64,000 nt of DNA from a virus (IMGVR_UViG_3300032267_001204:1-64000), one strand, 5' to 3'; shown: positions 1-64,000, counted from the first letter of the stretch. Made by a program: numbers and translations. The notes: a model not told the origin generated them from the sequence alone.

Positions 1-1426
1 ACGTCGCAAAATTATGGTTTCCAGAGCTGGTATTCAAACCGAATATCGGAGAAGGATTGGAGTTGGGCAGCGAAGTCAAACCGCTGCCTGAAATATCAAG
101 TTCGCGTACCGACATAAGTGCCGTTCCGGATGATATCGCGCTAATCTGGCTCAGCGCAGGGCAATTTCGAACGATAAGACGACGGGGGCCGCGTGTGTGA
201 CGATAAAAGAACGAATTGTTACCGTACGTACCGCTTAGCGGCGGGTCAGACCAATCGCCCGTTATGGCATCGGGCACATTCCATAGTAGGTTTACGCCAC
301 TGTCATTCCGATCATACGTGATGACTGCATTATTCGGCAGCGTCAGACTGGAAAGCGGGGCGTTGTCAGATACATCCAAATCCAATAATGTGTCTACGTA
401 ACGGAGATCGAGCGTCGTTAATTGGTTGTTGCTGACGTTCAAGGAAGCCAAAAGATACCCGCCGGGGGTCGATCCATTACCCCACAAGTTCGCCGGGGGC
501 GGCCCGTCGGGGAACACTAATTCGGTGAGAAGATTGTTAGAGCAGTCCAATTCGCGGACCGCGCCCCAGCCAGATCCGTCGCTGCTGACCCCAGCTATTC
601 CGAGGGGCAAACTTGTCAGACGATTGTTCTGCACGTACCAAAACGATGGCCGATTGACGCCATCAGAAAACGATAGCGAGGTCAGTCCTTGAGTTGGGCT
701 ATTCGGAAACTGATTGCTGACATCAAACCGCTCAGGAGGCGGCATCGCCACCGCAATGCTGGTGATTTGATTGTTCGCGACGTCATACTCGCCGGTGACT
801 ATGCAATTTGCTTCGCTGATAAAAGGAGCTGTCGTCAAATTGTTAGACCGAACGCGCAATGTTGCTATGTGCCGAGGACCGGCGCCATCAAACACAATGC
901 CCGAGTCGGCCATGTTGAATGTTGCGCTGGTCAAGCTGTTCAGACTGCAATCAAGGACCTGCAATAAATTGTTCCCGCTCACGTCGAGGAATTGCAGTCC
1001 GTTGTTGGGAACGCGGATCTCAGAAAAAGGCACGTTCGCCAAGTTTAGCTCGATCAGCCGCCACGGCTCGTCAAGTCCTGGGCCGGCGCCAGTGCCGCTA
1101 AGCCCGTCAGCCCAAAAATTAGGGAATCGGTAGACCATTTCGTCGTATTCATTGACGCTAAAGTATTCGGGTTTAAGCAACCTCAGTTTAATCGGCTTGC
1201 CCGTTGGAAATCTAGCGGTGGCTATCTCATTCCATCCGTTCTCTTCGGTCCCTGGAATAATGGTAACATCGTAGATCGGTTTGAATATCTCCGTAAAATA
1301 TCGAAAGACTTCGTTGGTATCGTAACCGCCAAACAAAGACAAAGACACAGTCCTCCACGGCCCCACAGCAGGGTCGAATACCATGTAGTTAGAGATCTGC
1401 TCTGATACTCCGCGAATCGCTAACAT
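1..1426 (-). CDS. Leucine-rich-repeat (internalin-like) protein, 3' end runs off the window
   Basis: Manual translation from ATG at 1426 is open to base 1 (MLAIRGVSEQ...). It contains LRR units LQFLDVSGNNLL, LQVLDCSLNSLTS, VRELDCSNNLLTEL, LASLNVSNNQLTTLDL, VRELDISGSGLTSLP. Absent from the ORF track because no stop lies in the window. Confidence 0.85.
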   Translation of the reverse strand, partial: MLAIRGVSEQISNYMVFDPAVGPWRTVSLSLFGGYDTNEVFRYFTEIFKPIYDVTIIPGTEENGWNEIATARFPTGKPIKLRLLKPEYFSVNEYDEMVYRFPNFWADGLSGTGAGPGLDEPWRLIELNLANVPFSEIRVPNNGLQFLDVSGNNLLQVLDCSLNSLTSATFNMADSGIVFDGAGPRHIATLRVRSNNLTTAPFISEANCIVTGEYDVANNQITSIAVAMPPPERFDVSNQFPNSPTQGLTSLSFSDGVNRPSFWYVQNNRLTSLPLGIAGVSSDGSGWGAVRELDCSNNLLTELVFPDGPPPANLWGNGSTPGGYLLASLNVSNNQLTTLDLRYVDTLLDLDVSDNAPLSSLTLPNNAVITYDRNDSGVNLLWNVPDAITGDWSDPPLSGTYGNNSFFYRHTRGPRRLIVRNCPALSQISAISSGTALMSVRELDISGSGLTSLPNSNPSPIFGLNTSSGNHNFAT

Positions 1427-1427
1427 A

Positions 1428-1790
1428 TTACGCCAAAAGCCAATCGTTAAGTCCGATGCAGATAAGCACTTGCCCCGTCGAAAGACTCGTAGGGGTCAAC
1501 AACACGCCGGAGGCCGCTTGCACGTCGGGATCCTGCGCCCCGTCCCCGAGAGCAAAAATCAAAATCTGAGTGCCGACATCAAAAGGAACTGCCGAAAACG
1601 GAGGCACCGAAATGATCGCGTCATCATTGGTAATGATGACCGAACCGCTGTCTTCGAGTTGCAATGAGTAAGTCCCCGCGCCGGTAACTCGTTTCACCGG
1701 ACAGGCCAGCGAAGCGGCCCCCGCCTCGCGGGCAGTGGTTATGGGAAACAGCTCCCCGCTGAACGGGTTGAACTTGTACCCCGGGATCAT
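1428..1790 (-). CDS. Hypothetical virion/tail-associated beta-strand protein
   Basis: 120 aa, tightly coupled to neighbours; YSLQLEDSGSVII...FDVGTQILI...GLNDWLL resembles phage tail-fibre modules. Confidence 0.6.
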   Translation of the reverse strand: MIPGYKFNPFSGELFPITTAREAGAASLACPVKRVTGAGTYSLQLEDSGSVIITNDDAIISVPPFSAVPFDVGTQILIFALGDGAQDPDVQAASGVLLTPTSLSTGQVLICIGLNDWLLA

Positions 1791-1999
1791 TGAATGCTTC
1801 GGTTAAGCGATTTAGGGATCGCGCGCAAATTGCTACGGCGATTCGACATACCATTCATGTGATGGACGTCTTTGCCGTCGCCCTTACGAACGTGGCCGAG
1901 CTTCTCCATCTTACGGCGAGCCTTGTTCCGTTGGCTGCGACGTTTGATTTGCTCCGGCTTCGCGTGGTAGTCGGCGTATTCTTTGGCGTAGTTTCTCAT
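1787..1999 (-). CDS. Small HNH-like endonuclease
   Basis: MRNYAKEY...GDGKDVHH...NRRSNLR...NRS pattern; 4-nt overlaps with both neighbours. Confidence 0.7.
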   Translation of the reverse strand: MRNYAKEYADYHAKPEQIKRRSQRNKARRKMEKLGHVRKGDGKDVHHMNGMSNRRSNLRAIPKSLNRSIQ

Positions 2000-4332
2000 T
2001 CGGTGGGTACGATTTCGGGAACCGCCATGCGGCTCGCCATTTTAACCTTGGCCGCTGTCTCGGCGTCTTTTAGCGCCAGCTTCTGGGACATCTCGGCCTG
2101 TTTCAAAGCCATGGTCGCCTGATGCCTTTCGATGTCCATCTGGAGCTTGGCTTGACGCTCCATCAATTCTTGACGGGCTTTTGGCGAAAGCTGTTCAGAC
2201 TCGGCGAGCTTCTGCTCCATCGCGGCGATGCGAGCTTGCTCCGACTCGATCATTCGCTGCTGTTCGGCTTGCTGCGCCATCGCTTGCTTCTCGGCGGCGG
2301 CTTTCAACTCGTCAGCCATGCGGTCGCGGGACGCGCCGAGCTGCTGGAGACGCTGGCGCATCAGGGCGACTTGATCTTTGCGGACAAGATCGCTGCCGAG
2401 CCTCTGAACATGCTCGGCCAAGTGCGGCAAGAACAAGTCCATGGCCTGAAGAGCCGCCATCGGGTCGGCCCCGTTGGAGATGCCCTCTTGCATTTGCTCA
2501 AGCGCCTGAAGGTGTCGGCCGGCATGAATAAAGTGGTTTTCTCCGTCGCTCACTGGCATCGGGCTGCCGCTCGACATCATGCCGTTCTCGATGACCGCAA
2601 GCTTGTCGTCCATGGGCGGACGCAAAGACGTTCCAGGAGCGGGCAAATACCGATCCACAACCTCTTGGCCGAAGCGGGCCGCGATCCTATCACGCAAGAG
2701 GTTGATCCGACCGGCCTCGTCGAGGCTTCCGAAAATTGCCATTGTCTCCTCGATTGCGATTTGACGCATCCCAGGAGAGCCAAACCCAATCGATCGGACA
2801 GGTTCAACGCTGCGCCAGCGGTAGATGGCTTCCTCCGGAACTCCGCGCTTGATGCAACGGCGGCGGAAATCGACCGCCTCCCTGCCGCCGGGTTCGATGG
2901 CGGTGTATTTGCGACGGCTGAGTCGGCGGTAGACTTCCGTGAGCAACCGCTTCCACGGGTGGTAAAACAGATTGATCGACGCCGAGCTTAGGACCGCTTC
3001 TTGCTGGAGCTGGGCTTTAACCTCGTAAGCAGTACGCGCCTGCCCGTCCGCATTCATGGCGCGAGACTGATACCCGACAGTGCGGTTGGTCATGTTCTGC
3101 GTCAGGTCTTGCAGGACCGGCAGCATGTTGCGGCTGTAGTCTGGGATGGCCTTCTCTACAACTTTGAGTCCTGGAGGAAACAACGCGTAAGGGCCGTAGT
3201 ACGACAGCGTCAAATCTTCGAGCGCGCGGCTGCCCTGATCGCCGGGCTGCACAATTAAAGCCGAGCTTAACAGCGCACCATCGACCATGCCGCAACGCAG
3301 ACGATTCAGAAGCTGGATGTGCGGGTAGATCTTAAATCCAAGCCCGCGAATGCCGTGATACGTTCCGTTGCCGACCCCATACGTAAAGGTAACGAAGCAG
3401 TTGACGGGCGACGAAAAGCGATTGGCGCGGGTAAAGAGAAACTCCTCATCCGGATCGTCTTCGTCAATCGAACCCACTGGATCGCGCAAGAACATCAAAT
3501 GCGAGACTTTCCCCGAGAATTCCCGAACCCACATGTGGACTACGTCCACTTTCTTGGCGCGGCTGTTCGTATAGAGGAGGTCATTATTCTTCAGCTCGAC
3601 CTCCAGCTTTTCCCACTCGCCGATTTCGTAGTTCGTCCGTTCGTTGCAGGCCCTTAAAAGCGCGTGCCGGACCATCTTGACGTTCCAACCCAACGAGGCG
3701 GCGACCTTGGTATCGCGGATGTAATGATAAAGTTGATGGGCCTGATACTCGCGCTCCACTGTCGCGCATTCGATATCGAACTCGTTGGCCTTTGTACCCC
3801 GAGGCATACGAAACTCGGAAAGCCCCGCCACTCTCCAACGCCAATCGACTTCGTCTTCAAAATACGTCACGCCAACCCCGTGCGAAACGAACTGGTCAGC
3901 CAGCATTTGGTGGGAAAATTCAAACTCCGGCCATTCTTTAAGCGTCCGGTGAAACTCTTCCGAGATGACGCGCTCCCACTCGACCCGCTGCTCGGCCGTT
4001 CCGTAATCCAAAGACACTCGGGCCAGTGAATCAACCGACGCCGTCAAATCGTAGTATCCGGCCAAGGCTTGCTCTTTGAGCGCCGCTGCCTCGCCAAAAT
4101 CCAAGTTTGTTCTCTCGCCTTGACCCATCTCCGTCAGGTCGTCCTGATTGAAAGGGGGCGAGCCGTTGAACATCGAGTCGATCAACGCCCGGTTCTGGGA
4201 GCTTCCGGCATCAGAATCCTTCAGGGCTTTGTAAATAGAACGGGCCGCGTCAACAGTCGTGACGCGCATTTTCGGCGGCTTGCCTGATTCGTTTAGCCCC
4301 GCCAGTTCAAGTGGTTGCAATCCGGATTCCAT
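1996..4332 (-). CDS. Portal (head-tail connector) protein
   Basis: 778 aa downstream of TerL, with a C-terminal Gln/Ala-rich coiled-coil barrel typical of podovirus portals. Confidence 0.75.
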   Translation of the reverse strand: MESGLQPLELAGLNESGKPPKMRVTTVDAARSIYKALKDSDAGSSQNRALIDSMFNGSPPFNQDDLTEMGQGERTNLDFGEAAALKEQALAGYYDLTASVDSLARVSLDYGTAEQRVEWERVISEEFHRTLKEWPEFEFSHQMLADQFVSHGVGVTYFEDEVDWRWRVAGLSEFRMPRGTKANEFDIECATVEREYQAHQLYHYIRDTKVAASLGWNVKMVRHALLRACNERTNYEIGEWEKLEVELKNNDLLYTNSRAKKVDVVHMWVREFSGKVSHLMFLRDPVGSIDEDDPDEEFLFTRANRFSSPVNCFVTFTYGVGNGTYHGIRGLGFKIYPHIQLLNRLRCGMVDGALLSSALIVQPGDQGSRALEDLTLSYYGPYALFPPGLKVVEKAIPDYSRNMLPVLQDLTQNMTNRTVGYQSRAMNADGQARTAYEVKAQLQQEAVLSSASINLFYHPWKRLLTEVYRRLSRRKYTAIEPGGREAVDFRRRCIKRGVPEEAIYRWRSVEPVRSIGFGSPGMRQIAIEETMAIFGSLDEAGRINLLRDRIAARFGQEVVDRYLPAPGTSLRPPMDDKLAVIENGMMSSGSPMPVSDGENHFIHAGRHLQALEQMQEGISNGADPMAALQAMDLFLPHLAEHVQRLGSDLVRKDQVALMRQRLQQLGASRDRMADELKAAAEKQAMAQQAEQQRMIESEQARIAAMEQKLAESEQLSPKARQELMERQAKLQMDIERHQATMALKQAEMSQKLALKDAETAAKVKMASRMAVPEIVPTE

Positions 4333-4346
4333 GAGTGGTCAGGTTA

Positions 4347-4595
4347 TTATAGCTTAGGCCGAAGAAATGTCACCCGGCGGACTCCGACGGACCGCACAAC
4401 CCGGAACGATTGACGTTCAACCGAAGGGTTGCGGAGCATTCGCTGATACAGCCCCGAGCTTGCGAAGTCGCGATGGCTTTTCCATCCATCTTGGCGGAGC
4501 GCCTCTTCATTGACGCCTTCAGATTCAGCCTCTATCGCCGCCCACGCCGAGTCGTAAAGATCAGACGCGGACGGCTTTACTTTCTTCTGGATCAT
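4347..4595 (-). CDS. Hypothetical protein
   Basis: Fills the gap between phosphoesterase and portal on the same strand. Confidence 0.55.
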   Translation of the reverse strand: MIQKKVKPSASDLYDSAWAAIEAESEGVNEEALRQDGWKSHRDFASSGLYQRMLRNPSVERQSFRVVRSVGVRRVTFLRPKL

Positions 4596-5382
4596 AGGTC
4601 AAAAGTTTTACCGCAGGGAGGCTGTTAGCCGGAAGATTACGCCAGTCGAGAATGCCGACCGATGGGCGGCACAAGCTATCGCCGACGACTTTGTGTCCGT
4701 AGCGGGTCAGCATTTGCCACGCGCCGGTCACGAGGAAGAGCGCGTGAGCGTCCGAGTAGTAACCGCCGCAATGGCGATGGCCTCTCAAAAAGACCCGAGG
4801 CAGACGATGACCGGAGCGGGCGTAATTCAAACGAGCGTTTCCCATCGTGATGCTCATGGCCCCCGCTTCGAGATACGCTCGTGCGCTGGTCGGCATGTGG
4901 TGCGCTACGTCGATCAGTGTTCCATTTAGTTCAAGCAACGCCTTGTCGCCGCAGAACTGACCGCCGCACTCTTGCGCGATATACTCTTCCCAATCGCCGG
5001 TATGACATTCAGTTCCGGCAATGAAGTAACGCTTTGCGGCTACTTTCGCCAGCGGAAGCAACGCTTGGATCGCCGCGCTGCTGTGGTCTTTCATCTTGGC
5101 GGCGACGACTTCCTGAGTCCCGTGGTGCTGGCCTTCGATGCAATCTCCGTTGACAATCAGCGCCCAGGGCGCCCCTTTGAAGTGTTCAAAGATCCGCGTC
5201 TGCATGTCGGCCCAACATGACCACAGCCACTGCTGATGAAGGTTATCGCCTAGATTGACAGTGTTGCCGTAACTGACTTTGGCGCCGTCAGGCCAAAGCC
5301 CGACAGAAGAACCGCAATGTAAATCAGATACTACAACTACTCCTGCTACTTCGGCTGACGCCGGTTTCGGTCTCTTACGCAT
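4561..5382 (-). CDS. Calcineurin-like metallophosphoesterase
   Basis: Motifs SDLH, NGDCIEG, GTECH, AHH, GHRH. Confidence 0.85.
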   Translation of the reverse strand: MRKRPKPASAEVAGVVVVSDLHCGSSVGLWPDGAKVSYGNTVNLGDNLHQQWLWSCWADMQTRIFEHFKGAPWALIVNGDCIEGQHHGTQEVVAAKMKDHSSAAIQALLPLAKVAAKRYFIAGTECHTGDWEEYIAQECGGQFCGDKALLELNGTLIDVAHHMPTSARAYLEAGAMSITMGNARLNYARSGHRLPRVFLRGHRHCGGYYSDAHALFLVTGAWQMLTRYGHKVVGDSLCRPSVGILDWRNLPANSLPAVKLLTYDPEESKAVRV

Positions 5383-5406
5383 GAGGTTAGTCGGTTATGA
5401 TAAACG

Positions 5407-7182
5407 CTAAAAGCGGGAAAGCAAACTGGGGTTACGCGACGGCGTAAACTTTGTCATCGCTCGCTTCCACCGGGTTTCATGCCCGCCGGTCCCAGAGTTA
5501 CCATCTTGGGGCGCCCGAATACCAAACCGCTCACGGACAACTTCAAGCAAAACGAATGACGCGTCCGCTATGTCAGGCGACCGCCCTGTCCTAGCCTTCA
5601 TGTCAACTTTGCTCTCAACCAACACTTTCATCGCCCCACTTTTGCGCGTGTCGTAGTGGCGACTCGTCATCTCTCGGGCCAGATCCGGCCCGATACCTCG
5701 GAGCTGCCCACGCTGGAGGAATTCTTTCGCGCCGAACCACAACTCGGTCACCCTATTGCAGTATTTCTCGCTGCCTTTGGTCGAATCATACGAGGACAAC
5801 GCTCGCTCCGAAGGCGCCCCGCCAAAGTGAACCCGCATGAACTCATTATTCCCCGCCACCGACGCGAGCGCGTCGCAGAACGGGACGCCACCGCCCGTCA
5901 CGTCCACGCCGACGTTGTACCAGGGGACGTTGTGCTGGACGATGATATCGCGAATCTTCTTGGCAATCTGCATGGTGCGGGGTTCGGGGCTGGTCACCTC
6001 GTCTTCTAGATAGTGGAATTCGTCGAACGATACTTGGTCGAACCCTTCTTTGTTCACGCCGTAGGAGCCGAGGTACAAGACGCAGCGGTCACCGCCGGAA
6101 ACGAACGAGGGGTCGATGCCGACCACGCGCTGTGGCGTTTTCAGCCAGACCGGCGGCTGGTCGCCCCTAAACCGAATGATTTCCGTCTCCGAATAGATAG
6201 CTTTCGAGGCTGCCTGGGGCGCCCAAAAGCCACGATAATCCCTCCAAAACAATGGCGAATCTTCGCCGAGTCGTAACTTGGCTTCGTCGATCTTCTCAAA
6301 CTTTTGAATCGGCCATCGGTTTTCTCCGGCCAAGTAATTCGGGTTTTTCAGCGCGTCAAAGTGCAGACAGACGCCACCGATCTTGGTCTCCCAGCGGCCG
6401 GTGTCCACATTGATGGACCCCCACCCGTCCTTTGGCTCCACAAACTTGCCGAAGGGGTCGTAGTAGCTTGTCGGGTTGGACGCGGCGCAAATGTGCAGCA
6501 CCGGGTTGTTCGCCATGTTGGACAGCGCGGTGTCGATCAACGCGTGGCTCAACTCAGACAGCTCGTCGGCCGCCAGATAGACCCGGAGAGCTTTCATGCC
6601 TCTCATTTTGCCAGTGATTTCATTGCTTTTGCGGGCTTCGGCGGGAATCAGGTAAACGCCGGATTGTTCCTGCCTTTGGCCGTTTTTCATCACGTAGATC
6701 GCCGGAGTCGGCGTATCCGCAAGCTTGGCAGGGGCGACATCTTTGATCGCAGGCCAATACCTCTGCACAGCGCCCCAAACTCTTTTCTTGGCGTCGCGGA
6801 TCGAGGTCGAGGTCAGCAATCCCAGCGTGTGATACGGAGCGGAGAGCCAATTCAACAAAACCCACACCGCCATGAAATCCGACTTGCCAGACGATCCGCA
6901 ACCGGCGAAACCGACATAACGATTATGGCAGCACTCGTGCAACATCGATTCGGCCCAAGGGTGCCAAATGAAGTTCTCGGTCTTGTGGTTCCAAAAGATT
7001 TTGGCCGCACGTTTGAAGTGCTCTTCGCGCCCCAACCAATCAGGCGAGCGACCGCCCTCGCGGTACATAAAAAGCTCGATGGCCCAATCGGCATACTCCG
7101 GCGGGAAAATGAATCCGTAGCGGCGGATCGCCGTCGAGGGGACGAGTTTTGCGTCGTTAATGAGACAGGGTTTGAAAATCAT
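5407..7182 (-). CDS. terL: Terminase large subunit
   Basis: Walker A GCGSSGKS, Walker B LAADE, coupling motif ASNP, RNase H-like VGIDPS and C-terminal SPDIADA. Confidence 0.9.
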   Translation of the reverse strand: MIFKPCLINDAKLVPSTAIRRYGFIFPPEYADWAIELFMYREGGRSPDWLGREEHFKRAAKIFWNHKTENFIWHPWAESMLHECCHNRYVGFAGCGSSGKSDFMAVWVLLNWLSAPYHTLGLLTSTSIRDAKKRVWGAVQRYWPAIKDVAPAKLADTPTPAIYVMKNGQRQEQSGVYLIPAEARKSNEITGKMRGMKALRVYLAADELSELSHALIDTALSNMANNPVLHICAASNPTSYYDPFGKFVEPKDGWGSINVDTGRWETKIGGVCLHFDALKNPNYLAGENRWPIQKFEKIDEAKLRLGEDSPLFWRDYRGFWAPQAASKAIYSETEIIRFRGDQPPVWLKTPQRVVGIDPSFVSGGDRCVLYLGSYGVNKEGFDQVSFDEFHYLEDEVTSPEPRTMQIAKKIRDIIVQHNVPWYNVGVDVTGGGVPFCDALASVAGNNEFMRVHFGGAPSERALSSYDSTKGSEKYCNRVTELWFGAKEFLQRGQLRGIGPDLAREMTSRHYDTRKSGAMKVLVESKVDMKARTGRSPDIADASFVLLEVVRERFGIRAPQDGNSGTGGHETRWKRAMTKFTPSRNPSLLSRF

Positions 7183-7190
7183 AAGTGTTT

Positions 7191-7420
7191 TGTGCCAAAA
7201 GCCTTGCCAAACGCTGGCACAGACCGATTTGATAACAGCGCAAGGCGCTGGTACTCTGAAGGTTTACGCATTTGTGCAAACAACTTCGAATCCCGTACGC
7301 GCTGCCCCTTTTTCAAATTCGTAAGTCACTCGACTTACTCTGTTAAACGGAAAGTTACGCAACATTTGTTGTGAACCTTTGTGCAAGGTTATGAATAATT
7401 TTGAACGAATTGGCACAGAC
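7191..7420. repeat. Putative integrase arm-type sites around attP
   Basis: TGGCACAGAC at 7215-7224 and 7411-7420; inverted TGTGCCA at 7191-7197; TTTGTGCAA at 7271 and 7378. Confidence 0.5.
7285..7306 (+). other. Putative attP core: 3' end of a tRNA (tRNA-Glu-like)
   Basis: TTCGAATCCCGTACGCGCTGCC is a T-loop, T-stem 3' strand and acceptor 3' strand with no 5' tRNA half; it lies about 130 bp upstream of the integrase ATG. Confidence 0.7.
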
Positions 7421-7436
7421 TTACGTCAAATTCACC

Positions 7437-8687
7437 ATGAGCAAATCCAGACTTATTGAGACAGCGACCGGCGTCCACGAACTCGAACTGAACGGCTCGC
7501 GGGTCAAAATCCGTGAGACCAAAAACGGCAACTACAAGTTTTTTCGGCTCGACTGGAAAGTCGGTAGCCGGGCCTTCCGCCGCGCTTTCTCCAGCTCCGA
7601 AAAAGCCATCGACGAAGCCGAGCGCATTGTACGGGATCTTGCCCGGGCCGAAGGGGAAAAAACAACCGTGCGTAGCGAGGATATCGTCTACTACCGCGAA
7701 TGCGCCCGAAAGCTTGGCGGCGTTCCCCTGCACGAAGCCGTCGAGTTCTACTGCAAGTTCCACCGCGTCGGCGCTCCCCGCAAGACAGTCGCCGAGATCT
7801 GCAAAGAAGTGGAGGCTGCCAGCCGAGCCCGCGAAGCCTCCAAGCGGCACATTGAAACAACAGTTCACCTCAACAAGATATGGACTTCTTGGGCGGGCGC
7901 AATGGCCCTGCCCGAAGTCACGTCTGCCTTCATCGAACGCAAGTTCATCGAGAGCGGGTACTCGGCCCACACGAAGCGAAACCTTCTGCGCGGCTATCGT
8001 GCGCTGGAACTATTCGCCATGCGGCAGAAATACCTGCCGCGTGAGTTTGAAAGCGTGGCCGAAAGCGTTGTTGTTCCGAAAACGCGCAACTCGACGCCAG
8101 CCGTGTTCTCACCGGAAGACCTGATGCGTCTCTTCATCGCAGCGGGTCCCCGTCATATCGCCTACATCGCCATGATGGCGTTCGCGGGCGCCCGCCGGGC
8201 CGAGTTTGAGCGCATGACCCGCGACCACGTTTCGTTGGAAGACAAAGTCGCCGTCATCGGGGCCGAGATCGCCAAAAAAGGGTCACGCCGCGTTTTGGAA
8301 CTGCCGGACAACCTCTGCGAGTGGCTCGCGATCGGGCTGCCTGAGAAAGGACCCCTGACCTCCCGCAAGAACATCGAGCGGCTGTCCTTGAACAAGTCGG
8401 CCCTCAAAGAGGTCGGGCTCGACGCCAAATGGGAGCAAAACGTGTTGCGCCACAGCTTTTGCTCCTACCATCTGGCCCTGCACCGCAACGCAGCCCTGAC
8501 CTCGGAGCAGGCCGGCAACTCGCCGCAGATGCTCCGTGAGCACTACAAATCTCTGGTGGCGCCAGCCGCCGCCAAGGAATGGTTCGAGATCACTCCCGAG
8601 AAGGTTAATCAATTCGCGGGTGCGAATAATCTTACCGGGTTAATAAAATGGTCTTGCCAAAAGAAAGGAGGGGTAACAATCTCGTAA
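7437..8687 (+). CDS. int: Tyrosine integrase
   Basis: Catalytic residues: GARRAE (R), AKKG (K), VLRHSFCSY (RH), GNS...HY (Y). ATG at 7437 preferred over TTG at 7401. Confidence 0.92.
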   Translation: MSKSRLIETATGVHELELNGSRVKIRETKNGNYKFFRLDWKVGSRAFRRAFSSSEKAIDEAERIVRDLARAEGEKTTVRSEDIVYYRECARKLGGVPLHEAVEFYCKFHRVGAPRKTVAEICKEVEAASRAREASKRHIETTVHLNKIWTSWAGAMALPEVTSAFIERKFIESGYSAHTKRNLLRGYRALELFAMRQKYLPREFESVAESVVVPKTRNSTPAVFSPEDLMRLFIAAGPRHIAYIAMMAFAGARRAEFERMTRDHVSLEDKVAVIGAEIAKKGSRRVLELPDNLCEWLAIGLPEKGPLTSRKNIERLSLNKSALKEVGLDAKWEQNVLRHSFCSYHLALHRNAALTSEQAGNSPQMLREHYKSLVAPAAAKEWFEITPEKVNQFAGANNLTGLIKWSCQKKGGVTIS

Positions 8688-8724
8688 CAACCTTGAAACC
8701 CCAATCAAAGGAAAACACAACATC

Positions 8725-9015
8725 ATGCCCAATCAACTAAAACCAGGAACACGCCGTCTCTCCTATGTCGAGACGCGCCAAGCAGCCAAAGCTTTGGATA
8801 TCTTAGCTGCGGCCAAAAGCACCAACGTATCGGCCCTAATTCGTGAGGCCACCGAGGATTACCTAAAAAAAGTAGATAAAGACAACTCCGTCCGAAAGCT
8901 CGCCCTGCAAATCGTGAACGAACTTCCCGACGACGCGGAAGAACGAGCGGAAGCGGATTTAGACCCGAAAACCATGGAGCAGCTCACCGCCGTGATGAAA
9001 CACATTCGGCGTTGA
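8725..9015 (+). CDS. Ribbon-helix-helix (CopG/Arc-like) regulator, candidate repressor
   Basis: RRLSYVE strand followed by AAKALDILAAAKSTNVSALIREATEDYL helices. Confidence 0.7.
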   Translation: MPNQLKPGTRRLSYVETRQAAKALDILAAAKSTNVSALIREATEDYLKKVDKDNSVRKLALQIVNELPDDAEERAEADLDPKTMEQLTAVMKHIRR

Positions 9016-9053
9016 CCGGCATTATCAGAATGTTAATATCGGCCCCTCTAAGT

Positions 9054-9100
9054 CCTAACCTAAACACCTAAACTAAACTAAACCTAAACCAAAACCTAAA
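9054..9100 (+). repeat. Degenerate tandem (C)CTAAA repeats
   Basis: cctaa cctaaa cacctaaa ctaaa ctaaa cctaaa ccaaaa cctaaa. Confidence 0.7.
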
Positions 9101-9113
9101 TATACCATAAGTC

Positions 9114-9335
9114 ATGGTCGTCATCAACCTCACCCATGCTCAAGAAGAAGCGCTCAAGCGCCTATCAAACCAAGTCAACCTTCCTCCGGGGAAAATCGCC
9201 GAGTTATTTGTGCAAGATGGGATTTCGTCGTATGCTTACACCAACGATGGACACTCCTCCTTGCGCGAGTCTCTTGCCGAGTCTTCAGAAGCTTCGCAAC
9301 CCGAAGCTGATCCGGAGCTTTGCCAGCGACGCTGA
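9114..9335 (+). CDS. RHH-like small DNA-binding protein
   Basis: MVVINLT strand followed by EEALKRLSNQVNLPPGKIAELFVQDGI helices. Confidence 0.5.
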   Translation: MVVINLTHAQEEALKRLSNQVNLPPGKIAELFVQDGISSYAYTNDGHSSLRESLAESSEASQPEADPELCQRR

Positions 9336-9438
9336 ACTAGAAGACGCACTCATTAAAGCTGCGGAGAGAACCGGCTACTCGATGTCTGAGATTATCCGGC
9401 AAGCTCTCCGCAGCTCTTTGCTTCAGCAAGGTTCTTAA
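9217..9438 (+). CDS. RHH/CopG-like regulator (start uncertain)
   Basis: IRSFASDAELEDALIKAAERTGYSMSEIIRQALRSSL. Confidence 0.6.
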   Translation: MGFRRMLTPTMDTPPCASLLPSLQKLRNPKLIRSFASDAELEDALIKAAERTGYSMSEIIRQALRSSLLQQGS

Positions 9439-9529
9439 CCTCACAACCCGTGACACTCATCAGCCTTACCTGGTGCTTGCTACTCCTCGCGGTCGTTGCC
9501 TGTATCGACGACGACGAACCGCCCTACTT

Positions 9530-9817
9530 ATGACAATGACAATCGAATGTTCGGCTTTCACCGCGACACCGATCGCCGAAGGCCGCATCAAGCTGGAGAT
9601 CCAATCGGCTGCCCCGCCACGCAAAGAAGTCTACACCGCAGGGGAAGCAATCGCTCGCCTAAGCGAGATCTTCGGCAAACCACTTCACCGCAATTCGCTG
9701 GCCTACTGGCGAAAGCAAGGGCTTCCGTGCGTCAAGCTCGGGGAGAAGAAGATCATGTACTCCGAGAACGATCTTGTTCGCTGGGCGCAAGGCCGCATCA
9801 CTTCTGCCATCCCGTGA
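9530..9817 (+). CDS. Excisionase / MerR-type HTH protein
   Basis: YTAGEAIARL...SLAYWRKQGLPCVKLG...MYSENDLVRW winged-helix Xis pattern. Confidence 0.7.
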   Translation: MTMTIECSAFTATPIAEGRIKLEIQSAAPPRKEVYTAGEAIARLSEIFGKPLHRNSLAYWRKQGLPCVKLGEKKIMYSENDLVRWAQGRITSAIP

Positions 9818-10236
9818 ATAGCCGCCAAAAAGGAAAAAGGGTCGAGCGGCTCTGGAGGGATCAACTCCGAGAGGCCGGTTTTCTCAAAGCCTACCGAGGA
9901 CAACAATACTGCGGAGCGGCCGGCGACGCCGACGTGGTTTGCCCCGAATTGCCGGGCTTTCACTTCGAGGTCAAAGGCGTCCAGAACTTGAACGTCTTGG
10001 CCGCGATGAAGCAGGCACTCAACGACTGCGGAAAAAAGATTCCGGTCCTAGCGCATAAGAAAAACGGCGAGCCGTGGCTTGTGACCATGCTCGCCGATGA
10101 CTGGCTGGAACTTGTCCGCCGATCCGACTACCCGGCTACGGAAGTGGAGTCAACAAAGACTCCAACCGCTCAAAGCGATGAAGCCCCGGCGGCTGAACAA
10201 CCGGCTCAACGTCAATGTATCGGTCCAAACGGGTGA
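9814..10236 (+). CDS. Holliday-junction resolvase-like PD-(D/E)XK nuclease
   Basis: GTG start overlapping the previous stop; NSRQKGKRVER...GDADVV...HFEVK. Confidence 0.8.
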   Translation: MNSRQKGKRVERLWRDQLREAGFLKAYRGQQYCGAAGDADVVCPELPGFHFEVKGVQNLNVLAAMKQALNDCGKKIPVLAHKKNGEPWLVTMLADDWLELVRRSDYPATEVESTKTPTAQSDEAPAAEQPAQRQCIGPNG

Positions 10237-10351
10237 CTTGGTACTCCCTTGCCCCGATGCGGGTCAGAAGCGTCGTTCCGTTCTCGTCGTAAAAAGTCAG
10301 CTCATTTGCCAAGGCTGACGACACAAACAGCATACAGATTAAGTATTTCAT
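10136..10351 (-). CDS. Possible small secreted protein (antisense moron)
   Basis: MKYLICMLFVSSALA resembles a signal peptide; overlaps the low-complexity tail of the resolvase. Confidence 0.4.
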   Translation of the reverse strand: MKYLICMLFVSSALANELTFYDENGTTLLTRIGAREYQVTRLDRYIDVEPVVQPPGLHRFERLESLLTPLP

Positions 10352-10389
10352 ACAAGATAGTAGACTTAAACGATACTGCCGCGTTCAAA

Positions 10390-11055
10390 ATGACTCCTTC
10401 CGAAATCCGTAATCTCTACGACCAACAATACGCGGATTCGTACGATCAGACCTTCAGAGAAGGACCCATCGCAGCGTCGATGACCAAAAGCGAAAAGAAG
10501 ATTCTCAAACTTTTACTCGGCAAAGGCGGCCCGTGGCTTGACGTCGGATGCGGCACCGGCTTCTCCCTCGCTCAATTTCCGCACATCGAGCGGACTGGGC
10601 TGGACTTGTCTCCGGCGATGTTAAAGAAGGCCCGCGCCGCGAACCAAACCGCCAACTTTATCGAAGGTAACTTTCTCGACCCCCGTCCAGAATGGAACGG
10701 ACGTTTCCGCTTGGTGACCTGCATGTGGTACGCCTACGCGTTGCTGGACTCCGTCCGTGAGATCGAGTGCGCCATCGACAACATGGCTGACTGGACAGCC
10801 GGCACAGGCTTTCTCTTTGTTCCCGTGTGCGACCCGTGTGCGTTCGGAACGTTTCCAGAGCGGCAATCGTGGTGGGGCGGGGGCGCCGAAGTTCAGATTA
10901 CTGCGGTTGTTTGGAACTACGCGGACTCTCACCAGCATCTTAATCTGGTAAGTCCGACTTTGGAGGTAATGCGCGAAATGCTTCGTAAGAGGTTCCACAC
11001 AGTCACAGACATTCCTTACGAGATAACCGCGCTTCTCGCCGCCGACAAAAAATGA
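10390..11055 (+). CDS. Class I SAM-dependent methyltransferase (non-DNA type)
   Basis: WLDVGCGTG, TGLDLSPAML, FIEGNF motifs. Confidence 0.85.
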   Translation: MTPSEIRNLYDQQYADSYDQTFREGPIAASMTKSEKKILKLLLGKGGPWLDVGCGTGFSLAQFPHIERTGLDLSPAMLKKARAANQTANFIEGNFLDPRPEWNGRFRLVTCMWYAYALLDSVREIECAIDNMADWTAGTGFLFVPVCDPCAFGTFPERQSWWGGGAEVQITAVVWNYADSHQHLNLVSPTLEVMREMLRKRFHTVTDIPYEITALLAADKK

Positions 11056-13472
11056 AGCTCTTTCCTTACCAGCAAGACGCCGTCAGTAGACACCTCAAGA
11101 TCCTCGACTCGGTCGGGGCCAGCTTAGACGGAACCGGCTGCGGAGGCGGAAAAACTGTTATCGCCAGCGCGGTGGCCGCCAAGTATGCGCTAAAAACCTG
11201 CGTGGTCTGCCCGAAGAGCGTCATCGCCAAGTGGGAAGCCACGCTCGCGGCGTTCGGGGTCAACCCCCTCTTTGTTCTCAACCCCGAAAAGTTACGGAAC
11301 GGGAACACGCCCTGGGTGAAGAAACTACCCAAAGGAAGGAAGGGATCGACGTTCGAGTGGCAGCTTCCCGAGCGGTGTCTTTTGATTTTCGACGAGGCGC
11401 ACGTCTGCGGCTCGGCGACGTCCCAGAACGGAAAACTCCTTGAGTCCGCCGCTGACCATTGCGTTCTCATGCTCTCAGCGACCGCTGCCGAGTCCCCTCT
11501 CCGCATGAAAGCCATCGGAGTCCAACTCCGGCTCTTTTCCTCCGGCTACTACTGGAAATGGGTGCGCGAACAAGGTGCGGTCGAGTCTCGTTGGGGCGGA
11601 CTGGAGTGGGATCCTAAGCGCGCTGAAAACAAAGAAAAAATGGAACGCCTTCACCATTCGATATTCGCGAATAGAGGATACCGCGTCCCAGAGGCAGTCC
11701 TACGCGAGCAGCTCCCAGAGCTGATGATTACCGACGAACAACTATGGCTTTCCACAACCGACAAAAATGAAGTCAAAAAACTCTACGACGAAATGGCCGA
11801 CCCCGAAGATCCAGGAGCGGTCAAAAACCTCCGACAGCGTCAAGCAATCGAGAAGATCAAAGTCCCCTACCTCGTGGAGAGGGCAAAAGAAATCGTGGAA
11901 GCCGGAGGATCAGCCGTCATTTTCTTCAATTTCCACGAATCCATCGACGCCGCCCGCGTCCATTTCGACCAAGGCTGCGTCATCGACGGTCGCGAAAGTG
12001 CGGAACAGCGGCTCGAAACGCGCCGCCGGTTTCAAGAAAACGAACTGCGGACGATCCTCGTCCAGATCGCGGCCGGCGGACAAAGCATCGACCTGCACGA
12101 CACAAGTGGTTCGTTCCCTCGCGTGGCTTTGCTGTGCCCCCAATTCAGCGGAGTTGTGGAAGAGCAGGCTATCGGACGGATCGCCCGAGTGGGGACCCGG
12201 TCGAGGGCTCTCGTTATCCGACTGTTTGCCCCCGGAAGCGTAGAGGCCGCCGCCGCCAAACTCAGTGCCGAAAAACGCGAGAATTTGGAAATTTTGAATG
12301 AGGGCAAGAAAAGTTTGAACGAATCCACCAGCCCCGCAGTCTCTCTTTCCATGTCTGGGTTATCAACCTCACAACCGCCGGCCGAAGCGCCCGAAATTCT
12401 TCCCGCTCACAGCGAGCATTCACCCTCAAGCCTAAAACTCAAAGCTATATGCCCAGGATTCCGAAACGACCAAACCAGAGACAAATCAGCAGCCGACCGA
12501 GGGACCCTCGGCCACAAAGCAGTGGAGCTGGAAAACCTCGACGTGATTCCACCGGACGATTCGCGTCTGCGCGAAGCAGCGGAAATGTGCCTGAAGTATC
12601 TCTCCCTGCTGCGGAAAAAGGTCGGCCTAAGCGCAAAGGAAATTCGCGAAGAAAGGTACTCGATGCTGGATCAGTTTGGTCATATCGACCATCTGTTCCT
12701 GAACGGGCCGCAAGCCCACTTGATCGACTACAAGTTTGCGTTCAGCGCCTACGAAGCGGACTCACCTCAATTTTGGGCCTATTGTCTCGGCGTTTGGGAT
12801 AAACATCCCGAGGTCGAGGAAATTACCGCCCACGTAGTTTTACCATTTCAAGGGGTTATCGACGTCGAGTCTTGGTCGCGGAAGTCCGACTATGAGCGGC
12901 TCTCGGCGCAAACCGCCGCGATCATCGAAGCAGCTCGCCGCGATAACCCCGAGACTTACCAGACCGGCAGCCATTGCGCGTGGTGCGGGCAACGGGCCAA
13001 ATGCCCAAAGCTCAACAACCTCGCGCTGGCCGTCGCCGCTCAATACCAACCCGAAGCGCTGGAACTTCCGGCCAAGTTCGACCCCGCACTGATCGACGAT
13101 CCAGAGGTAATGGCGGTTGCCAAAAAACTCGGCCCGATCCTCAAAGCGTGGGCCGAAAAAGTCGATAGCCGCGCCTTGGAAATGCGATTGGTCGAGGGCA
13201 TCGAGATTCCTGGGTTTGCGCTCGCCGAGCGGTCTGCGCCTTTCAAAATCGTTGACGCCCAGGCCGCTTGGGAGGTCGTCAAAGACCACATGACGCCCGA
13301 GGCTTTCGCCGGATGCGCCGAGGTCAAAATCGGCGCGTTGGAGAAAGCATTCGTCCGCACCGCCAAACGCGGAACGATCAAATCCGCCAAGGAAACACTG
13401 CGCGCTGCGCTGCTAGACGCCAACGCCGCACAAGCGGACGGCACCTCACACTTTCTTCGGAGGATCGTATGA
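11052..13472 (+). CDS. SF2 (SNF2/DEAH-like) helicase fused to a Cas4-like PD-(D/E)XK exonuclease
   Basis: GCGGGKT, DEAH, SAT, QAIGRIAR; then HSPSSL..C, GTLGH, GHID, IDYK, QxxxY, CAWC..C. Confidence 0.85.
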   Translation: MKLFPYQQDAVSRHLKILDSVGASLDGTGCGGGKTVIASAVAAKYALKTCVVCPKSVIAKWEATLAAFGVNPLFVLNPEKLRNGNTPWVKKLPKGRKGSTFEWQLPERCLLIFDEAHVCGSATSQNGKLLESAADHCVLMLSATAAESPLRMKAIGVQLRLFSSGYYWKWVREQGAVESRWGGLEWDPKRAENKEKMERLHHSIFANRGYRVPEAVLREQLPELMITDEQLWLSTTDKNEVKKLYDEMADPEDPGAVKNLRQRQAIEKIKVPYLVERAKEIVEAGGSAVIFFNFHESIDAARVHFDQGCVIDGRESAEQRLETRRRFQENELRTILVQIAAGGQSIDLHDTSGSFPRVALLCPQFSGVVEEQAIGRIARVGTRSRALVIRLFAPGSVEAAAAKLSAEKRENLEILNEGKKSLNESTSPAVSLSMSGLSTSQPPAEAPEILPAHSEHSPSSLKLKAICPGFRNDQTRDKSAADRGTLGHKAVELENLDVIPPDDSRLREAAEMCLKYLSLLRKKVGLSAKEIREERYSMLDQFGHIDHLFLNGPQAHLIDYKFAFSAYEADSPQFWAYCLGVWDKHPEVEEITAHVVLPFQGVIDVESWSRKSDYERLSAQTAAIIEAARRDNPETYQTGSHCAWCGQRAKCPKLNNLALAVAAQYQPEALELPAKFDPALIDDPEVMAVAKKLGPILKAWAEKVDSRALEMRLVEGIEIPGFALAERSAPFKIVDAQAAWEVVKDHMTPEAFAGCAEVKIGALEKAFVRTAKRGTIKSAKETLRAALLDANAAQADGTSHFLRRIV

Positions 13473-13612
13473 CTCGAACTACCCGCCTCTGCATTGTTGC
13501 GTCGGCTGCCTACATCGCCTTCATCGTCACGTTGGTAATTGTCGTGCCGCGAATGGTCGCCAACAAAACGCCCGAGCCGGACTTGTCGCTCTGCCCCTTC
13601 TGCCACAAATGA
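13469..13612 (+). CDS. Small membrane protein
   Basis: MTRTTRLCIVASAAYIAFIVTLVIVV transmembrane segment, C-terminal CPFC; ATGA overlaps. Confidence 0.5.
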   Translation: MTRTTRLCIVASAAYIAFIVTLVIVVPRMVANKTPEPDLSLCPFCHK

Positions 13613-13848
13613 TCTGCCATGAGTTCCGCATCCCGATCTCGGTTCACACGCCTATGGGCGAAGGCGACGCGCTTCTGTTCGTCGATTACGGGCTGGCGGT
13701 TAACTCGATGTGGGTCGTGCGGCTCCATCATTCCGGCGTCGTCAAACACTTCTTCTCCGAAGACGTCCGCGTTTACGGAAACCCGATGGATGGGCGGGGA
13801 TGGGACGCTGAAATTCCGAAGGATTGGAAAACTTTGAAGGGTTCTTAA
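13609..13848 (+). CDS. Hypothetical phage protein
   Basis: HEFRIPISVHTPMGEGDALLFVDYG...YGNP; coupled to the previous gene. Confidence 0.65.
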   Translation: MICHEFRIPISVHTPMGEGDALLFVDYGLAVNSMWVVRLHHSGVVKHFFSEDVRVYGNPMDGRGWDAEIPKDWKTLKGS

Positions 13849-13902
13849 CCCAACAACCGAGGCAGCGGAACTGCCGAACAACCAAACAAAACTAAACATC
13901 GT

Positions 13903-14661
13903 ATGAGTAAAATATCGTTCGAAGACCTCGACAAGGCCCCGGCCGAGTCGAACACCGAAACCGCAGTCGTCGTGAAACCGGAGCTGGCCGTAGCCGTCCC
14001 GAGCATCGCCGAGCCAGCCAAGGGGTTGCTGGGTGAATGGACCGCGCAAGACACGCGCCTTCCCCGCCTCAACCTCGTCAACAAGAGCGGCGACCTCGCC
14101 AACACGTTCGTCCCGGGGACTTACGTGATAAATAAAGAGCATCAGCTCAGCCAACTCTCGGCAGACAGCCGCGAGCGGAGCAACCCGATCAACGTCATCG
14201 TCGCAACGATGGCGAAACAGTATCAGGAAAACATTCCGTTCGACGCGCGCGAGTCCACTCCGGCTCGCCGCTTCAACAAAGCCTCCGAAGTCATGGCGGC
14301 CGGCGGATCAGTCAGCCGCTTGAGCGGGGGCGGCAAGTTCTCCGAAATCGCGCACATCGAGCTGTTCGTCGAAGAACCGGAGGGGTTGACCGAAGACGCC
14401 CAGGCGCTCTTCTACTACACGTTCGGGGGCAAAAAATACACCCGCGTCATGTGGACTGTCAGCGGCACCGCTTTCGGCGCAGTCGCCGTCACGATCGCCA
14501 GTGCGCTGCGGGGACACTTGGCTTCGACTGGACTGACCGGAGGTCAATGGCTCCTCGGGTCGAACCTGATCAAAGGCCAAAATAGCTGGTGGCAGCCGAG
14601 CATCCGCACCAACGGCCTCGTGGCTCCAGAGGTCACCAAGGAAATCGAGGGCAACCTCTAA
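13903..14661 (+). CDS. Putative single-stranded DNA-binding/annealing protein
   Basis: Position between nuclease and PolA; LPRLNLVNKSG motif; beta-rich. Confidence 0.5.
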   Translation: MSKISFEDLDKAPAESNTETAVVVKPELAVAVPSIAEPAKGLLGEWTAQDTRLPRLNLVNKSGDLANTFVPGTYVINKEHQLSQLSADSRERSNPINVIVATMAKQYQENIPFDARESTPARRFNKASEVMAAGGSVSRLSGGGKFSEIAHIELFVEEPEGLTEDAQALFYYTFGGKKYTRVMWTVSGTAFGAVAVTIASALRGHLASTGLTGGQWLLGSNLIKGQNSWWQPSIRTNGLVAPEVTKEIEGNL

Positions 14662-14668
14662 TCAATCT

Positions 14669-14720
14669 GCTTCCGGCCGGGGAATTGTTTGTGGGGGCAT
14701 GGGCACCCTCGGCCGGAAGC
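14669..14720 (+). other. Intergenic long hairpin (processing or termination)
   Basis: GCTTCCGGCCG...CGGCCGGAAGC, 11-bp perfect stem after the SSB-like gene. Confidence 0.5.
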
Positions 14721-14728
14721 TCCTCTTT

Positions 14729-15313
14729 ATGACCCACCTTTACATTGCGGGACCAATGCGCGGCTACCCGCGCTACAATTTTGACGCGTTTCTCGCCGCC
14801 GACATCGACCTCCGAGATCGCGGGTTTGAACCAATCAACCCGGCGAAACTAGATTTGGACGCGGGCTTCGATCCCGACAAAGATCCCGTCACCGCTGAGT
14901 TCATGGACAACGCCATGCGACGCGACATTGCCGGAGTGATGAAAGCCGAGGGTCTTGTCCTTCTTCCGGGATGGGAGCATTCGACCGGCGCCAGAGCTGA
15001 AAAAGCTCTAGCCGAATGGCGCGGCATCCCAATTCTTCTCTACCCTTCGCTCGCGGAACTCGACAAAGAGTCGATCCTCCTCGAAGCCGAGAGGCTTACG
15101 GACGGCGACCGGCAAAGCCAATACGGGCCGCCGGAGCAGGATTTCGCGAGAACAGCCGCCATGTGGAACGCCCTTTTCGGGTGGGCCGCCACGGCTCGCG
15201 ATGTAGCGATTGCAATGATCTGCCTCAAACTTTCGCGGCAGACCCACATGGCGAAGCGCGACAATTGGACGGACATCGCGGGTTACGCCAAGTGCGGATG
15301 GAGGTGTCCGTGA
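14729..15313 (+). CDS. Nucleoside deoxyribosyltransferase-like (DUF4406-type) domain fused to a DUF6378-type domain
   Basis: YIAGPMRG...INPA...LPGWEHSTGARAE; then SILLEA...DRQSQYG...DNWTDIAGYA. Confidence 0.7.
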   Translation: MTHLYIAGPMRGYPRYNFDAFLAADIDLRDRGFEPINPAKLDLDAGFDPDKDPVTAEFMDNAMRRDIAGVMKAEGLVLLPGWEHSTGARAEKALAEWRGIPILLYPSLAELDKESILLEAERLTDGDRQSQYGPPEQDFARTAAMWNALFGWAATARDVAIAMICLKLSRQTHMAKRDNWTDIAGYAKCGWRCP

Positions 15314-15642
15314 ACGAGCAGCTCGAACTCTTTAACGCGTTTAGACGGGGGCACGAGGCTGCCGAAGCGGCGGCCGACCGCGCTGACCGAGACTCCGACG
15401 GCTGGACAGAACAAGCTGAAGTCCTGTTTGCGCGGTTCGCCAAGGAAGCAGCGAAACCTTTTCTAACAGAAGAGGCCCGCAGATTCGCCGAGTCTTGCGG
15501 CCTTCCTAAACCTCCCGACGGCCGAGCGTGGGGGCACGTCGCCAAGAAATGCCAAAGAACTGGAGTAATCGTCCCTGCCGGTTTCCGCGCCGCCAAGTCA
15601 TCAAACGGTTCGCCCAAAATTCTCTGGGCCGCAAACAACTAA
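15310..15642 (+). CDS. Hypothetical phage protein
   Basis: GTGA-coupled start; PPDGRAWG...SNGSP..LW. Confidence 0.65.
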   Translation: MNEQLELFNAFRRGHEAAEAAADRADRDSDGWTEQAEVLFARFAKEAAKPFLTEEARRFAESCGLPKPPDGRAWGHVAKKCQRTGVIVPAGFRAAKSSNGSPKILWAANN

Positions 15643-15646
15643 CTCT

Positions 15647-15829
15647 ATGAAACACACCGAAGAATTCACCGCATGGAAAGCCCTCGCCGGCCCTTACCGC
15701 GACGACGAGCAATGGATGTTGGATAACGTACTCGCCGATCTCCGGCGCGGCGGCATCAAGTTCCAAGTGCGATACACCACGAGCGGGTTAGAGGTCTGGC
15801 GCGACAAAATCGGGTGGCTCGGCGAATGA
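15647..15829 (+). CDS. Hypothetical protein
   Basis: Tightly packed in the operon. Confidence 0.6.
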   Translation: MKHTEEFTAWKALAGPYRDDEQWMLDNVLADLRRGGIKFQVRYTTSGLEVWRDKIGWLGE

Positions 15830-16095
15830 GGACTTACACCATCGTCATTGAGGAAAACGTTCCGCTGGCGCGCAAGACCAAGGCCGGAAACCTCTACGTG
15901 CATCCGCTGTCGTGGATCATCGAAAAACTACGGGTAAACGATTCGTTCCTTTACCCCGCGTCTACGGGTGAGCGGCCCAACAACCTTCGCTCCATAGCCA
16001 ACGGCTATGCCAAGCGCCTTGGTATCAAAATTGCCACGCGCACAGTGATCGACCGAGACGGGGTCGATCGCATCCGCTTTTACCGCACAGCATGA
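15826..16095 (+). CDS. Hypothetical DNA-binding-like protein
   Basis: ATGA coupling; IEENVPL...VNDSFL...IRFYR. Confidence 0.6.
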   Translation: MRTYTIVIEENVPLARKTKAGNLYVHPLSWIIEKLRVNDSFLYPASTGERPNNLRSIANGYAKRLGIKIATRTVIDRDGVDRIRFYRTA

Positions 16096-16280
16096 GTAAC
16101 TACACGCTAGGCCGATTCAGCGATCCGGACATTGTTCGGCCGGAACAGACTCTCTCCGTCACGCTCGGAGTTCTGTGCGGCATCCAAATCGAGCAAGAAG
16201 ACTTGATCGACGAACTCTGCGACTTCGCGGGCTACCTCCTCACCCTTATCTGCGAACTCGATGGTAGCGATCGACTTTGA
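16092..16280 (+). CDS. Hypothetical acidic protein
   Basis: ATGA coupling; overlaps the polA start. Confidence 0.45.
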   Translation: MSNYTLGRFSDPDIVRPEQTLSVTLGVLCGIQIEQEDLIDELCDFAGYLLTLICELDGSDRL

Positions 16281-18063
16281 GTCTTACTACGACTCCGAGG
16301 TCAGTGTAACGACCCTCGGCGCGTACAACTACGCTCGGAATACGGACATTTACATGGTCGCCATGTACTCCGATTCCGGATGGGCGTACGTCGGTTTGCC
16401 GAAAGATGCGCCTTGGCACGCAGTCACCGGCCAAGAGTGGGTCATGCACAACGCGGCCTTCGACCTGACCCTACTTGGTGCGCTGATCGAGCAAGGCGTA
16501 GTCATCGACGCACAACCTTCAAACGTCTACGACACCGCTGATATGGCCGCGTACCTCGGCTACCCGAGATCCCTGAAAGAAGCGGCAAAGCATCTCCTCG
16601 GACTGGAATTGAGCAAAGGCACCCGGGACAACATGAAGGGCCGCCACTACCATCTACCTCCAGGAGTCATCGTCCCAAAGCGGAAGCGCATGGACAACGA
16701 TTTCAAAAAGGAGATCGCCCGATACGCCTTGAAAGACGCCAAGGCCACTCTCCTGCTCTGGAGATGCCACGGACACAAATGGCCGGCGCACGAACGCGAG
16801 ATCTCCAAAATGACCCGCGAGATGACCATGAAGGGCGTTCCGCTGAGTCTGCCTCGGCTGGAAGCCGCCCGCGTTACCCTTGAAGAGGAAGCCGCCAGAG
16901 CCGCTGCGCTGATCCCGTGGGCAGGCAAGAGCGACGTCGCGCTCCTATCACTCCAAGCGATCCGCGATCAATGCGACCTCGAAGGCATCCGCAAACCGAC
17001 CACGTTCGCCGAAAAGACTACCGAAGGGGCGGAGTGGGAAGCCGAGTTCGCCGACCAATTCCCTTGGGTACGCGCCGTCAGAGATTTCCGCAAAGCCAAT
17101 AAACACATGAAAACCGTGGAGGCGATGCGGAAACGCCTTAAACCAGACTCGGTCTGGATGCCGTACGACATGAAATACTTCGGCGCCCTCACCGGCCGCG
17201 ACAGCGGCTCCGGAGGATGGAACGCCCAAAACCTCCCCAAAGGTCACGTCGCCGGAGTCGATATCCGCAACCTCATCGAGGCGCCCTCTGGGCATACCTT
17301 AATCATCGCCGACTTGGCCCAAATCGAAGCGCGGTGCATCTGCTACCTCGCCGGGGACAAGAAGAGTTTGGAACTCATGGCCGGTGGCGCTGACGTTTAC
17401 GAAGCTCACGCCCGAGCCACGATGGGCTACACCGACCCTCGCTCGCTCAAAGAGGTGGATAACAAGATGAGGCAGCTCGCCAAAGCGCGTGTCCTCGGCC
17501 TCGGCTACGGATGCGGCGCGGAAAAATTCCGCTACGTCGCCAAGATCATGGCAGGACTCGACATATCTTTAGAGGAAGCGCAAGAAATTGTGCAGTCCTA
17601 CCGCAGCACCAACCCGCTCATCATCGGACTGTGGAAGAAACTAGACCGCGCCATGCGGAAAGCCGTGGACGAAAAGACCCAAACTTTCGAGCTGACGCTG
17701 CCTTCCGGACGGACGCTCGCCTACCGCGAAGTCACGTCTTCGGGCGAAGGGCGCGGCGACTATCGCTGCAAGATACCCCGGGGCGGAACGATGGCGCCGA
17801 CCAAGTTGTATGGTGGGCTCCTCGCAGAAAACGCAACCCAGGCGTTTGCACGGGACGTTTTCATGGATCGCTGCGCTGCCCTGCGCGACGCGGGAGCCGA
17901 CATCATCATGCGGGTTCACGACGAAGTTGTCATAATGTGCGAAGAAAGATTGAGCGAATCCTTCAAAGCCGATGTCGAAGCAATACTCTCCACCCCGCCG
18001 GATTGGTGTTCGACCCTTCCGCTTGGAGCCGAAGCCACAATCTCAAAGTTCTACATGAAATGA
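16261..18063 (+). CDS. polA: Family A DNA polymerase with 3'-5' exonuclease
   Basis: ExoI IDFES, ExoII HNAAFD, ExoIII YALKD; motif A DLAQIEAR, motif B RQLAKARVLGLGYG, motif C VHDE. Confidence 0.93.
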   Translation: MVAIDFESYYDSEVSVTTLGAYNYARNTDIYMVAMYSDSGWAYVGLPKDAPWHAVTGQEWVMHNAAFDLTLLGALIEQGVVIDAQPSNVYDTADMAAYLGYPRSLKEAAKHLLGLELSKGTRDNMKGRHYHLPPGVIVPKRKRMDNDFKKEIARYALKDAKATLLLWRCHGHKWPAHEREISKMTREMTMKGVPLSLPRLEAARVTLEEEAARAAALIPWAGKSDVALLSLQAIRDQCDLEGIRKPTTFAEKTTEGAEWEAEFADQFPWVRAVRDFRKANKHMKTVEAMRKRLKPDSVWMPYDMKYFGALTGRDSGSGGWNAQNLPKGHVAGVDIRNLIEAPSGHTLIIADLAQIEARCICYLAGDKKSLELMAGGADVYEAHARATMGYTDPRSLKEVDNKMRQLAKARVLGLGYGCGAEKFRYVAKIMAGLDISLEEAQEIVQSYRSTNPLIIGLWKKLDRAMRKAVDEKTQTFELTLPSGRTLAYREVTSSGEGRGDYRCKIPRGGTMAPTKLYGGLLAENATQAFARDVFMDRCAALRDAGADIIMRVHDEVVIMCEERLSESFKADVEAILSTPPDWCSTLPLGAEATISKFYMK

Positions 18064-18275
18064 CCTATACATTGTTAGAAACCTTTCAAAAAGTCACCGG
18101 ATGGAAAACTCCGGAGCTGTTCGGCCGCGAACACGACGGCTTTGTCACCATCGAGGAAGACCTCCGCACCCACACGCATGAGGCGTTCTTTTGGGACGCC
18201 GACATGGCCCATGAGCGTTTGCAAACAATGTGGATGGACGGCCATTACTTTGTGCGTAGGTTGTTAACCAGATAA
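18060..18275 (+). CDS. Hypothetical protein
   Basis: ATGA coupling with polA (MTYTLLETFQKVTGW...). Confidence 0.6.
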   Translation: MTYTLLETFQKVTGWKTPELFGREHDGFVTIEEDLRTHTHEAFFWDADMAHERLQTMWMDGHYFVRRLLTR

Positions 18276-18279
18276 CCTT

Positions 18280-19821
18280 ATGCGATACCTCTCGGTTTGC
18301 AGCGGCATCGAAGCCGCAAGCGTGGCGTGGGAACCCCTTGGCTGGTCTCCCGCCGCATTCTCTGAAATTGAGCCATTTCCGGCCGCTGTCCTCGCCCACC
18401 ATTGGCCGGAAGTCCCTAACTTGGGCGACATGAACAACTATGAAGACTGGAACAACTTGGACGCAATCGACCTTTTGGTCGGAGGAACCCCCTGCCAAAG
18501 CTTCTCCGTCGCCGGTCTGCGAAAAGGACTCAAAGACCCCCGTGGAGGACTCATGCTTACCTACCTTGAAATCGCTCGGCGTTTCCGGCCTCGATGGGTT
18601 GTGTGGGAAAATGTCCCCGGCGTCCTGTCTAGCGACGGAGGACGGGATTTTGGTTCCTTCCTCGGGGCGTTGGGGGAGCTGGGGTATGGCTGGGCCTATC
18701 GCGTCTTGGACGCTCAATGGATCCGAACACAACGACACCCCCGCGCCGTCCCGCAGCGCAGGAGACGTGTCTTCGTTGTCGGATGTCTTGGAGACCGGAC
18801 CCGTGCCGCCAAGGTTCTTTTTGAGTCCCAAAGCGTGTGCAGGGATTCTGCGGAGAGCCGAAAAAAGAAAGAAGACGTTGCCGGAACATTTACGGCTCGC
18901 GCTCGAAGCGGGGGCTGGTGTCAAGACGTCGATCTCGCCAGCTCTGGATACATGCAAGTCGCCGGAGCTCTCGATACCGAGTGCGGCGGGAACAAACTGA
19001 CCCACCAGACCTTGCTCAACGGCCATGCGCTGGCCGTGGGCGCTCTCTCGGCAGACGATGGAGAACAAGGGATGACAACGATCCAAGCCGCTGCCTCGGG
19101 GATGCTGATCGCCTTCCAACAAAACACCCGCGACGAAGTCCGCCTCATAGGTGGCGACGGCAAGATCGCGGGGGCTTTGGCTGCCGAGGCAGGGATGAAG
19201 CAACAGAACTATCTGGCTCCGGCCCGAATGGTCGCTTTCGGCGAATACGTCGAAGACGGAACCGCCTCGGCCATGAAAGCGCGGGATTACAAAGACGCCA
19301 CAGATCTGGTTGCCGTGGACGCCTACAACCAGACCGTGAGCGATACCTCGCAAGCCCTCTCGTCTTCCGCGAGCGACATTAACCACACCGGAGGAGCGAT
19401 CGTGCCGGCCGCGACCGCGATTCAGGACGTAACCGACCGAGACAAAAAACAGAACGGGCGCGGATGGAACGCCGACGGAACAAGCTACACTCTGGACGCA
19501 GCAGCGACGCAAGGGGTCGCTCAAGTCCAGTGGGCCAGCGGCGGAGGACAACTAGAAAACCCGACCGCCCAAGCCCTGCGGTCTGGAGCGAAACACAACT
19601 ACCAATTCGCTCGCGTAGGCATGGCAGTCAGACGGCTTACCCCGACAGAATGTGAGCGGCTCCAAGGATTCCCCGATAGCCACACCTTGATCCCGTGGAA
19701 GAAGAAACCGGCGGATCAATGCCCCGACGGCCCACGCTACAAAGCCTTGGGCAACTCGATGGCCGTGAACTGCATGGGATGGCTCGGCCAACGCATCGAC
19801 TTCTACGACAAGCAATCATAA
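18280..19821 (+). CDS. C5-cytosine DNA methyltransferase with an expanded multi-module TRD region
   Basis: SVCSGIEA (I), GGTPCQSFS (IV), WENVPG (VI), PQRRRRVF (VIII), RRLTPTECERLQGFP (IX), YKALGNS (X). Confidence 0.93.
   Translation: MRYLSVCSGIEAASVAWEPLGWSPAAFSEIEPFPAAVLAHHWPEVPNLGDMNNYEDWNNLDAIDLLVGGTPCQSFSVAGLRKGLKDPRGGLMLTYLEIARRFRPRWVVWENVPGVLSSDGGRDFGSFLGALGELGYGWAYRVLDAQWIRTQRHPRAVPQRRRRVFVVGCLGDRTRAAKVLFESQSVCRDSAESRKKKEDVAGTFTARARSGGWCQDVDLASSGYMQVAGALDTECGGNKLTHQTLLNGHALAVGALSADDGEQGMTTIQAAASGMLIAFQQNTRDEVRLIGGDGKIAGALAAEAGMKQQNYLAPARMVAFGEYVEDGTASAMKARDYKDATDLVAVDAYNQTVSDTSQALSSSASDINHTGGAIVPAATAIQDVTDRDKKQNGRGWNADGTSYTLDAAATQGVAQVQWASGGGQLENPTAQALRSGAKHNYQFARVGMAVRRLTPTECERLQGFPDSHTLIPWKKKPADQCPDGPRYKALGNSMAVNCMGWLGQRIDFYDKQS
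18440..19000 (+). CDS. Overprinted alternative-frame ORF, M.EcoHK31I beta-subunit-like
   Basis: +1 frame inside the MTase; SSLSDVLE...FFLSPKACAGILRRAEKRKKTLPEHLRLAL. Confidence 0.65.
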   Translation: MKTGTTWTQSTFWSEEPPAKASPSPVCEKDSKTPVEDSCLPTLKSLGVSGLDGLCGKMSPASCLATEDGILVPSSGRWGSWGMAGPIASWTLNGSEHNDTPAPSRSAGDVSSLSDVLETGPVPPRFFLSPKACAGILRRAEKRKKTLPEHLRLALEAGAGVKTSISPALDTCKSPELSIPSAAGTN

Positions 19822-19846
19822 CCCAACAACCCACAAGGAGAATGAA

Positions 19847-20035
19847 ATGTACAACAGCGAGAAACGAGTCCGCGAAAAAGACGGCTACGACAGCCTCGGG
19901 GAAGCCCTCGCGGCCCGCTCTTCACTAGCGAGAAAACGAGGCAAGCGGTTCAAGACCCTGCGCCCCTACCAAGTTAACGGTCGATGGTTCCTGACCAAAA
20001 TGAGCAAGGGCCAAGCAAAGCAATACTCTTTTTGA
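19847..20035 (+). CDS. Small basic hypothetical protein
   Basis: AGGAG RBS upstream; KDGYDSLGEA...RPYQVNGRWFLT. Confidence 0.6.
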   Translation: MYNSEKRVREKDGYDSLGEALAARSSLARKRGKRFKTLRPYQVNGRWFLTKMSKGQAKQYSF

Positions 20036-20039
20036 TAAA

Positions 20040-22337
20040 ATGAACCTCGACATTACCCCCGAAGAATTTGGTATCCACCCCTGCCCCGAGTCCGGAGAAG
20101 GATGCCACGGCTGGATCTACGGCGCAGCCCATCGGCTCGTTGCTGCCGGCTTTGAAGACGATGAGATCGAGGCGTGGATCGAGGCGTACCTCAAACGCCC
20201 GTCCCAGCCCCGCGAAATTGCCAACACCCTGTCCAAGGTTCGGGCCGAAGCCGACGGGAAGATCGCGCCGCGCAAGAGCGTCGGAGCCAAACGCCCCAAA
20301 GATGAGGCGGCCGTCGCCAAGCTCTTGGAGGGCGGCCCGATCTCGGTTGAGGACTTCATCGCGTCGAGTCCCAGTCCGGTATCAATTGATACTACCACCG
20401 TTCTCAAGGCGCTATTCCCGGGAGAGAAGACCATTCTCTTCACCGATCAGATGTCCCAGGGCCAGCGAGTCTGGGACGAAGCCATCCCCCCAGAGGACGT
20501 AGATCGTCTGGGACGGACAAATACGCAGGGCGCTTGGTTTCTTCTTAATCCAGTCACCGGAGACTACGCCGAACGCGAGGGAGCCAAACCCTCCCGCCGG
20601 TCCGAAGCGACCATTTCCGCTTACAAACACGTCCTCGTCGAGTCCGACAACGTCAACCTCGGAGAGTGGCTCGCCATCCTGCGCCAGCTCGACCTCCCCA
20701 TCGTCTGCGTAACCCTCTCCGGCAATGCCTCGGCCCACGCTATCGTCCGGGTTTCCGCAGATAACCGAGATGAGTGGGTCGCCGCTGCCAAGAAGATTGC
20801 TGATCTCGTCGTTCCGCTCGGAGCCGACCCCAACGCCATCACCGCAGTCCGGCTCACGCGCCTCCCGGGGGTGGTGCGAAAAGACAACGGAAATACCCAA
20901 TCGCTGATTTGGTTCAATCCAGAGGCCGTGCCGACTGAAAAATGCGTTCTTAGTAAGCCAGAAGGATCAGATCCAGACGCGACCAAAGAAGAAGAGGCCA
21001 ATATTTCTTCCGAAACCGGTGGACGAAATGACGACTTCTCCGACATTTATTACGACGGCAAAGCCTATTTCATGCGCTCCGCCGACGGGATCTGGCGGTA
21101 TGAGCTGGCAGGAATGCTTCACTCTGCACTCAAGGTGCGCGGCTACGCCGACAGCGCACCCAAGGGGCGAGCGACCCAAATGGACGTAGCCAAAGGCATC
21201 ATCCGCGAACAGCGCCGAGTCGATGGCGCAGGCCCTCGCCTCTACAGCCCCCACGAAACATGGGCAGAAGGCGGCAAAAGATTCCTCAACACCGCTTGCA
21301 CCAAGATCATGCCGGCCGCGCCGACCGCCGGAGCATGGGGTGAGTTCTTCCCGCGCTACGCCGGAGTCCTCGACAACACCTTTACCTGCCCCTCGTACAA
21401 GGACACCTTCTTGGCTTGGTTCAAACGCTTCTACGAGTCCGCCGAGGTGGGCGAATTGCAGCTAGGGCAGGCCCTCGCCCTGGTAGGCCCCGTCCAGTGC
21501 TTCAAATCCTTCATCATCGAGCAGATCCTCCGCCCCGCGATGGGCGGCTACGCCGACCTGTCCTCGATCGTCAGCGGCGAAAGCAACGGCTTTAACAGCG
21601 AACTCTACCACTCCCCCTTGGCCGTCATCGACGACTCCAAGGCGGCCGAGTCCGAGGCCCAGCTCAACCGGTATGCCAGCGCCATTAAGAAGTTGGCGGC
21701 CCATGGTCGTCACAAATACCACGAAAAGTTTGTGACACCGATCCTCGTCGAATGGAAAGGCCGCGTGATCATCGCGGCCAACGACGACGCGGTGTCGATC
21801 AAGTCAGTTCCGGCCCTCGACATTAGCAATGAGGACAAGCTCATCGTCCTAGCCATGCAGACATGGGAAGAAAACCCCGGCCCCGACGCCTTGCGCGACG
21901 TTGTCGAGGAACTCCCCCACCTCCTCGCATGGCTCAAGGAGTGGGACTATCCCAGGGGCCTCGTGGACCCCGGCTCGCGGTACGGGATTCGGAGCGTCGT
22001 GGCGCCCGAGATCCGAGACAAGATGGAGGCATCCGCGAGGACAGCAGAGCTGACCGACACCCTGCGCCTGTGGCGGAAACGAATGCCGGTCGAAGAACGT
22101 GACATTGTTTGGCTCGGGACCTCCGTGGAGCTTCACCAGTCCTTCAATGTGGTCTTCGACAACTCGTCCCTGACTAACCAGTGGCCGGTTCGGGTGCTGG
22201 GGGCTCGGATGCAACAGCTTTCCAACAAGCCCGACTCCGGCGTCAGCATCGCGCAGCGGCGGTACGGCAAGGAGAAGGTGACCCTGTGGAGGATCGAGCC
22301 ACCAGGGCCGGAGACGCCGGACGAGAATCCGTTCTGA
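20040..22337 (+). CDS. Primase (AEP/RepB-like) fused to a P-loop (D5/SF3-like) helicase
   Basis: VLVESD, SGNASAHA, RLTRLPG primase motifs; C-terminal GPVQCFKS, AVIDD, IIAAN. Confidence 0.8.
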   Translation: MNLDITPEEFGIHPCPESGEGCHGWIYGAAHRLVAAGFEDDEIEAWIEAYLKRPSQPREIANTLSKVRAEADGKIAPRKSVGAKRPKDEAAVAKLLEGGPISVEDFIASSPSPVSIDTTTVLKALFPGEKTILFTDQMSQGQRVWDEAIPPEDVDRLGRTNTQGAWFLLNPVTGDYAEREGAKPSRRSEATISAYKHVLVESDNVNLGEWLAILRQLDLPIVCVTLSGNASAHAIVRVSADNRDEWVAAAKKIADLVVPLGADPNAITAVRLTRLPGVVRKDNGNTQSLIWFNPEAVPTEKCVLSKPEGSDPDATKEEEANISSETGGRNDDFSDIYYDGKAYFMRSADGIWRYELAGMLHSALKVRGYADSAPKGRATQMDVAKGIIREQRRVDGAGPRLYSPHETWAEGGKRFLNTACTKIMPAAPTAGAWGEFFPRYAGVLDNTFTCPSYKDTFLAWFKRFYESAEVGELQLGQALALVGPVQCFKSFIIEQILRPAMGGYADLSSIVSGESNGFNSELYHSPLAVIDDSKAAESEAQLNRYASAIKKLAAHGRHKYHEKFVTPILVEWKGRVIIAANDDAVSIKSVPALDISNEDKLIVLAMQTWEENPGPDALRDVVEELPHLLAWLKEWDYPRGLVDPGSRYGIRSVVAPEIRDKMEASARTAELTDTLRLWRKRMPVEERDIVWLGTSVELHQSFNVVFDNSSLTNQWPVRVLGARMQQLSNKPDSGVSIAQRRYGKEKVTLWRIEPPGPETPDENPF

Positions 22338-22946
22338 GGCTGGCAGCCTGAAGCATGAAGCATGAAGCCTCCTTCGTGAGGCACAATGTCAGGTTAAACG
22401 GCCGGATGACTGCGACTGAGCAATCATTACTGGGGGATTCCTAGGTGTTCCCCCAGCGAAAAAAGACTCCATCCCCCACGTTAAGTTGCTTCGCGCCAGC
22501 GATTTAGGTCGATCTGGGGGACGAGGGGGAGGGATTCGGGGAATGCGGGTGGCGGAACGACGGGAGGGGGGCTACAGCCGTATATATAATATTTTTTGTT
22601 ATAGAGAAACACTGTAGGAATCCCCCTTTCCCCCAGATTTGTAGTATGTCTCTGTCGGACAGCGATTTAAGCCCTGTTTTTGACTGGGGGAAAGCCTGGG
22701 GGAAAGGGGGAAAGCCCCCCTAAAAGTGGGGTTAAACGCGAGTTTAGGGGGAAAGGCCTGCCGAAAACGCGGTTTTCGGGGGTTTCTGAGTTTAGCCCAC
22801 ATTCTGAGGGTCAGTATGTCGGGAATCCCGACAATCAACCTGAAGCATGAGGCGTAAAGCCTCTTTCGTGAGGCGCTATACCCGATAAGGTCGCCGTCAG
22901 GCGACATCCCAGAGAAGACGGCGAACGACGACACCGGGAAAGCTTA
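22338..22946. other. Non-coding origin-like or genome-end region
   Basis: AT-rich core at 22581-22603; repeated (CT)GGGGGAAAG; 16-bp inverted pair 22621-22636 / 22696-22711; flanking direct repeats TGAAGCATGA...GCCTCYTTCGTGAGGC. Confidence 0.55.
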
Positions 22947-22975
22947 GTGCAAACCGTAGGACTTTGTTCGCAAGT

Positions 22976-23001
22976 GCATACACTTCGCAACAAGTGTATG
23001 C
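22976..23001 (-). terminator. Hairpin downstream of the leftward transcription unit
   Basis: GCATACACTT-6nt-AAGTGTATGC, perfect 10-bp stem 5 nt after the stop of 23006-23224. Confidence 0.4.
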
Positions 23002-23005
23002 GTTC

Positions 23006-23224
23006 CTATCCAAGGTGGAGTCCTCGGTCATCGAGGATTTCAATAACTCGCGCCCGGACGCGCTCGAAAGTCCGATACTCCTCGGCGGTGTGTTCGCCGT
23101 GCTTGATCTGGGACCTGAGGTATTGCAAGAGGTCGTCCATCGCCCATCTCCAATCCGAACCCTGGCGGGCGTCGGTCAGCGCGGCGTCGTCCTCTGGGAG
23201 GTGGAACTCAAGGGTAGCTTTCAT
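23006..23224 (-). CDS. Conserved hypothetical phage protein
   Basis: MKATLEFHLPED...LRSQIKH, a pattern recurrent in aquatic phages. Confidence 0.7.
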   Translation of the reverse strand: MKATLEFHLPEDDAALTDARQGSDWRWAMDDLLQYLRSQIKHGEHTAEEYRTFERVRARVIEILDDRGLHLG

Positions 23225-23301
23225 AAAGTGGGGCGGGGTCCGGGATTTCCCCAGTAAACGAGCGTCACAGTTTAGAAAGCTGCCGCACGACCCCCACCAT
23301 T

Positions 23302-23370
23302 TTGCAGGACCGGGAATCGAACCCGGAGAGCCGGCTTATGAGACCAGCTTAGGATCCAACCTTTCCTGCG
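23302..23370 (-). tRNA. Non-canonical tRNA-Met(CAT)-like gene with a short D-arm
   Basis: CGCAGGA/TCCTGCA acceptor (C1:A72 mismatch), CTCATAA anticodon loop, CCGGG-TTCGATT-CCCGG T-arm; 69 nt; no encoded CCA. Confidence 0.7.
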
Positions 23371-23373
23371 GGG

Positions 23374-23403
23374 TTAATATCCTTGCGTTTGCAAGTGTGT
23401 CAA
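23374..23403 (-). promoter_or_regulatory. Sigma70-like promoter for the tRNA-like gene
   Basis: Perfect TTGACA (23403-23398), then GATATT or TATTAA at 16-18 bp; spacer contains the palindrome CTTGC-N4-GCAAG. Confidence 0.5.
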
Positions 23404-23913
23404 ACGGCTCCCCTGATTGTTGCGGTTATCAGCCGGTTAATAAATGCAAAATCCCGGGAAAAATTAATTTCCCATCAAATGATATGTAACTGCTGCGAAA
23501 TTGGTGGTCAGAGGGGACCGTGGTGGATCGGGTGGTGGGTCACAGATTCAGGATCCGTGCGCTTTCTACCGATCATCTCTGTATTGTGCCGCATTGTGAC
23601 GAGAACCATGAAGCATGGATATTGCTGCAAGCCTCTGTGCATCAATGACTTACGCAAAAAGGGGCAAATCAGCCTCTAACAGAGTAGCATCGGGCCAAAA
23701 AGCCCACCTCTACACAACATATAGGGGAAAATCCGGCCCTTTTGATTGATTCGCCCTGCTTTTCAGGGGGTTTCCCTCCTTTGGCCTCATAACCTGCCTA
23801 CCGATTAACAGAGTAAAACGCCGTGTCCCGTCCATTTATTCATGGATGAAAGCTCCATCGGAGCCGGAATCCACTCAAGTAGAAACAAAGAGCCATGCTC
23901 CAAGCATCGCTCA

Positions 23914-23931
23914 ACTCAACATCCGTTGAGT
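23914..23931. repeat. Palindrome A copy 1, ACTCAAC-ATCC-GTTGAGT
   Basis: Read directly; 19 nt before the first early ATG. Confidence 0.9.
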
Positions 23932-23950
23932 CGTTAGCTCGTTAGACAAC

Positions 23951-24355
23951 ATGAAAACACACAAACTCGTTACCTCGTTCTGCAACGGAATCCTCCAAGG
24001 CGAAACGCTCCGCGAAACGCTCATCCAGCTTGCCGCTGAAATGGTCGAGACGATCGGCAAGCGTGACGCTGCGAAGCAAGTCCGCGCAGAGTTGAAAACC
24101 CCTCGCTTCATCAATGCCCTCGTCGGCGAAGGGAAGCGTTACAAGAACGAGCGGTCGTGGGAAGTCCGCGTCTCGTTCATCCTCTGCAACTACGGCCTGA
24201 AGGCCAAGTCGTCGGAGGGAAGCGGCAAGAAAGTTGCGCCGCGTCTCCGCTCCGAAGGTTCCAAGATCGCTGCCAAGCTGCTCGCTAACTTCGAGAAAGC
24301 TGAAGCGGTGAGCATCCTCCGCGTTGCCTTGGAAGAAGCCAAGGCCGCTGAATAA
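23951..24355 (+). CDS. Hypothetical early protein (basic, helical)
   Basis: First gene of the early array; its stop codon overlaps palindrome copy 2. Confidence 0.75.
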   Translation: MKTHKLVTSFCNGILQGETLRETLIQLAAEMVETIGKRDAAKQVRAELKTPRFINALVGEGKRYKNERSWEVRVSFILCNYGLKAKSSEGSGKKVAPRLRSEGSKIAAKLLANFEKAEAVSILRVALEEAKAAE

Positions 24356-24372
24356 CTCAACATCTGTTGAGT
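24355..24372. repeat. Palindrome A copy 2, ACTCAAC-ATCT-GTTGAGT
   Basis: Read directly; right arm is also the 5' arm of a long UUCG-capped hairpin extending to about 24418. Confidence 0.9.
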
Positions 24373-24445
24373 GAGAACAACAGCGCAGGGCTTCGGCCCT
24401 GCGTTGTATCTTGCTCAAAGCGGCAAGCGTGGCGCGATTCACGCA

Positions 24446-24473
24446 CCATGAACCATGAACCATGAACCATGAC
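24446..24473 (+). repeat. Tandem CCATGAA x4 ending in a start codon
   Basis: ccatgaa ccatgaa ccatgaa ccatgac. Confidence 0.8.
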
Positions 24474-24675
24474 CCTAAAACCACTACCCCGATTAACTGA
24501 TGCCGAGCTGAAGCGAGAAGCCGACGCGATTGTGCGTTACAACGAACACCGCAATCCCTTCTTTGGTAAAGTTTCGTTCGGCGAGTTTTGTCGTATCCCA
24601 TACATGACTCCCGCCGAGATTGCGGACGCCTCGCCGGAGTTGCAACACGCCGCCACGTTCTGGAGCGATCTATGA
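24469..24675 (+). CDS. Hypothetical early protein
   Basis: Coupled ORF in the early array. Confidence 0.6.
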   Translation: MTLKPLPRLTDAELKREADAIVRYNEHRNPFFGKVSFGEFCRIPYMTPAEIADASPELQHAATFWSDL

Positions 24676-24899
24676 ACGCTAACACCCGAGCCAAGAAACT
24701 TGAGCGGCTATTTATCGCTGCCGCTTTCGAACCACGCACAAACAAGGAGTTCGATCACAAACCAGAGGCGTTGCGAACCGAGTTCTGGCAGCTTCATCGT
24801 CGTCTGCCGCACTCCGCCCCCGCGCTTTGGGAGCGGTTCAAGAAGCGCATGGAGCGCACGGGCCGTTTGTCCGAAGGCACATCGTGGAGATACGAGTAA
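24672..24899 (+). CDS. Hypothetical early protein
   Basis: ATGA coupling (MNANTRAKK...). Confidence 0.6.
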   Translation: MNANTRAKKLERLFIAAAFEPRTNKEFDHKPEALRTEFWQLHRRLPHSAPALWERFKKRMERTGRLSEGTSWRYE

Positions 24900-24936
24900 T
24901 CACATCGGCGCATCCTTCGGGGTGCGTCGAGGTGTC

Positions 24937-24956
24937 GAATCAGAGTGTTCTGATTC
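24937..24956. repeat. Palindrome B copy 1, GAATCAGA-GTGT-TCTGATTC
   Basis: Read directly; 4 nt upstream of palindrome A copy 3. Confidence 0.75.
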
Positions 24957-24960
24957 GCCG

Positions 24961-24978
24961 ACTCAACATTCGTTGAGT
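24961..24978. repeat. Palindrome A copy 3, ACTCAAC-ATTC-GTTGAGT
   Basis: Read directly. Confidence 0.9.
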
Positions 24979-25041
24979 GAACCCTCTGGCATGAGGGGCA
25001 ACAAACTCCCCGAAAGGCGAGCATCATGCCACACCACGAAC

Positions 25042-25233
25042 ATGGAAACAGGAATACTGCCCAAGAAAAAGCTGCCCCGCTTCCGCGAGGCGGCGAAAGA
25101 CGAGGGACGTCCCCTCGCCTTCGAGCCAACCCCCAAGGAACTCGAAGACGAAAGGTCGCGCTATCTGGCGGCCAACAACCGCAACTTCGGGACGAATCTG
25201 GCTTTCGTCATTGACTTCGTCCCGAAATCATAA
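25042..25233 (+). CDS. Hypothetical early protein
   Basis: METGILPKKKLP...; start follows an AC-rich leader. Confidence 0.55.
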   Translation: METGILPKKKLPRFREAAKDEGRPLAFEPTPKELEDERSRYLAANNRNFGTNLAFVIDFVPKS

Positions 25234-25243
25234 CCTCATCACC

Positions 25244-25456
25244 ATGAGCCATGAAACAAGGTTCCTTAACCCTGATCCACAGCCCCAGGCCGATCCGGCC
25301 GAGTGGCGTCCGAGTGCCGAACGCGAGTGGCGTCGCGAAGTCGGCGGCATCGAAGCCGAGTGCAAATGCCCTGATTGCGAACCCCGCAAGGCAAAGGGCG
25401 AATTCGGTTTCTACCATCCTGCAACAAATGAACGCGGAGGTCGATATGCGGAGTAA
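25244..25456 (+). CDS. Hypothetical early protein with CxCxxC
   Basis: MSHETRF...ECKCPDCEP. Confidence 0.55.
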   Translation: MSHETRFLNPDPQPQADPAEWRPSAEREWRREVGGIEAECKCPDCEPRKAKGEFGFYHPATNERGGRYAE

Positions 25457-25564
25457 CCACTACAAAACCAAGTGTCTGGAGAAGCTGGTCTTATTGTCCC
25501 TGCTCCTCCTCTGGATGCTGTTCGCTCTGCTGTAATAACCACAACACCAAAAAAGTAGATAAGT

Positions 25565-25909
25565 ATGGCTAACTACAAAACCGAGTTCCCTGATTACGAC
25601 GACACCCTTCCAGAGTTGGGAGGATTCACCGACTCGTCGTGGCGCAACGATGCCTGTCCGAGCCTCTCGAAAGAGATCAGCGACGACCTGCATCCCAAGA
25701 CGATCACGATCTTTGTCGATTACAAAGACCGCGCATTGTCGGAATGCCCCGAGGTTTTCTTCAACGATCATGGCGACTACTACCGCTTTGTCATCGTCGA
25801 GTTCACCCCTTGGGCCGGAGAGAACGGGCAACGCGTGTTGCTGGCAACTAACGATTGGACAGAGGTCTCTGACTTCGCCGCCGATCTCAACTCAACGAAT
25901 GTTGAGTAA
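25565..25909 (+). CDS. Acidic hypothetical early protein
   Basis: EFPDYD...DSSWRNDACPS; last codons (NSTNVE*) are encoded by palindrome copy 4. Confidence 0.75.
   Translation: MANYKTEFPDYDDTLPELGGFTDSSWRNDACPSLSKEISDDLHPKTITIFVDYKDRALSECPEVFFNDHGDYYRFVIVEFTPWAGENGQRVLLATNDWTEVSDFAADLNSTNVE
25890..25907. repeat. Palindrome A copy 4, ACTCAAC-GAAT-GTTGAGT
   Basis: Read directly; exact reverse complement of copy 3. Confidence 0.9.
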
Positions 25910-25928
25910 CCATAAATCCTATCACGCG

Positions 25929-26294
25929 ATGAAAACATATCCCAAACAACGACACATCTTCCCGAAACATCCTCACAAGAATCCGGAAGGTCCGATAACG
26001 GCATGGGTCTACAACGGCCTTCACGATCCGGAGGAGCCCTATGCCAACTACATCATCGAGGAGATCAGGTGGATCGAGCATCTTGACGAGCCAGCCTTCA
26101 TGCTCGTTCTGGAGAACTCCTCGTTCATCAAGCCTCGCCTCGAAGACCTTGAGCCGCTGCTGTTCAAGTGGCTCGAAGACGAAGGTGTGCGCCTCGTGCA
26201 TCTCAACGCCCAAGACGCGAGCGAAACCCCCCGACAAATGGCGTTCGCACCGCGCAAATGCCCAACCTGCTGCCAACCCATCCCTGAGGAGTGA
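25929..26294 (+). CDS. Hypothetical early protein
   Basis: MKTYPKQR...LEDLEPLLFKW...CPTCCQP. Confidence 0.65.
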   Translation: MKTYPKQRHIFPKHPHKNPEGPITAWVYNGLHDPEEPYANYIIEEIRWIEHLDEPAFMLVLENSSFIKPRLEDLEPLLFKWLEDEGVRLVHLNAQDASETPRQMAFAPRKCPTCCQPIPEE

Positions 26295-26363
26295 AACTCC
26301 GCACTCCCTGCCCCCACAGGGAGTGTCAGTCTCACTCAACAGATGTTGAGTAGGGAAATAACC
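26286..26363 (+). repeat. Composite element: long hairpin, palindrome A copy 5 (26334-26351), AGGGAAATAACC
   Basis: About 80-bp near-repeat of 26937-27016, with a different inner stem sequence that keeps the pairing. Confidence 0.85.
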
Positions 26364-26385
26364 AAACAACCAACATGGAGGTAAC

Positions 26386-26925
26386 ATGAAAAGAAAAACC
26401 CTAACAATAGTCCCATCCGCCGTTGATCAGGCGATCAAGCCGAAGCCAAGCCGCGCCGAGATCATCGAGGCCGCCGTTCAGTTGCGGCTGGAGGAACTCC
26501 AGAAGGAAGCCGAGGTCGTCGCGAATCACAACCAACGTCTCAGTGACGCTGTCGTTGCGTTGATCCCCGCTGCTGTCGATGGCGTTTGCAAAAACGGAAC
26601 GCTTGCGAAATCACTAAAGGACAACGAGACGATCTACTACTACCGCAATTGGGCTGACGAAGATCATCTCTCCGTTACAATTAAGATCGAAAAAAGCGAC
26701 CTGACGTTGAAGTTGCAAGCCGCACTCGCCAACGAGCGCGACAACCGCAAAAACCCTCCGTATCTCAGCGTGGATCAAATCCGCCGAGAGGTGAAGCAAG
26801 GGCTGAAACCCTCGGCTGATCCGGCTGGCCGGGTCAAAGCGTTGCTTGCCGATAGCGACAGCCGCACCGCTTTGCAGAGCCTTCTCAAAGCGGTCTATCC
26901 GAAACCCGAAGCGGTTGAAGTATGA
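26386..26925 (+). CDS. Hypothetical early protein
   Basis: GGAGG RBS; 179 aa, helical. Confidence 0.75.
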   Translation: MKRKTLTIVPSAVDQAIKPKPSRAEIIEAAVQLRLEELQKEAEVVANHNQRLSDAVVALIPAAVDGVCKNGTLAKSLKDNETIYYYRNWADEDHLSVTIKIEKSDLTLKLQAALANERDNRKNPPYLSVDQIRREVKQGLKPSADPAGRVKALLADSDSRTALQSLLKAVYPKPEAVEV

Positions 26926-26936
26926 GTGGTAAGCGA

Positions 26937-27016
26937 GAGGAGTGAGACTCCGCGCCCCTTCCAACTCTGGGAGGGGCGTCAGTCTCACTCAACAGATGTT
27001 GAGTAGGGAAATAACC
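26937..27016 (+). repeat. Composite element: long hairpin, palindrome A copy 6 (26987-27004), AGGGAAATAACC
   Basis: GAGTGAGACT-CC-GCGCCCCTTCCA-ACTC-TGGGAGGGGCGT-C-AGTCTCACTC. Confidence 0.85.
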
Positions 27017-27044
27017 GAAACACCTAACATGGAGATATAACACC

Positions 27045-27653
27045 ATGCCTATTGCAAAAGTAAATCTGTCGGCCCTCGGCACCAAGCCGAAGGGAAACAC
27101 GAAATCGTATCCTGTGCTTCCGCTCAGCGATGAGCTGAAGGGATTCGTCAGTGATTACCTGAAGAACACGCAGGATATCGAGACGCTGGAAGGTGCGAAC
27201 AAGCAGCTCCGCGCTTACCTCGAAGTCGAGGCGCGTCGCTACTACTACCAGCACCACAGCGGCAAGCTCGACGTCGAGTCTTCGCTCGAAGCTCCTTCGA
27301 GCAACGGCCAATCGTTGCTGCTCACCTGCCAGAACCGCTACAAGGCGTTGCCCGACGAGGCACCCATCGTAGCGGCCATCGGCGAGGAGCGCACCGAGCG
27401 GCTCTTCTACAACTCGGTCGATGTGAAGATCGACGGCGACAAGATTCCGGCGGACAAGATCAATGATCTGTTTGCGGAAGTGGCGGCGGTCTTTGCCAAG
27501 TTTGGCGCGACTGATGCCTTGTCGCACCGCTCTGTCATCAAGCCCACGCCGGAGTTCCACACCGCCCGGCACACGATCCTCTCGGTCGAGGAGAACCTCG
27601 CCGTCGATCAGGCCACGCCGTTCACGTTGGCATTCAAAACCAAGCGCCGCTGA
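27045..27653 (+). CDS. Hypothetical early protein
   Basis: GGAG RBS; 202 aa; coupled to the ligase-like gene. Confidence 0.75.
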   Translation: MPIAKVNLSALGTKPKGNTKSYPVLPLSDELKGFVSDYLKNTQDIETLEGANKQLRAYLEVEARRYYYQHHSGKLDVESSLEAPSSNGQSLLLTCQNRYKALPDEAPIVAAIGEERTERLFYNSVDVKIDGDKIPADKINDLFAEVAAVFAKFGATDALSHRSVIKPTPEFHTARHTILSVEENLAVDQATPFTLAFKTKRR

Positions 27654-28270
27654 TGAACCCGCCAACCTTTCCTGCGCGGCCGATGAACGGCGGCCCGTTG
27701 GATCGGGCTAAGGAGAAGCCTGAACCCGAAGCATGGTTCTATGAACCCAAGATCAACGGCTGGCGTGTTCTCATCGACGTGAAGAACAAGAAGATGTGGA
27801 CGCGTTACAACCGACCATCATCGGTCGAGCATAAGTATGCGGCGGTTCTGGAACGAATCGCAGCGCAGTTCTCCGGCGACGAGGTAACGTGGCTCGACGG
27901 CGAGATCCTCGGGCAACGGGCCAGCTCTATCGGGCGCGGCTCGCTCGTCATCTTCGACGTGGCTTGGCCGCGTTGGAAGGATTGGTCTATACTCCACGAC
28001 CGGCGACGACTGCTCGACGTTATGTTCGATAACGTCAACGAAGTCTGGGACATCGACAGGCTGCCGAGTCAGGACACGATCTACCGGTTGCCCCGAATCT
28101 CCGGCGCCGACGCGCTGGAATACTACGAGCGGATGCAAATCGCCAACCAACGCTTCGGCCTTGAGTTATACGAAGGCGTTGTGGCGAAGAACATGCACAA
28201 AGAATACCCGACACAGCTTCGATCCGCTACGGAGGAGACTCCTTGGTGGGTCAAACATCGTTGGGACTAA
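27653..28270 (+). CDS. ATP-dependent ligase-family nucleotidyltransferase (adenylation domain only)
   Basis: Motif I EPKINGWR, III LDGEIL, IIIa IFDV, IV EGVVAK, V WWVK; the ORF ends right after motif V. Confidence 0.8.
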   Translation: MNPPTFPARPMNGGPLDRAKEKPEPEAWFYEPKINGWRVLIDVKNKKMWTRYNRPSSVEHKYAAVLERIAAQFSGDEVTWLDGEILGQRASSIGRGSLVIFDVAWPRWKDWSILHDRRRLLDVMFDNVNEVWDIDRLPSQDTIYRLPRISGADALEYYERMQIANQRFGLELYEGVVAKNMHKEYPTQLRSATEETPWWVKHRWD

Positions 28271-28289
28271 CCACAAAGGAGGTGAACAA

Positions 28290-28751
28290 ATGAGAAAGAT
28301 GTCTATCGAATGTGCGATGGAAATCTGGAAGGCCGGCGGCGGCGTTGCCGCCAGCGAATGGCAGGAGAAGTCCGGCTATTCACGCGGCGGCCCGATCTAC
28401 AAGCGGCGAGCGACTCCCGTTTTCTGTCGGGAGTTGACTCGGGAGGGCCTCGAACTCGAAGCGATCAACCCGCACGAGGACATTGCTTCCTACTATCGGA
28501 GCATTCTTGCCTACGTCACTGGTCGTTATCCGAAAGCGCGCAAGGTCATCGTGGTCAACGACCCGGTCGGGCTGCGGACCGCGTGTATGGATGCGGAAAT
28601 CCCAGAGCCAAGGTTTGACGCCTTGATGGGCCAATGGGATCTCGGCAACACAGTAGCGAGCCAGCGCGTATGGCAGGCCCAGGCCAAGCCGCGCTATGCG
28701 TGGCAAGGCCTTGTGAAAAGGCTTGATCCGGCTCCGGCTCTGGGTTCATAA
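28290..28751 (+). CDS. Hypothetical early protein
   Basis: Strong AAGGAGGTGA RBS before ATG at 28290. Confidence 0.7.
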   Translation: MRKMSIECAMEIWKAGGGVAASEWQEKSGYSRGGPIYKRRATPVFCRELTREGLELEAINPHEDIASYYRSILAYVTGRYPKARKVIVVNDPVGLRTACMDAEIPEPRFDALMGQWDLGNTVASQRVWQAQAKPRYAWQGLVKRLDPAPALGS

Positions 28752-28762
28752 CCTGCCAACCG

Positions 28763-28862
28763 GAATCAGAACCTTCTGATTCTGGGAGGAACACCATCCC
28801 TTCTCACTCAACAAATGTTGAGTCTGGGAGGGGATGGCATCCTCCCCGCAACATCAGTTGCG
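28763..28862 (+). repeat. Composite element: palindrome B copy 2 (28763-28782), palindrome A copy 7 (28806-28823) at the apex of a long hairpin, variant CGCAAC-ATCA-GTTGCG (28847-28862)
   Basis: GGAGGA..CCATCCCTTCTC-[A7]-CT-GGGAGGGGATGG..TCCTCC. Confidence 0.85.
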
Positions 28863-28898
28863 ACGGAGATCATAACCTAACTACCAAAGGAGGTATAC

Positions 28899-30584
28899 AT
28901 GCCCATCAAATACTACACCCCCACGCTCGACAAAGCGGTGAAGGATCACCACATCGACTACCGAGTGCGGGGCCGACTGCCAGAAACTTACGACCTGCAA
29001 TGGGTCGATAAGCGTCATCCGTGCAAGACCGGCTGCTGGCGTTTCGACCACGCGTCGGGTCGCCACGAGATCCGTTTGTCCCAGATCTGCTACGACACCC
29101 TGACCAAGGGCGGAGCAGCACACGGCAAGCGGGTCGCCGTGCCTGACCTGTATCGCAACGTCTACGAACACGAGGCAGCGCACTCGCTCTACACGACCAA
29201 AGACCTCGAAGGTCTCGGCAAGATTCTTGCCGCCGAGAAAATCCCTTGGCGGCTGATGAACTTGTTCGAGGACTGCCGCATCGAGCGTAATTGGATCCTC
29301 CGCGAACGCGCTGGCAAGTCGTTTCGCTGGACTCGTTGGGAGGAGCATCCGCCCGCCTCCAAGATGAGCGCGAGCAGCTTGCTCTTCCACATGAAGACCG
29401 AAGGCTTGACCCGCAGCGGGTATCGCTTCCCTCGGTCGTTCATCATTGCCCATCGGGCACACCCCAACTGGCGGAAAGTCTACGACTATTACCGCAGCAT
29501 CGTCGGATGTGGAGGGACCGAAGACCTCGTGCCGATCCTCAAGGACTGGCTCAAGGACTTCCCCGCTACGGGTGACGACACCATCGAGGGTGAAGGCGGC
29601 GATGGAACCGGCGACATGGGCGAGGCGATCGGCGAGGCCACGGGGACGCGCCCCGAGGACGTCAAAGCGAAAGACCCCAAAGGCGAAGGCGCATCGCCGG
29701 AGACCAAGTCTGGAGACGGCGAGAGCGAGGGCAAGGGCAAAGGCGGCAAGGCCGGCACTCGTGCCGAGTCCACCACGTCACCGACCCACGGACGCGGCAG
29801 CGGCGGCTCCGCTTCCGAAGTCGTGCCGACCATCGACCACGAGGCTGAGCGTTCGCTCCGGCTGGCGCAACTGCTGGCCCAAGCGTTCCGCAAGAACGGC
29901 ATCATCGCCAAAGGGCCAACGGCCCGTCCGTCCAAGCGGCTCAACCTGCGCGGCTTGCTGCGCGGCGACTGGTCTCGTCCGTTCGTCGGCAAGACGATCG
30001 GCAACACGAACAAGCCGCACATCTCGTTCGTCATGGATTGCTCGGGCAGCATGAGTTGCCTGACTCACCTTGATCGTTCGCGCAAGGTTGAGCTTCGCAC
30101 CGATGACTGTGGTCGAATCCTTGCTCGTGCGTTGAACGAGCTGGCTCGCCTTGGTCACATCACCGGCATCGTCTACGGCTCATCGGATGGCGGCTGCCAT
30201 TCGCGCACCGAGCTGCCCGTCCCAAACCATGTGCTGACGATGGACGCTGGCCTCGAAGCCTTCTCCGGCTCCGAGGGTATCGGCCTCACGTTGGCGCCCG
30301 GCTGCAAGCCCGGCTGCTACCCGAAGAAAGGCTCCGGCTCGTTCTTCGAGGAGATCGCCGCCAAGTCCAAGATTGCCATCGTCTACACGGACGGCTGCAT
30401 CACGGACGCTCCGGTCAATCGTATGCCGCTCCGTGCGCGGGGCGTCTACACCATCGGCGCCTACGCCGGACCGGACAAGACCGCCGCACTACGCCACCAC
30501 TTCGATTACGTCATCAGCCGTGACTCGTTGTGGGGCGTAGCCGATGCGCTCGTCCGCACCCTGAAGTCCATCCCGCGCAAGTAA
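28899..30584 (+). CDS. HExxH metallopeptidase-like domain, acidic Gly-rich linker and vWA domain (CobT-like)
   Basis: YEHEAAH...NLFEDCRIER; MIDAS DCSGSMS and YTDG. Confidence 0.85.
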   Translation: MPIKYYTPTLDKAVKDHHIDYRVRGRLPETYDLQWVDKRHPCKTGCWRFDHASGRHEIRLSQICYDTLTKGGAAHGKRVAVPDLYRNVYEHEAAHSLYTTKDLEGLGKILAAEKIPWRLMNLFEDCRIERNWILRERAGKSFRWTRWEEHPPASKMSASSLLFHMKTEGLTRSGYRFPRSFIIAHRAHPNWRKVYDYYRSIVGCGGTEDLVPILKDWLKDFPATGDDTIEGEGGDGTGDMGEAIGEATGTRPEDVKAKDPKGEGASPETKSGDGESEGKGKGGKAGTRAESTTSPTHGRGSGGSASEVVPTIDHEAERSLRLAQLLAQAFRKNGIIAKGPTARPSKRLNLRGLLRGDWSRPFVGKTIGNTNKPHISFVMDCSGSMSCLTHLDRSRKVELRTDDCGRILARALNELARLGHITGIVYGSSDGGCHSRTELPVPNHVLTMDAGLEAFSGSEGIGLTLAPGCKPGCYPKKGSGSFFEEIAAKSKIAIVYTDGCITDAPVNRMPLRARGVYTIGAYAGPDKTAALRHHFDYVISRDSLWGVADALVRTLKSIPRK

Positions 30585-30593
30585 CCCTGCCTC

Positions 30594-30659
30594 GGGAGAC
30601 ACACCTCCCCTTCCCGCTCTGGGAGGGGGAGTTAGTCTCTCACTCAACCAATGTTGAGT
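30594..30659 (+). repeat. Composite element: long hairpin and palindrome A copy 8 (30642-30659)
   Basis: GGGAGAC..CTCCCCTTCCC-GCTCT-GGGAGGGGGAG..GTCTCTC-ACTCAAC-CAAT-GTTGAGT. Confidence 0.85.
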
Positions 30660-30735
30660 TCGGGAGTTAAACACAACCCCCTCTGGTATGCGGGGAACCG
30701 AATCATTCTGATTCCGTTGCATACCAAACATTAGC

Positions 30736-32103
30736 ATGTCCGATAAACATACATCCAAATACACGCACGAGCTGATCGACTCTATGTCGTGGAAGATGCT
30801 GCGCGCTGCGGCGAAGGAGGAACTCGAAGCCCAAGGATTCAAAGGCTCGTGGTCGTCCGACTGCCAGACGCCTCGCCTCAAGGCGATGCTCAAGGGAGAG
30901 ATGACTGTCGCCGAAGCGGAGGCCGCTGTCCTCGCTGACAAGGCGAAGAAAGCTGGCATCTCGCTCGGCGGCGGCATCGACGCCACTGCGCTCAAGCCGC
31001 TCGAAGCCAAGCTCACCGAGCTGGCGGGTATCATCTCGTCGCTCGACGACGAGGTGACTACGGCCAAGTCCGAAGCGGCCAAGCTCGTCGGCGACTTGCA
31101 CACGGAAATGTCCGATCGACTCACCGAGTCGCACGAGGCCTTCACCAAGCTGCAAGATGCCGTCACCTCGGCCCTTGCCAGCGGCGGTTCGGCTGCGGCC
31201 AAGGTCATCGCTCCGATCCTCGGGGTGCCGACGCCTTCCTCGTCTGACCCCGCGGTCATGGCGCTGGAGCTGTTCTGCGCTCCAGGCCGTGCGATCAAGC
31301 CGCTGCTCGTCAAGGGCGGCCAAGGTGCGGGCAAGACCTACGCTGGGCGTCAGCACGGCATGACCGCCGGCTTTGACCGCTGCATCGAGTTCGGCGTCCA
31401 CTCCCAGACTGAGGCCGTGGACTTCCTTGGCATGATGATGCCGAGCGGCGAGTGGCTCGACGGCCCCCTGACCGAGGCGTTTCGCGCTGCGGCTCTGGGA
31501 CAGCTCGTCTTGCTCATCATCGACGAGATCTATCGCGGCCAGAACGGCGCTCGCACGCCGCTCCTCACGGCCACGTCTCCCGCCCGTCTGCCGAGCGGCG
31601 AGAAGGTCTACCGACTCCGCACGGGTCGCGCCATCATCGATCCGGTGACTGGCGTCCACACCTCCGAGATCATCGAGGCTCCTTGCCAGAACCTCGCCAT
31701 CGTTGCCACGACCAACGTCGGGGCCGAGTTCAACGTCGATCCGGGCTGCCCCGCCGAGCGCGAGCGGTTCATCCCTATTCACGTCGAGGTTGACGAGGTC
31801 AAGATCCGCGCTGTCTGCGGCGCCATCGCCACGGCCAAGGGCTTCAGCCCCTCCGTGGTTGACCGCACACTCGCCTTCTACCGCGAGTGCAACGTCCTCA
31901 AGACGGACGGGTTCATCGAACTCTGCCCGTCCACCCGCATCCTCTCCGAGGCGATCGAATACGCCGACAGCGAGGCCAACGTGAAGTCGATGCTGCGCTC
32001 GCTCGGCCTGCACATCTGGGTCGGCACCACCATCGAAGGCAAGCCCGAGGAAGAGCAAGTCAAGCGCGTCACCACCGCACTCGACAAGGCCTTCGGGAAA
32101 TAA
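30736..32103 (+). CDS. MoxR/CbbQ/CobS-like AAA+ ATPase with N-terminal coiled coil
   Basis: Walker A GGQGAGKT, Walker B IIDE, sensor ATTN, R-finger ERF, STR. Confidence 0.88.
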   Translation: MSDKHTSKYTHELIDSMSWKMLRAAAKEELEAQGFKGSWSSDCQTPRLKAMLKGEMTVAEAEAAVLADKAKKAGISLGGGIDATALKPLEAKLTELAGIISSLDDEVTTAKSEAAKLVGDLHTEMSDRLTESHEAFTKLQDAVTSALASGGSAAAKVIAPILGVPTPSSSDPAVMALELFCAPGRAIKPLLVKGGQGAGKTYAGRQHGMTAGFDRCIEFGVHSQTEAVDFLGMMMPSGEWLDGPLTEAFRAAALGQLVLLIIDEIYRGQNGARTPLLTATSPARLPSGEKVYRLRTGRAIIDPVTGVHTSEIIEAPCQNLAIVATTNVGAEFNVDPGCPAERERFIPIHVEVDEVKIRAVCGAIATAKGFSPSVVDRTLAFYRECNVLKTDGFIELCPSTRILSEAIEYADSEANVKSMLRSLGLHIWVGTTIEGKPEEEQVKRVTTALDKAFGK

Positions 32104-32123
32104 CCTAGACACCTAACGCGTAA

Positions 32124-32151
32124 CCGCCCTCTCCAATCTGGGAGGGGGCGG
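32124..32151 (+). repeat. TCTGGGAGGG-family hairpin without palindrome A
   Basis: CCGCCCTCTCCA-ATC-TGGGAGGGGGCGG, preceded by GGGAAATAACC..ACACCTAAC as at 27005. Confidence 0.65.
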
Positions 32152-32166
32152 CCGCACCAAAACACC

Positions 32167-32607
32167 ATGGTTAATTCAAGTGGATTCATCGAGGGCATTA
32201 AATCCCTCTACAATCAGGGCGTTCGTAAGATCGTCACCGATTTCAGCGGCGGAGGCGACTCCGGCGATATCAACTACATTGCGTTCTTTAGCGCGGGCGG
32301 TTCGGAAAAGCTGACCGTCGAAGAGCCACTCGACTGGCGGGATGAGATGCACAAGATCATCACCAACGAGGTTCATTGCGACTGGTATAACAATGAGGGA
32401 GGCGGCGGTTCGATCGTCATCAACCTCGAAGCCAATCCGCCGACCATCGAGGTCAACTCGTATTGGAACGAGACTGTCTGCCGCGACGAGCCGACTGTGA
32501 CTGACACGCTGGATCCGATGCTCGTGCTGCCGAAGCCGGACGTCCCAGAGCATCCTCACGCGGCTGTCCGCGCTGCCAAGAAGCTGCCGAAACGGGGGGC
32601 CAAGTAA
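32167..32607 (+). CDS. DUF6878-like protein
   Basis: FSGGGDSG...DWYNNEGGGG. Confidence 0.7.
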   Translation: MVNSSGFIEGIKSLYNQGVRKIVTDFSGGGDSGDINYIAFFSAGGSEKLTVEEPLDWRDEMHKIITNEVHCDWYNNEGGGGSIVINLEANPPTIEVNSYWNETVCRDEPTVTDTLDPMLVLPKPDVPEHPHAAVRAAKKLPKRGAK

Positions 32608-33014
32608 TGCACCCGTATCACCACGCGCTCTCCAGCGCCAAGAAGTTCGGAGGCCAGCCCGAAGACTACCTCGCGATCCATCACTGGTTCGACGAGTCGA
32701 AGGAACAGTTCGCCAACTTCCGCCATCGTGCGCTGCGTCATCACGCGCAGGGCATCTACGAGTGTGAGCGCAAGTTCGGCATCACCATGACCAACTCGGA
32801 CGGGCGCACGTTGCCTGTCCGTTACATCGGCGAGCAGCACGTCAACGAGGACATCGGGTTCATCCCGTCCCTCCAAGACTGGCTCTCCGCCATCGTCCCA
32901 GAGCCGTGGATGCGAAGTCGCCCCCATGGCGTGGACAAGAACACCGAGGACGAGGCCGTCAATCGACGGACTGTCCGCAAAACCAACACAACCAAGAAGG
33001 AGATCAAACTATGA
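32607..33014 (+). CDS. DUF6915-like His-rich protein
   Basis: MHPYHHALSSAKKFGG..DY..IHHWFD.SK...RHRALRHH...EQHV.ED. Confidence 0.75.
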   Translation: MHPYHHALSSAKKFGGQPEDYLAIHHWFDESKEQFANFRHRALRHHAQGIYECERKFGITMTNSDGRTLPVRYIGEQHVNEDIGFIPSLQDWLSAIVPEPWMRSRPHGVDKNTEDEAVNRRTVRKTNTTKKEIKL

Positions 33015-33268
33015 GATTAGTGAAATTCACCCGAGTTGACTCAAACACCGGCGCCGAGGGCTTGATCTGGATCAACCCAGAGCAGGTCGCTCGCGTCATT
33101 CCAAAGGCTTCCGTCTCCGAGACGCCGAAAGTCGCTTACGCAAACACCCGCATCTCTGTCGCCGGCACGTCGCCGGCAATTGCGTTCTGGGTCAAGGAGA
33201 CGCCCGACGAAGTCGTCGCTGCGTTGACTGGCTCACCCGTTGCCGTCCGGTTGGCGGCGAAACTCTAA
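33011..33268 (+). CDS. Small protein (FlbD-like pattern)
   Basis: IWINPEQVARV...WVKETPDEV; ATGA coupling. Confidence 0.6.
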   Translation: MRLVKFTRVDSNTGAEGLIWINPEQVARVIPKASVSETPKVAYANTRISVAGTSPAIAFWVKETPDEVVAALTGSPVAVRLAAKL

Positions 33269-33287
33269 CCAGAAAGGAAAACATATC

Positions 33288-33521
33288 ATGTTACAGATCA
33301 TACAACGCCCCCTCCTCACCGGAGGGCTTGAAACCGAATACCTCGAAGTCCCCTCGCCCGAGAAGGTCGCCGCCGAGGTCGAACGCATCGAGTTCGAGCG
33401 CAACTCGTGGGCGCGCAAACGCTACGCAGCGTTCGCCAACTACGATGTGGACACGCTTACGTTCGACGATGAACCCGGCCACATTGTCCCAGACCATGAA
33501 CCCGTGGAGGAATATCTATGA
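33288..33521 (+). CDS. Hypothetical protein
   Basis: AAGGA RBS. Confidence 0.6.
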   Translation: MLQIIQRPLLTGGLETEYLEVPSPEKVAAEVERIEFERNSWARKRYAAFANYDVDTLTFDDEPGHIVPDHEPVEEYL

Positions 33522-33832
33522 GCATCATGGACATCATGGAAGACATCAAACAGAACGTCGATTCGCTGCTCATAGACCGGCAGACGCGAAGGGTTCTGGT
33601 GATGCACGACCTATCACGCAAAGAGCCGAGCTACGAGCGCGGCTGTTCTGGCAAGGCGAATCTCGGACGTAGCTACGTCCGGCAAGCAGATCGAATCAGT
33701 CGCAAACGCCGTAAACACTACGGCGTCTACCGCTGTCCGCATTGCGGCGGCACTCACCTGACAACCAAACTGGAGAATCGGGGGCAATACGCGCCGCTTC
33801 TCTACATCACAACAACGAAAGGAACCAAATGA
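33518..33832 (+). CDS. Zn-finger-like hypothetical protein
   Basis: GCSGK...YRCPHCGGTHLT. Confidence 0.65.
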   Translation: MSIMDIMEDIKQNVDSLLIDRQTRRVLVMHDLSRKEPSYERGCSGKANLGRSYVRQADRISRKRRKHYGVYRCPHCGGTHLTTKLENRGQYAPLLYITTTKGTK

Positions 33833-34050
33833 AAAAACACCTCATTCACCTAAAAGATCACGGCAACACCAAGTTTGCCGTCGCAGAAATCGAAGCTGAC
33901 ATACGTCCGGGCAACGACCTTGAACTATTCGAGGCGGTGCAAGACGCCGGAGGCGCGTATGTCACCGAGTTCCAAGGCTACACCTACACCTTGGACGCGC
34001 CCGCTTGGGTTCCCGCCGAGGAATTCGAGCACAATTGGCTCGGCGACTAA
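33829..34050 (+). CDS. Hypothetical protein
   Basis: AAGGA RBS; ATGA coupling. Confidence 0.6.
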   Translation: MKKHLIHLKDHGNTKFAVAEIEADIRPGNDLELFEAVQDAGGAYVTEFQGYTYTLDAPAWVPAEEFEHNWLGD

Positions 34051-34077
34051 CAACCAACCAGAAAGGAAACCAAAACC

Positions 34078-34380
34078 ATGATTGAAATTAACCGAACTAC
34101 AACTCACACAACAATGAATACAAACATACCAGATGGAGACTACGTCCTCGAAGAAGGCGGCGCATGGCTTGAAGTCAAAGGCTTCGCCATCCGCATACAT
34201 GCTACCGACGAAGGAGTAGCCGTAGACATCTACCCCAACAAGGCCGAGCACCACGACGCAATCGCATCGTGCTATGCCTTCGACAACGATGACGCACTTG
34301 AGGACGCATACCGCGAAGCACTAAGCGCCCTTGGCTGGCTGCTTTGCGAGGCGGATCAAGAGGACAACGCCGGGTATTGA
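34078..34380 (+). CDS. Acidic hypothetical protein
   Basis: DGDYVLEEGGAWLEV...TDEGVAVDIY. Confidence 0.65.
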   Translation: MIEINRTTTHTTMNTNIPDGDYVLEEGGAWLEVKGFAIRIHATDEGVAVDIYPNKAEHHDAIASCYAFDNDDALEDAYREALSALGWLLCEADQEDNAGY

Positions 34381-34417
34381 TTGAACGCGTAATAACCTTG
34401 CATAGTCTTAACCTTTA

Positions 34418-34729
34418 ATGGAGAAACAACCCATGAAATATCGAGAACACACCACGCCCATGCTGGCCCCCGAGAGCTATATCCACCTCTGGAAAGCAGC
34501 ATCCAAACCCAAAGCGGAACCCAAAGTCTACGTCTGCCGTGACCTGTGGCGCCGCCTCACTACTGCCCTGCTGACCGGAGCCAAGCTCCTGATGCTTGCA
34601 GCATGTAGCCCGAAGCCTGAACCCCTCGCCCTCGATCCTCTGGATCTGGTTTGGGTTCAGCCCGAATCGGCCCGCGAGGAGCGGGCCAAGACCCTTCCCA
34701 GAGTGGAAGGGAATCCGTTTAACCTCTAA
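34418..34729 (+). CDS. Hypothetical protein, possible lipoprotein
   Basis: Internal LLMLAACS lipobox-like sequence. Confidence 0.5.
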   Translation: MEKQPMKYREHTTPMLAPESYIHLWKAASKPKAEPKVYVCRDLWRRLTTALLTGAKLLMLAACSPKPEPLALDPLDLVWVQPESAREERAKTLPRVEGNPFNL

Positions 34730-34744
34730 CCCACTAATACTGAT

Positions 34745-34990
34745 ATGTTTCCAATCGAACAAACCAAACCCCCTCGGGAGACTGTGATCCGAGTCAGAAC
34801 CGAGAACTTCATCAACAAAGCTGCCTGCAAGAAGTTCCTCATGGACTACGCGAAGGGCAACCGATACCACCCGTTTACCCGTTTTGACGCAGGTATTTAC
34901 GACGAACTCAACGGCCTCTTGCGCCGGTATATGCAGGGCATCGTGAAGCGCCAGCCGAGTAGCGGCCGAACCCTGAGATCGAACCGCTGA
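34745..34990 (+). CDS. Hypothetical protein
   Basis: INKAACKKF...HPFTR...QPSSGRTL. Confidence 0.6.
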   Translation: MFPIEQTKPPRETVIRVRTENFINKAACKKFLMDYAKGNRYHPFTRFDAGIYDELNGLLRRYMQGIVKRQPSSGRTLRSNR

Positions 34991-35098
34991 TCAGATTAGG
35001 GATTGCGGCGGAGTGTTCTTCTCTGGTCATTATCATCCCCTGTCCAGTAACCGCATAAAAGCTGGACACTTTTCATAACCGTGCTACCTTCCCACCTC

Positions 35099-35470
35099 AT
35101 GCAAGTGACGGCAACCGAGCGCACCTTCGGCCTGAAGGTCAGGGTCAAAGTAGGGGGCGACGAATCCTCGGCATGGCGGTCGGCGACTAAGTTCACCGAC
35201 ACCTTAGCTACCGAGGAGGAAAGTGGCGACGCAGCGGGCTGGGCCCTCCACAGCGCTGACCGAGCCTTCATTTGGCTTGAGTCATGGCCCGAGTCGCGGC
35301 GCAAAGGGAACAGCAAGAGCCTGACCCACGAGTGCGTCCATGTCGCCATGAGCTTCCTGCGGGACCATGTCCGCGAAGACATCCGCAAAGCCGAAGAGAC
35401 ATGCTGCTACCTCGTGCAGCACTTGGTCGATGAAATCGAACACAAACTCAACCAGCGAAAAAAACAATGA
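35099..35470 (+). CDS. Small zincin-like metallopeptidase
   Basis: LTHECVH...AEETCCYL (HExxH plus downstream E). Confidence 0.65.
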   Translation: MQVTATERTFGLKVRVKVGGDESSAWRSATKFTDTLATEEESGDAAGWALHSADRAFIWLESWPESRRKGNSKSLTHECVHVAMSFLRDHVREDIRKAEETCCYLVQHLVDEIEHKLNQRKKQ

Positions 35471-35736
35471 ACAAAGAAACATTATGGGGGCTTCTGATCC
35501 AGAACAACCCCCGCCTTACCGCCGATCCTCATCTGACACCCGAGAGCGCACGGCGCTTTTTCGACATGGTTTGGAACACGGCCTACGGAGCCGGATGCAA
35601 GGACATGATCGATCGCCAGCATGAGATTGCGGAGAACAGCGACGAACCCGCGCAACAGGATTTTATTAAGTTCCTTGCGGACGCCCTTGAACGACTTACC
35701 GATGAAAGCCCGACTCCGAAAAAAAAGAAACACTGA
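35467..35736 (+). CDS. Hypothetical protein
   Basis: ATGA coupling. Confidence 0.6.
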   Translation: MNKETLWGLLIQNNPRLTADPHLTPESARRFFDMVWNTAYGAGCKDMIDRQHEIAENSDEPAQQDFIKFLADALERLTDESPTPKKKKH

Positions 35737-35929
35737 CCCTGCTCAGAGCGACGGCGAAGTCGCGTGGCGGCGGCGTTACATCGAGCTGTATGACCAGCAG
35801 TGCAACGCCTACGACGCGCACCGCTTGTGCCTTGAGGCTATCGACGCGAATGATCCTGAACGCGCTACCGAGCTACTCGAAGGGCTAGTCGCCGCTCACC
35901 AAGAAGAGGTTCGTCAATTGGTCAAATGA
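35702..35929 (+). CDS. Hypothetical protein
   Basis: MKARLRKK...WRRRYIELY. Confidence 0.5.
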   Translation: MKARLRKKRNTDPAQSDGEVAWRRRYIELYDQQCNAYDAHRLCLEAIDANDPERATELLEGLVAAHQEEVRQLVK

Positions 35930-35951
35930 AACGCACTAGATAAGTTGTTAC

Positions 35952-36218
35952 ATGGCTACTTATAAAGGCAAACAGGTCTCGCTGTATAAGCCCCGTAAAA
36001 TGGAGGGGATTACTCCGGCTGGTAAAAAGAAATCCGTCTTCGTCCCTGGAAAAAAAGCGGGAACGGCAAAAGTCGTTCACTTCGGGGACTCCTCGATGTC
36101 GGACTACACGCAGCACCGAGACAAGAAGCGCCGCGCCAATTTTCATTCGCGGCACAATTGCGCCGACAAAAAGGACAAGACCAAGGCGGGGTATTGGGCC
36201 TGTAAGAATCTATGGTGA
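35952..36218 (+). CDS. Basic protein of the HFG..SDYT.H.D..RR..F..RH family
   Basis: VVHFGDSSMSDYTQHRDKKRRANFHSRH...AGYWA..LW. Confidence 0.75.
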   Translation: MATYKGKQVSLYKPRKMEGITPAGKKKSVFVPGKKAGTAKVVHFGDSSMSDYTQHRDKKRRANFHSRHNCADKKDKTKAGYWACKNLW

Positions 36219-36394
36219 ATTACCCCGATTGGATTTGCTCGGACTGCGGACGCAAGCACGGCAAGAGGCCCGAGGGGAATCCCTACGGAGCAACGTATCA
36301 CCAAGACACCTGCGGCGTTTGCGGCGAAACCAAAGAAGTCACCGAACCCCGGGACTATGGACATTTGAAGCATGACTGGCAAACAGCCAACTAG
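36212..36394 (+). CDS. Small zinc-ribbon protein
   Basis: CSDCG...CGVCG...TEPRDYG. Confidence 0.65.
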   Translation: MVNYPDWICSDCGRKHGKRPEGNPYGATYHQDTCGVCGETKEVTEPRDYGHLKHDWQTAN

Positions 36395-36899
36395 ACACTA
36401 CCGGATCAAGGCCGATTGGTCCGCCATGCGCCTCGCTTATCTTCAAGGCGAGACGTTCCGCGCTATCTCCGCCACCTACGGAGTCAAAGAGAACACTGTC
36501 CGAAGCCGCGCTTCCCGCGAGAAATGGCACGTTCCTCCGGCGCGGGTGATGACGACACCCGAGGACAACGCCCTGTCCCTCCAACGCGCCCACGAACTGT
36601 GGCAACAGCGCAAAGAGCGGGTCAAGGAAAGCGAATACAAGATCGCCGAGCGCATCTTGGCCCACGCCGAGACGATGCCAGAGGATCAACTCATCAACAA
36701 GGCGGACAAGATCAAGATCGGGGTCGATATTGGCCGGCGATCCGTCGGCATGGACGTCGAACAGAAGGACGTCAACGCGGTGAACATCGCCATTCTGGGA
36801 GACGTAGACGCCGAGTCTCTCAAGGCCATGAGCTACGACGCTCCGGCGGGACCGATGGCTCTCCCAGATGTTCCCGAGAACCCAGACCAAGAACCATGA
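36372..36899 (+). CDS. Putative terminase small subunit (N-terminal HTH)
   Basis: DWSAMRLAYLQGETFRAISATYGVKENTVRSRASREKW; C-terminal VNIAILG. Confidence 0.65.
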   Translation: MTGKQPTRHYRIKADWSAMRLAYLQGETFRAISATYGVKENTVRSRASREKWHVPPARVMTTPEDNALSLQRAHELWQQRKERVKESEYKIAERILAHAETMPEDQLINKADKIKIGVDIGRRSVGMDVEQKDVNAVNIAILGDVDAESLKAMSYDAPAGPMALPDVPENPDQEP

Positions 36900-37048
36900 A
36901 GCTCGTTCCGCTGCTGATTACGACCGTCTGCTATTTGCTCACGGCCTGGGGATTTTACAAGGACGCCCAGATGGGCCTCTGTTGGGCCTTCCTCGGATAT
37001 TCAATCGCAAATCTGGGATTTATCTACATCTGCATCTGCAGCCCTTAA
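36896..37048 (+). CDS. Small two-TM membrane protein
   Basis: MKLVPLLITTVCYLLTAW...WAFLGYSIANLGFI. Confidence 0.6.
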   Translation: MKLVPLLITTVCYLLTAWGFYKDAQMGLCWAFLGYSIANLGFIYICICSP

Positions 37049-37053
37049 ACTTT

Positions 37054-37377
37054 ATGTCTGAAAACAACACCGAAACCACTGAAATCGCCAGCATCCAGAA
37101 GACGCAATACATTACGTCGCATCTGATGACGCTGGTGGGAAACTACCTCGCCAATAAAGACCGCTCCGAGTTCACCGAGTCTGAGCATCTGTTGGCTTCC
37201 CTGTTCTCGCAGCAAGCGATCCTGCTTATGGCCGTCAACGCGGTCCCGCACGATGTCCGCCAGACTCTGGGAGACGCCATCGACGCAGAAGTCGTGAAGC
37301 TCGGCGGAGTTCCCGAGGAGCCCCAGCCGAAGGAAGCGCCGTCGAATCTAATCGTCCCAGACCGATTCGAGTCGTGA
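37054..37377 (+). CDS. Hypothetical protein
   Basis: MSENNTE...PSNLIVP; last plus-strand gene before the convergence point. Confidence 0.6.
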   Translation: MSENNTETTEIASIQKTQYITSHLMTLVGNYLANKDRSEFTESEHLLASLFSQQAILLMAVNAVPHDVRQTLGDAIDAEVVKLGGVPEEPQPKEAPSNLIVPDRFES

Positions 37378-37398
37378 GCGAGGGCTTCTCTGCGCTGC

Positions 37399-38064
37399 TT
37401 ATCCTTCTTGGGACGCTGGCGTTTCTGGCTGCTGTTGCGAGCTATCAGAAGTATTGAGCCAGCACCAAGAAGGAAAGCGGTAACCCTCGCTGGCCTTCTC
37501 GGCCACGTCTTGGGGCAGCCACACCTTTGCCTTGAGGTTGCAACCGCAGACGCCGCAGTTGGCAAGGCTGGCGTTTCGGACTGTCTCTCGCGCTCCGATG
37601 ATCGAGTAGACAACTGAGGCCAGATTGGAGCACGCGTAGCATCCGGTCATTCCTACGTTCAAGGGGCACGCGGCGCAAGTGGCTGCCCGCCGGTCAGCCG
37701 TCTCCTGATCGACGAGACCCTTTCCTCCCAGAGCGGAAGCCGTCGCTTTCAGGAAGCGCATGACATCATCAAAGTTGAAATCCTTCTTCAGGCCAGTGTC
37801 GGAGTTTCGAATTTCGGCTGCTTCAAGTACTTCGGCGTCGGTCATTATCGGCGCACAAAGCCCTGGACCGGTCGCCGCGCAGGTGAAGTTGACGACGTCT
37901 TGCCGGGGTCGGCCCTCTGGGAGGCCGTTCGATTCCCGGTGCTCCCTCACTTGTCGGGCGACGTCATCGAGGATCGGCCCTCTGAACTTGCAGTCGGTTT
38001 CCGGCTGGAGGTAGCGCCAGTCGGCGGCAAGCGATTTGTCGAGCCATTCGTAGTCTCTGGTCAT
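37399..38064 (-). CDS. Cys-rich (Zn-binding) protein
   Basis: RAATCAACPLN, CYAC, CGVCGCNLKAKVW, PSWCW. Confidence 0.75.
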   Translation of the reverse strand: MTRDYEWLDKSLAADWRYLQPETDCKFRGPILDDVARQVREHRESNGLPEGRPRQDVVNFTCAATGPGLCAPIMTDAEVLEAAEIRNSDTGLKKDFNFDDVMRFLKATASALGGKGLVDQETADRRAATCAACPLNVGMTGCYACSNLASVVYSIIGARETVRNASLANCGVCGCNLKAKVWLPQDVAEKASEGYRFPSWCWLNTSDSSQQQPETPASQEG

Positions 38065-41000
38065 AAATCTCGCTCCTGTGCTTGCCCGGCGGCCTGTTGT
38101 GCCTCTCGCGCCCGCTCTGGAGCGGCGTTCTTGAGTGACTCTTTGCTTGGCTGGAAGGGCCGGTAAATGCCGGAGGCGATGTCTTCGAGGTCGTCTTTGC
38201 CAATGCCGGTGGCTCGAAGGCGACTAATCGCCGCCGGTTCGGGGAGCCCCAGGCGCCGGGCCGCCATGTATTGACGACGCGCTTCTTGCGTAAGACGGTA
38301 TTGGGCTTGGTCCGTCAGGTCGAAGGAGCCGGCCACGGCGCCAGGAGGCTGAGTACCCCGGGAGAGAAGAACGCGGTTAAAAAGAGAGGTGGCGTCGCGC
38401 TTGTTCCGGAGAAACTCTGAAGCACCGAAGCCTAAAGCTTGATCCAGATCCACTTGGCGGATGCGCGTTCCGGTTACGATGGCACCGATTTCTTGCGCCG
38501 CGCTAAACTGCTGCCCCGAATCGGAGACAATTCCGGCAACACCGAGGCTGCCTCGGTAAATTGTTTTTGCGGTGCCCGGCACGAACGCGCCAGCCAAGTG
38601 GGCGCCAACGGCTTGGGCAATATTCGTTCCAGAATCTTGCGGATTGTAGATCCGTCGGCCGCCAGCATCGACGTTGCGGAGGACGCTGGTCACCGCGCCG
38701 AAGACAATCTGTTCGCCGACGAACGGCTTCATCAATTCGCCGACCATCGCCACTCCGCCATCAGCAATGGCTTCCGGCATACTCTCAGCGCGACCAAAAG
38801 CGCGCATCATCGCGACGAAAGGTTTTTTGAAATATTCATGCCCGTCGAAAAACGAGATGTCGGCGTAGCTGATGGTATTCCCCGTGCGCCCAAACAAGAG
38901 TAGCTGGTTATTTTTCTGCCAGTCTGGAAGGAACTCACGGAGGTCTTCTTCGTCTTCGGGGGTCATTCCGGCCATCGCGGCAATTCCGCCAGCCGCGACA
39001 GCAGGCACGGTCATTGCCAAACCGAATCCTCCGATCCGCCGATAACCGAGGCTCCGCAGCTCTGGGTTGCCTGACTTAATTTCGCTGGCCGCCAACCTGA
39101 GCGTATTGATCGCTGTGCGAACAACTTCGGTGGTGAAAGTAATAAAGGGGGCGACGACTAAGCCAGGTCCCCGCTTGAGTTCCTGCACCCACTGCGGGGC
39201 TTCGGAGTAGGTCCAATAGATGTCCCGGGAGATCTCGGCAGCTTTCTCATCGAGTTCCGCTTCGGACATTTTCGGATATGCCCGGCGATAGTTTTCCCGC
39301 TCGGTGTAGAAAACAATGGCCCGCATAATATTGTCCGACATCGCGTAAGTCCCCTGGGCGAAGTCCCAGAGCTTACGGAACGGCTGCGTAATCTTGCGGG
39401 TTACTGCGTCTCCGGCTTGCACACGGGCGCCGCCCAGTTCGCGGTAGTCCTGCACGAGGTCGTCGATCATGTTGGCGGTCACCGATTCGCCGAACACGCG
39501 GAGGCGGATGAGCTTTTCGATTTCTTGCCGGGCTTTCTCGTACGCTTTGGGCCCAGAGCCGTAATTCTTGAACGCTTCTTGGATCGCTGTCTGGTGCGCC
39601 AGCCCGATGGCTTTGCCCGAAAACGATCCGGGCATCAACGCGCCGGTTGAAAGAAGTTTGAGGTATCCGGACAAGTAGTTGCGTGTTTGTGCGGCTGCCG
39701 AGCCGACAGTCGCCATCGCCATCGAGAGGCCCGTAGCTTTGGCAAAAAGCCGCGCCGCGTTTTCCGCGTCGCTCTGCGGATACATTTTGTAAAGGGCCTC
39801 GACGATGTCGCGGTTGCCCCAGACTCCGGCCAGCGGAGAGAGGCGGGCATTGGTCTCGTCCGAGATTTTGACGAATCCAGTCGGGGCTTCCCAATCGGCG
39901 AAAGCGTCCCGGAAAGCAGTCTCTGCGGCGTCTCGGTCGGTAGTGCGGAGTATCTCCTCAAAGTTTGCGCCGCGCACAACAAACTCGCCGGTATCTTCGT
40001 CCCGGCGCATTTCTGGCTGCGCCGAGAACCATCCTTCCGACAGGCCGAGTTCGCGCAGCTCGCGCAGGAATCGGTGGTTATAGATAAGCGTGGACATCTT
40101 GAGGATCGTCTTTCCGTAGGCCGTTTCCGGATTGTCGTAGACGCCCCAGAGCGCTTGAATTTCGGGAGCGATCGTCCCCCGGCTCATAAAGATCGACAGA
40201 TTTTTCTGCCCCATGACTCGTCCGGAAAGCGCTTCGAGCGTCGGGTCTTTCACGGACAACGCTGCTTCAAGGGCGGTTTCTACGTCGGCGGCGGCCACAG
40301 ATCGGGTGGCCTGGCGCTGGGCTTCGGCCTCAGAGATGGTTGTCCCAGATTTGGTAGCGGTGTTCAGGATACGTTCCTTAGCCTTCTCGATAAGCTGCTT
40401 CTTTAGAAAGCCACGGGCGCCGGCCATGACCTTCAGATTCTTCCTCACGCGGTCAGCCCATTTGGGGTTGTCAAAGATGGCGTAGCTTCGGTTGAGGTAG
40501 ATACCCAGCGTCTCGTCGATGGCGATTTCCAAGTCTCCGGAAACGAGCCCTTCGGATTTAAGCCGGCGCTGAAGCACGTTGATATGATCTCGCATCTGTG
40601 TCACGAGAACGCGCACATCCCGGGGAAGCGACTTCAAAGCCGCTGTCTGGCGCTCGCGGAACTTCATCCGATTCTCCCGCCGATAGCGGTCTTTCAGCTC
40701 GGCGGCTGCTTCGGGATCAGTAAGGCGAACTCGCGTCATCTCCGCCATCTGTGCTTCGGTGAAGGGGTTGTCTAGATTACCCAGAGCCGTGGTGATCTTG
40801 CGCGGGTCGATGTTGCGGTCACGAACAGCGCGGACGAGGAGCCGGATGTTGGCGTCGGCCCGGCTGGCTTCGGCTTTGATGCCAGCTCGCGAGCTTTGGA
40901 ACTTGTCGGTGCCGCGAGCGTCCATGAGGCGATCAACGGCAGAGATAAACTTGCCTTTGACGTAAGTGCCGCCGGTCGGGGTCTTGCTGACCTCGTCCCG

Positions 41001-44000
41001 GAATATCCGCTCGAACTTCCCACCGAGGGAGTCGCTATACCGAATACTCGGGATCTCGTTTAGCTCTTGTTCCGTCATCGAGTCCGGGTCTCGCTTGACT
41101 GTTACTTCTGGTGCGGGCGCACGCTTTCGCATCCGCTTTTCAACGGCGGCTTGGTTTTTCTCGTTGAACAAATCCCAGTAAACCCCCGAGTCCATTTGCC
41201 CACCGCTCGGCGGCCGGAAGTTGTCACCCTTCGTCTCCCCGTCGATAACGACGGGTTCCGCACGACTGGTCTTTTGGGCCCAAGCAACGAATTCACTACG
41301 GCTCATGGCCTGAACCGCTTTATCGATCTCTGGGTCTGTTTTGCGCGTAGGTTTTGGCGCCGGTGTTCCCTTGGGCTCTGGGACGACTTTAAGTCGAGGC
41401 GACTCTCCCGTTGTGTCTGCGTCTGTTGTGTCTGCATCGCTAACCTCGGGGGCAGCTTCTGGATCGGGGTCGGGGGCAGGTGCTTTTTTCTTTTTCTTCG
41501 GCGGCTCTTTTGGCGGCTCTGGGTCCGGCTCGGGTTTTGGCTCAACCGGCGGCGGCTCGGGTTTGGGCTCGACAGGCTTGGCCGGTTCAGCCGGTTGCCG
41601 CGCTTTGGCGGCGGCCAACTCCGAATAAAGCAGATTCAGTTCAGCTTCGATGTCGGCCATCGGAGTGAATGTGTTTCTTCCCAGCTTCTGGGCCGCTTCT
41701 CTGACACGAGGGTCTTCGGGCTTATTCGTATTCCGCCGCCGCTGTGTTTTGAAGGCGTGTAGGTCAGCAAGAGGTCCTTCTAGGATTCCTTTCAGTGCGC
41801 GGAGATCCGACTCTTTCTTTGAGATATCCTGCTGGATTTCATCGACCGACCTACCCGCTTCGGCGGCTTCGGCTTCGGACGCTTGCTCCAGAAGAATTAC
41901 TTCTGTGCCCCGGGGCAAAACGTTGACTCCGGCCACCCCGCTGGTTGGGGCGAAGCCCTGGCGATAGCGGAGCACTCGGCCGCTGGGGAGCCTGATTTCT
42001 CTTCGAGCTTCGGCTTGAGCCTGTTGAGCTTGTTGGCGTCGGGCTTCACGGACAGCCGGCCATTCGGCGGCCAAGCGATTGCGGTCTTCGGAAGTGCCCG
42101 CCAAGTCCTGCGCTTCGAGCTGCTCCTCGATGTATTGCGCCTGGGCCACCGCTGCTTCCATTTCGTCGATCATCCGACTGCGGATCAACTCTGGGGCTGC
42201 GTCGCCTTCCACGCTGGAGAAGTTCAGGCGCCATGAATCACTGAAGCCTTCAGCAAGAGGCGAGGAGCTATCGACTTGAACCCCGGTGATGAGGGCCACG
42301 ATGGAGTTCCAGACATCTTTGAGCGCCGCGACGAAGTCTCCTTTGAACGTCCCCTTCCCGAATCCCAAAGTGGCAAGCTGCTTGGCGACCTCTGGATTGT
42401 GGGTCACCTCTACCACGAATTCTTCGAGACTGGTCAGCGAGATGAGTGCCTGGTTGGATTCGGAGGCGGCGATTTCCTGAAGCTGATCGGAGATGATTTT
42501 GACTTCTGCATCGGTCGGTTTTGCCGGGACGTCGAGGCCCCGGGAGCGGCCAGCCGCGATGATCGACTGCCGCCGGAATCCTTCCAGTCGCTGAATGGCG
42601 GCGCGCTCGGCGGAGTTCAGTTCAACTAGGCCGTTGAGTTTGGAATTTACGACAACGTGGGAAAGCTCGTGGAGAAGCGTGTCGATTGCGCCGCCTTCGC
42701 GGTTGTCGTGGACCGCGTTGGTGTTGAGATAAATCGAGTAGGCGCCGTCGCTTTCAGCGGCGCGGCCAGACCAAGTGACGGCATTCGACTTGATGATGTC
42801 GTCTTCGACTTCGCTTTGAGCTGCGGCGATCTGGGCATCCGCTTTGTCCGGGTCGGCGTCAAGCGTGATCTCCTTTTTCTTGCTTCCCAGAGTGAGGGTG
42901 ATCTTGCCGTCTTTGACTTTGACCCGGCGGTCAATCTCTTCCTCGGTGAGCGGCTGGCTGTTGAAGTTGCGGCCAAAGCCTGCGATCTGGAGGGAGACGT
43001 TATCGTTCCACCCCAAACGCGGCCCCAGTTTAACAAATGCGGCGGCGATACTGCGGGCCTTGAGGCTCTGGCTCTGGTCGTTGGCGACAGTCTTGAGGAA
43101 AGTCTCAATGTCTTTGAACGCGCCCGATTGGATGAGCTTCCGGATGTTTTCGCGTTTGATCTTGAGCTTGGCGGCGTTGGATCCTCGGCGGCGAGCCGCT
43201 TGTGTCGCAGCCATGCCGGCGAGAAGCTCCGTGGCGCTTTTGGTCAGCAGCAGGTCCGCGAACGGCTGCGACGTCTGACCTATCACATTGCCGCCCGCCG
43301 CCAGCGTCGATTCCGTGGCGCGGCCTTCGGTCTCGATCGCCGTGACGATGCGGTTGATTTGCTCGTCGGTATAACCTTCGAGGTCTTTGCTGGTTAAGCC
43401 AGACCAGGAGGCGACGTAGGCTCGGGCTGCTCTGGGAGCGACTGTTCGGACGGTGCGGTTGAGAAGACGAGTTCGTGGGCGAGATCCTCGAACCGATTGA
43501 GCGGCGCCACTTGAAACGCTTCCGGATCGGTCAGCATCAGGTCCGCCAGGGCTCCGTAATCCCCTTTCGCCAGTCGGATCAGGATCGGGCCCCCCAAGCG
43601 ATTGGCTAACTCGCGGTGCTCCTCCTGCGACAGCACCATCGCCAGCAGCCGACAAGCCACGTCCGGAAATGCGGCCTGCATTTCCGCCACGCTTGGCCCA
43701 TTCGAGGATTTCTCGGTTTTCTTTTTGTTGGAGGAGTCGCTCGGCTGTTGCACTGGGCTTCCAGTCAGCGGCTTTCTTTCCGATGAGGTTGTTTTCTGGT
43801 ATTCCATAGAGTGTATTGTAGCTGACGTCGCCTTGGATGTAGCGGATAATTTCTTGCAGTCGTGGGTCTAAGTTAGAGAAGTCAACGCGCCCCGTCGCGG
43901 TTACGAGTTCTTCGAGGCGAGCAATTTTGCCCGGGTCTTTGTACCAATAGCGATCCTGGGACGGGTCCCATTCCAGCCCGAAAGTTCCAAGAAAAAGCTT

Positions 44001-47000
44001 TTGATCTTCAGTGCTGAGTTTGCTCACCAGCTTTTTGTCTTCGCCGACGAGCCTTAATAGTTCAGGACCCACGCTTCCGCCCGGTGTATTTTCTTCTTCA
44101 GGCGCGTCGTCAGTGAGTTCGGTCGCGTTCGCGACGTTTCCGACTTCCAGCTCTTCTTTTTGCGGCGCGATTAGGGTTTCCGGCACAAAGCGTTCGTCGA
44201 GGGAAACAGTCGAAGGGGCTTCCTTCCGCATCCTCCGGATCGACTTGGTGGCCGCGTTAACGGCGGCTTGGGCTACTTTGAACGGGGGAGCCTTGCTGCT
44301 CGTGATCCGGGAGACCTTGATAAGGTCGTCCACAAAACGATCAACTTCGGGAGAGCTGTCCGTGCTAACCACAGTCTTTTTGATCGCGTCATAATCTTTT
44401 TTCCCGAGACGTTCCTCCGTCCCGGCTTTGGCAACTTGGCGCCGCTTTCCTTTTGGAGAAATTACTTTTTCAAGGTCGTCGAGCGTTTCGTTGAAAACCT
44501 TTACGGCGTAGGTCTTGTCGGGGTTGTCTCGAAAACGGGCGGCAATCTTATCACGCAGGACAGCAAGATCGTTAAAGTCAGGTTCATTTAGTCTTACTCC
44601 CAGATCGAGAGCGGCTTTTCGGACTTTGAGTTCAAGGTCTTCTGTAGGTTTGGGTTTTTTGACTGCGCGAGCAGCCGCCAAGGCCGCCGCAAAGCGACGA
44701 GCAATTTTGACCTGCGTCGCCACTGGAAGGGTGGACGTCCGACCGGATGCCGCCGCAACGAATTGCTCCATGGTAGACGTTGCGGCCTTTTTCAAAGCCA
44801 AGGTGCGGAGGTCATCGGATTCGACATTGGTGAGCGGGCTGCCACCTCCGACTGTAATGCCCGTCGTGCGTCCCAGAAATGGCTCGAGACCTTCGAGGAG
44901 CTGACGATAAAGGATGCTGAACGCTTCGGGCAGCGCGGCCATTCGTCGATTAAGCTGCTGCGCTTCGCGAAGATCTACCGCGCTGCTCGACAAACGAGTT
45001 TTCTCGGCCTCAAATCCACGCGCTGGGTCTTGCTGATAAATCTTGGTGAAGCTTCCAACGCCACTAAGCTTTTTGAAGCTCAGGGGCCTGTACGCAGACG
45101 ACTTCCGGTTCGCTTCAAGCCGCTTCTTGTCGTAAGCGTTGGGGAGCATCTCAAGGCGAGCGGACAGATCGACCACGGCTTTCTCGGCGGCCCGCAAGGC
45201 GTTCTGTTCGTTCGGTGCTTCGACGAGTCCGAGACGCTGCTCCCGGAGCGTGTTGAGCCGCCCTTCGATGGCCGCCCGTTCTTCTGCGAGTTTTCCGGCA
45301 GACTGATTGACGCGCTTTGTCCGCCCAGCGATCGCTCTTTTGATACGCTCAGCGTCGCTCCTAATCTGGGTTAGCTCGTCAGTTCTTGATTTTCGCTCTG
45401 CTTTGAGTGATGCGAGCCGTGTTTCTGCTTCGCGCAATTGAGCTTCGTAGTTAAGGCCTCCGAGCCCTTCGCGAACGAGTTGAGACGCGGCGAAGCGGCC
45501 TGTCGGCTGTTTTTTGACGGCTTCGCGCAGCTCGCGAATTTCCTTTTCGGCGTTGGTAATCGCGTTAGCTGAAAGTTCACCGAAGAGTTTTCCGCCTTTG
45601 CCTTCGGGCGCGTTCAGTTCTTGCCGCCGCGCTGCAAGGGCCGTCAGACGTTCGTTAAGTGTTTCTAGGGTGCTTTCTCCGTCGATGCGCGTCTCAAGCG
45701 CGGATAATTGCAGGGCTCTCGACTGGACATTCTTACGGGCTTCAGCCGCCCGACTGCTAACGGCGGCCTGCGCCTGCCGTAGTTCGGCTTCACGATTCGG
45801 TGTCGCGTTTTGCGACGCGGTTTGCAACGCGGCTTCTATTTGTTCGAGCTGCGCTTTTGCATCAGCAAGGGTTTGACGATCTTTGTCTTGGGCCTTCCGA
45901 AGCGCGTTGAGCTGGCGGGTTAAGCCTCGCGTATTTCCAGCTTTTTCGGGCGCGCGTGCCGCCGATCCGATTTCAGCCAACGCTATTTCGGCATCTCTAA
46001 TCTCGGCGTCCAGACGATCACGCTCCGCGAGGGCGGCGTTGTTACCCCGCAGTAAGGCGTCAAAAGTTTTACGCGCTTGATCGCGGTTTTGGATCGCCCC
46101 CGTGAGCGCAGTTTGAGTTTGTTGAATTTCTGCGTCTTCTTCGGCGTCGAGGCGGGCAAGCGCTTCTCGGTCTTGCTCTCCGATCGTCCGTTGCTGGTCT
46201 CGGCCCGCTTTGTTTTTCGGCGGAGATACGTTGGTGAGGGTGAAGCTCAGAGGATTCTGCGCGAGAACAGGCGTCCCTTCTGGGACGAAGCGGCCAGTTT
46301 CGTCACGAACACCAGCTCCAGTTTTGACCGGTGCGTCATACGAGCCTTGGCTGACTTCGACGGGTGAGGATTTCCCATCAACGCCGCGCCAAGTGACGGA
46401 CACCACTGTAGGAGCAATTCTTCCGCGAAACAGCCGGCGCTCAATTTTGACGTCCGGATCGCCTTGCAGCAGAGATACCAATTCTGGGGTTGCGGGCACC
46501 ACGTCACCAGCGTTCAGATGCCGTGCGATGTCAGTTATGGCGCGGCGCTTCGCCACGTTTCGGTTGTTAGTTGCGAGATTAAACTGGGAGAGAGCCTCGT
46601 TGTAAGCGTCGAGCTGCGCTGAATTAGCTTCGTTTTCTCTGACGCGGACAGCTTCGTCGGTGCGTTGCCGGGCAATGATTGCGGCGTCGCGGAGCTTTTG
46701 GTCTCTGCGTTGAGGGGTCTCAGGCACCGCTTCCAATTCACCGGCTTCGTTGGTGAAGAAGCCTCCGGCAAACACTTTGGCTTGCTCCTCTTCAAAAAGT
46801 CTTTCGTAAATCGCGGTGCGTTCTTCGTTCGTCAGGGATTGCCGCTGCGGTTTTGTGGGGCGAACCGGCGCTTTACCTTTCGGCACTCGGATAACCGGCG
46901 TGAGACGGGCAACGATAGGGCGGCCATTATTCCATGCGGGGCCGGCCGGCTCGGAAGACAAATCGCTCGCTGGCGCGGGTTGAGGCCCGAATGGAGTTCG

Positions 47001-49784
47001 CATCTCGTCCAGAAGCGACGTCAGTTCGCGAGCCCGGGCGGACAAGGCTTCTCGCTGAGCTTGAGACAAGACGCGGCTGACCTCGATCCCGAGATCTTTA
47101 GCTTGCGCGGCGATAGACGCGGCAACGCCGCCAGATCGACCTTCCGCGTTGAACGCTCCGCGATCACTCCCCGCGAGCTTCTGGCGGACTTCGTTTAGCT
47201 CTTTTGTGTATTGCTCGCGCAGAGCTTTTCCCTCCGGAGTCTCATCTACTGCGGCCTGCTGCGGGTCCCGGGCGGCCCCTACGCCCGAAGCCTTGCTCGG
47301 CGCAGCGTCGCCCGGAACGTAATCTATTTTGTAGTTTCGAGGCTCGTCTCTTGTGCCGTCGGAAATGGAAACTGTGGTGGGGAGTCGAACGATTGCGTTC
47401 TTCAGCGCGGCGAGCCTTTGTTTTGCTTCGACGAGTGCGGTGGAAGCGGGATCGAGTGTTTGCGAAAGTTCAGCAACCTCTTGCTCCGCTGCCGCGATTT
47501 CTGCGGCGTTGCCACTGGCTCCAGACGGCACGAAAGCATCTCCGTCTTGAGTTCCGGCGATCCCGAGCACCTCATTCAATTCTTCGGGAGTCTTCGCCGC
47601 GTTGATCGCCGCATTAAATTCGTCTTCTTGGGTGCGAAGATCTTCGAGAGTCCGGTTCGCTATGAGGCCGAACTGACTCGGCTTAAGCTCAAACCGATTG
47701 TTAGTGTCGTCGTCTTGAAAAATGGCATTGCCGCTTTTGCGAAGGCCCACAAATCGAGCATTCCGAGTTCCTCCTCGGCCATCAGCGATGCTTACTTCGG
47801 CGCCCGAGTTCAGAGTTCCTACTCGATCGGTGAGGACGCTACCTTCTAACGCTTTGCGATTCTCGGCTTCTTGAGCTTCGCGTGCGGCCCGGGAGTTCGC
47901 CAGCTCACTGACGAATGTGGCGGCCCCCATGGCTTGGCGAGCGGCGGTCGTCGGCGCACGATTCAAACGCTCACGAAGCGCGGCAACTGCCGTCGCTTTT
48001 TGTTCGGCTTCTTTGGCGCTTAAGGTTTGATCGGCAAGCTCCTTTTCAAGGCGGGCGATCTCGGCTTCTGCCTCCTGCTTCTTGAGCGTCGCGTCGGCCT
48101 CGGAAAAATCAAACTGCCCTGAACCTAGAAGCACGAAGCCCGAATCCCCTGGCATATATGCGGGATCGGCCTCATGCGTTTCCTTGATGGGTTTTTGCCG
48201 AGGGGCGAGTTCCGGCTCGGCTTCCCCTTCGACCCCCGCTTCGCGCTGCGATTTGAAATACTCCAGCTCCTTGGCTAGGGCGGCACCTTCTATGGTTGTC
48301 ATGTCTAGAGGCGCTACGCGGACGCCGCCGAGATCAACCGCTGCGCCGACACGCCCGTCGTATTCGTTCTCTGGGTCGATGGCCGCCCATCCGACGTTCT
48401 CGTTGAAGCGGAACTTGAGGCCGTCCCTTTCGATCGGCTCCGACCACGCTCCCAGAATGTCCTGCGGGGTTTCGGGGGCAAGAGTTTCTTGGTCTTGGTC
48501 GTCCCCGTCGATTCCGTCTATCGCTTGCTTGGTGCGCGGCGCCAAGGACTCCAAAGTTCCTGCGCCGCCGCCAAGCATACCGCCGATTGTGGCGCCGGCC
48601 GCTCCCGCGACCATACGCTGCCTCCCTGCTCCAGGAGCGTTGAGCCGCTCTTCGATAGTCTGGTTCGGGTCGGCCATGCCGACGGCGGCCTGTTCGAGGC
48701 CGGTCTGGAGGTACTCGGTCGTTCCTTCCAAGGCCGAACCGATGGCCGCCCCTTTGGTCGCTCCAGCAGCAACGCGCCCGGGGAACTTCAAATTTAGCGG
48801 CTTGCTTTCGACGCCGAACATTTTGTTGACGCCCGGAATCTTCGAGGCCACGAATCCCTCAAACAAAGTATCCAGCGCGGCTCCGGGGACCGATGTGGCG
48901 AGAGCCGCCGTGACGGCTTCGCTACCGCCCTCACCCGTCTCATCGCGAACTTGGCCGTAGGTTCCGCCGGAAATCTGTCCCAGATTGGCGAGGTACGCGC
49001 CAGTCATGGCGCCGTACTTGGTGGCCTGCTTGACGCCTTCTTGGGCGGCCTTAGACCCGGCCATTGTCCCCGCTGTTTGCAGGCTCGTCCCCGCTGCGGT
49101 GGCCCGAGTAAGAAGCCCCTTGGTAAGTTGCTCCGCGACTTCACGCTCGGCCATCTCGCGGGTAATCTCACCGCCGGCTACGCGCTCGGCGGCTTCTCGT
49201 CCAATGGCTCTGCCAGCCATCCGCTTGGCGACCTGATTGGCGACCATCCGCTTGGCGAGCGATTTACCGACCGCGCCGCCGACGCCGCCTCCCAGAATCG
49301 AGGTCAAGAGCTGGGGGATCTGTTCGCCGAGGAGGCCGACGGCATAGCGGCCGGCATCGCCCAAGTCTTCGATATCTTCGAAAGGATCCTGGACCGAAGC
49401 GGCCTGCGTCGCCGCCTCTTCCATGGCCCGACGATAATTGTCGTAGCCCCAATCGGAGGCCCGCTCGATTCCCAGTCCGTCGGCGGCCAGCCCCAAGAAG
49501 CCGTAAGCCAGCCCTTCGAGCTGGTCCCCGCCCCGGCTCAACCCGACAGAGAACTCTTCTCCCAGAGTACGGGGGACGGCTTCGAATCTGGTTCCGACGT
49601 TTAACCCTCGGGAGCTGTCGGCCAACGAAGGCAAAAGGCTCTTAGCCGACTCCTGTTCTTGCTCGGGCGCAGATTCTTGGGGTATCGCCAGCTCGGCAGG
49701 TTCATCTAAAGACACCCGCCGCTGGTTTAACCCTTGAACTTTTTCTTCGTCTTCTTGCTCCAGAAGATAGTCGTACCAAGCCAT
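38061..49784 (-). CDS. Giant (3907 aa) polyvalent/internal virion (ejection) protein
   Basis: N-terminal Gly/Ala-rich membrane-like segments, long coiled coils, HELSH...EEF zincin motif, Pro-rich linker, LPD38-like C-terminus (LREFLPDWQKN). Confidence 0.8.
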   Translation of the reverse strand: MAWYDYLLEQEDEEKVQGLNQRRVSLDEPAELAIPQESAPEQEQESAKSLLPSLADSSRGLNVGTRFEAVPRTLGEEFSVGLSRGGDQLEGLAYGFLGLAADGLGIERASDWGYDNYRRAMEEAATQAASVQDPFEDIEDLGDAGRYAVGLLGEQIPQLLTSILGGGVGGAVGKSLAKRMVANQVAKRMAGRAIGREAAERVAGGEITREMAEREVAEQLTKGLLTRATAAGTSLQTAGTMAGSKAAQEGVKQATKYGAMTGAYLANLGQISGGTYGQVRDETGEGGSEAVTAALATSVPGAALDTLFEGFVASKIPGVNKMFGVESKPLNLKFPGRVAAGATKGAAIGSALEGTTEYLQTGLEQAAVGMADPNQTIEERLNAPGAGRQRMVAGAAGATIGGMLGGGAGTLESLAPRTKQAIDGIDGDDQDQETLAPETPQDILGAWSEPIERDGLKFRFNENVGWAAIDPENEYDGRVGAAVDLGGVRVAPLDMTTIEGAALAKELEYFKSQREAGVEGEAEPELAPRQKPIKETHEADPAYMPGDSGFVLLGSGQFDFSEADATLKKQEAEAEIARLEKELADQTLSAKEAEQKATAVAALRERLNRAPTTAARQAMGAATFVSELANSRAAREAQEAENRKALEGSVLTDRVGTLNSGAEVSIADGRGGTRNARFVGLRKSGNAIFQDDDTNNRFELKPSQFGLIANRTLEDLRTQEDEFNAAINAAKTPEELNEVLGIAGTQDGDAFVPSGASGNAAEIAAAEQEVAELSQTLDPASTALVEAKQRLAALKNAIVRLPTTVSISDGTRDEPRNYKIDYVPGDAAPSKASGVGAARDPQQAAVDETPEGKALREQYTKELNEVRQKLAGSDRGAFNAEGRSGGVAASIAAQAKDLGIEVSRVLSQAQREALSARARELTSLLDEMRTPFGPQPAPASDLSSEPAGPAWNNGRPIVARLTPVIRVPKGKAPVRPTKPQRQSLTNEERTAIYERLFEEEQAKVFAGGFFTNEAGELEAVPETPQRRDQKLRDAAIIARQRTDEAVRVRENEANSAQLDAYNEALSQFNLATNNRNVAKRRAITDIARHLNAGDVVPATPELVSLLQGDPDVKIERRLFRGRIAPTVVSVTWRGVDGKSSPVEVSQGSYDAPVKTGAGVRDETGRFVPEGTPVLAQNPLSFTLTNVSPPKNKAGRDQQRTIGEQDREALARLDAEEDAEIQQTQTALTGAIQNRDQARKTFDALLRGNNAALAERDRLDAEIRDAEIALAEIGSAARAPEKAGNTRGLTRQLNALRKAQDKDRQTLADAKAQLEQIEAALQTASQNATPNREAELRQAQAAVSSRAAEARKNVQSRALQLSALETRIDGESTLETLNERLTALAARRQELNAPEGKGGKLFGELSANAITNAEKEIRELREAVKKQPTGRFAASQLVREGLGGLNYEAQLREAETRLASLKAERKSRTDELTQIRSDAERIKRAIAGRTKRVNQSAGKLAEERAAIEGRLNTLREQRLGLVEAPNEQNALRAAEKAVVDLSARLEMLPNAYDKKRLEANRKSSAYRPLSFKKLSGVGSFTKIYQQDPARGFEAEKTRLSSSAVDLREAQQLNRRMAALPEAFSILYRQLLEGLEPFLGRTTGITVGGGSPLTNVESDDLRTLALKKAATSTMEQFVAAASGRTSTLPVATQVKIARRFAAALAAARAVKKPKPTEDLELKVRKAALDLGVRLNEPDFNDLAVLRDKIAARFRDNPDKTYAVKVFNETLDDLEKVISPKGKRRQVAKAGTEERLGKKDYDAIKKTVVSTDSSPEVDRFVDDLIKVSRITSSKAPPFKVAQAAVNAATKSIRRMRKEAPSTVSLDERFVPETLIAPQKEELEVGNVANATELTDDAPEEENTPGGSVGPELLRLVGEDKKLVSKLSTEDQKLFLGTFGLEWDPSQDRYWYKDPGKIARLEELVTATGRVDFSNLDPRLQEIIRYIQGDVSYNTLYGIPENNLIGKKAADWKPSATAERLLQQKENREILEWAKRGGNAGRISGRGLSAAGDGAVAGGAPRVSQSLGGPDPDPTGERGLRSPGGPDADRSGSVSSGAAQSVRGSRPRTRLLNRTVRTVAPRAARAYVASWSGLTSKDLEGYTDEQINRIVTAIETEGRATESTLAAGGNVIGQTSQPFADLLLTKSATELLAGMAATQAARRRGSNAAKLKIKRENIRKLIQSGAFKDIETFLKTVANDQSQSLKARSIAAAFVKLGPRLGWNDNVSLQIAGFGRNFNSQPLTEEEIDRRVKVKDGKITLTLGSKKKEITLDADPDKADAQIAAAQSEVEDDIIKSNAVTWSGRAAESDGAYSIYLNTNAVHDNREGGAIDTLLHELSHVVVNSKLNGLVELNSAERAAIQRLEGFRRQSIIAAGRSRGLDVPAKPTDAEVKIISDQLQEIAASESNQALISLTSLEEFVVEVTHNPEVAKQLATLGFGKGTFKGDFVAALKDVWNSIVALITGVQVDSSSPLAEGFSDSWRLNFSSVEGDAAPELIRSRMIDEMEAAVAQAQYIEEQLEAQDLAGTSEDRNRLAAEWPAVREARRQQAQQAQAEARREIRLPSGRVLRYRQGFAPTSGVAGVNVLPRGTEVILLEQASEAEAAEAGRSVDEIQQDISKKESDLRALKGILEGPLADLHAFKTQRRRNTNKPEDPRVREAAQKLGRNTFTPMADIEAELNLLYSELAAAKARQPAEPAKPVEPKPEPPPVEPKPEPDPEPPKEPPKKKKKAPAPDPDPEAAPEVSDADTTDADTTGESPRLKVVPEPKGTPAPKPTRKTDPEIDKAVQAMSRSEFVAWAQKTSRAEPVVIDGETKGDNFRPPSGGQMDSGVYWDLFNEKNQAAVEKRMRKRAPAPEVTVKRDPDSMTEQELNEIPSIRYSDSLGGKFERIFRDEVSKTPTGGTYVKGKFISAVDRLMDARGTDKFQSSRAGIKAEASRADANIRLLVRAVRDRNIDPRKITTALGNLDNPFTEAQMAEMTRVRLTDPEAAAELKDRYRRENRMKFRERQTAALKSLPRDVRVLVTQMRDHINVLQRRLKSEGLVSGDLEIAIDETLGIYLNRSYAIFDNPKWADRVRKNLKVMAGARGFLKKQLIEKAKERILNTATKSGTTISEAEAQRQATRSVAAADVETALEAALSVKDPTLEALSGRVMGQKNLSIFMSRGTIAPEIQALWGVYDNPETAYGKTILKMSTLIYNHRFLRELRELGLSEGWFSAQPEMRRDEDTGEFVVRGANFEEILRTTDRDAAETAFRDAFADWEAPTGFVKISDETNARLSPLAGVWGNRDIVEALYKMYPQSDAENAARLFAKATGLSMAMATVGSAAAQTRNYLSGYLKLLSTGALMPGSFSGKAIGLAHQTAIQEAFKNYGSGPKAYEKARQEIEKLIRLRVFGESVTANMIDDLVQDYRELGGARVQAGDAVTRKITQPFRKLWDFAQGTYAMSDNIMRAIVFYTERENYRRAYPKMSEAELDEKAAEISRDIYWTYSEAPQWVQELKRGPGLVVAPFITFTTEVVRTAINTLRLAASEIKSGNPELRSLGYRRIGGFGLAMTVPAVAAGGIAAMAGMTPEDEEDLREFLPDWQKNNQLLLFGRTGNTISYADISFFDGHEYFKKPFVAMMRAFGRAESMPEAIADGGVAMVGELMKPFVGEQIVFGAVTSVLRNVDAGGRRIYNPQDSGTNIAQAVGAHLAGAFVPGTAKTIYRGSLGVAGIVSDSGQQFSAAQEIGAIVTGTRIRQVDLDQALGFGASEFLRNKRDATSLFNRVLLSRGTQPPGAVAGSFDLTDQAQYRLTQEARRQYMAARRLGLPEPAAISRLRATGIGKDDLEDIASGIYRPFQPSKESLKNAAPERAREAQQAAGQAQERDL

Positions 49785-49825
49785 TGCTAAAAGTAGCGGT
49801 TGTTAGGTTATGATGCAACCGGACG

Positions 49826-52351
49826 CTATTCCCGTTTTTTGTAAACCCGCGAACCCTGCCACGCAGGACCGGGTTCTCTGCCGTCATATTTCCATCCCCA
49901 GATAGCGTTTACGGCGTCGCCTAACATGTTATCGGCTCCAGCGCCTTGGCGGCGCGAGCTTGGCTCTTCGGAGGGTTGATAATATCCTTCTTTTTCCAAA
50001 ATTGTTCGCTCTAAAGTATTCAGATTAGGCGCTTCGTTTGGATCTTCGGCTCGCTTAACCAGACGATTTACAATTTCTTTTTTTTGCAGGGGTGACTCTT
50101 TTTCTTCTGCGTACCAAGTTCCGTTGATTTGACGCAGCTCAAATTTCGCAGTCGGCGCTAACCCTTCAGCTTCGGCGGGCCAAGTTTCGGCCAAATAGTC
50201 TTTATCGCCCCAGCGGTTAGGCTCACTGTCGCGACCAAGTTTTATGATTTTCGGCGGCTTTCCATCGTATCTCCAACTGAAGTTTTTGGCGAACTCGTCT
50301 CGGAGTTCGGGATCGGACGACTCTTCTGGAGTCAGCAATTTTGAAATGGCTTCACCTAATCCAAAATCTAAGCCTCCTTGAATTCTTGAGGGCTGCTCAG
50401 ATTTGGGCGCTTCTTCGCGGCGCGGGACTTCGTCCGTAAGTTGAGCGCGAAGTTTCTTGAGCTCGGAATCGATGAGGCTCCATTGTTTTTTCGCCGACTC
50501 ATAGTCTAGTCGTCCGTCGGCTCCCGGCAAAGGAACGATCGCCGCTTGATCTTTTGTAAGCTGGGCGATTTGGAACTCGACGCTTGCTCGTTTGTTGAAC
50601 TTTGCCTGCTGAGCCTTCGCGCTGCTCGCTCGTGCGCTCAAAGCTTTGTACCTCTGGTCAGCAGTTTCTCGGTTCGAGGCGTCAACCGCATCCATATTTT
50701 CTGCCGTAAACGGATTCGGTTTGGCGACGTTGGCGGGTTTGGCTGCGGGCGCTGCGGGATTCGCGCTGCCCGTCATCGCTCCGATAGATTCATCGGTGAG
50801 ATCTTCGGGCGCGAAGATTGAAATCCCTTGCCGCCCCCTCGAAATCACGGGCCTACCAGAATCACGGGCCGCTTTCATGGCGGCTGCTCGGAGAGCTGGC
50901 AACGTCGCCTCGTCAACTTTCCGCGTGCGTGCGTCGTTATCGAAACGGTCGATATCCAAGACCGTGTCGTCGTTCGGCAGATTAAACGATTTATCGAGCT
51001 GGCTTCGCGTGCCATCGTCAGGTGCGGTGGCTCGCTTTTCGGACCAGATGCCGACATAATCGCGCGCCGTCATCGTCGGAGCCCCCGATACTTCGCGGTT
51101 TAGCCGTGAGATCTCCCGGTTAAGAAACTCTTTTTCTACTGGGTCAGTCGTTGCGGCCGCAGCGGTCGTCAGCGCATCTACCCGCTTCTTACCCAAGTCC
51201 AATAGTTTTTCCGGATCAGGGCCGCTTTGAGGTTTGCCAAGCAGAGCAGCAAAGGCTTCCTCTGTCTTTTCGGCGTTTCTTTTTTGCACCGCGCCTACAA
51301 GCTGAGCTGGGGTGTACGCGCCTTGGGAAGTCCGCGACAATTCGTCGTAAAGCCTCAACGAGTCGTCGTCAAACTTTCGCAGGGCGTCGTATTCTTGCGG
51401 CCCCAAGCCGAAACGCGTAGCGGCTTCGTCTAGAATTCGTTTTTGCGTTGTGCGGTATTTTCCTTGAATTCTCGGCGCCTCTTTGCGGCTGGAGTTGTAG
51501 ACTGCTGCGTTGATGTTTCGCTCTAGGTCCTTGTCCGCTTGGAGGAACCTCCGCAGATCAGACGGCCCTTGCGGCGTCTCGGTTTCGGCGTCCGGCTGGC
51601 TGGCAAATGACTTTGCGTCCCCGCCAGTATACGGCGTTTGGAAGTTTGTCAGGGGATTCTGGGACAATGTGCGGCTCGTTGAAGACATCACTTCGTCTTT
51701 CTCAAAGTCGCTAATCGGCTGAGAAACATCCTGCACGGGCGCGCCAGAGCCAACGGGCGCAAGTTCGGTCAAATCAAGGTCGGCCCCGAAGTTGTCCAGA
51801 ACGTTAGACCTAGGCGCCTCTGCAAAAGTTCGCAGTAACGGATTGTCGGCCGCCGCGCTTGTCGGTTCGGACAAAGACACCGGACCTGACCGATCCATCA
51901 TGTCTTGCGGCGCCATGCGACGCGCATCGTCCGAAATCGGAGCTGCTTGTTTCGTCGCTTGTCCTGGAGTCGCTTTGGGGGCGATTGCGCCAGGACCAAA
52001 AAGATCGCGGTATTGATCTGGGTAGAGTCCAGAAAAATCATCGTCACCTTCGAGGCTGCCTTGAGCTAAAGACCGCCGATATTCAGCAGTCGCCAAGGAT
52101 TCGCTGGCTGCCGCTTGGCTTGCCGTTATTTGGGCTCGCAGCCGCTCAAGCTCAAGCTGTGCCGCCGTAGCCGCGTAAGGCAGCGTCTCCCGCTTGATGG
52201 CGTTCTCGATGCCCTGAGCTTCTTGCAACCGAGATTCGGCTTGCTGCGCCAAAGCCGTGCGACGGCTTGCGTTAAAAGCTTCGACGCCGACGCCGATAGG
52301 ATTCCAATCCCAGGGCGGTGCAGTGCTAATTGGTTCGAATAGTGCGCGCAT
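49826..52351 (-). CDS. Putative internal virion/ejection protein
   Basis: 841 aa, Ala/Gln-rich, between the pilot-like and giant proteins. Confidence 0.6.
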   Translation of the reverse strand: MRALFEPISTAPPWDWNPIGVGVEAFNASRRTALAQQAESRLQEAQGIENAIKRETLPYAATAAQLELERLRAQITASQAAASESLATAEYRRSLAQGSLEGDDDFSGLYPDQYRDLFGPGAIAPKATPGQATKQAAPISDDARRMAPQDMMDRSGPVSLSEPTSAAADNPLLRTFAEAPRSNVLDNFGADLDLTELAPVGSGAPVQDVSQPISDFEKDEVMSSTSRTLSQNPLTNFQTPYTGGDAKSFASQPDAETETPQGPSDLRRFLQADKDLERNINAAVYNSSRKEAPRIQGKYRTTQKRILDEAATRFGLGPQEYDALRKFDDDSLRLYDELSRTSQGAYTPAQLVGAVQKRNAEKTEEAFAALLGKPQSGPDPEKLLDLGKKRVDALTTAAAATTDPVEKEFLNREISRLNREVSGAPTMTARDYVGIWSEKRATAPDDGTRSQLDKSFNLPNDDTVLDIDRFDNDARTRKVDEATLPALRAAAMKAARDSGRPVISRGRQGISIFAPEDLTDESIGAMTGSANPAAPAAKPANVAKPNPFTAENMDAVDASNRETADQRYKALSARASSAKAQQAKFNKRASVEFQIAQLTKDQAAIVPLPGADGRLDYESAKKQWSLIDSELKKLRAQLTDEVPRREEAPKSEQPSRIQGGLDFGLGEAISKLLTPEESSDPELRDEFAKNFSWRYDGKPPKIIKLGRDSEPNRWGDKDYLAETWPAEAEGLAPTAKFELRQINGTWYAEEKESPLQKKEIVNRLVKRAEDPNEAPNLNTLERTILEKEGYYQPSEEPSSRRQGAGADNMLGDAVNAIWGWKYDGREPGPAWQGSRVYKKRE

Positions 52352-52354
52352 AAA

Positions 52355-53878
52355 TCAAGTTCCTGTGGTTCTGAATCCGGATCCAGTCCATTGACGCCCC
52401 GTTGTAAGTGGCTGCGGAACCCAGCCGCCCATGCTGGGCATCCAGTTAGACGATTGATACCCGCCGGCCGTGGTCGCTGCGTTTAGCGAGTTGCGGTTGC
52501 TAAACGTATTAACCCCATTCATGGGCTGGCCGGTGTTGAACATTCCCGAGACAGTGTTCCAAAGCGAATTCGCGTTGTTCGTTGACGCGTTACTTTGGAC
52601 CGGCGCGTACGAAGCACTCCCGCTGGAACCGAAGCCCATGCCTCCTGCGGCCGCGCCTCCAAGAGCGCCGCCGATGGACGCGCCTGCCATCGTGCCCACT
52701 CCAGGAGCTATAAAGGTTCCGGCAATCGCTCCAGCGGCAGTCGTCAGTCCGGTGATTAAGCTGCCCCACCCCGCGTTACTGTCCCGCACTTCTTGAAGCT
52801 GATTCTGCCACGCGGTCGAGTTGATCGCTTGGCGCTGGTTGCCGTAATCCTGAAGCGCCGCGCCCATGACTGCCGCGGAAGTCCGATACGCCGCACCTAG
52901 CAAGTTAGCCGAGTTATCGGACGTTGCCGTGCCGCCGGCATACGTCCGGGCATTCATGTCCATCCCGCTGTTGAAGATGTCTCGGTACGCACCAGTTCTC
53001 GTGCCCAGCGCCGTGTTAAGCCCCGCCAGTTTGCTGTTTGCTAAAGCAGATTGTGCGCCAAGCAAACCAACGTTGTTGGCTTGGTTGATGTTCATCACGT
53101 CGCTGGCTTTCACGCCGAGCGTGTCCGCCACTTGGCCGGAGGTCACCTGCAACCCGTTGATCTGAGTGTCAAAAATAGACTTCGCCCAGTTCTGCGCGCT
53201 TTGATCGGCCTTCGCCATAAGGTCGAGCGACGTCAAGCCGAGGTTACGCGCCTGACTCGCTTGGCCCATCGACGAGGTCGCTCCGTAGCCGCCTTGGAGC
53301 GCGGCGTATGCTGAGTTCCTCTGGGTCGCGGCCATCACGTCGGCGGGCATCCGCCCCGAAAGCATATCGAGGTTGTTTCGTCCGGCCTGTTGTTGCTGGG
53401 CAATTTGGAAAGGATTGACGTCCGCGATGAGCTGCTGCCGCGTGTTAAACGCCGACTGAGTCAGCGCATCGGCGAATCGAATGAAGTTATCCTCGTTCGC
53501 CAGCATGTAATCGGTCGCCTCTTGCGCCGACCGCGTGGCAAGACCTTCCGACCGCTCGCCGTAATCTTTGATGTCTTGGCCGAGCTGGCTGTAAATTGGA
53601 TTGGCCGCGCTGTTGTACTGGGACAGCGCAGCCTCCGTACGATCCAAAAATGTGTCGCTTAGCGTCCCGAAACTACTGTTGTAGCCTGCCGCGTAGGTTC
53701 TCTCGCGATCGATAGCCGCCTGAGCCGCCTGTTGGGCTAATCGGCGATTCGCCGCATCGTTTTCACGCTGATATTGAAGAGTCTTTTCAGCGATTTCGTT
53801 TGCCTTTCTCTCGCGCTTCGAGTTGATGCCGCTGGTGGATTTTCCGCCCATGCTCATGCGGCCTCCTTTCCGATCCAC
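52355..53878 (-). CDS. Putative DNA pilot/ejection protein
   Basis: Gln/Ala/Asn-rich helix plus glycine zipper GAIAGTFIAPGVGTMAGASIGGALGG. Confidence 0.65.
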   Translation of the reverse strand: MDRKGGRMSMGGKSTSGINSKRERKANEIAEKTLQYQRENDAANRRLAQQAAQAAIDRERTYAAGYNSSFGTLSDTFLDRTEAALSQYNSAANPIYSQLGQDIKDYGERSEGLATRSAQEATDYMLANEDNFIRFADALTQSAFNTRQQLIADVNPFQIAQQQQAGRNNLDMLSGRMPADVMAATQRNSAYAALQGGYGATSSMGQASQARNLGLTSLDLMAKADQSAQNWAKSIFDTQINGLQVTSGQVADTLGVKASDVMNINQANNVGLLGAQSALANSKLAGLNTALGTRTGAYRDIFNSGMDMNARTYAGGTATSDNSANLLGAAYRTSAAVMGAALQDYGNQRQAINSTAWQNQLQEVRDSNAGWGSLITGLTTAAGAIAGTFIAPGVGTMAGASIGGALGGAAAGGMGFGSSGSASYAPVQSNASTNNANSLWNTVSGMFNTGQPMNGVNTFSNRNSLNAATTAGGYQSSNWMPSMGGWVPQPLTTGRQWTGSGFRTTGT

Positions 53879-54327
53879 TCAATTGGATCGTCATTCGCGG
53901 TGAAGAATTTCCACATTTCAAGGCTCGACTCCCGGGCGGCTTCGGGGCCTCGAAGGATCAATACGATCATCGGAGCCATCAGGAGATGGACGTCCCGGAG
54001 CGTCAACGCATAGGCGCGACCCCTCGGTCCTTCGCGCTCCAGCTCCACCGAATCCCGCCAAGCGATAACGGCTTGGAAAATAAGCGGCATCAGCTTCGCT
54101 TTATGCGCGTTGAAAAACTCGTTGGTCGGCAGCTCGACCAAAGCACCCCAGAAGGTCATGTCGATTTCTTCACGGGGCGGCAGTTCGTCTCCATCGACAA
54201 GGGCGTCCCAGAGTTCGGAGATGGCGCCAAGCGTTGTGATGAAAGCGAGCGCGCTTCGGTCTCCGCCAAACCATTCAAGCAGTTTGGCGTCCCGGTCGTC
54301 TCTCCATTCAAGTGAATCGTAGATCAT
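53854..54327 (-). CDS. Conserved hypothetical protein next to ejection genes
   Basis: WDALVDGD...LVELPTNEFF...AWRDS. Confidence 0.7.
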   Translation of the reverse strand: MIYDSLEWRDDRDAKLLEWFGGDRSALAFITTLGAISELWDALVDGDELPPREEIDMTFWGALVELPTNEFFNAHKAKLMPLIFQAVIAWRDSVELEREGPRGRAYALTLRDVHLLMAPMIVLILRGPEAARESSLEMWKFFTANDDPIEWIGKEAA

Positions 54328-54346
54328 GGGTTAACAGGTTATTATA

Positions 54347-57300
54347 TCACCGCATGAAGCGGACTGCACGTCGGATGGGCGGCTGCCCCGTGAAGTTCTG
54401 CTGTGCGATCTGAGTGGCGAGCATTTGGGTGGCCTTTTCCATGTGGGCGGCGATCTGGTCTCCTCCCAGAAGAAACCCTTTGGCAGCCTCGAAGACGGCG
54501 GCAAAGTTCCGCAGATACATCTTCTCGGTATCTGAAGCATGAGGCAAGAAGCGCCGTTTCCCGAGGATACGGACCACAGGGACAGTGTCGGGCAGAGTGA
54601 TGAAGTATTTCCGCTTAAGTTTGCCGTCAGCGGGGTCGAGGACCTCGCCGCGATCGACTGCGCCTTGCATCCAAGTGTAGTCGGCCCCGCGATATCCAGG
54701 GCCGCCGCGCAGCCATTCGGAGTACCTATCATGCACGGCGCGGGGGTTGTTATCGAAGGACATGAAAAGGATCGTCTCGATTTCTTGGGGCAGGAAAAAC
54801 TCGCCCGTCGCGGTGACGCTGAGCGTGTAAGACTCCACTGTGCCGACCCACTTGCCGGTCAGCATGAGTTGTTCTTCGGCGGTGTTGATCAGCCGCTTGA
54901 TGGCCGCGTCGGAGATCCGGTAAGCCTCGGGAAGTTCAAGTCCGGCCCGGCCCCAATGGTAGCCGAAGGTATCGGGCGAAGATGCGGCAAGCTGCTGACG
55001 TTTGGCCCGACGATCGTCCTCGATCATGGCGACAATGTCGCGCTCGACCAAAGCGAGGGCCGATGCCTTTATGGCTCCAGCGGCGTCGGCATACTTGGAA
55101 TCTTCATCGCGGCCATTAACGACTACTACCGATCCGGTCGGGGAGTTGTTCTTGCGCGTCATGGCGGCCGGGACCAAGTAGCTTTCGATCATCAGCTTTT
55201 TCTGCTCGTACGTCACGGCTGGGCGCGAGCCGCTGTAATCTTCGCGGCGTTGGAGGAACGCCTGATGGGAACGAATTTCTGTGACGGCTTGATCGGCCAG
55301 CGTCTGCATCCTCACGGTGGGGATCTGCAATCCTCCGGCGATTTCGTTGTGGAGGCGCCCGATTTCTCCGGTTGTATCGCGCCGGGCTTCTTCGACGCCG
55401 CGAACGAGATTCCTCTCCACGAGGGCAAAGGCTTCTTGCTTAAAGGCCGCAGCGGCGTCGGCTTGCCCCCGGGAGGTAGCGACATAGGATTCGACGAGCT
55501 TCTTGCGGATCTCATCGTCGAACGTCAGGGGCGCGGTCGCTTTGTAATCTTCGCGGCGGGCCAAGAAGTTCCAGTGCGCGGTGGCCTCGGTGTTGGCGGT
55601 TGTCAGGTAAGCGTCGATCCGCGCCGTCGGGATTTTCACGCCGTCAGGCAACTCGTTGTGCAGCCGTCCTGCAAAGGTAGCCACAGCGCGACGCGACGCT
55701 TCTACCTGAGTCATCAGGTCACGTTCGATCAGCTCGAAGGCTTCCTGTTTGAGTTTGGTGGCTACGTCGGGGGCGGCTTGAGCGGTAGCGAGGTAGGACT
55801 CGACCAGTTTTTTACGGATTTCGAACGTAAAGGTAGCCGGAGCTGTCGCGTTGTAGTCTTCCCGTTTCGCCAGAAAATTGTAGTGAGCGAGGGCTTCTGT
55901 CGCGGCCGTAGTCAAGTAAGTCGTAAGTCTAGCCGTCGGGACTTTCACGCCATCGGGTAACTCGTTGTGTAAACGAGTTTCTTCAGGACTTCCGGCAACG
56001 TTACGGCGAGTAGCCTCTACTTGAGTCATCAGGTCACGCTCGATCAGTTCGAAGGCTTCCTGTTTGAGTTTGGTGGCTACGTCGGGAGCGGCTTGAGCGG
56101 TAGCGAGGTAGGACTCGACGAGTTTCTTGCGAATCTCAAACGTGAACGTCCCCGGAGCTGTCGCGTTGTAGTCTTCCCGTTTCGCCAGAAAATTGTAGTG
56201 AGCGAGGGCTTCCGTCGCGGCCGTAGACAGGTAAGTCGTAAGTCTAGCCGTCGGGACTTTCACGCCATCGGGTAACTCGTTGTGTAAACGGGTTTCCTCT
56301 GGGCTTCCGGCAACGTTACGGCGAGTCGCTTCTACTTGAGTCATCAAGTTGCGTTCGATCAGCTCAAACGCCGTCTGCTTCAACTGACTGGCAATATCGG
56401 GCGCCCCTTGGGCAACAGCGATACATGCTTCAACAAGCTTTTTGCGGATCTCAAACGGGAAAGTCGGCGCGGTCGCGTTGTAGTCTTCTCGACGGGCCAA
56501 GAAATTGAAGTGATCTGTAGCTTCGGTTACCGCCTGGGACAAATACGCGGCAAGGCGGGTAGTCGGGTATTTGAGCCCCTCGGGAAGTTCGTTGTGCAGC
56601 TTGGCGACGTCTGCATCAGCAGTGTACTCGCGCCGGGCTTTTTCGACCTGCGCCATCAAGTTGCGTTCGATTAGAGAAAACGCCTCGGATTTAAGACTCG
56701 CGCTCAAATCAACGACTTTGTCGTTTCCTGCCGTTGCGGTGCCTCGCGCCGTGGCGAGATACGATTCAACGAGCTTCTTGCGGATTTCAAAAGGGAACGG
56801 GTTGGGAAGGGTGCCGGTGGAGTAGTCCTCGCGGCGGATCAAAAAGTTCCAATGGGCCGTCGCGTCCAAGACAGCTTGGTTCAGATACTCGGTCATGCGG
56901 GCGGTCGGCACTTTGACGCCATCAGGCAGTTCATCGTGCAGTTGCCCAACCTCGCCAAGTTCGTCGCGCCGCTCCGCCTCTACCGCCGCCATCAGATCGC
57001 GCTCAATTAACAAAGTGGCTTCTTGCTTCAGGGCGGTTGCAACGTCAGCTTGTCCGCCAGCGGTTGCGGTATACGCTTCGACGAGTTTCTTCCTGATCTC
57101 AAAAGAAAACACCGTCGGAGCTGTGCGTTTGTAGTCTTCGCGCCGCGAAAAGAATGCCCACTGAGCGCCAGCGTCAGTCGCCGCTTGATCCAGATATGTT
57201 TGAAGGCGACTGGATTTAATCCGAGTTCCGCCGGGCAATTCATTGTGCAAACGTCCGACTTCGCCGGTAAACCCTTTACGGGCCGCCTCGACCAAAGTTA

Positions 57301-58018
57301 TCACGTTGCGTTGGATCAGCTCGAAGGCTTGCGTTTTGATCGCGGCTCCGTCAGCCCCGTTGTCGGCCATCAACAAAGACAGCGTCAAAAGACGGATGAC
57401 TTCTCCTGGAAGCGCGGCCGGAAACGAGTCACTGTTAGTGGAAAGCGCGACAAACGTCAGCGGGTCGCGATCAAATTCTTCCGACCGAGCAATAAAGTTA
57501 TGGTGATCGATCGCCTGTTGATATGCTTGGTTAATGTAGGACCGAATACGCGCTTCAGGCATCCGATATTTGACGACAGTCTCAAGCCCGACGCGCCCGA
57601 CCATGCCTCCAAAAGTGTTTTGGCCGGTAAGAGCCAAAGTCTGAAACGCCGTCTTACGCTCGCGATCCACGTCGGCCGTGATTTTGCGCTCGATGTAAGA
57701 ATACGCTTTTTGCTCCAGTGTGGCCGAACGCTCCAAGTCGTTGTTCTCTTCGCGCCACAGCGCAAGGATCATCGACTTAGTGGCGTCGAGGTCGGGCAAA
57801 ATCAGGCTACCCGTGGCGGGGTTTCCCGTCGTGCCGCCAGCCTGCCAAGTCAACGCGGCACGATCCGCGTCCTCTTGACGGGAGAAGAAATTGAAATGCT
57901 CGATGAGCCGACGCTGCGCTTCGTCTATTCTTTGATCAATGCGCGTGGTATTGGTCGCCGCTACGCCGTTATCGACGTAAGGCGCAAGCATCGTCCGAGC
58001 GTTGAGGTAAGTTGACAT
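54347..58018 (-). CDS. Ten-unit tandem-repeat protein, head-tail adaptor (tubular A-like) concatemer
   Basis: About 105-aa units with xLHNELP..TAR..YL..A..EA.AH.NFL.RREDY...FEIRKKLVESY...KQEAF.LIERxL; the final unit carries a beta insertion. Confidence 0.7.
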   Translation of the reverse strand: MSTYLNARTMLAPYVDNGVAATNTTRIDQRIDEAQRRLIEHFNFFSRQEDADRAALTWQAGGTTGNPATGSLILPDLDATKSMILALWREENNDLERSATLEQKAYSYIERKITADVDRERKTAFQTLALTGQNTFGGMVGRVGLETVVKYRMPEARIRSYINQAYQQAIDHHNFIARSEEFDRDPLTFVALSTNSDSFPAALPGEVIRLLTLSLLMADNGADGAAIKTQAFELIQRNVITLVEAARKGFTGEVGRLHNELPGGTRIKSSRLQTYLDQAATDAGAQWAFFSRREDYKRTAPTVFSFEIRKKLVEAYTATAGGQADVATALKQEATLLIERDLMAAVEAERRDELGEVGQLHDELPDGVKVPTARMTEYLNQAVLDATAHWNFLIRREDYSTGTLPNPFPFEIRKKLVESYLATARGTATAGNDKVVDLSASLKSEAFSLIERNLMAQVEKARREYTADADVAKLHNELPEGLKYPTTRLAAYLSQAVTEATDHFNFLARREDYNATAPTFPFEIRKKLVEACIAVAQGAPDIASQLKQTAFELIERNLMTQVEATRRNVAGSPEETRLHNELPDGVKVPTARLTTYLSTAATEALAHYNFLAKREDYNATAPGTFTFEIRKKLVESYLATAQAAPDVATKLKQEAFELIERDLMTQVEATRRNVAGSPEETRLHNELPDGVKVPTARLTTYLTTAATEALAHYNFLAKREDYNATAPATFTFEIRKKLVESYLATAQAAPDVATKLKQEAFELIERDLMTQVEASRRAVATFAGRLHNELPDGVKIPTARIDAYLTTANTEATAHWNFLARREDYKATAPLTFDDEIRKKLVESYVATSRGQADAAAAFKQEAFALVERNLVRGVEEARRDTTGEIGRLHNEIAGGLQIPTVRMQTLADQAVTEIRSHQAFLQRREDYSGSRPAVTYEQKKLMIESYLVPAAMTRKNNSPTGSVVVVNGRDEDSKYADAAGAIKASALALVERDIVAMIEDDRRAKRQQLAASSPDTFGYHWGRAGLELPEAYRISDAAIKRLINTAEEQLMLTGKWVGTVESYTLSVTATGEFFLPQEIETILFMSFDNNPRAVHDRYSEWLRGGPGYRGADYTWMQGAVDRGEVLDPADGKLKRKYFITLPDTVPVVRILGKRRFLPHASDTEKMYLRNFAAVFEAAKGFLLGGDQIAAHMEKATQMLATQIAQQNFTGQPPIRRAVRFMR
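55700..56335. repeat. Near-identical 315-bp tandem duplication (units 6 and 7)
   Basis: CTCGTTGTGTAAACG at 55961 and 56276; long identical runs at a 315-bp period. Confidence 0.85.
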
Positions 58019-58710
58019 TAAGGTTCGCTAAGCTCCTGCGCGGTGATCGCAAGAAAGCCATAAATCGTCGTGTTTCCCGCTCCGGCGGTGCGGAGAACGC
58101 CGAGCGTTGCGGCGCTTGTCGTACTGCCAAGACGGACTCCGTAGGTGATGTTGCCGGTCGTTCCCGGGGTGTCCAAATAATGGATCTGCAAGCTGACCAA
58201 CGCGTCGGCTAGGGGCACACGTTGGTAGCTCGCCGCGATCGCCGACGTCACTCCAGACTTTGACAGCATGGCTACTAAGTTGTCGTTGGCTAGGCTGCTG
58301 GTCGCGACTGGAATAGAGGCCGTCACCAACACTTTGCTCGCCGTACTGCGGACATTCAACGTCACCGCGACAAGATTTGAAGCTGCTCCGGTCGGAAACG
58401 CCATCTGGCTCCCGATGTTGGAAACCTGCACGTTCGTCAGCGTGGTAGGCGTCGTAGACATCGCAGTCTTTGTGTTGCCTTCTAGCGAAGTCCGCCATGC
58501 GCCGTTGTCGTAGACGTCCAGCGTTTTGTTAGTCGTATCGAACCAAAGAGTTGTTCCGTCTTGCGACCCTGTCATTGAAGCTCCGGAATACAGAGTCCGT
58601 GTTGCGGTCGGCGCATACAAAGCGTTGGCGAAGCGCACCAACAGATCTTGCGCGCTGGCGGGATACTTGATGTCGGTCAAAGTGCCGGGAGTAAGAGTGA
58701 GTGCAGACAT
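58018..58710 (-). CDS. Tail fibre/decoration-like protein
   Basis: LWFDTTNKTLDVYDNGAW and LDTPGTTGNITYGV...ITAQEL tail-fibre motifs. Confidence 0.7.
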   Translation of the reverse strand: MSALTLTPGTLTDIKYPASAQDLLVRFANALYAPTATRTLYSGASMTGSQDGTTLWFDTTNKTLDVYDNGAWRTSLEGNTKTAMSTTPTTLTNVQVSNIGSQMAFPTGAASNLVAVTLNVRSTASKVLVTASIPVATSSLANDNLVAMLSKSGVTSAIAASYQRVPLADALVSLQIHYLDTPGTTGNITYGVRLGSTTSAATLGVLRTAGAGNTTIYGFLAITAQELSEP

Positions 58711-58713
58711 AAA

Positions 58714-60612
58714 TTATCGTTTGTTCAAATAGGGTCCAAGGGCCAGTTCTTCGGGCAGCGGCGTGGCTGGTCGCCGCGTGGAGATAATATACGCCTTTGT
58801 GCTCGTGCAGGGAACTAGGAAGACCCTACCGTCGGGCAATAAAACCCCGCCGGAGAACAATCCGTTTCCGGGGGCGAAGGTGTTAGCAAAGTCACCGGTC
58901 GCTGAAATATTAGCCTGTAGCCCCGGAATAGGGATGGCTATCGCGTCTTGCGGGCTACTTGATTGAGTATCTTGAGAGTCAAAGAGCAACACCGACGGAG
59001 TATGCGACGCGCCCCAATAACCCGGAACCGCTACGACGTAGCCGTCCGCCATGCGTACAAGCCCCGAAACCCGATACCCTTGAACCGTGCCTCCGGTCGG
59101 CATTGGCGTCTTAGCGACCGCCGCGCTCGTGTTGCCATTAACAAGGAAGTGACCGTTGGTCTGGTTAACTGTTATAAGCCGCGTTGCCGAGCCTGCGCTA
59201 TTTACCGCAAGCGTAGGATAATCCGTGTTCCCCGATGCCCACGCGCTGGCGGTCGTGTCTTCCGATGAAGCAACGAAAGTCAATGTGCCAAATGCGACAT
59301 CCGTGCTTGCGTTGAACCCCGCACCGTAACCAGAAGAGCGGTCAGCCGAGCTTGAAACTGTCATGTTTCCGGTCGAATCGATAAGATACGGCTTTCCCGA
59401 GGCGTGGGGAACTGCAACCGCTACTCGATTGCCGCTTTTTATCTTGTCTGAACCCAGAGCGACGATACCGCCAAATGCTCGGTTAGGCAGCCCACTCACA
59501 GTATTTCCGTAGGTGCATACGCCGGTCTGAACATTGTAAACCAATGCTTTTTTAGCAAAGAAAGGCGCGCAAACGACGACGGGGCCGTCGCTAAACGCGG
59601 GGCTGCCGGCTCCACTGCGGCCTCCGTTGACGCCTCCAACGCTCGGCGGCGCGCTCAAAAGAACGCCTCCAGAATACCCCGCATAATAGGGCGCCGTAAA
59701 CGGCAGCACTCCTCCGGGCCACGCTACATTGGTCAGCGTGTCTTTAACTGGATCGTAGATTGCCGGTTGCGCGTTGTAAGGCACGAGAAACACTTTGCCG
59801 TCCGGCAAAAGAACCCCGCCGGAATACGCGCCACCCTTCATGTTATCGCTTGTCGTCCCCGGTCTTGTCCATGCAGGGAAAACAGGCGCACACTCTTGTA
59901 CGCTTAAAAACCAATCGCAGTACCTGTTGTAAATTTCGTGGTTCCGCAAAGTCGCCGCGAGAACGTAATTGGTATCTGACGTCTCTGTCGCTTTGTTGGC
60001 TTGCGCGGGCCACGTTTTAGGCCCAGTTGGAAGGCCAAGGAAAGTAGACCAAGGATTGATGGGCCGCGTCTCTCCGCGCACGCCGCTCGCAGTATAAATC
60101 GAACCAACGTCTTTAGAGATCGCAAGTTGGCTTACTGCGCCTACCTGCAACGCTCCAGCATCCACCGAGAGGTCCTGAAGCTGAGCCGCGCCGACTGAAT
60201 TGTCGGTCAAATGTTCTTGAAGAATTGTACTCGTCGCGATCTTTGCGCCGGTCACCGCTCGGCTTTTGATGTGGTTGGTGGACACCGCTCGGTCATTGTC
60301 GGTGCTCGCGCTGTTCTGCAACTCGCTCCCAGTAACCGCGTTGTCCGCGATTTGCGTCGGCCCGACCGAGGACGCAGGAAGAAGACTGGACAGTTCCACG
60401 TCGTACATGGTCGTCCCCCGGCGCACCAGCAATCGATCGGTATTGGCCGTCGCTCCGGACAATACGCTCTTAGCCGACAGAACTTTATTTTCGATGACCA
60501 AAACAGCGGCTTTTTTTGTTACCCCGCCTTGGTTGACGACCACGAGGTCGCTATCACTCACCGCCGTAGCAGCTTGCAGATTCGGCACAGTTGTGTTGGC
60601 GGTGTAAGACAT
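58714..60612 (-). CDS. Tail fibre with stalk repeats and a beta-propeller head
   Basis: IADNAVTGSEL / IKSRAVTGAKI repeats; YSGGVLLPDGKVFLVP and FSGGVLLPDGRVFLVP blades. Confidence 0.75.
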   Translation of the reverse strand: MSYTANTTVPNLQAATAVSDSDLVVVNQGGVTKKAAVLVIENKVLSAKSVLSGATANTDRLLVRRGTTMYDVELSSLLPASSVGPTQIADNAVTGSELQNSASTDNDRAVSTNHIKSRAVTGAKIATSTILQEHLTDNSVGAAQLQDLSVDAGALQVGAVSQLAISKDVGSIYTASGVRGETRPINPWSTFLGLPTGPKTWPAQANKATETSDTNYVLAATLRNHEIYNRYCDWFLSVQECAPVFPAWTRPGTTSDNMKGGAYSGGVLLPDGKVFLVPYNAQPAIYDPVKDTLTNVAWPGGVLPFTAPYYAGYSGGVLLSAPPSVGGVNGGRSGAGSPAFSDGPVVVCAPFFAKKALVYNVQTGVCTYGNTVSGLPNRAFGGIVALGSDKIKSGNRVAVAVPHASGKPYLIDSTGNMTVSSSADRSSGYGAGFNASTDVAFGTLTFVASSEDTTASAWASGNTDYPTLAVNSAGSATRLITVNQTNGHFLVNGNTSAAVAKTPMPTGGTVQGYRVSGLVRMADGYVVAVPGYWGASHTPSVLLFDSQDTQSSSPQDAIAIPIPGLQANISATGDFANTFAPGNGLFSGGVLLPDGRVFLVPCTSTKAYIISTRRPATPLPEELALGPYLNKR

Positions 60613-60887
60613 TAGAACAAGAATAACTTATAGTCATCTGCCGTTCCGGCAACTCCGTCGGTGTTGGAAACCAACAAGAAGTGACCGCCCTCGATGAGCA
60701 AAAAATAAAGTAGCGCCCCAGGGGCTTCCTGCGGGGCTTCGTAGAAAGTCTGGTCGAGCAACAAGTCGCCGGTAACTGACAACGCGGTGCAGCCGGTCGG
60801 CGGCGTCGAGTCGGTGTATCCCGCGCCCGCGTAGTAGTTATCCGGCCCTTGAGTCGGCCCACTGGCGATCAGAGTCGTGCAGCTCAT
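60612..60887 (-). CDS. Small tail-associated protein
   Basis: ATG overlapping the nozzle stop (MSCTTLIASG...LLIEGGHFLL). Confidence 0.5.
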   Translation of the reverse strand: MSCTTLIASGPTQGPDNYYAGAGYTDSTPPTGCTALSVTGDLLLDQTFYEAPQEAPGALLYFLLIEGGHFLLVSNTDGVAGTADDYKLFLF

Positions 60888-62965
60888 TGCGCTCCTCCCA
60901 CCGCTTCGGTTTGTTTCAAGCTGTGCATGAGAACCCGCGTCAACCGAGCGCGGCCTTTCCACTCGATCTTCAGGAGAAACTCATAGCCGAGGTACGCCGG
61001 AACCGCCGTGGCGGGGTTCGCGTCCAACGGAGGAATGGGCGACCGCTGCTGCGGCACGTAGCCCCGAGCCAGATACGGAACCGCCGTTCCGTTCGGTAAT
61101 TCGGCAGTTAGCGCGGTCTCTGTGTGAAAGCACTTGGTAAAGGTGAACCACGAAATCCACTCCGGAGCGTTGTCCGGCCGATACCACACTTGAGCCTCAA
61201 AGTCGTGATCTGGTCCGCCGCCGAGGTCATCAAACCAGACGTCGCAGCGAAGCAGCTTTTTCAGCGACATCAGCTCCTCGAACTGAAAAGCCTTCGGCAC
61301 GATAGAAGCGACGATGCGCTGCTCGCTGACCCCAATGTCGTTCTCTTCGTCGCGGGTTAGCTCCCAGAGCTGGAGCTGGCCGCCGGAAGCACTATTAGCG
61401 TTGACGAAGCAAATAGCGAACGCCCGTTGCACGGCGTCAAAGTTGCCGCTCAGAAGTTGCAGGGTCGGCAACCCCGTCCAGACTCCGTCGTAGGTTGCCG
61501 CCGATTTCCCTGCGTTGACTGCCGTGCTGCGAAAGTCCAAGGCAACAATCCCATTGTAGACGACGGGCGTCGGTATCGAGGTCACTAACGCAGCAGCATT
61601 GTTGAGCGTCCCCTCCCCCGCGACCGCTTTCTTGCGGCCTTCCGGCCAGCACGTCATCAAAAGCCGATCGTCAAAATAGGCAAAGGAAACTCCGTCGAGC
61701 ATCCATAGCGTGTCCCGGGTCAGGATTGGATCAATCTCTGCCGACATGGGCGTCTGGCCGAAGCTGTCGAATTCAGCCCGTGCGCTGCGGTAGGTGCGAA
61801 TGCCGTTGCCCTCTGCGCTGCGGAAAAAGATGTCGCCGTTCACAACTTGGACAGATCGACTAGCGGCTCCGATATCCAAAAACAACACGCGCTGGAAACC
61901 TCTAGTGATCTTCCAGTCAATGCGGGGCGCCGACACCGCAAACGAAGCAGCACCGCGCTCGCAAAACGCTACGAGATCTCCCTGCCCTGTCGCGTCATCT
62001 TGAATCGGCACGAAGGCCAAGCTCTTCACCCGCCCCATCTGGCTGGGCAGCGCAAACGAGCCGCCTTCCGCCAGGAACCCATGCTCGGAAAAGCGCAACA
62101 GGTCGGCCGCTTCGCCTTGGGCGAAACGAACCGCAACCCCGCCGACGCCCTCGGACGCCACCGCCCCCGGCACAACAAACTTGGTAGTCGAAAGGACGTC
62201 GCTGACTACGTAGCTCCCGTTGATCATGGGGACGCTGCTGTGGCCGCTAATCGTGATGGCGTCGCCAATAACAAAGTTGTGTTCTGCCTTTGTGGTAAAG
62301 ACAGTGGGAAATCCCTCCGCGCTGGAGTCGATGTCCACGTATTGTGTGCTGCCGCCGTAGATCAAATCGCCGGCCATGATTTCCCTGCCGCCATTGACCG
62401 CTACAAAAAGCCGCCCTTGCCCGAAAGCCATCTGCTTGCCGGTCGGAATGGTCGGATTTCCATACGCTGAAGCCCGACGCACTTGCACGCCGTCGTAGAC
62501 GAGAGGCTCCCCAACGCCATCCTGGATAATGACGAAGCGATCCGCTTGACAGAGATACACGTCGGTAGTCTGGACGAAGCGATCAGTGAGGCCCCAAATT
62601 GGACGACACGAGCGATTTCTCAGGGTAATGGCAAACAAGCGGCCATCGACCGCGATTAGGATTTGGCTTGGCGCGTCATCCCGGGGGTCTTCATAGATAA
62701 ACGCCCCTTGGAAAACCAACCCCGCTTGGACATAGACTGTGAAGTAATCCGACGACCGCTCTCCCGCGACTCCGTCGTCAGTGCGCCAAAACGAGCTTGG
62801 GATCTGCCGAAACCCGGGACGAGTGCGGGGGCCGCCGCCGCCCCGGAACGTGCAGTTAACGGCATAGGCCGCTGCTCGCGGGTCAATCTGAGACGGATCG
62901 CGGCTTCCGTCCATGCCAAGCATACCTCGGAAGCCATCAACCAGTCTTTCCTGGTCGATAATCAT
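60884..62965 (-). CDS. Tail nozzle / tubular B / P22 gp10-like stabilization protein
   Basis: 693 aa, beta-rich, downstream of the capsid gene; AVNCTFRGG..RTRPGF N-terminus. Confidence 0.65.
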   Translation of the reverse strand: MIIDQERLVDGFRGMLGMDGSRDPSQIDPRAAAYAVNCTFRGGGGPRTRPGFRQIPSSFWRTDDGVAGERSSDYFTVYVQAGLVFQGAFIYEDPRDDAPSQILIAVDGRLFAITLRNRSCRPIWGLTDRFVQTTDVYLCQADRFVIIQDGVGEPLVYDGVQVRRASAYGNPTIPTGKQMAFGQGRLFVAVNGGREIMAGDLIYGGSTQYVDIDSSAEGFPTVFTTKAEHNFVIGDAITISGHSSVPMINGSYVVSDVLSTTKFVVPGAVASEGVGGVAVRFAQGEAADLLRFSEHGFLAEGGSFALPSQMGRVKSLAFVPIQDDATGQGDLVAFCERGAASFAVSAPRIDWKITRGFQRVLFLDIGAASRSVQVVNGDIFFRSAEGNGIRTYRSARAEFDSFGQTPMSAEIDPILTRDTLWMLDGVSFAYFDDRLLMTCWPEGRKKAVAGEGTLNNAAALVTSIPTPVVYNGIVALDFRSTAVNAGKSAATYDGVWTGLPTLQLLSGNFDAVQRAFAICFVNANSASGGQLQLWELTRDEENDIGVSEQRIVASIVPKAFQFEELMSLKKLLRCDVWFDDLGGGPDHDFEAQVWYRPDNAPEWISWFTFTKCFHTETALTAELPNGTAVPYLARGYVPQQRSPIPPLDANPATAVPAYLGYEFLLKIEWKGRARLTRVLMHSLKQTEAVGGAQ

Positions 62966-62971
62966 CCGGCG

Positions 62972-63199
62972 TTACTCCTTGGCGAGGGCGGTCATCATCG
63001 CCTCGTCGAAACCGGCGTCTTCGGTCGGTTCGGCTTCCGCTTCGGCAGGAGCGTCGCCGACGGGAAGGCCGTCGATGGCGGTGAGAGTGAGATTGCCGGC
63101 GCCGAGCTGAAGAGTTGCCAAAGCTTCGAATGTCGAACCTTCGGTAACTCCATCAGGCGGAACCATGCCGTCAGGAACAGGGAATGTGATGGATTTCAT
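62972..63199 (-). CDS. Small acidic hypothetical protein
   Basis: Between the capsid and nozzle genes. Confidence 0.65.
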   Translation of the reverse strand: MKSITFPVPDGMVPPDGVTEGSTFEALATLQLGAGNLTLTAIDGLPVGDAPAEAEAEPTEDAGFDEAMMTALAKE

Positions 63200-63226
63200 G
63201 TGGTTTGCGAGGTTGCCCCCATTCTA

Positions 63227-63247
63227 CCCCGGAGGTTCACTCCGGGG
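63227..63247 (-). terminator. Hairpin downstream of the capsid gene
   Basis: CCCCGGAG-5nt-CTCCGGGG; no clear U-tract. Confidence 0.4.
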
Positions 63248-63263
63248 CAGTGTTGGGAACAAC

Positions 63264-64000
63264 TTAGGCCGTCAGAGCCGTAGCTGAAGTGGTCGGGATC
63301 GAACCACCGCAACCGAAGGCTTCAACCACACGCGGGCAGCGGCGGTGACGAATCACGAAGCCGAGTTCAGGACGGAGGATCTTCGCTCCGTAGGCATACA
63401 GCGCCCGGAAGAACCCGATCGAGCCGTCAGGATTCAGGGTGCGATCCTGGATGTTCCTCCAGGTGAACTCACCCGACCACGAGTAGGCTGGATTGTACTT
63501 CAGTTGACCGACACCCGTAGGCTTCGGAATGAGGACCTTCATCACGTCCGCGTGGTAAACCACGGTGTCCGTGTACGGAGCGTCCTTGTAAGCCTGCGCC
63601 ACTTCGTAAGCGCGACCAATGCTGGGGTCAACCAGGGTCGAGCCAGTGAAGGGATGAACGCGGGTCCAAGTGCCCGTGCCGCGAACCGCTGTTGCGGCTG
63701 CGCTAGCCCCACCGCCGCCGCTGAACGACACCGCCGGGACGGAGGTGTAGCCGCTGCCGGGATTGGTGATGGTGATCGCGGTAACCGCGCCGCTGGCGAT
63801 TGTGGCTGTTGCCGTCGCAGTTACGCCGCCAGTAGGAGCAGCCGCAATCGTGACCGTCGGGGCCGAGGTGTAGCTGGATCCCCCCGCAGTAACTGTGACG
63901 GAGTTGATCGAGTCCGCTGCCATCAGCGTGTATCTCGGCGGGAATTCAACCGTGAAAAACTTAAATCCACGATAAACTCCAGACAGCCCCGGGGCCATCA
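63264..64000 (-). CDS. Major capsid protein, C-terminal part, with inserted GSGYT-type beta domain
   Basis: YRGF...PPRY...GEFTWRNIQDR..NPDGSIGFFRA...RPELGFVIRHRR; the frame is open to the window edge. Confidence 0.65.
   Translation of the reverse strand, partial: MAPGLSGVYRGFKFFTVEFPPRYTLMAADSINSVTVTAGGSSYTSAPTVTIAAAPTGGVTATATATIASGAVTAITITNPGSGYTSVPAVSFSGGGGASAAATAVRGTGTWTRVHPFTGSTLVDPSIGRAYEVAQAYKDAPYTDTVVYHADVMKVLIPKPTGVGQLKYNPAYSWSGEFTWRNIQDRTLNPDGSIGFFRALYAYGAKILRPELGFVIRHRRCPRVVEAFGCGGSIPTTSATALTA

What the first reader, a model, noticed from the sequence alone, without database searches (positions are those of the whole stretch)
23914..30659. Eight ACTCAAC-N4-GTTGAGT palindromes punctuate the early gene array like cassette boundaries
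Seen: perfect 7-bp arms at 23914, 24355, 24961, 25890, 26334, 26987, 28806 and 30642, all at gene junctions. Two overlap the end of the upstream gene, and one encodes its last residues NSTNVE*. I saw no full copy outside this 6.8-kb block. Known: the arms match the integron core consensus RYYYAAC/GTTRRRY, and cleavage at AA|C and G|TT would give a 6-bp overlap, typical of tyrosine-recombinase simple sites. Inference: either (a) a dispersed repressor operator or roadblock network silencing the early operon, like L5 stoperators, or (b) minimal recombination sites making the accessory genes a shufflable cassette array.
Basis: partly seen in the sequence, partly recalled or inferred. Interest (0 to 1): 0.85.

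Follow-up and report, generated by a model that had tools for sequence, protein, structure and literature searches.

The report
Swappable palindromes punctuate a phage gene array
Eight identical 18-base palindromes mark the gene junctions of a small-gene array in an uncultured freshwater phage; close relatives carry a different palindrome at the same junctions, matched to a different first gene, so they look like binding sites for that gene's product rather than integron-type recombination sites.

Summary
There are eight exact ACTCAAC-N4-GTTGAGT sites, none expected by chance and none elsewhere in the 72,313-bp genome. Six are intergenic and two overlap gene ends.

New points:
- The centre is asymmetric (NRAT). 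Three sites are inverted relative to the other five.
- Two relatives at about 90% identity carry only 1-2 such sites. They carry seven copies of a second palindrome (AATCAGA-N4-TCTGATT) at the same junctions.
- One site is a clean 22-bp indel.
- In four lineages the first ORF of the array (126-134 aa, no known family) is flanked by that lineage's own palindrome.
- One of these proteins is modelled as a homodimer.

Best reading (0.45): lineage-specific sites recognised by the first-gene product, forming a dispersed control network over the array. This resembles L5 stoperators or phiC31 CIRs (both recalled). Whether recognition is on DNA or RNA is unresolved. The sites also lie at mosaic breakpoints, as PeSLs do.

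The integron/Xer reading is not supported: the sites are too short, have no attC architecture, and no matching recombinase was found. No binding or expression data exist.

The parts
23914..23931 (-). Family A palindrome, site 1 (centre ATCC on +, i.e. GGAT inverted). It lies 19 nt before the ATG of the first array ORF.
24355..24372 (-). Family A site 2 (centre ATCT on +). Its first base is the last base of the TAA stop of ORF 23951-24355.
24961..24978 (-). Family A site 3 (centre ATTC on +). It is present as a clean 22-bp indel relative to both close relatives.
25890..25907 (+). Family A site 4 (GAAT). It lies inside the last codons of ORF 25565-25909 (…NSTNVE*).
26334..26351 (+). Family A site 5 (AGAT), with flanks TCTC…A-GGGA. 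Relatives have family B at this junction.
26987..27004 (+). Family A site 6 (AGAT), a paralogue of the site 5 module. Relatives have a small hairpin plus family B here.
28806..28823 (+). Family A site 7 (AAAT), nested in the loop of a GC-rich hairpin. It is present in G002 and absent in G001.
30642..30659 (+). Family A site 8 (CAAT), conserved in all three genomes.
24937..24956 (.). Family B palindrome GAATCAGA-GTGT-TCTGATTC, 4 nt upstream of site 3.
28763..28782 (.). Family B palindrome GAATCAGA-ACCT-TCTGATTC, 23 nt upstream of site 7.
30700..30714 (.). Shortened family B copy (GAATCATTCTGATTC). The relatives have a full copy here; this copy is 15 nt shorter.
23951..24355 (+). First ORF of the array ('g1', 134 aa), with no known family and unique to this genome among the three. 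It is flanked by sites 1 and 2 and is the candidate cognate binder.
24380..24407 (+). 12-bp GC-rich hairpin just after site 2. The consensus scan listed it only on the minus strand; my plus-strand reading is inferred from the fold.
   Evidence: (I6)
26953..26978 (+). GC-rich junction hairpin (CGCCCCTTCCA…TGGGAGGGGCG). Similar hairpins lie at 26302-26325, 30605-30631 and 32124-32151.
   Evidence: (D7)
24444..24487 (+). CATGAAC heptad repeats downstream of g1. Related copies lie at 22344-22387 and 22836-22879. A similar repeat follows the first array ORF in the distant relative L134.
   Evidence: (D4)

Best explanation
The eight palindromes are copies of one short cis-element (8+2+8 bp with an asymmetric centre). 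They mark the gene junctions of the small-gene array downstream of the primase in an uncultured, apparently temperate freshwater phage.

They belong to a set of interchangeable, lineage-specific palindrome families. I infer that each family is recognised by the small dimeric protein encoded by the first ORF of the array, whose own gene is bracketed by the cognate palindrome. Binding at its own gene and at downstream junctions would give array-wide control. On DNA this would be repression or roadblock. On the mRNA it would be control of read-through or stability through the hairpin.

Because the elements are identical short sequences at gene boundaries, they also sit where segments have been exchanged between relatives.

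Shown: existence, regional restriction, junction placement, A/B swaps between close relatives, and co-variation with the first ORF in four lineages. Inferred: that the first-ORF protein binds the sites, the sign of regulation, and the DNA versus RNA level (I lean 60:40 to DNA).
For: Identity and placement:
- Eight exact copies against 0 expected, all within 6.7 kb of a 72-kb genome.
- All 14 arm positions are invariant in 8 of 8 copies, while two centre positions vary. Not even wobble-neutral transitions are seen in the arms. This argues for sequence-specific recognition.

Family swaps between close relatives:
- G001 and G002 align at 67-97% nucleotide identity, mostly 85-96%.
- They carry 1 and 2 exact A sites but 7 copies each of AATCAGA-N4-TCTGATT in their first 18 kb.
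- These sit at the same junctions. At g7|g8 and g8|g9, A replaces B inside otherwise conserved junction sequence.

Co-variation with the first ORF:
- G000: A lies 19 nt before the ATG and on the stop of the 134-aa ORF.
- G001/G002: a one-mismatch B lies about 22 nt before the ATG, and B lies on the TAA of a different 126-aa ORF.
- L142: CGTTTAAGAAAACCTTAAACG lies on both sides of a 129-aa ORF.
- L134/L136: a TGTCCG…CGGACA palindrome lies before the ATG and on the TAG of a 133-aa ORF.
- The G001 and L142 ORFs are homologous (31% identity).

Other support:
- The G001-type protein is modelled as a symmetric homodimer. Score 0.60, best of 3 controls 0.00. The mark was reached by 20 of 30 proteins solved as pairs of one chain and by 1 of 23 solved as single chains. 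Runs agree in at least 97% of contacts, and partner pLDDT is at least 75. The tool words this as support for binding, not a demonstration.
- Residues 26-71 of g1 match a repeat (6 matched stretches by phmmer; BLASTP shows it at seven places) in the C-terminus of a 1228-aa SF2 helicase. I take this only as a hint of a nucleic-acid-associated module.
- The RHH-like ORFs are 93-98% identical across the A- and B-type phages, so they are not the specificity determinant.
Against: - No DNA- or RNA-binding domain was detected in any first-ORF protein with Pfam, PHROGs, NCBIfam or PDB sequences. Fold searches gave nothing above helical background.
- g1 of this window is not detectably homologous to the G001/L142 protein or to the L134 protein. 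The 'one family' idea rests on position, size and a language-model lead.
- The model leaves orphans: 3 B copies in G000, 1 exact A in G001 and 2 in G002.
- Centre and left flank are asymmetric. (TC)TC precedes the left arm in 6 of 8 copies when they are oriented by the centre (read). A symmetric dimer does not explain this.
- Site 3 is a clean 22-bp indel, which looks like insertion of a unit rather than in-place operator evolution.
- The extended stems around sites 5-8 use U·G pairs that work only in plus-strand RNA. Sites 2 and 6 have competing RNA folds. Both points favour an RNA-level role.
- One relative with 10 kb held downstream of the primase (L144) shows no recurrent palindrome.
- There are no expression or binding data.
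Confidence: 0.45

Rival explanations
1. RNA structural modules only. The palindromes are one kind of hairpin in multi-hairpin intercistronic regions of a polycistronic mRNA, serving stability, processing or pausing. They are kept identical by recent copying and by selection on pairing, with no dedicated binding protein.
For: - The A hairpin is part of the minimum-energy fold at 6 of 8 sites. Junction segments fold far better than shuffles (z from -3.7 to -7.95 at 7 of 8; site 4 gave -1.27).
- Sites 5-8 extend into longer stems with U·G pairs.
- At g8|g9 the relatives have a different small hairpin within the same outer CTC/GGG stem. At g11|g12 the outer stem differs on both strands between G000 and G001 yet still pairs.
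- Junctions hold 2-3 tandem hairpins.
Against: - No wobble-neutral substitution occurs in 56 arm pairs, although the loop varies.
- B is palindromic through its centre (consensus ACGT; perfect 10+10 in 2 of 7 G001 copies), and the L134 type is 9+1+9. A hairpin loop does not need this.
- Structure alone does not explain why the palindrome type co-varies with the first ORF across lineages.
- No T-run follows the sites, and the terminator scan listed none of them.
Confidence: 0.25
2. Selfish or passively spreading palindromic mini-elements, like REP/BIME elements or MITEs. A unit of about 22 nt is copied into junction hairpins in either orientation, with little function of its own. The first-ORF cassette merely carries copies at its ends.
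For: - Site 3 is a clean 22-bp presence/absence difference.
- Site 7 sits in the loop of a pre-existing hairpin that is intact without it in G001.
- Both orientations occur, and centre and flank polarity are kept (flanks read).
- Copy number differs 8 versus 1-2 between about 90% identical genomes.
- The gene-flanked-by-its-repeat layout recalls REPtrons (recalled).
Against: - No target-site duplication is visible at site 3.
- No HUH/Y1 transposase or other transposase family was found in the ORFs scanned. By my own reading of the printed sequences, g1 and the G001 protein have a single His and no HUH motif.
- In IMG/VR only these three genomes have more than one copy. Of 28 stretches with ACTCAACNRATGTTGAGT, 27 hold one site, which by my rough estimate is about the number chance would give.
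- Copies are confined to one operon rather than spread over the genome.
Confidence: 0.12
3. Site-specific recombination sites (integron attC-like or Xer/dif-like simple sites) that make the accessory genes a shufflable cassette array.
For:
- The 8+2+8 layout with a polar 2-bp centre (GA or AA) superficially recalls serine-recombinase crossover sites (recalled).
- Segment swaps between relatives end at or next to palindromes (6 of 10 breakpoints within 45 nt, against 14% of random positions).
- One contig of a related phage keeps a 37-nt island around site 4 between two replaced segments.
Against: - The site is 18 bp, with no L'/L'' boxes, no extrahelical bases and no 57-141-nt attC (sizes recalled).
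- The sister family B and the palindromes of distant relatives do not fit the consensus.
- No serine recombinase or IntI-type integrase was found among the ORFs scanned. The only integrase is a weak PF00589 hit at 7401-8687.
- No gene-order inversion or permutation was seen among the three genomes.
- Breakpoint proximity is confounded by intergenic placement. In the laid contigs about 6 of 30 listed joint ends lie within 45 nt, near the roughly 4 expected (my count, null).
Confidence: 0.03
4. Hairpin promoters for a virion-packaged RNA polymerase, as in N4. This was prompted by the 72-kb genome with terminal repeats, a 3,907-aa virion protein, and GGGA about 11-12 nt after the loop centre at sites 5-8.
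For: - Genome size, terminal repeats and a 3,907-aa ORF.
- The distance from loop centre to GGGA at sites 5-8 (read) resembles the N4 promoter geometry as I recall it.
Against: - The giant ORF matches only a 'virion structural protein' PHROG, at residues 3295-3722. It has no Pfam family and no PDB sequence match.
- No RNA polymerase turned up in any large ORF scanned.
- The genome has an integrase and a non-N4 gene set.
- Three of 8 sites point against the genes, and 4 of 8 lack GGGA.
Confidence: 0.02

Closest known systems
Dispersed repressor sites: L5/Cluster A stoperators and phiC31 conserved inverted repeats (CIRs)
   Same: Many copies of one short, sequence-exact site lie in short intergenic spaces of a temperate phage's operons. 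The site sequence is lineage-specific and would change together with the binding protein. (Stoperators: abstracts in the listing, PMC9283540 and PMC6550527. CIRs: recalled only; one search found no paper on them.)
   Different: - Stoperators are asymmetric 13-mers bound by a monomer and spread over the whole genome (PMC9283540 abstract). Here the sites are palindromes confined to one 6.7-kb array.
- The candidate binder has no recognisable HTH and is the first gene of the regulated array.
- Binding is untested.
PeSLs (promoter-early stem-loops) of T4-type phages
   Same: Repeated short junction modules containing stem-loops flank small genes without known homologs in a plastic region. Insertions, deletions and replacements between close relatives occur at them (abstracts of PMC2839356 and PMC4122927).
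   Different: - PeSLs combine a sigma70-like promoter with a terminator. Here no promoter-like hexamers accompany the sites (one search lists none at them).
- The conserved core here is an exact 18-bp palindrome that co-varies with a neighbouring gene.
- Mini-circles were not tested.
Lambda N / nut (boxB) antitermination
   Same: A small, fast-evolving first gene of an early operon is preceded by a lineage-specific hairpin that its product binds (recalled).
   Different: Lambda has two nut sites rather than eight. boxB is recognised through its loop, while here the loop is the variable part. No arginine-rich motif or boxA was identified. Not tested.
REP/BIME elements with RAYT transposases (REPtrons)
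   Same: Short palindromes lie in intergenic space in both orientations, and the presumed cognate gene is flanked by copies (recalled).
   Different: There is no HUH/Tyr enzyme and no conserved GTAG-type 5' tetranucleotide. Copies are limited to one operon of a phage.
Integron attC sites
   Same: Arms fit RYYYAAC/GTTRRRY, and sites follow ORFs at their 3' ends.
   Different: The site is 18 bp rather than about 57-141 nt, lacks inner L boxes and extrahelical bases, and has no IntI, attI or Pc. The sister family does not fit the consensus.

Membership tests
Integron attC | R''-L''…L'-R' architecture, imperfect, with extrahelical bases, about 57-141 nt (recalled) | tested here: not met
   The sites are perfect 7-bp arms plus 4 nt, 18 bp in all. 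No second pair of boxes appears in the flanks.
Integron attC | Adjacent integron integrase (IntI) with attI and Pc | tested here: not met
   The only integrase is at 7401-8687, 15 kb away, with PF00589 at 24.1 bits, below the 27.1 cut-off. No other recombinase was found in the ORFs scanned.
Xer/dif-type or other tyrosine-recombinase core site | Two arms of about 11 bp around a 6-8-bp central region (recalled) | tested here: not met
   With a 6-bp overlap, only 6 conserved bp remain per arm. The flanks beyond the arms are not symmetric (flanks).
Stoperator / CIR-type dispersed operators | Many copies of one exact site in intergenic spaces of the regulated operons | tested here: met
   Eight copies, 6 intergenic and 2 at gene ends, confined to the array.
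Stoperator / CIR-type dispersed operators | Site sequence co-varies with the phage's binding protein | tested here: inconclusive
   Palindrome type tracks the first ORF in 4 lineages. However, orphan sites exist and the protein's function is unknown.
Stoperator / CIR-type dispersed operators | Repressor binds the sites and blocks transcription | not testable with these tools
   No binding or RNA data exist. No RNA run was listed.
PeSL | Composite of sigma70-like early promoter plus terminator stem-loop | tested here: not met
   None of the 5 promoter-like hits in 22000-38000 lies at a site. Five were found against 4.6 expected, and the terminator scan listed none of the sites.
PeSL | Indels and replacements between close relatives occur at the modules | tested here: met
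   Six of 10 distinct breakpoints lie within 45 nt of a palindrome, with swaps and indels at junctions. This is confounded with intergenic position.
REP/RAYT (REPtron) | HUH/Tyr (Y1) transposase gene flanked by the repeats | tested here: not met
   The first-ORF proteins match no transposase family. No HUH motif is visible in the sequences (my reading).
N4-type hairpin promoter | Virion RNA polymerase present | tested here: inconclusive
   The 3,907-aa ORF has no RNAP match by PHROGs, Pfam or PDB sequence. Its fold was not modelled.
Intrinsic terminator | GC-rich stem followed by a T-run | tested here: not met
   The arms have 3 GC pairs of 7, no T-run follows, and the sites are not in the scan's list.

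The most novel reading that the evidence does not exclude
The first ORF and its two flanking palindromes form a self-contained, exchangeable 'specificity cassette'. A dimeric protein of unknown fold recognises an 18-21-bp palindrome, and perhaps helps to spread it. Copies of that palindrome then define the boundaries of accessory-gene cassettes. Swapping the cassette would re-address the whole array. That would be a protein-guided cassette or immunity system in phages that works without a canonical recombinase or a known DNA-binding fold.
Probability: 0.12. Interest if true: 0.85.

Novelty: new variant of a known kind. Interest (0 to 1): 0.55.

Why it matters
If the first-ORF proteins bind these palindromes, this uncultured freshwater phage group offers a natural specificity-swap experiment. 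Genomes about 90% identical have replaced one site family by another at the same junctions, together with one small gene. That would add a protein family with no known relatives to the list of phage regulators. It would also give a clean system for studying how a regulator and its many sites change together.

Independently of mechanism, the junction modules show how accessory genes are exchanged in a phage group unrelated to the T4-type phages in which PeSLs were described.

If the sites are only RNA hairpins or passive repeats, the finding is a tidy but ordinary example of repeated intercistronic structure.

Tried and rejected
Searches that led nowhere:
- Megablast of 23500-31000 against cultured phages gave no match. 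tblastn with the PolA found nothing above 32% identity, so there is no cultured relative and no literature on this phage.
The 16.5-base pattern gave 28 stretches, 27 of them with one site.
- The metagenome-contig scan with the 561-aa protein gave 2 distant loci that I did not use.
- The genome-contig scan with a primase alignment gave one Verrucomicrobia MAG contig with a broken primase match and no A or B site. Host assignment stays open.
- Rfam at E up to 1 on 22000-38000 gave 3 weak, unrelated hits, none at a site.
- Two literature searches found nothing relevant. The phiC31 CIR search and the repeated-intergenic-palindrome search returned no relevant title among the rows listed (8 of 1,377 and 12 of 32 papers). 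So CIRs are cited from recall, and 'not described' rests only. Supplementary files were not consulted.

Reads and expression:
- No RNA holder was listed for the stretch, so expression could not be examined.
- Laid contigs of four lake-water runs show much mosaicism. Two contigs (runs X3, X5) stop matching at 26333, the base before site 5. One X2 contig keeps 25888-25924 between two replaced segments. However, by my count only about 6 of 30 listed joint ends lie within 45 nt of a palindrome, close to chance. Eleven more joints were not shown.

The first-ORF proteins:
- Sequence searches for g1 found 2 near-identical proteins plus the helicase repeat. For the G001 protein they found 2 near-identical proteins.
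- AlphaFold of g1 alone gave pLDDT 50.6 and is unusable.
- The model of the G001-type protein from a 5-row alignment gave pLDDT 68.1. Foldseek against the PDB found nothing at E up to 0.001, and the best VIA-align Z was 6.5, within helical background.
- Profile-profile comparison of the three first-ORF groups gave probabilities below 1%.
- g1 gave weak matches to sigma factors: PDB 8x6g_H at E 0.072, and TIGR02941 at 14.6 bits against a cut-off of 315. I treat these as noise.

Ideas considered and dropped:
- A and B half-sites share 5 of 8 positions. With free register this is not significant by my estimate, so I dropped it.
- The ATG created by the NRAT centre opens short ORFs that end 1-17 nt before the next gene, or run in frame into it at site 4. 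I judged this unproven, because stop codons are common just before start codons.
- The first array ORF lacks a Shine-Dalgarno sequence. I considered a leaderless start and left it open.

Full report
**Observation.** None of 100 dinucleotide-preserving shuffles had any match. Relaxing to two mismatches adds nothing. The window is bases 1-64000 of a 72,313-bp virus record with direct terminal repeats, and the whole record holds only these eight. Isolated 7-mer arms occur at background frequency. Using ORFs that I called from GC3 periodicity, six sites are intergenic. One shares a single base with a TAA stop. One lies in the last codons of an ORF ending NSTNVE*. Only 13% of the span is non-coding.

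The four central bases are not free. Oriented one way they read GGAT, AGAT, GAAT, GAAT, AGAT, AGAT, AAAT, CAAT. That orientation is inverted for sites 1-3 relative to sites 4-8. Oriented this way, six of eight copies are preceded by TC, mostly TCTC (flanks). The element is therefore polar and about 20-22 nt long, and it occurs in both orientations relative to the genes. A second palindrome, (G)AATCAGA-N4-TCTGATT(C), lies at three of the same junctions. GC-rich hairpins of a common type (CCCCTTCC…GGGAGGGG) accompany several sites.

**Genome context.** The phage is not N4-like despite its size and a 3,907-aa ORF.
- It encodes a tyrosine integrase (weak match), a helicase fused to a DUF2800 nuclease, a family A DNA polymerase, a C5 methyltransferase and a DUF5906 primase on the plus strand.
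- After the primase comes an array of mostly unknown small ORFs, including a ligase-like ORF, a 561-aa ORF with no family match and a 455-aa ORF matching a PHROG annotated 'porphyrin biosynthesis'.
- Structural genes lie on the minus strand.
- No RNA polymerase was found.
- There is no close cultured relative.
- Runs holding the sequence are lake-water metagenomes, and none is RNA.

**Close relatives.** Two complete IMG/VR genomes, G001 and G002, are collinear with this one, and most aligned blocks are 85-96% identical. G001 has one exact A site (the equivalent of site 8) plus one copy with one mismatch. G002 has two (sites 7 and 8). Instead, each has seven copies of the B palindrome within its first 18 kb, and these lie at the same gene junctions. 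The junction alignments show the following.
- At g7|g8 and g8|g9, A in this genome replaces B, or a small hairpin plus B, inside otherwise conserved sequence.
- At g3|g4, A is a clean 22-bp extra segment next to a shared B.
- At g11|g12, A sits in the loop of a GC hairpin. That hairpin is intact without A in G001, and its outer stem differs on both strands between the genomes yet still pairs.
- At g12|g13, all three genomes have A followed by B.

**The first ORF co-varies with the palindrome.** Only four ORFs of this genome lack any counterpart in G001 and G002: 23951-24355, 25565-25909, 25929-26294 and 34078-34380. The first of these, g1, opens the array. Site 1 lies 19 nt before its ATG and site 2 lies on its stop.
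- In G001 and G002 the same position holds a different 126-aa ORF. A one-mismatch B lies about 22 nt before its ATG and a B lies on its TAA.
- In distant relatives (primase 43-57% identical) the pattern recurs with other palindromes. L142 has CGTTTAAGAAAACCTTAAACG on both sides of a 129-aa ORF and two more copies downstream. L134/L136 have a TGTCCG…CGGACA palindrome before the ATG and on the TAG of a 133-aa ORF, plus three more downstream.
- The G001 and L142 proteins are homologous.
- g1 and the L134 protein are not detectably related to them or to each other. The ESM Atlas places g1 and the G001 protein beside clusters with identical descriptors, which is only a lead.
- The RHH-like ORFs beside the integrase are 93-98% identical in all three genomes, so they cannot set A-versus-B specificity.

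**What the first-ORF protein might be.** No family, solved relative or fold match was found.
- g1 has only near-identical relatives, plus a match of residues 26-71 to a repeat in the tail of an SF2 helicase (6 matched stretches by phmmer; BLASTP shows it at seven places; helicase domains).
- The G001-type protein is predicted to be all-helical (pLDDT 68.1).
- It is modelled as a symmetric, extensively interlocked homodimer. The score is 0.60 and the best of 3 controls is 0.00. The mark was reached by 20 of 30 proteins solved as pairs of one chain and by 1 of 23 solved as single chains. Runs agree in at least 97% of contacts, and partner pLDDT is at least 75. This supports dimerisation in the tool's sense but does not show it.
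- A dimer would suit a palindromic target.

**DNA or RNA?**
- For DNA: B is palindromic through its centre (perfect 10+10 in two G001 copies) and the L134 type is 9+1+9, which a hairpin loop does not need. Orientation relative to transcription is mixed. No wobble-neutral change occurs in any of the 56 arm pairs while the centre varies.
- For RNA: the A hairpin is in the minimum-energy fold at 6 of 8 sites. Junction segments fold much better than shuffles at 7 of 8. Stems around sites 5-8 extend through U·G pairs that exist only in the plus-strand RNA. Sites 2 and 6 have competing folds with neighbouring hairpins. In three lineages the palindrome starts on the stop codon of the first ORF.
- I cannot decide between them. 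I lean 60:40 to DNA.

**Recombination.** Among the three genomes, 6 of 10 distinct similarity breakpoints inside the array lie within 45 nt of a palindrome in at least one genome, against 14% for random positions. The replaced segments are bounded by palindromes: the first-ORF cassette, and a 173-aa ORF bracketed by two B copies in G001. Contigs from other lakes break at the base before site 5, and one keeps a 37-nt island around site 4. Overall, however, the joint ends in those contigs are not enriched near palindromes. Both breakpoints and palindromes are intergenic, so this does not prove exchange at the sites. It resembles PeSL-mediated shuffling in T4-type phages (abstracts) more than site-specific recombination. 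For the latter, the defining features of attC or Xer sites are not met, and no matching recombinase was found.

**Verdict.** The feature is real and non-random. It is part of a wider trait of this phage group: lineage-specific palindromes at the junctions of the post-primase array, tied to the array's first ORF.
- Best explanation (0.45): a dispersed set of sites recognised by that ORF's dimeric product, controlling the array.
- Rivals: protein-independent RNA hairpin modules (0.25), passively spreading mini-palindromes (0.12), site-specific recombination sites (0.03) and hairpin promoters (0.02). The remainder is unassigned.
- Novelty: a new variant of a known kind (dispersed operators, or junction cassettes). 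Interest is moderate to good, because the A/B swap between near-identical genomes makes the recognition hypothesis directly testable.

Noticed in passing
window 24444-24487, 22344-22387, 22836-22879; L134 15312-15332: Heptad repeats lie between the primase and the array: CATGAAC x4 just downstream of the first array ORF, and CATGAAG-type copies further upstream. A similar CATGAAC/CATGCAC repeat follows the first array ORF in the distant relative L134. They may be iterons or binding sites for another regulator.
   Followed up: partly
window 23302-23370 (-): A tRNA-Met (anticodon CAT) lies on the minus strand in the largely non-coding stretch between the primase and the array. It may relate to the attachment site, or it may be a phage tRNA.
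   Followed up: no
window 23006-23224 (-); L134 13555-13830 (-): A small acidic ORF (72 aa) points away from the array. It begins MKATLEF and is visibly similar in the distant relative L134. It is the only clearly minus-strand ORF in this region, and its function is unknown.
   Followed up: no
window 38061-49784 (-): A 3,907-aa ORF whose only family match is a 'virion structural protein' PHROG at residues 3295-3722. It has no Pfam or PDB sequence match. The best tblastn segment is 53% identical over 1,285 aa in G001 and 94% over 2,729 aa in G002.
   Followed up: partly
window 23787-23835; L134 about 14769: A short element (TAACAGAGTAAA) about 100 nt upstream of the first array ORF is shared with G001, G002 and the distant L134/L136. 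It is a candidate promoter or regulatory element of the array.
   Followed up: partly
window 22583-22606: A very AT-rich stretch (TATATATAATATTTTTTGTTATAG) lies in an otherwise 58% GC genome, within the non-coding region after the primase. Together with the repeats nearby it might mark an origin.
   Followed up: no
L272 (JAPLTG010000043.1, Verrucomicrobia MAG): This was the only hit in the species-representative genomes. It is a 53-kb contig with a primase relative (50% identity in the best segment) whose match appears interrupted by an RHH-like ORF. It is a weak lead to the host phylum and could be a binning artefact.
   Followed up: partly
window, stops of array ORFs (e.g. 25233, 25535, 25909, 28270, 28751, 30584, 32103): Many array ORFs end in TAACC. 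The motif ATAACC also recurs in the leaders after the palindromes. It may be a preferred termination or re-initiation context.
   Followed up: no
G001 12005-12022: A ninth-type A copy with one arm mismatch and a GAAT centre (inverted) lies in a G001-specific segment further down the operon. This suggests A copies have been gained and lost outside the block seen in this window.
   Followed up: no
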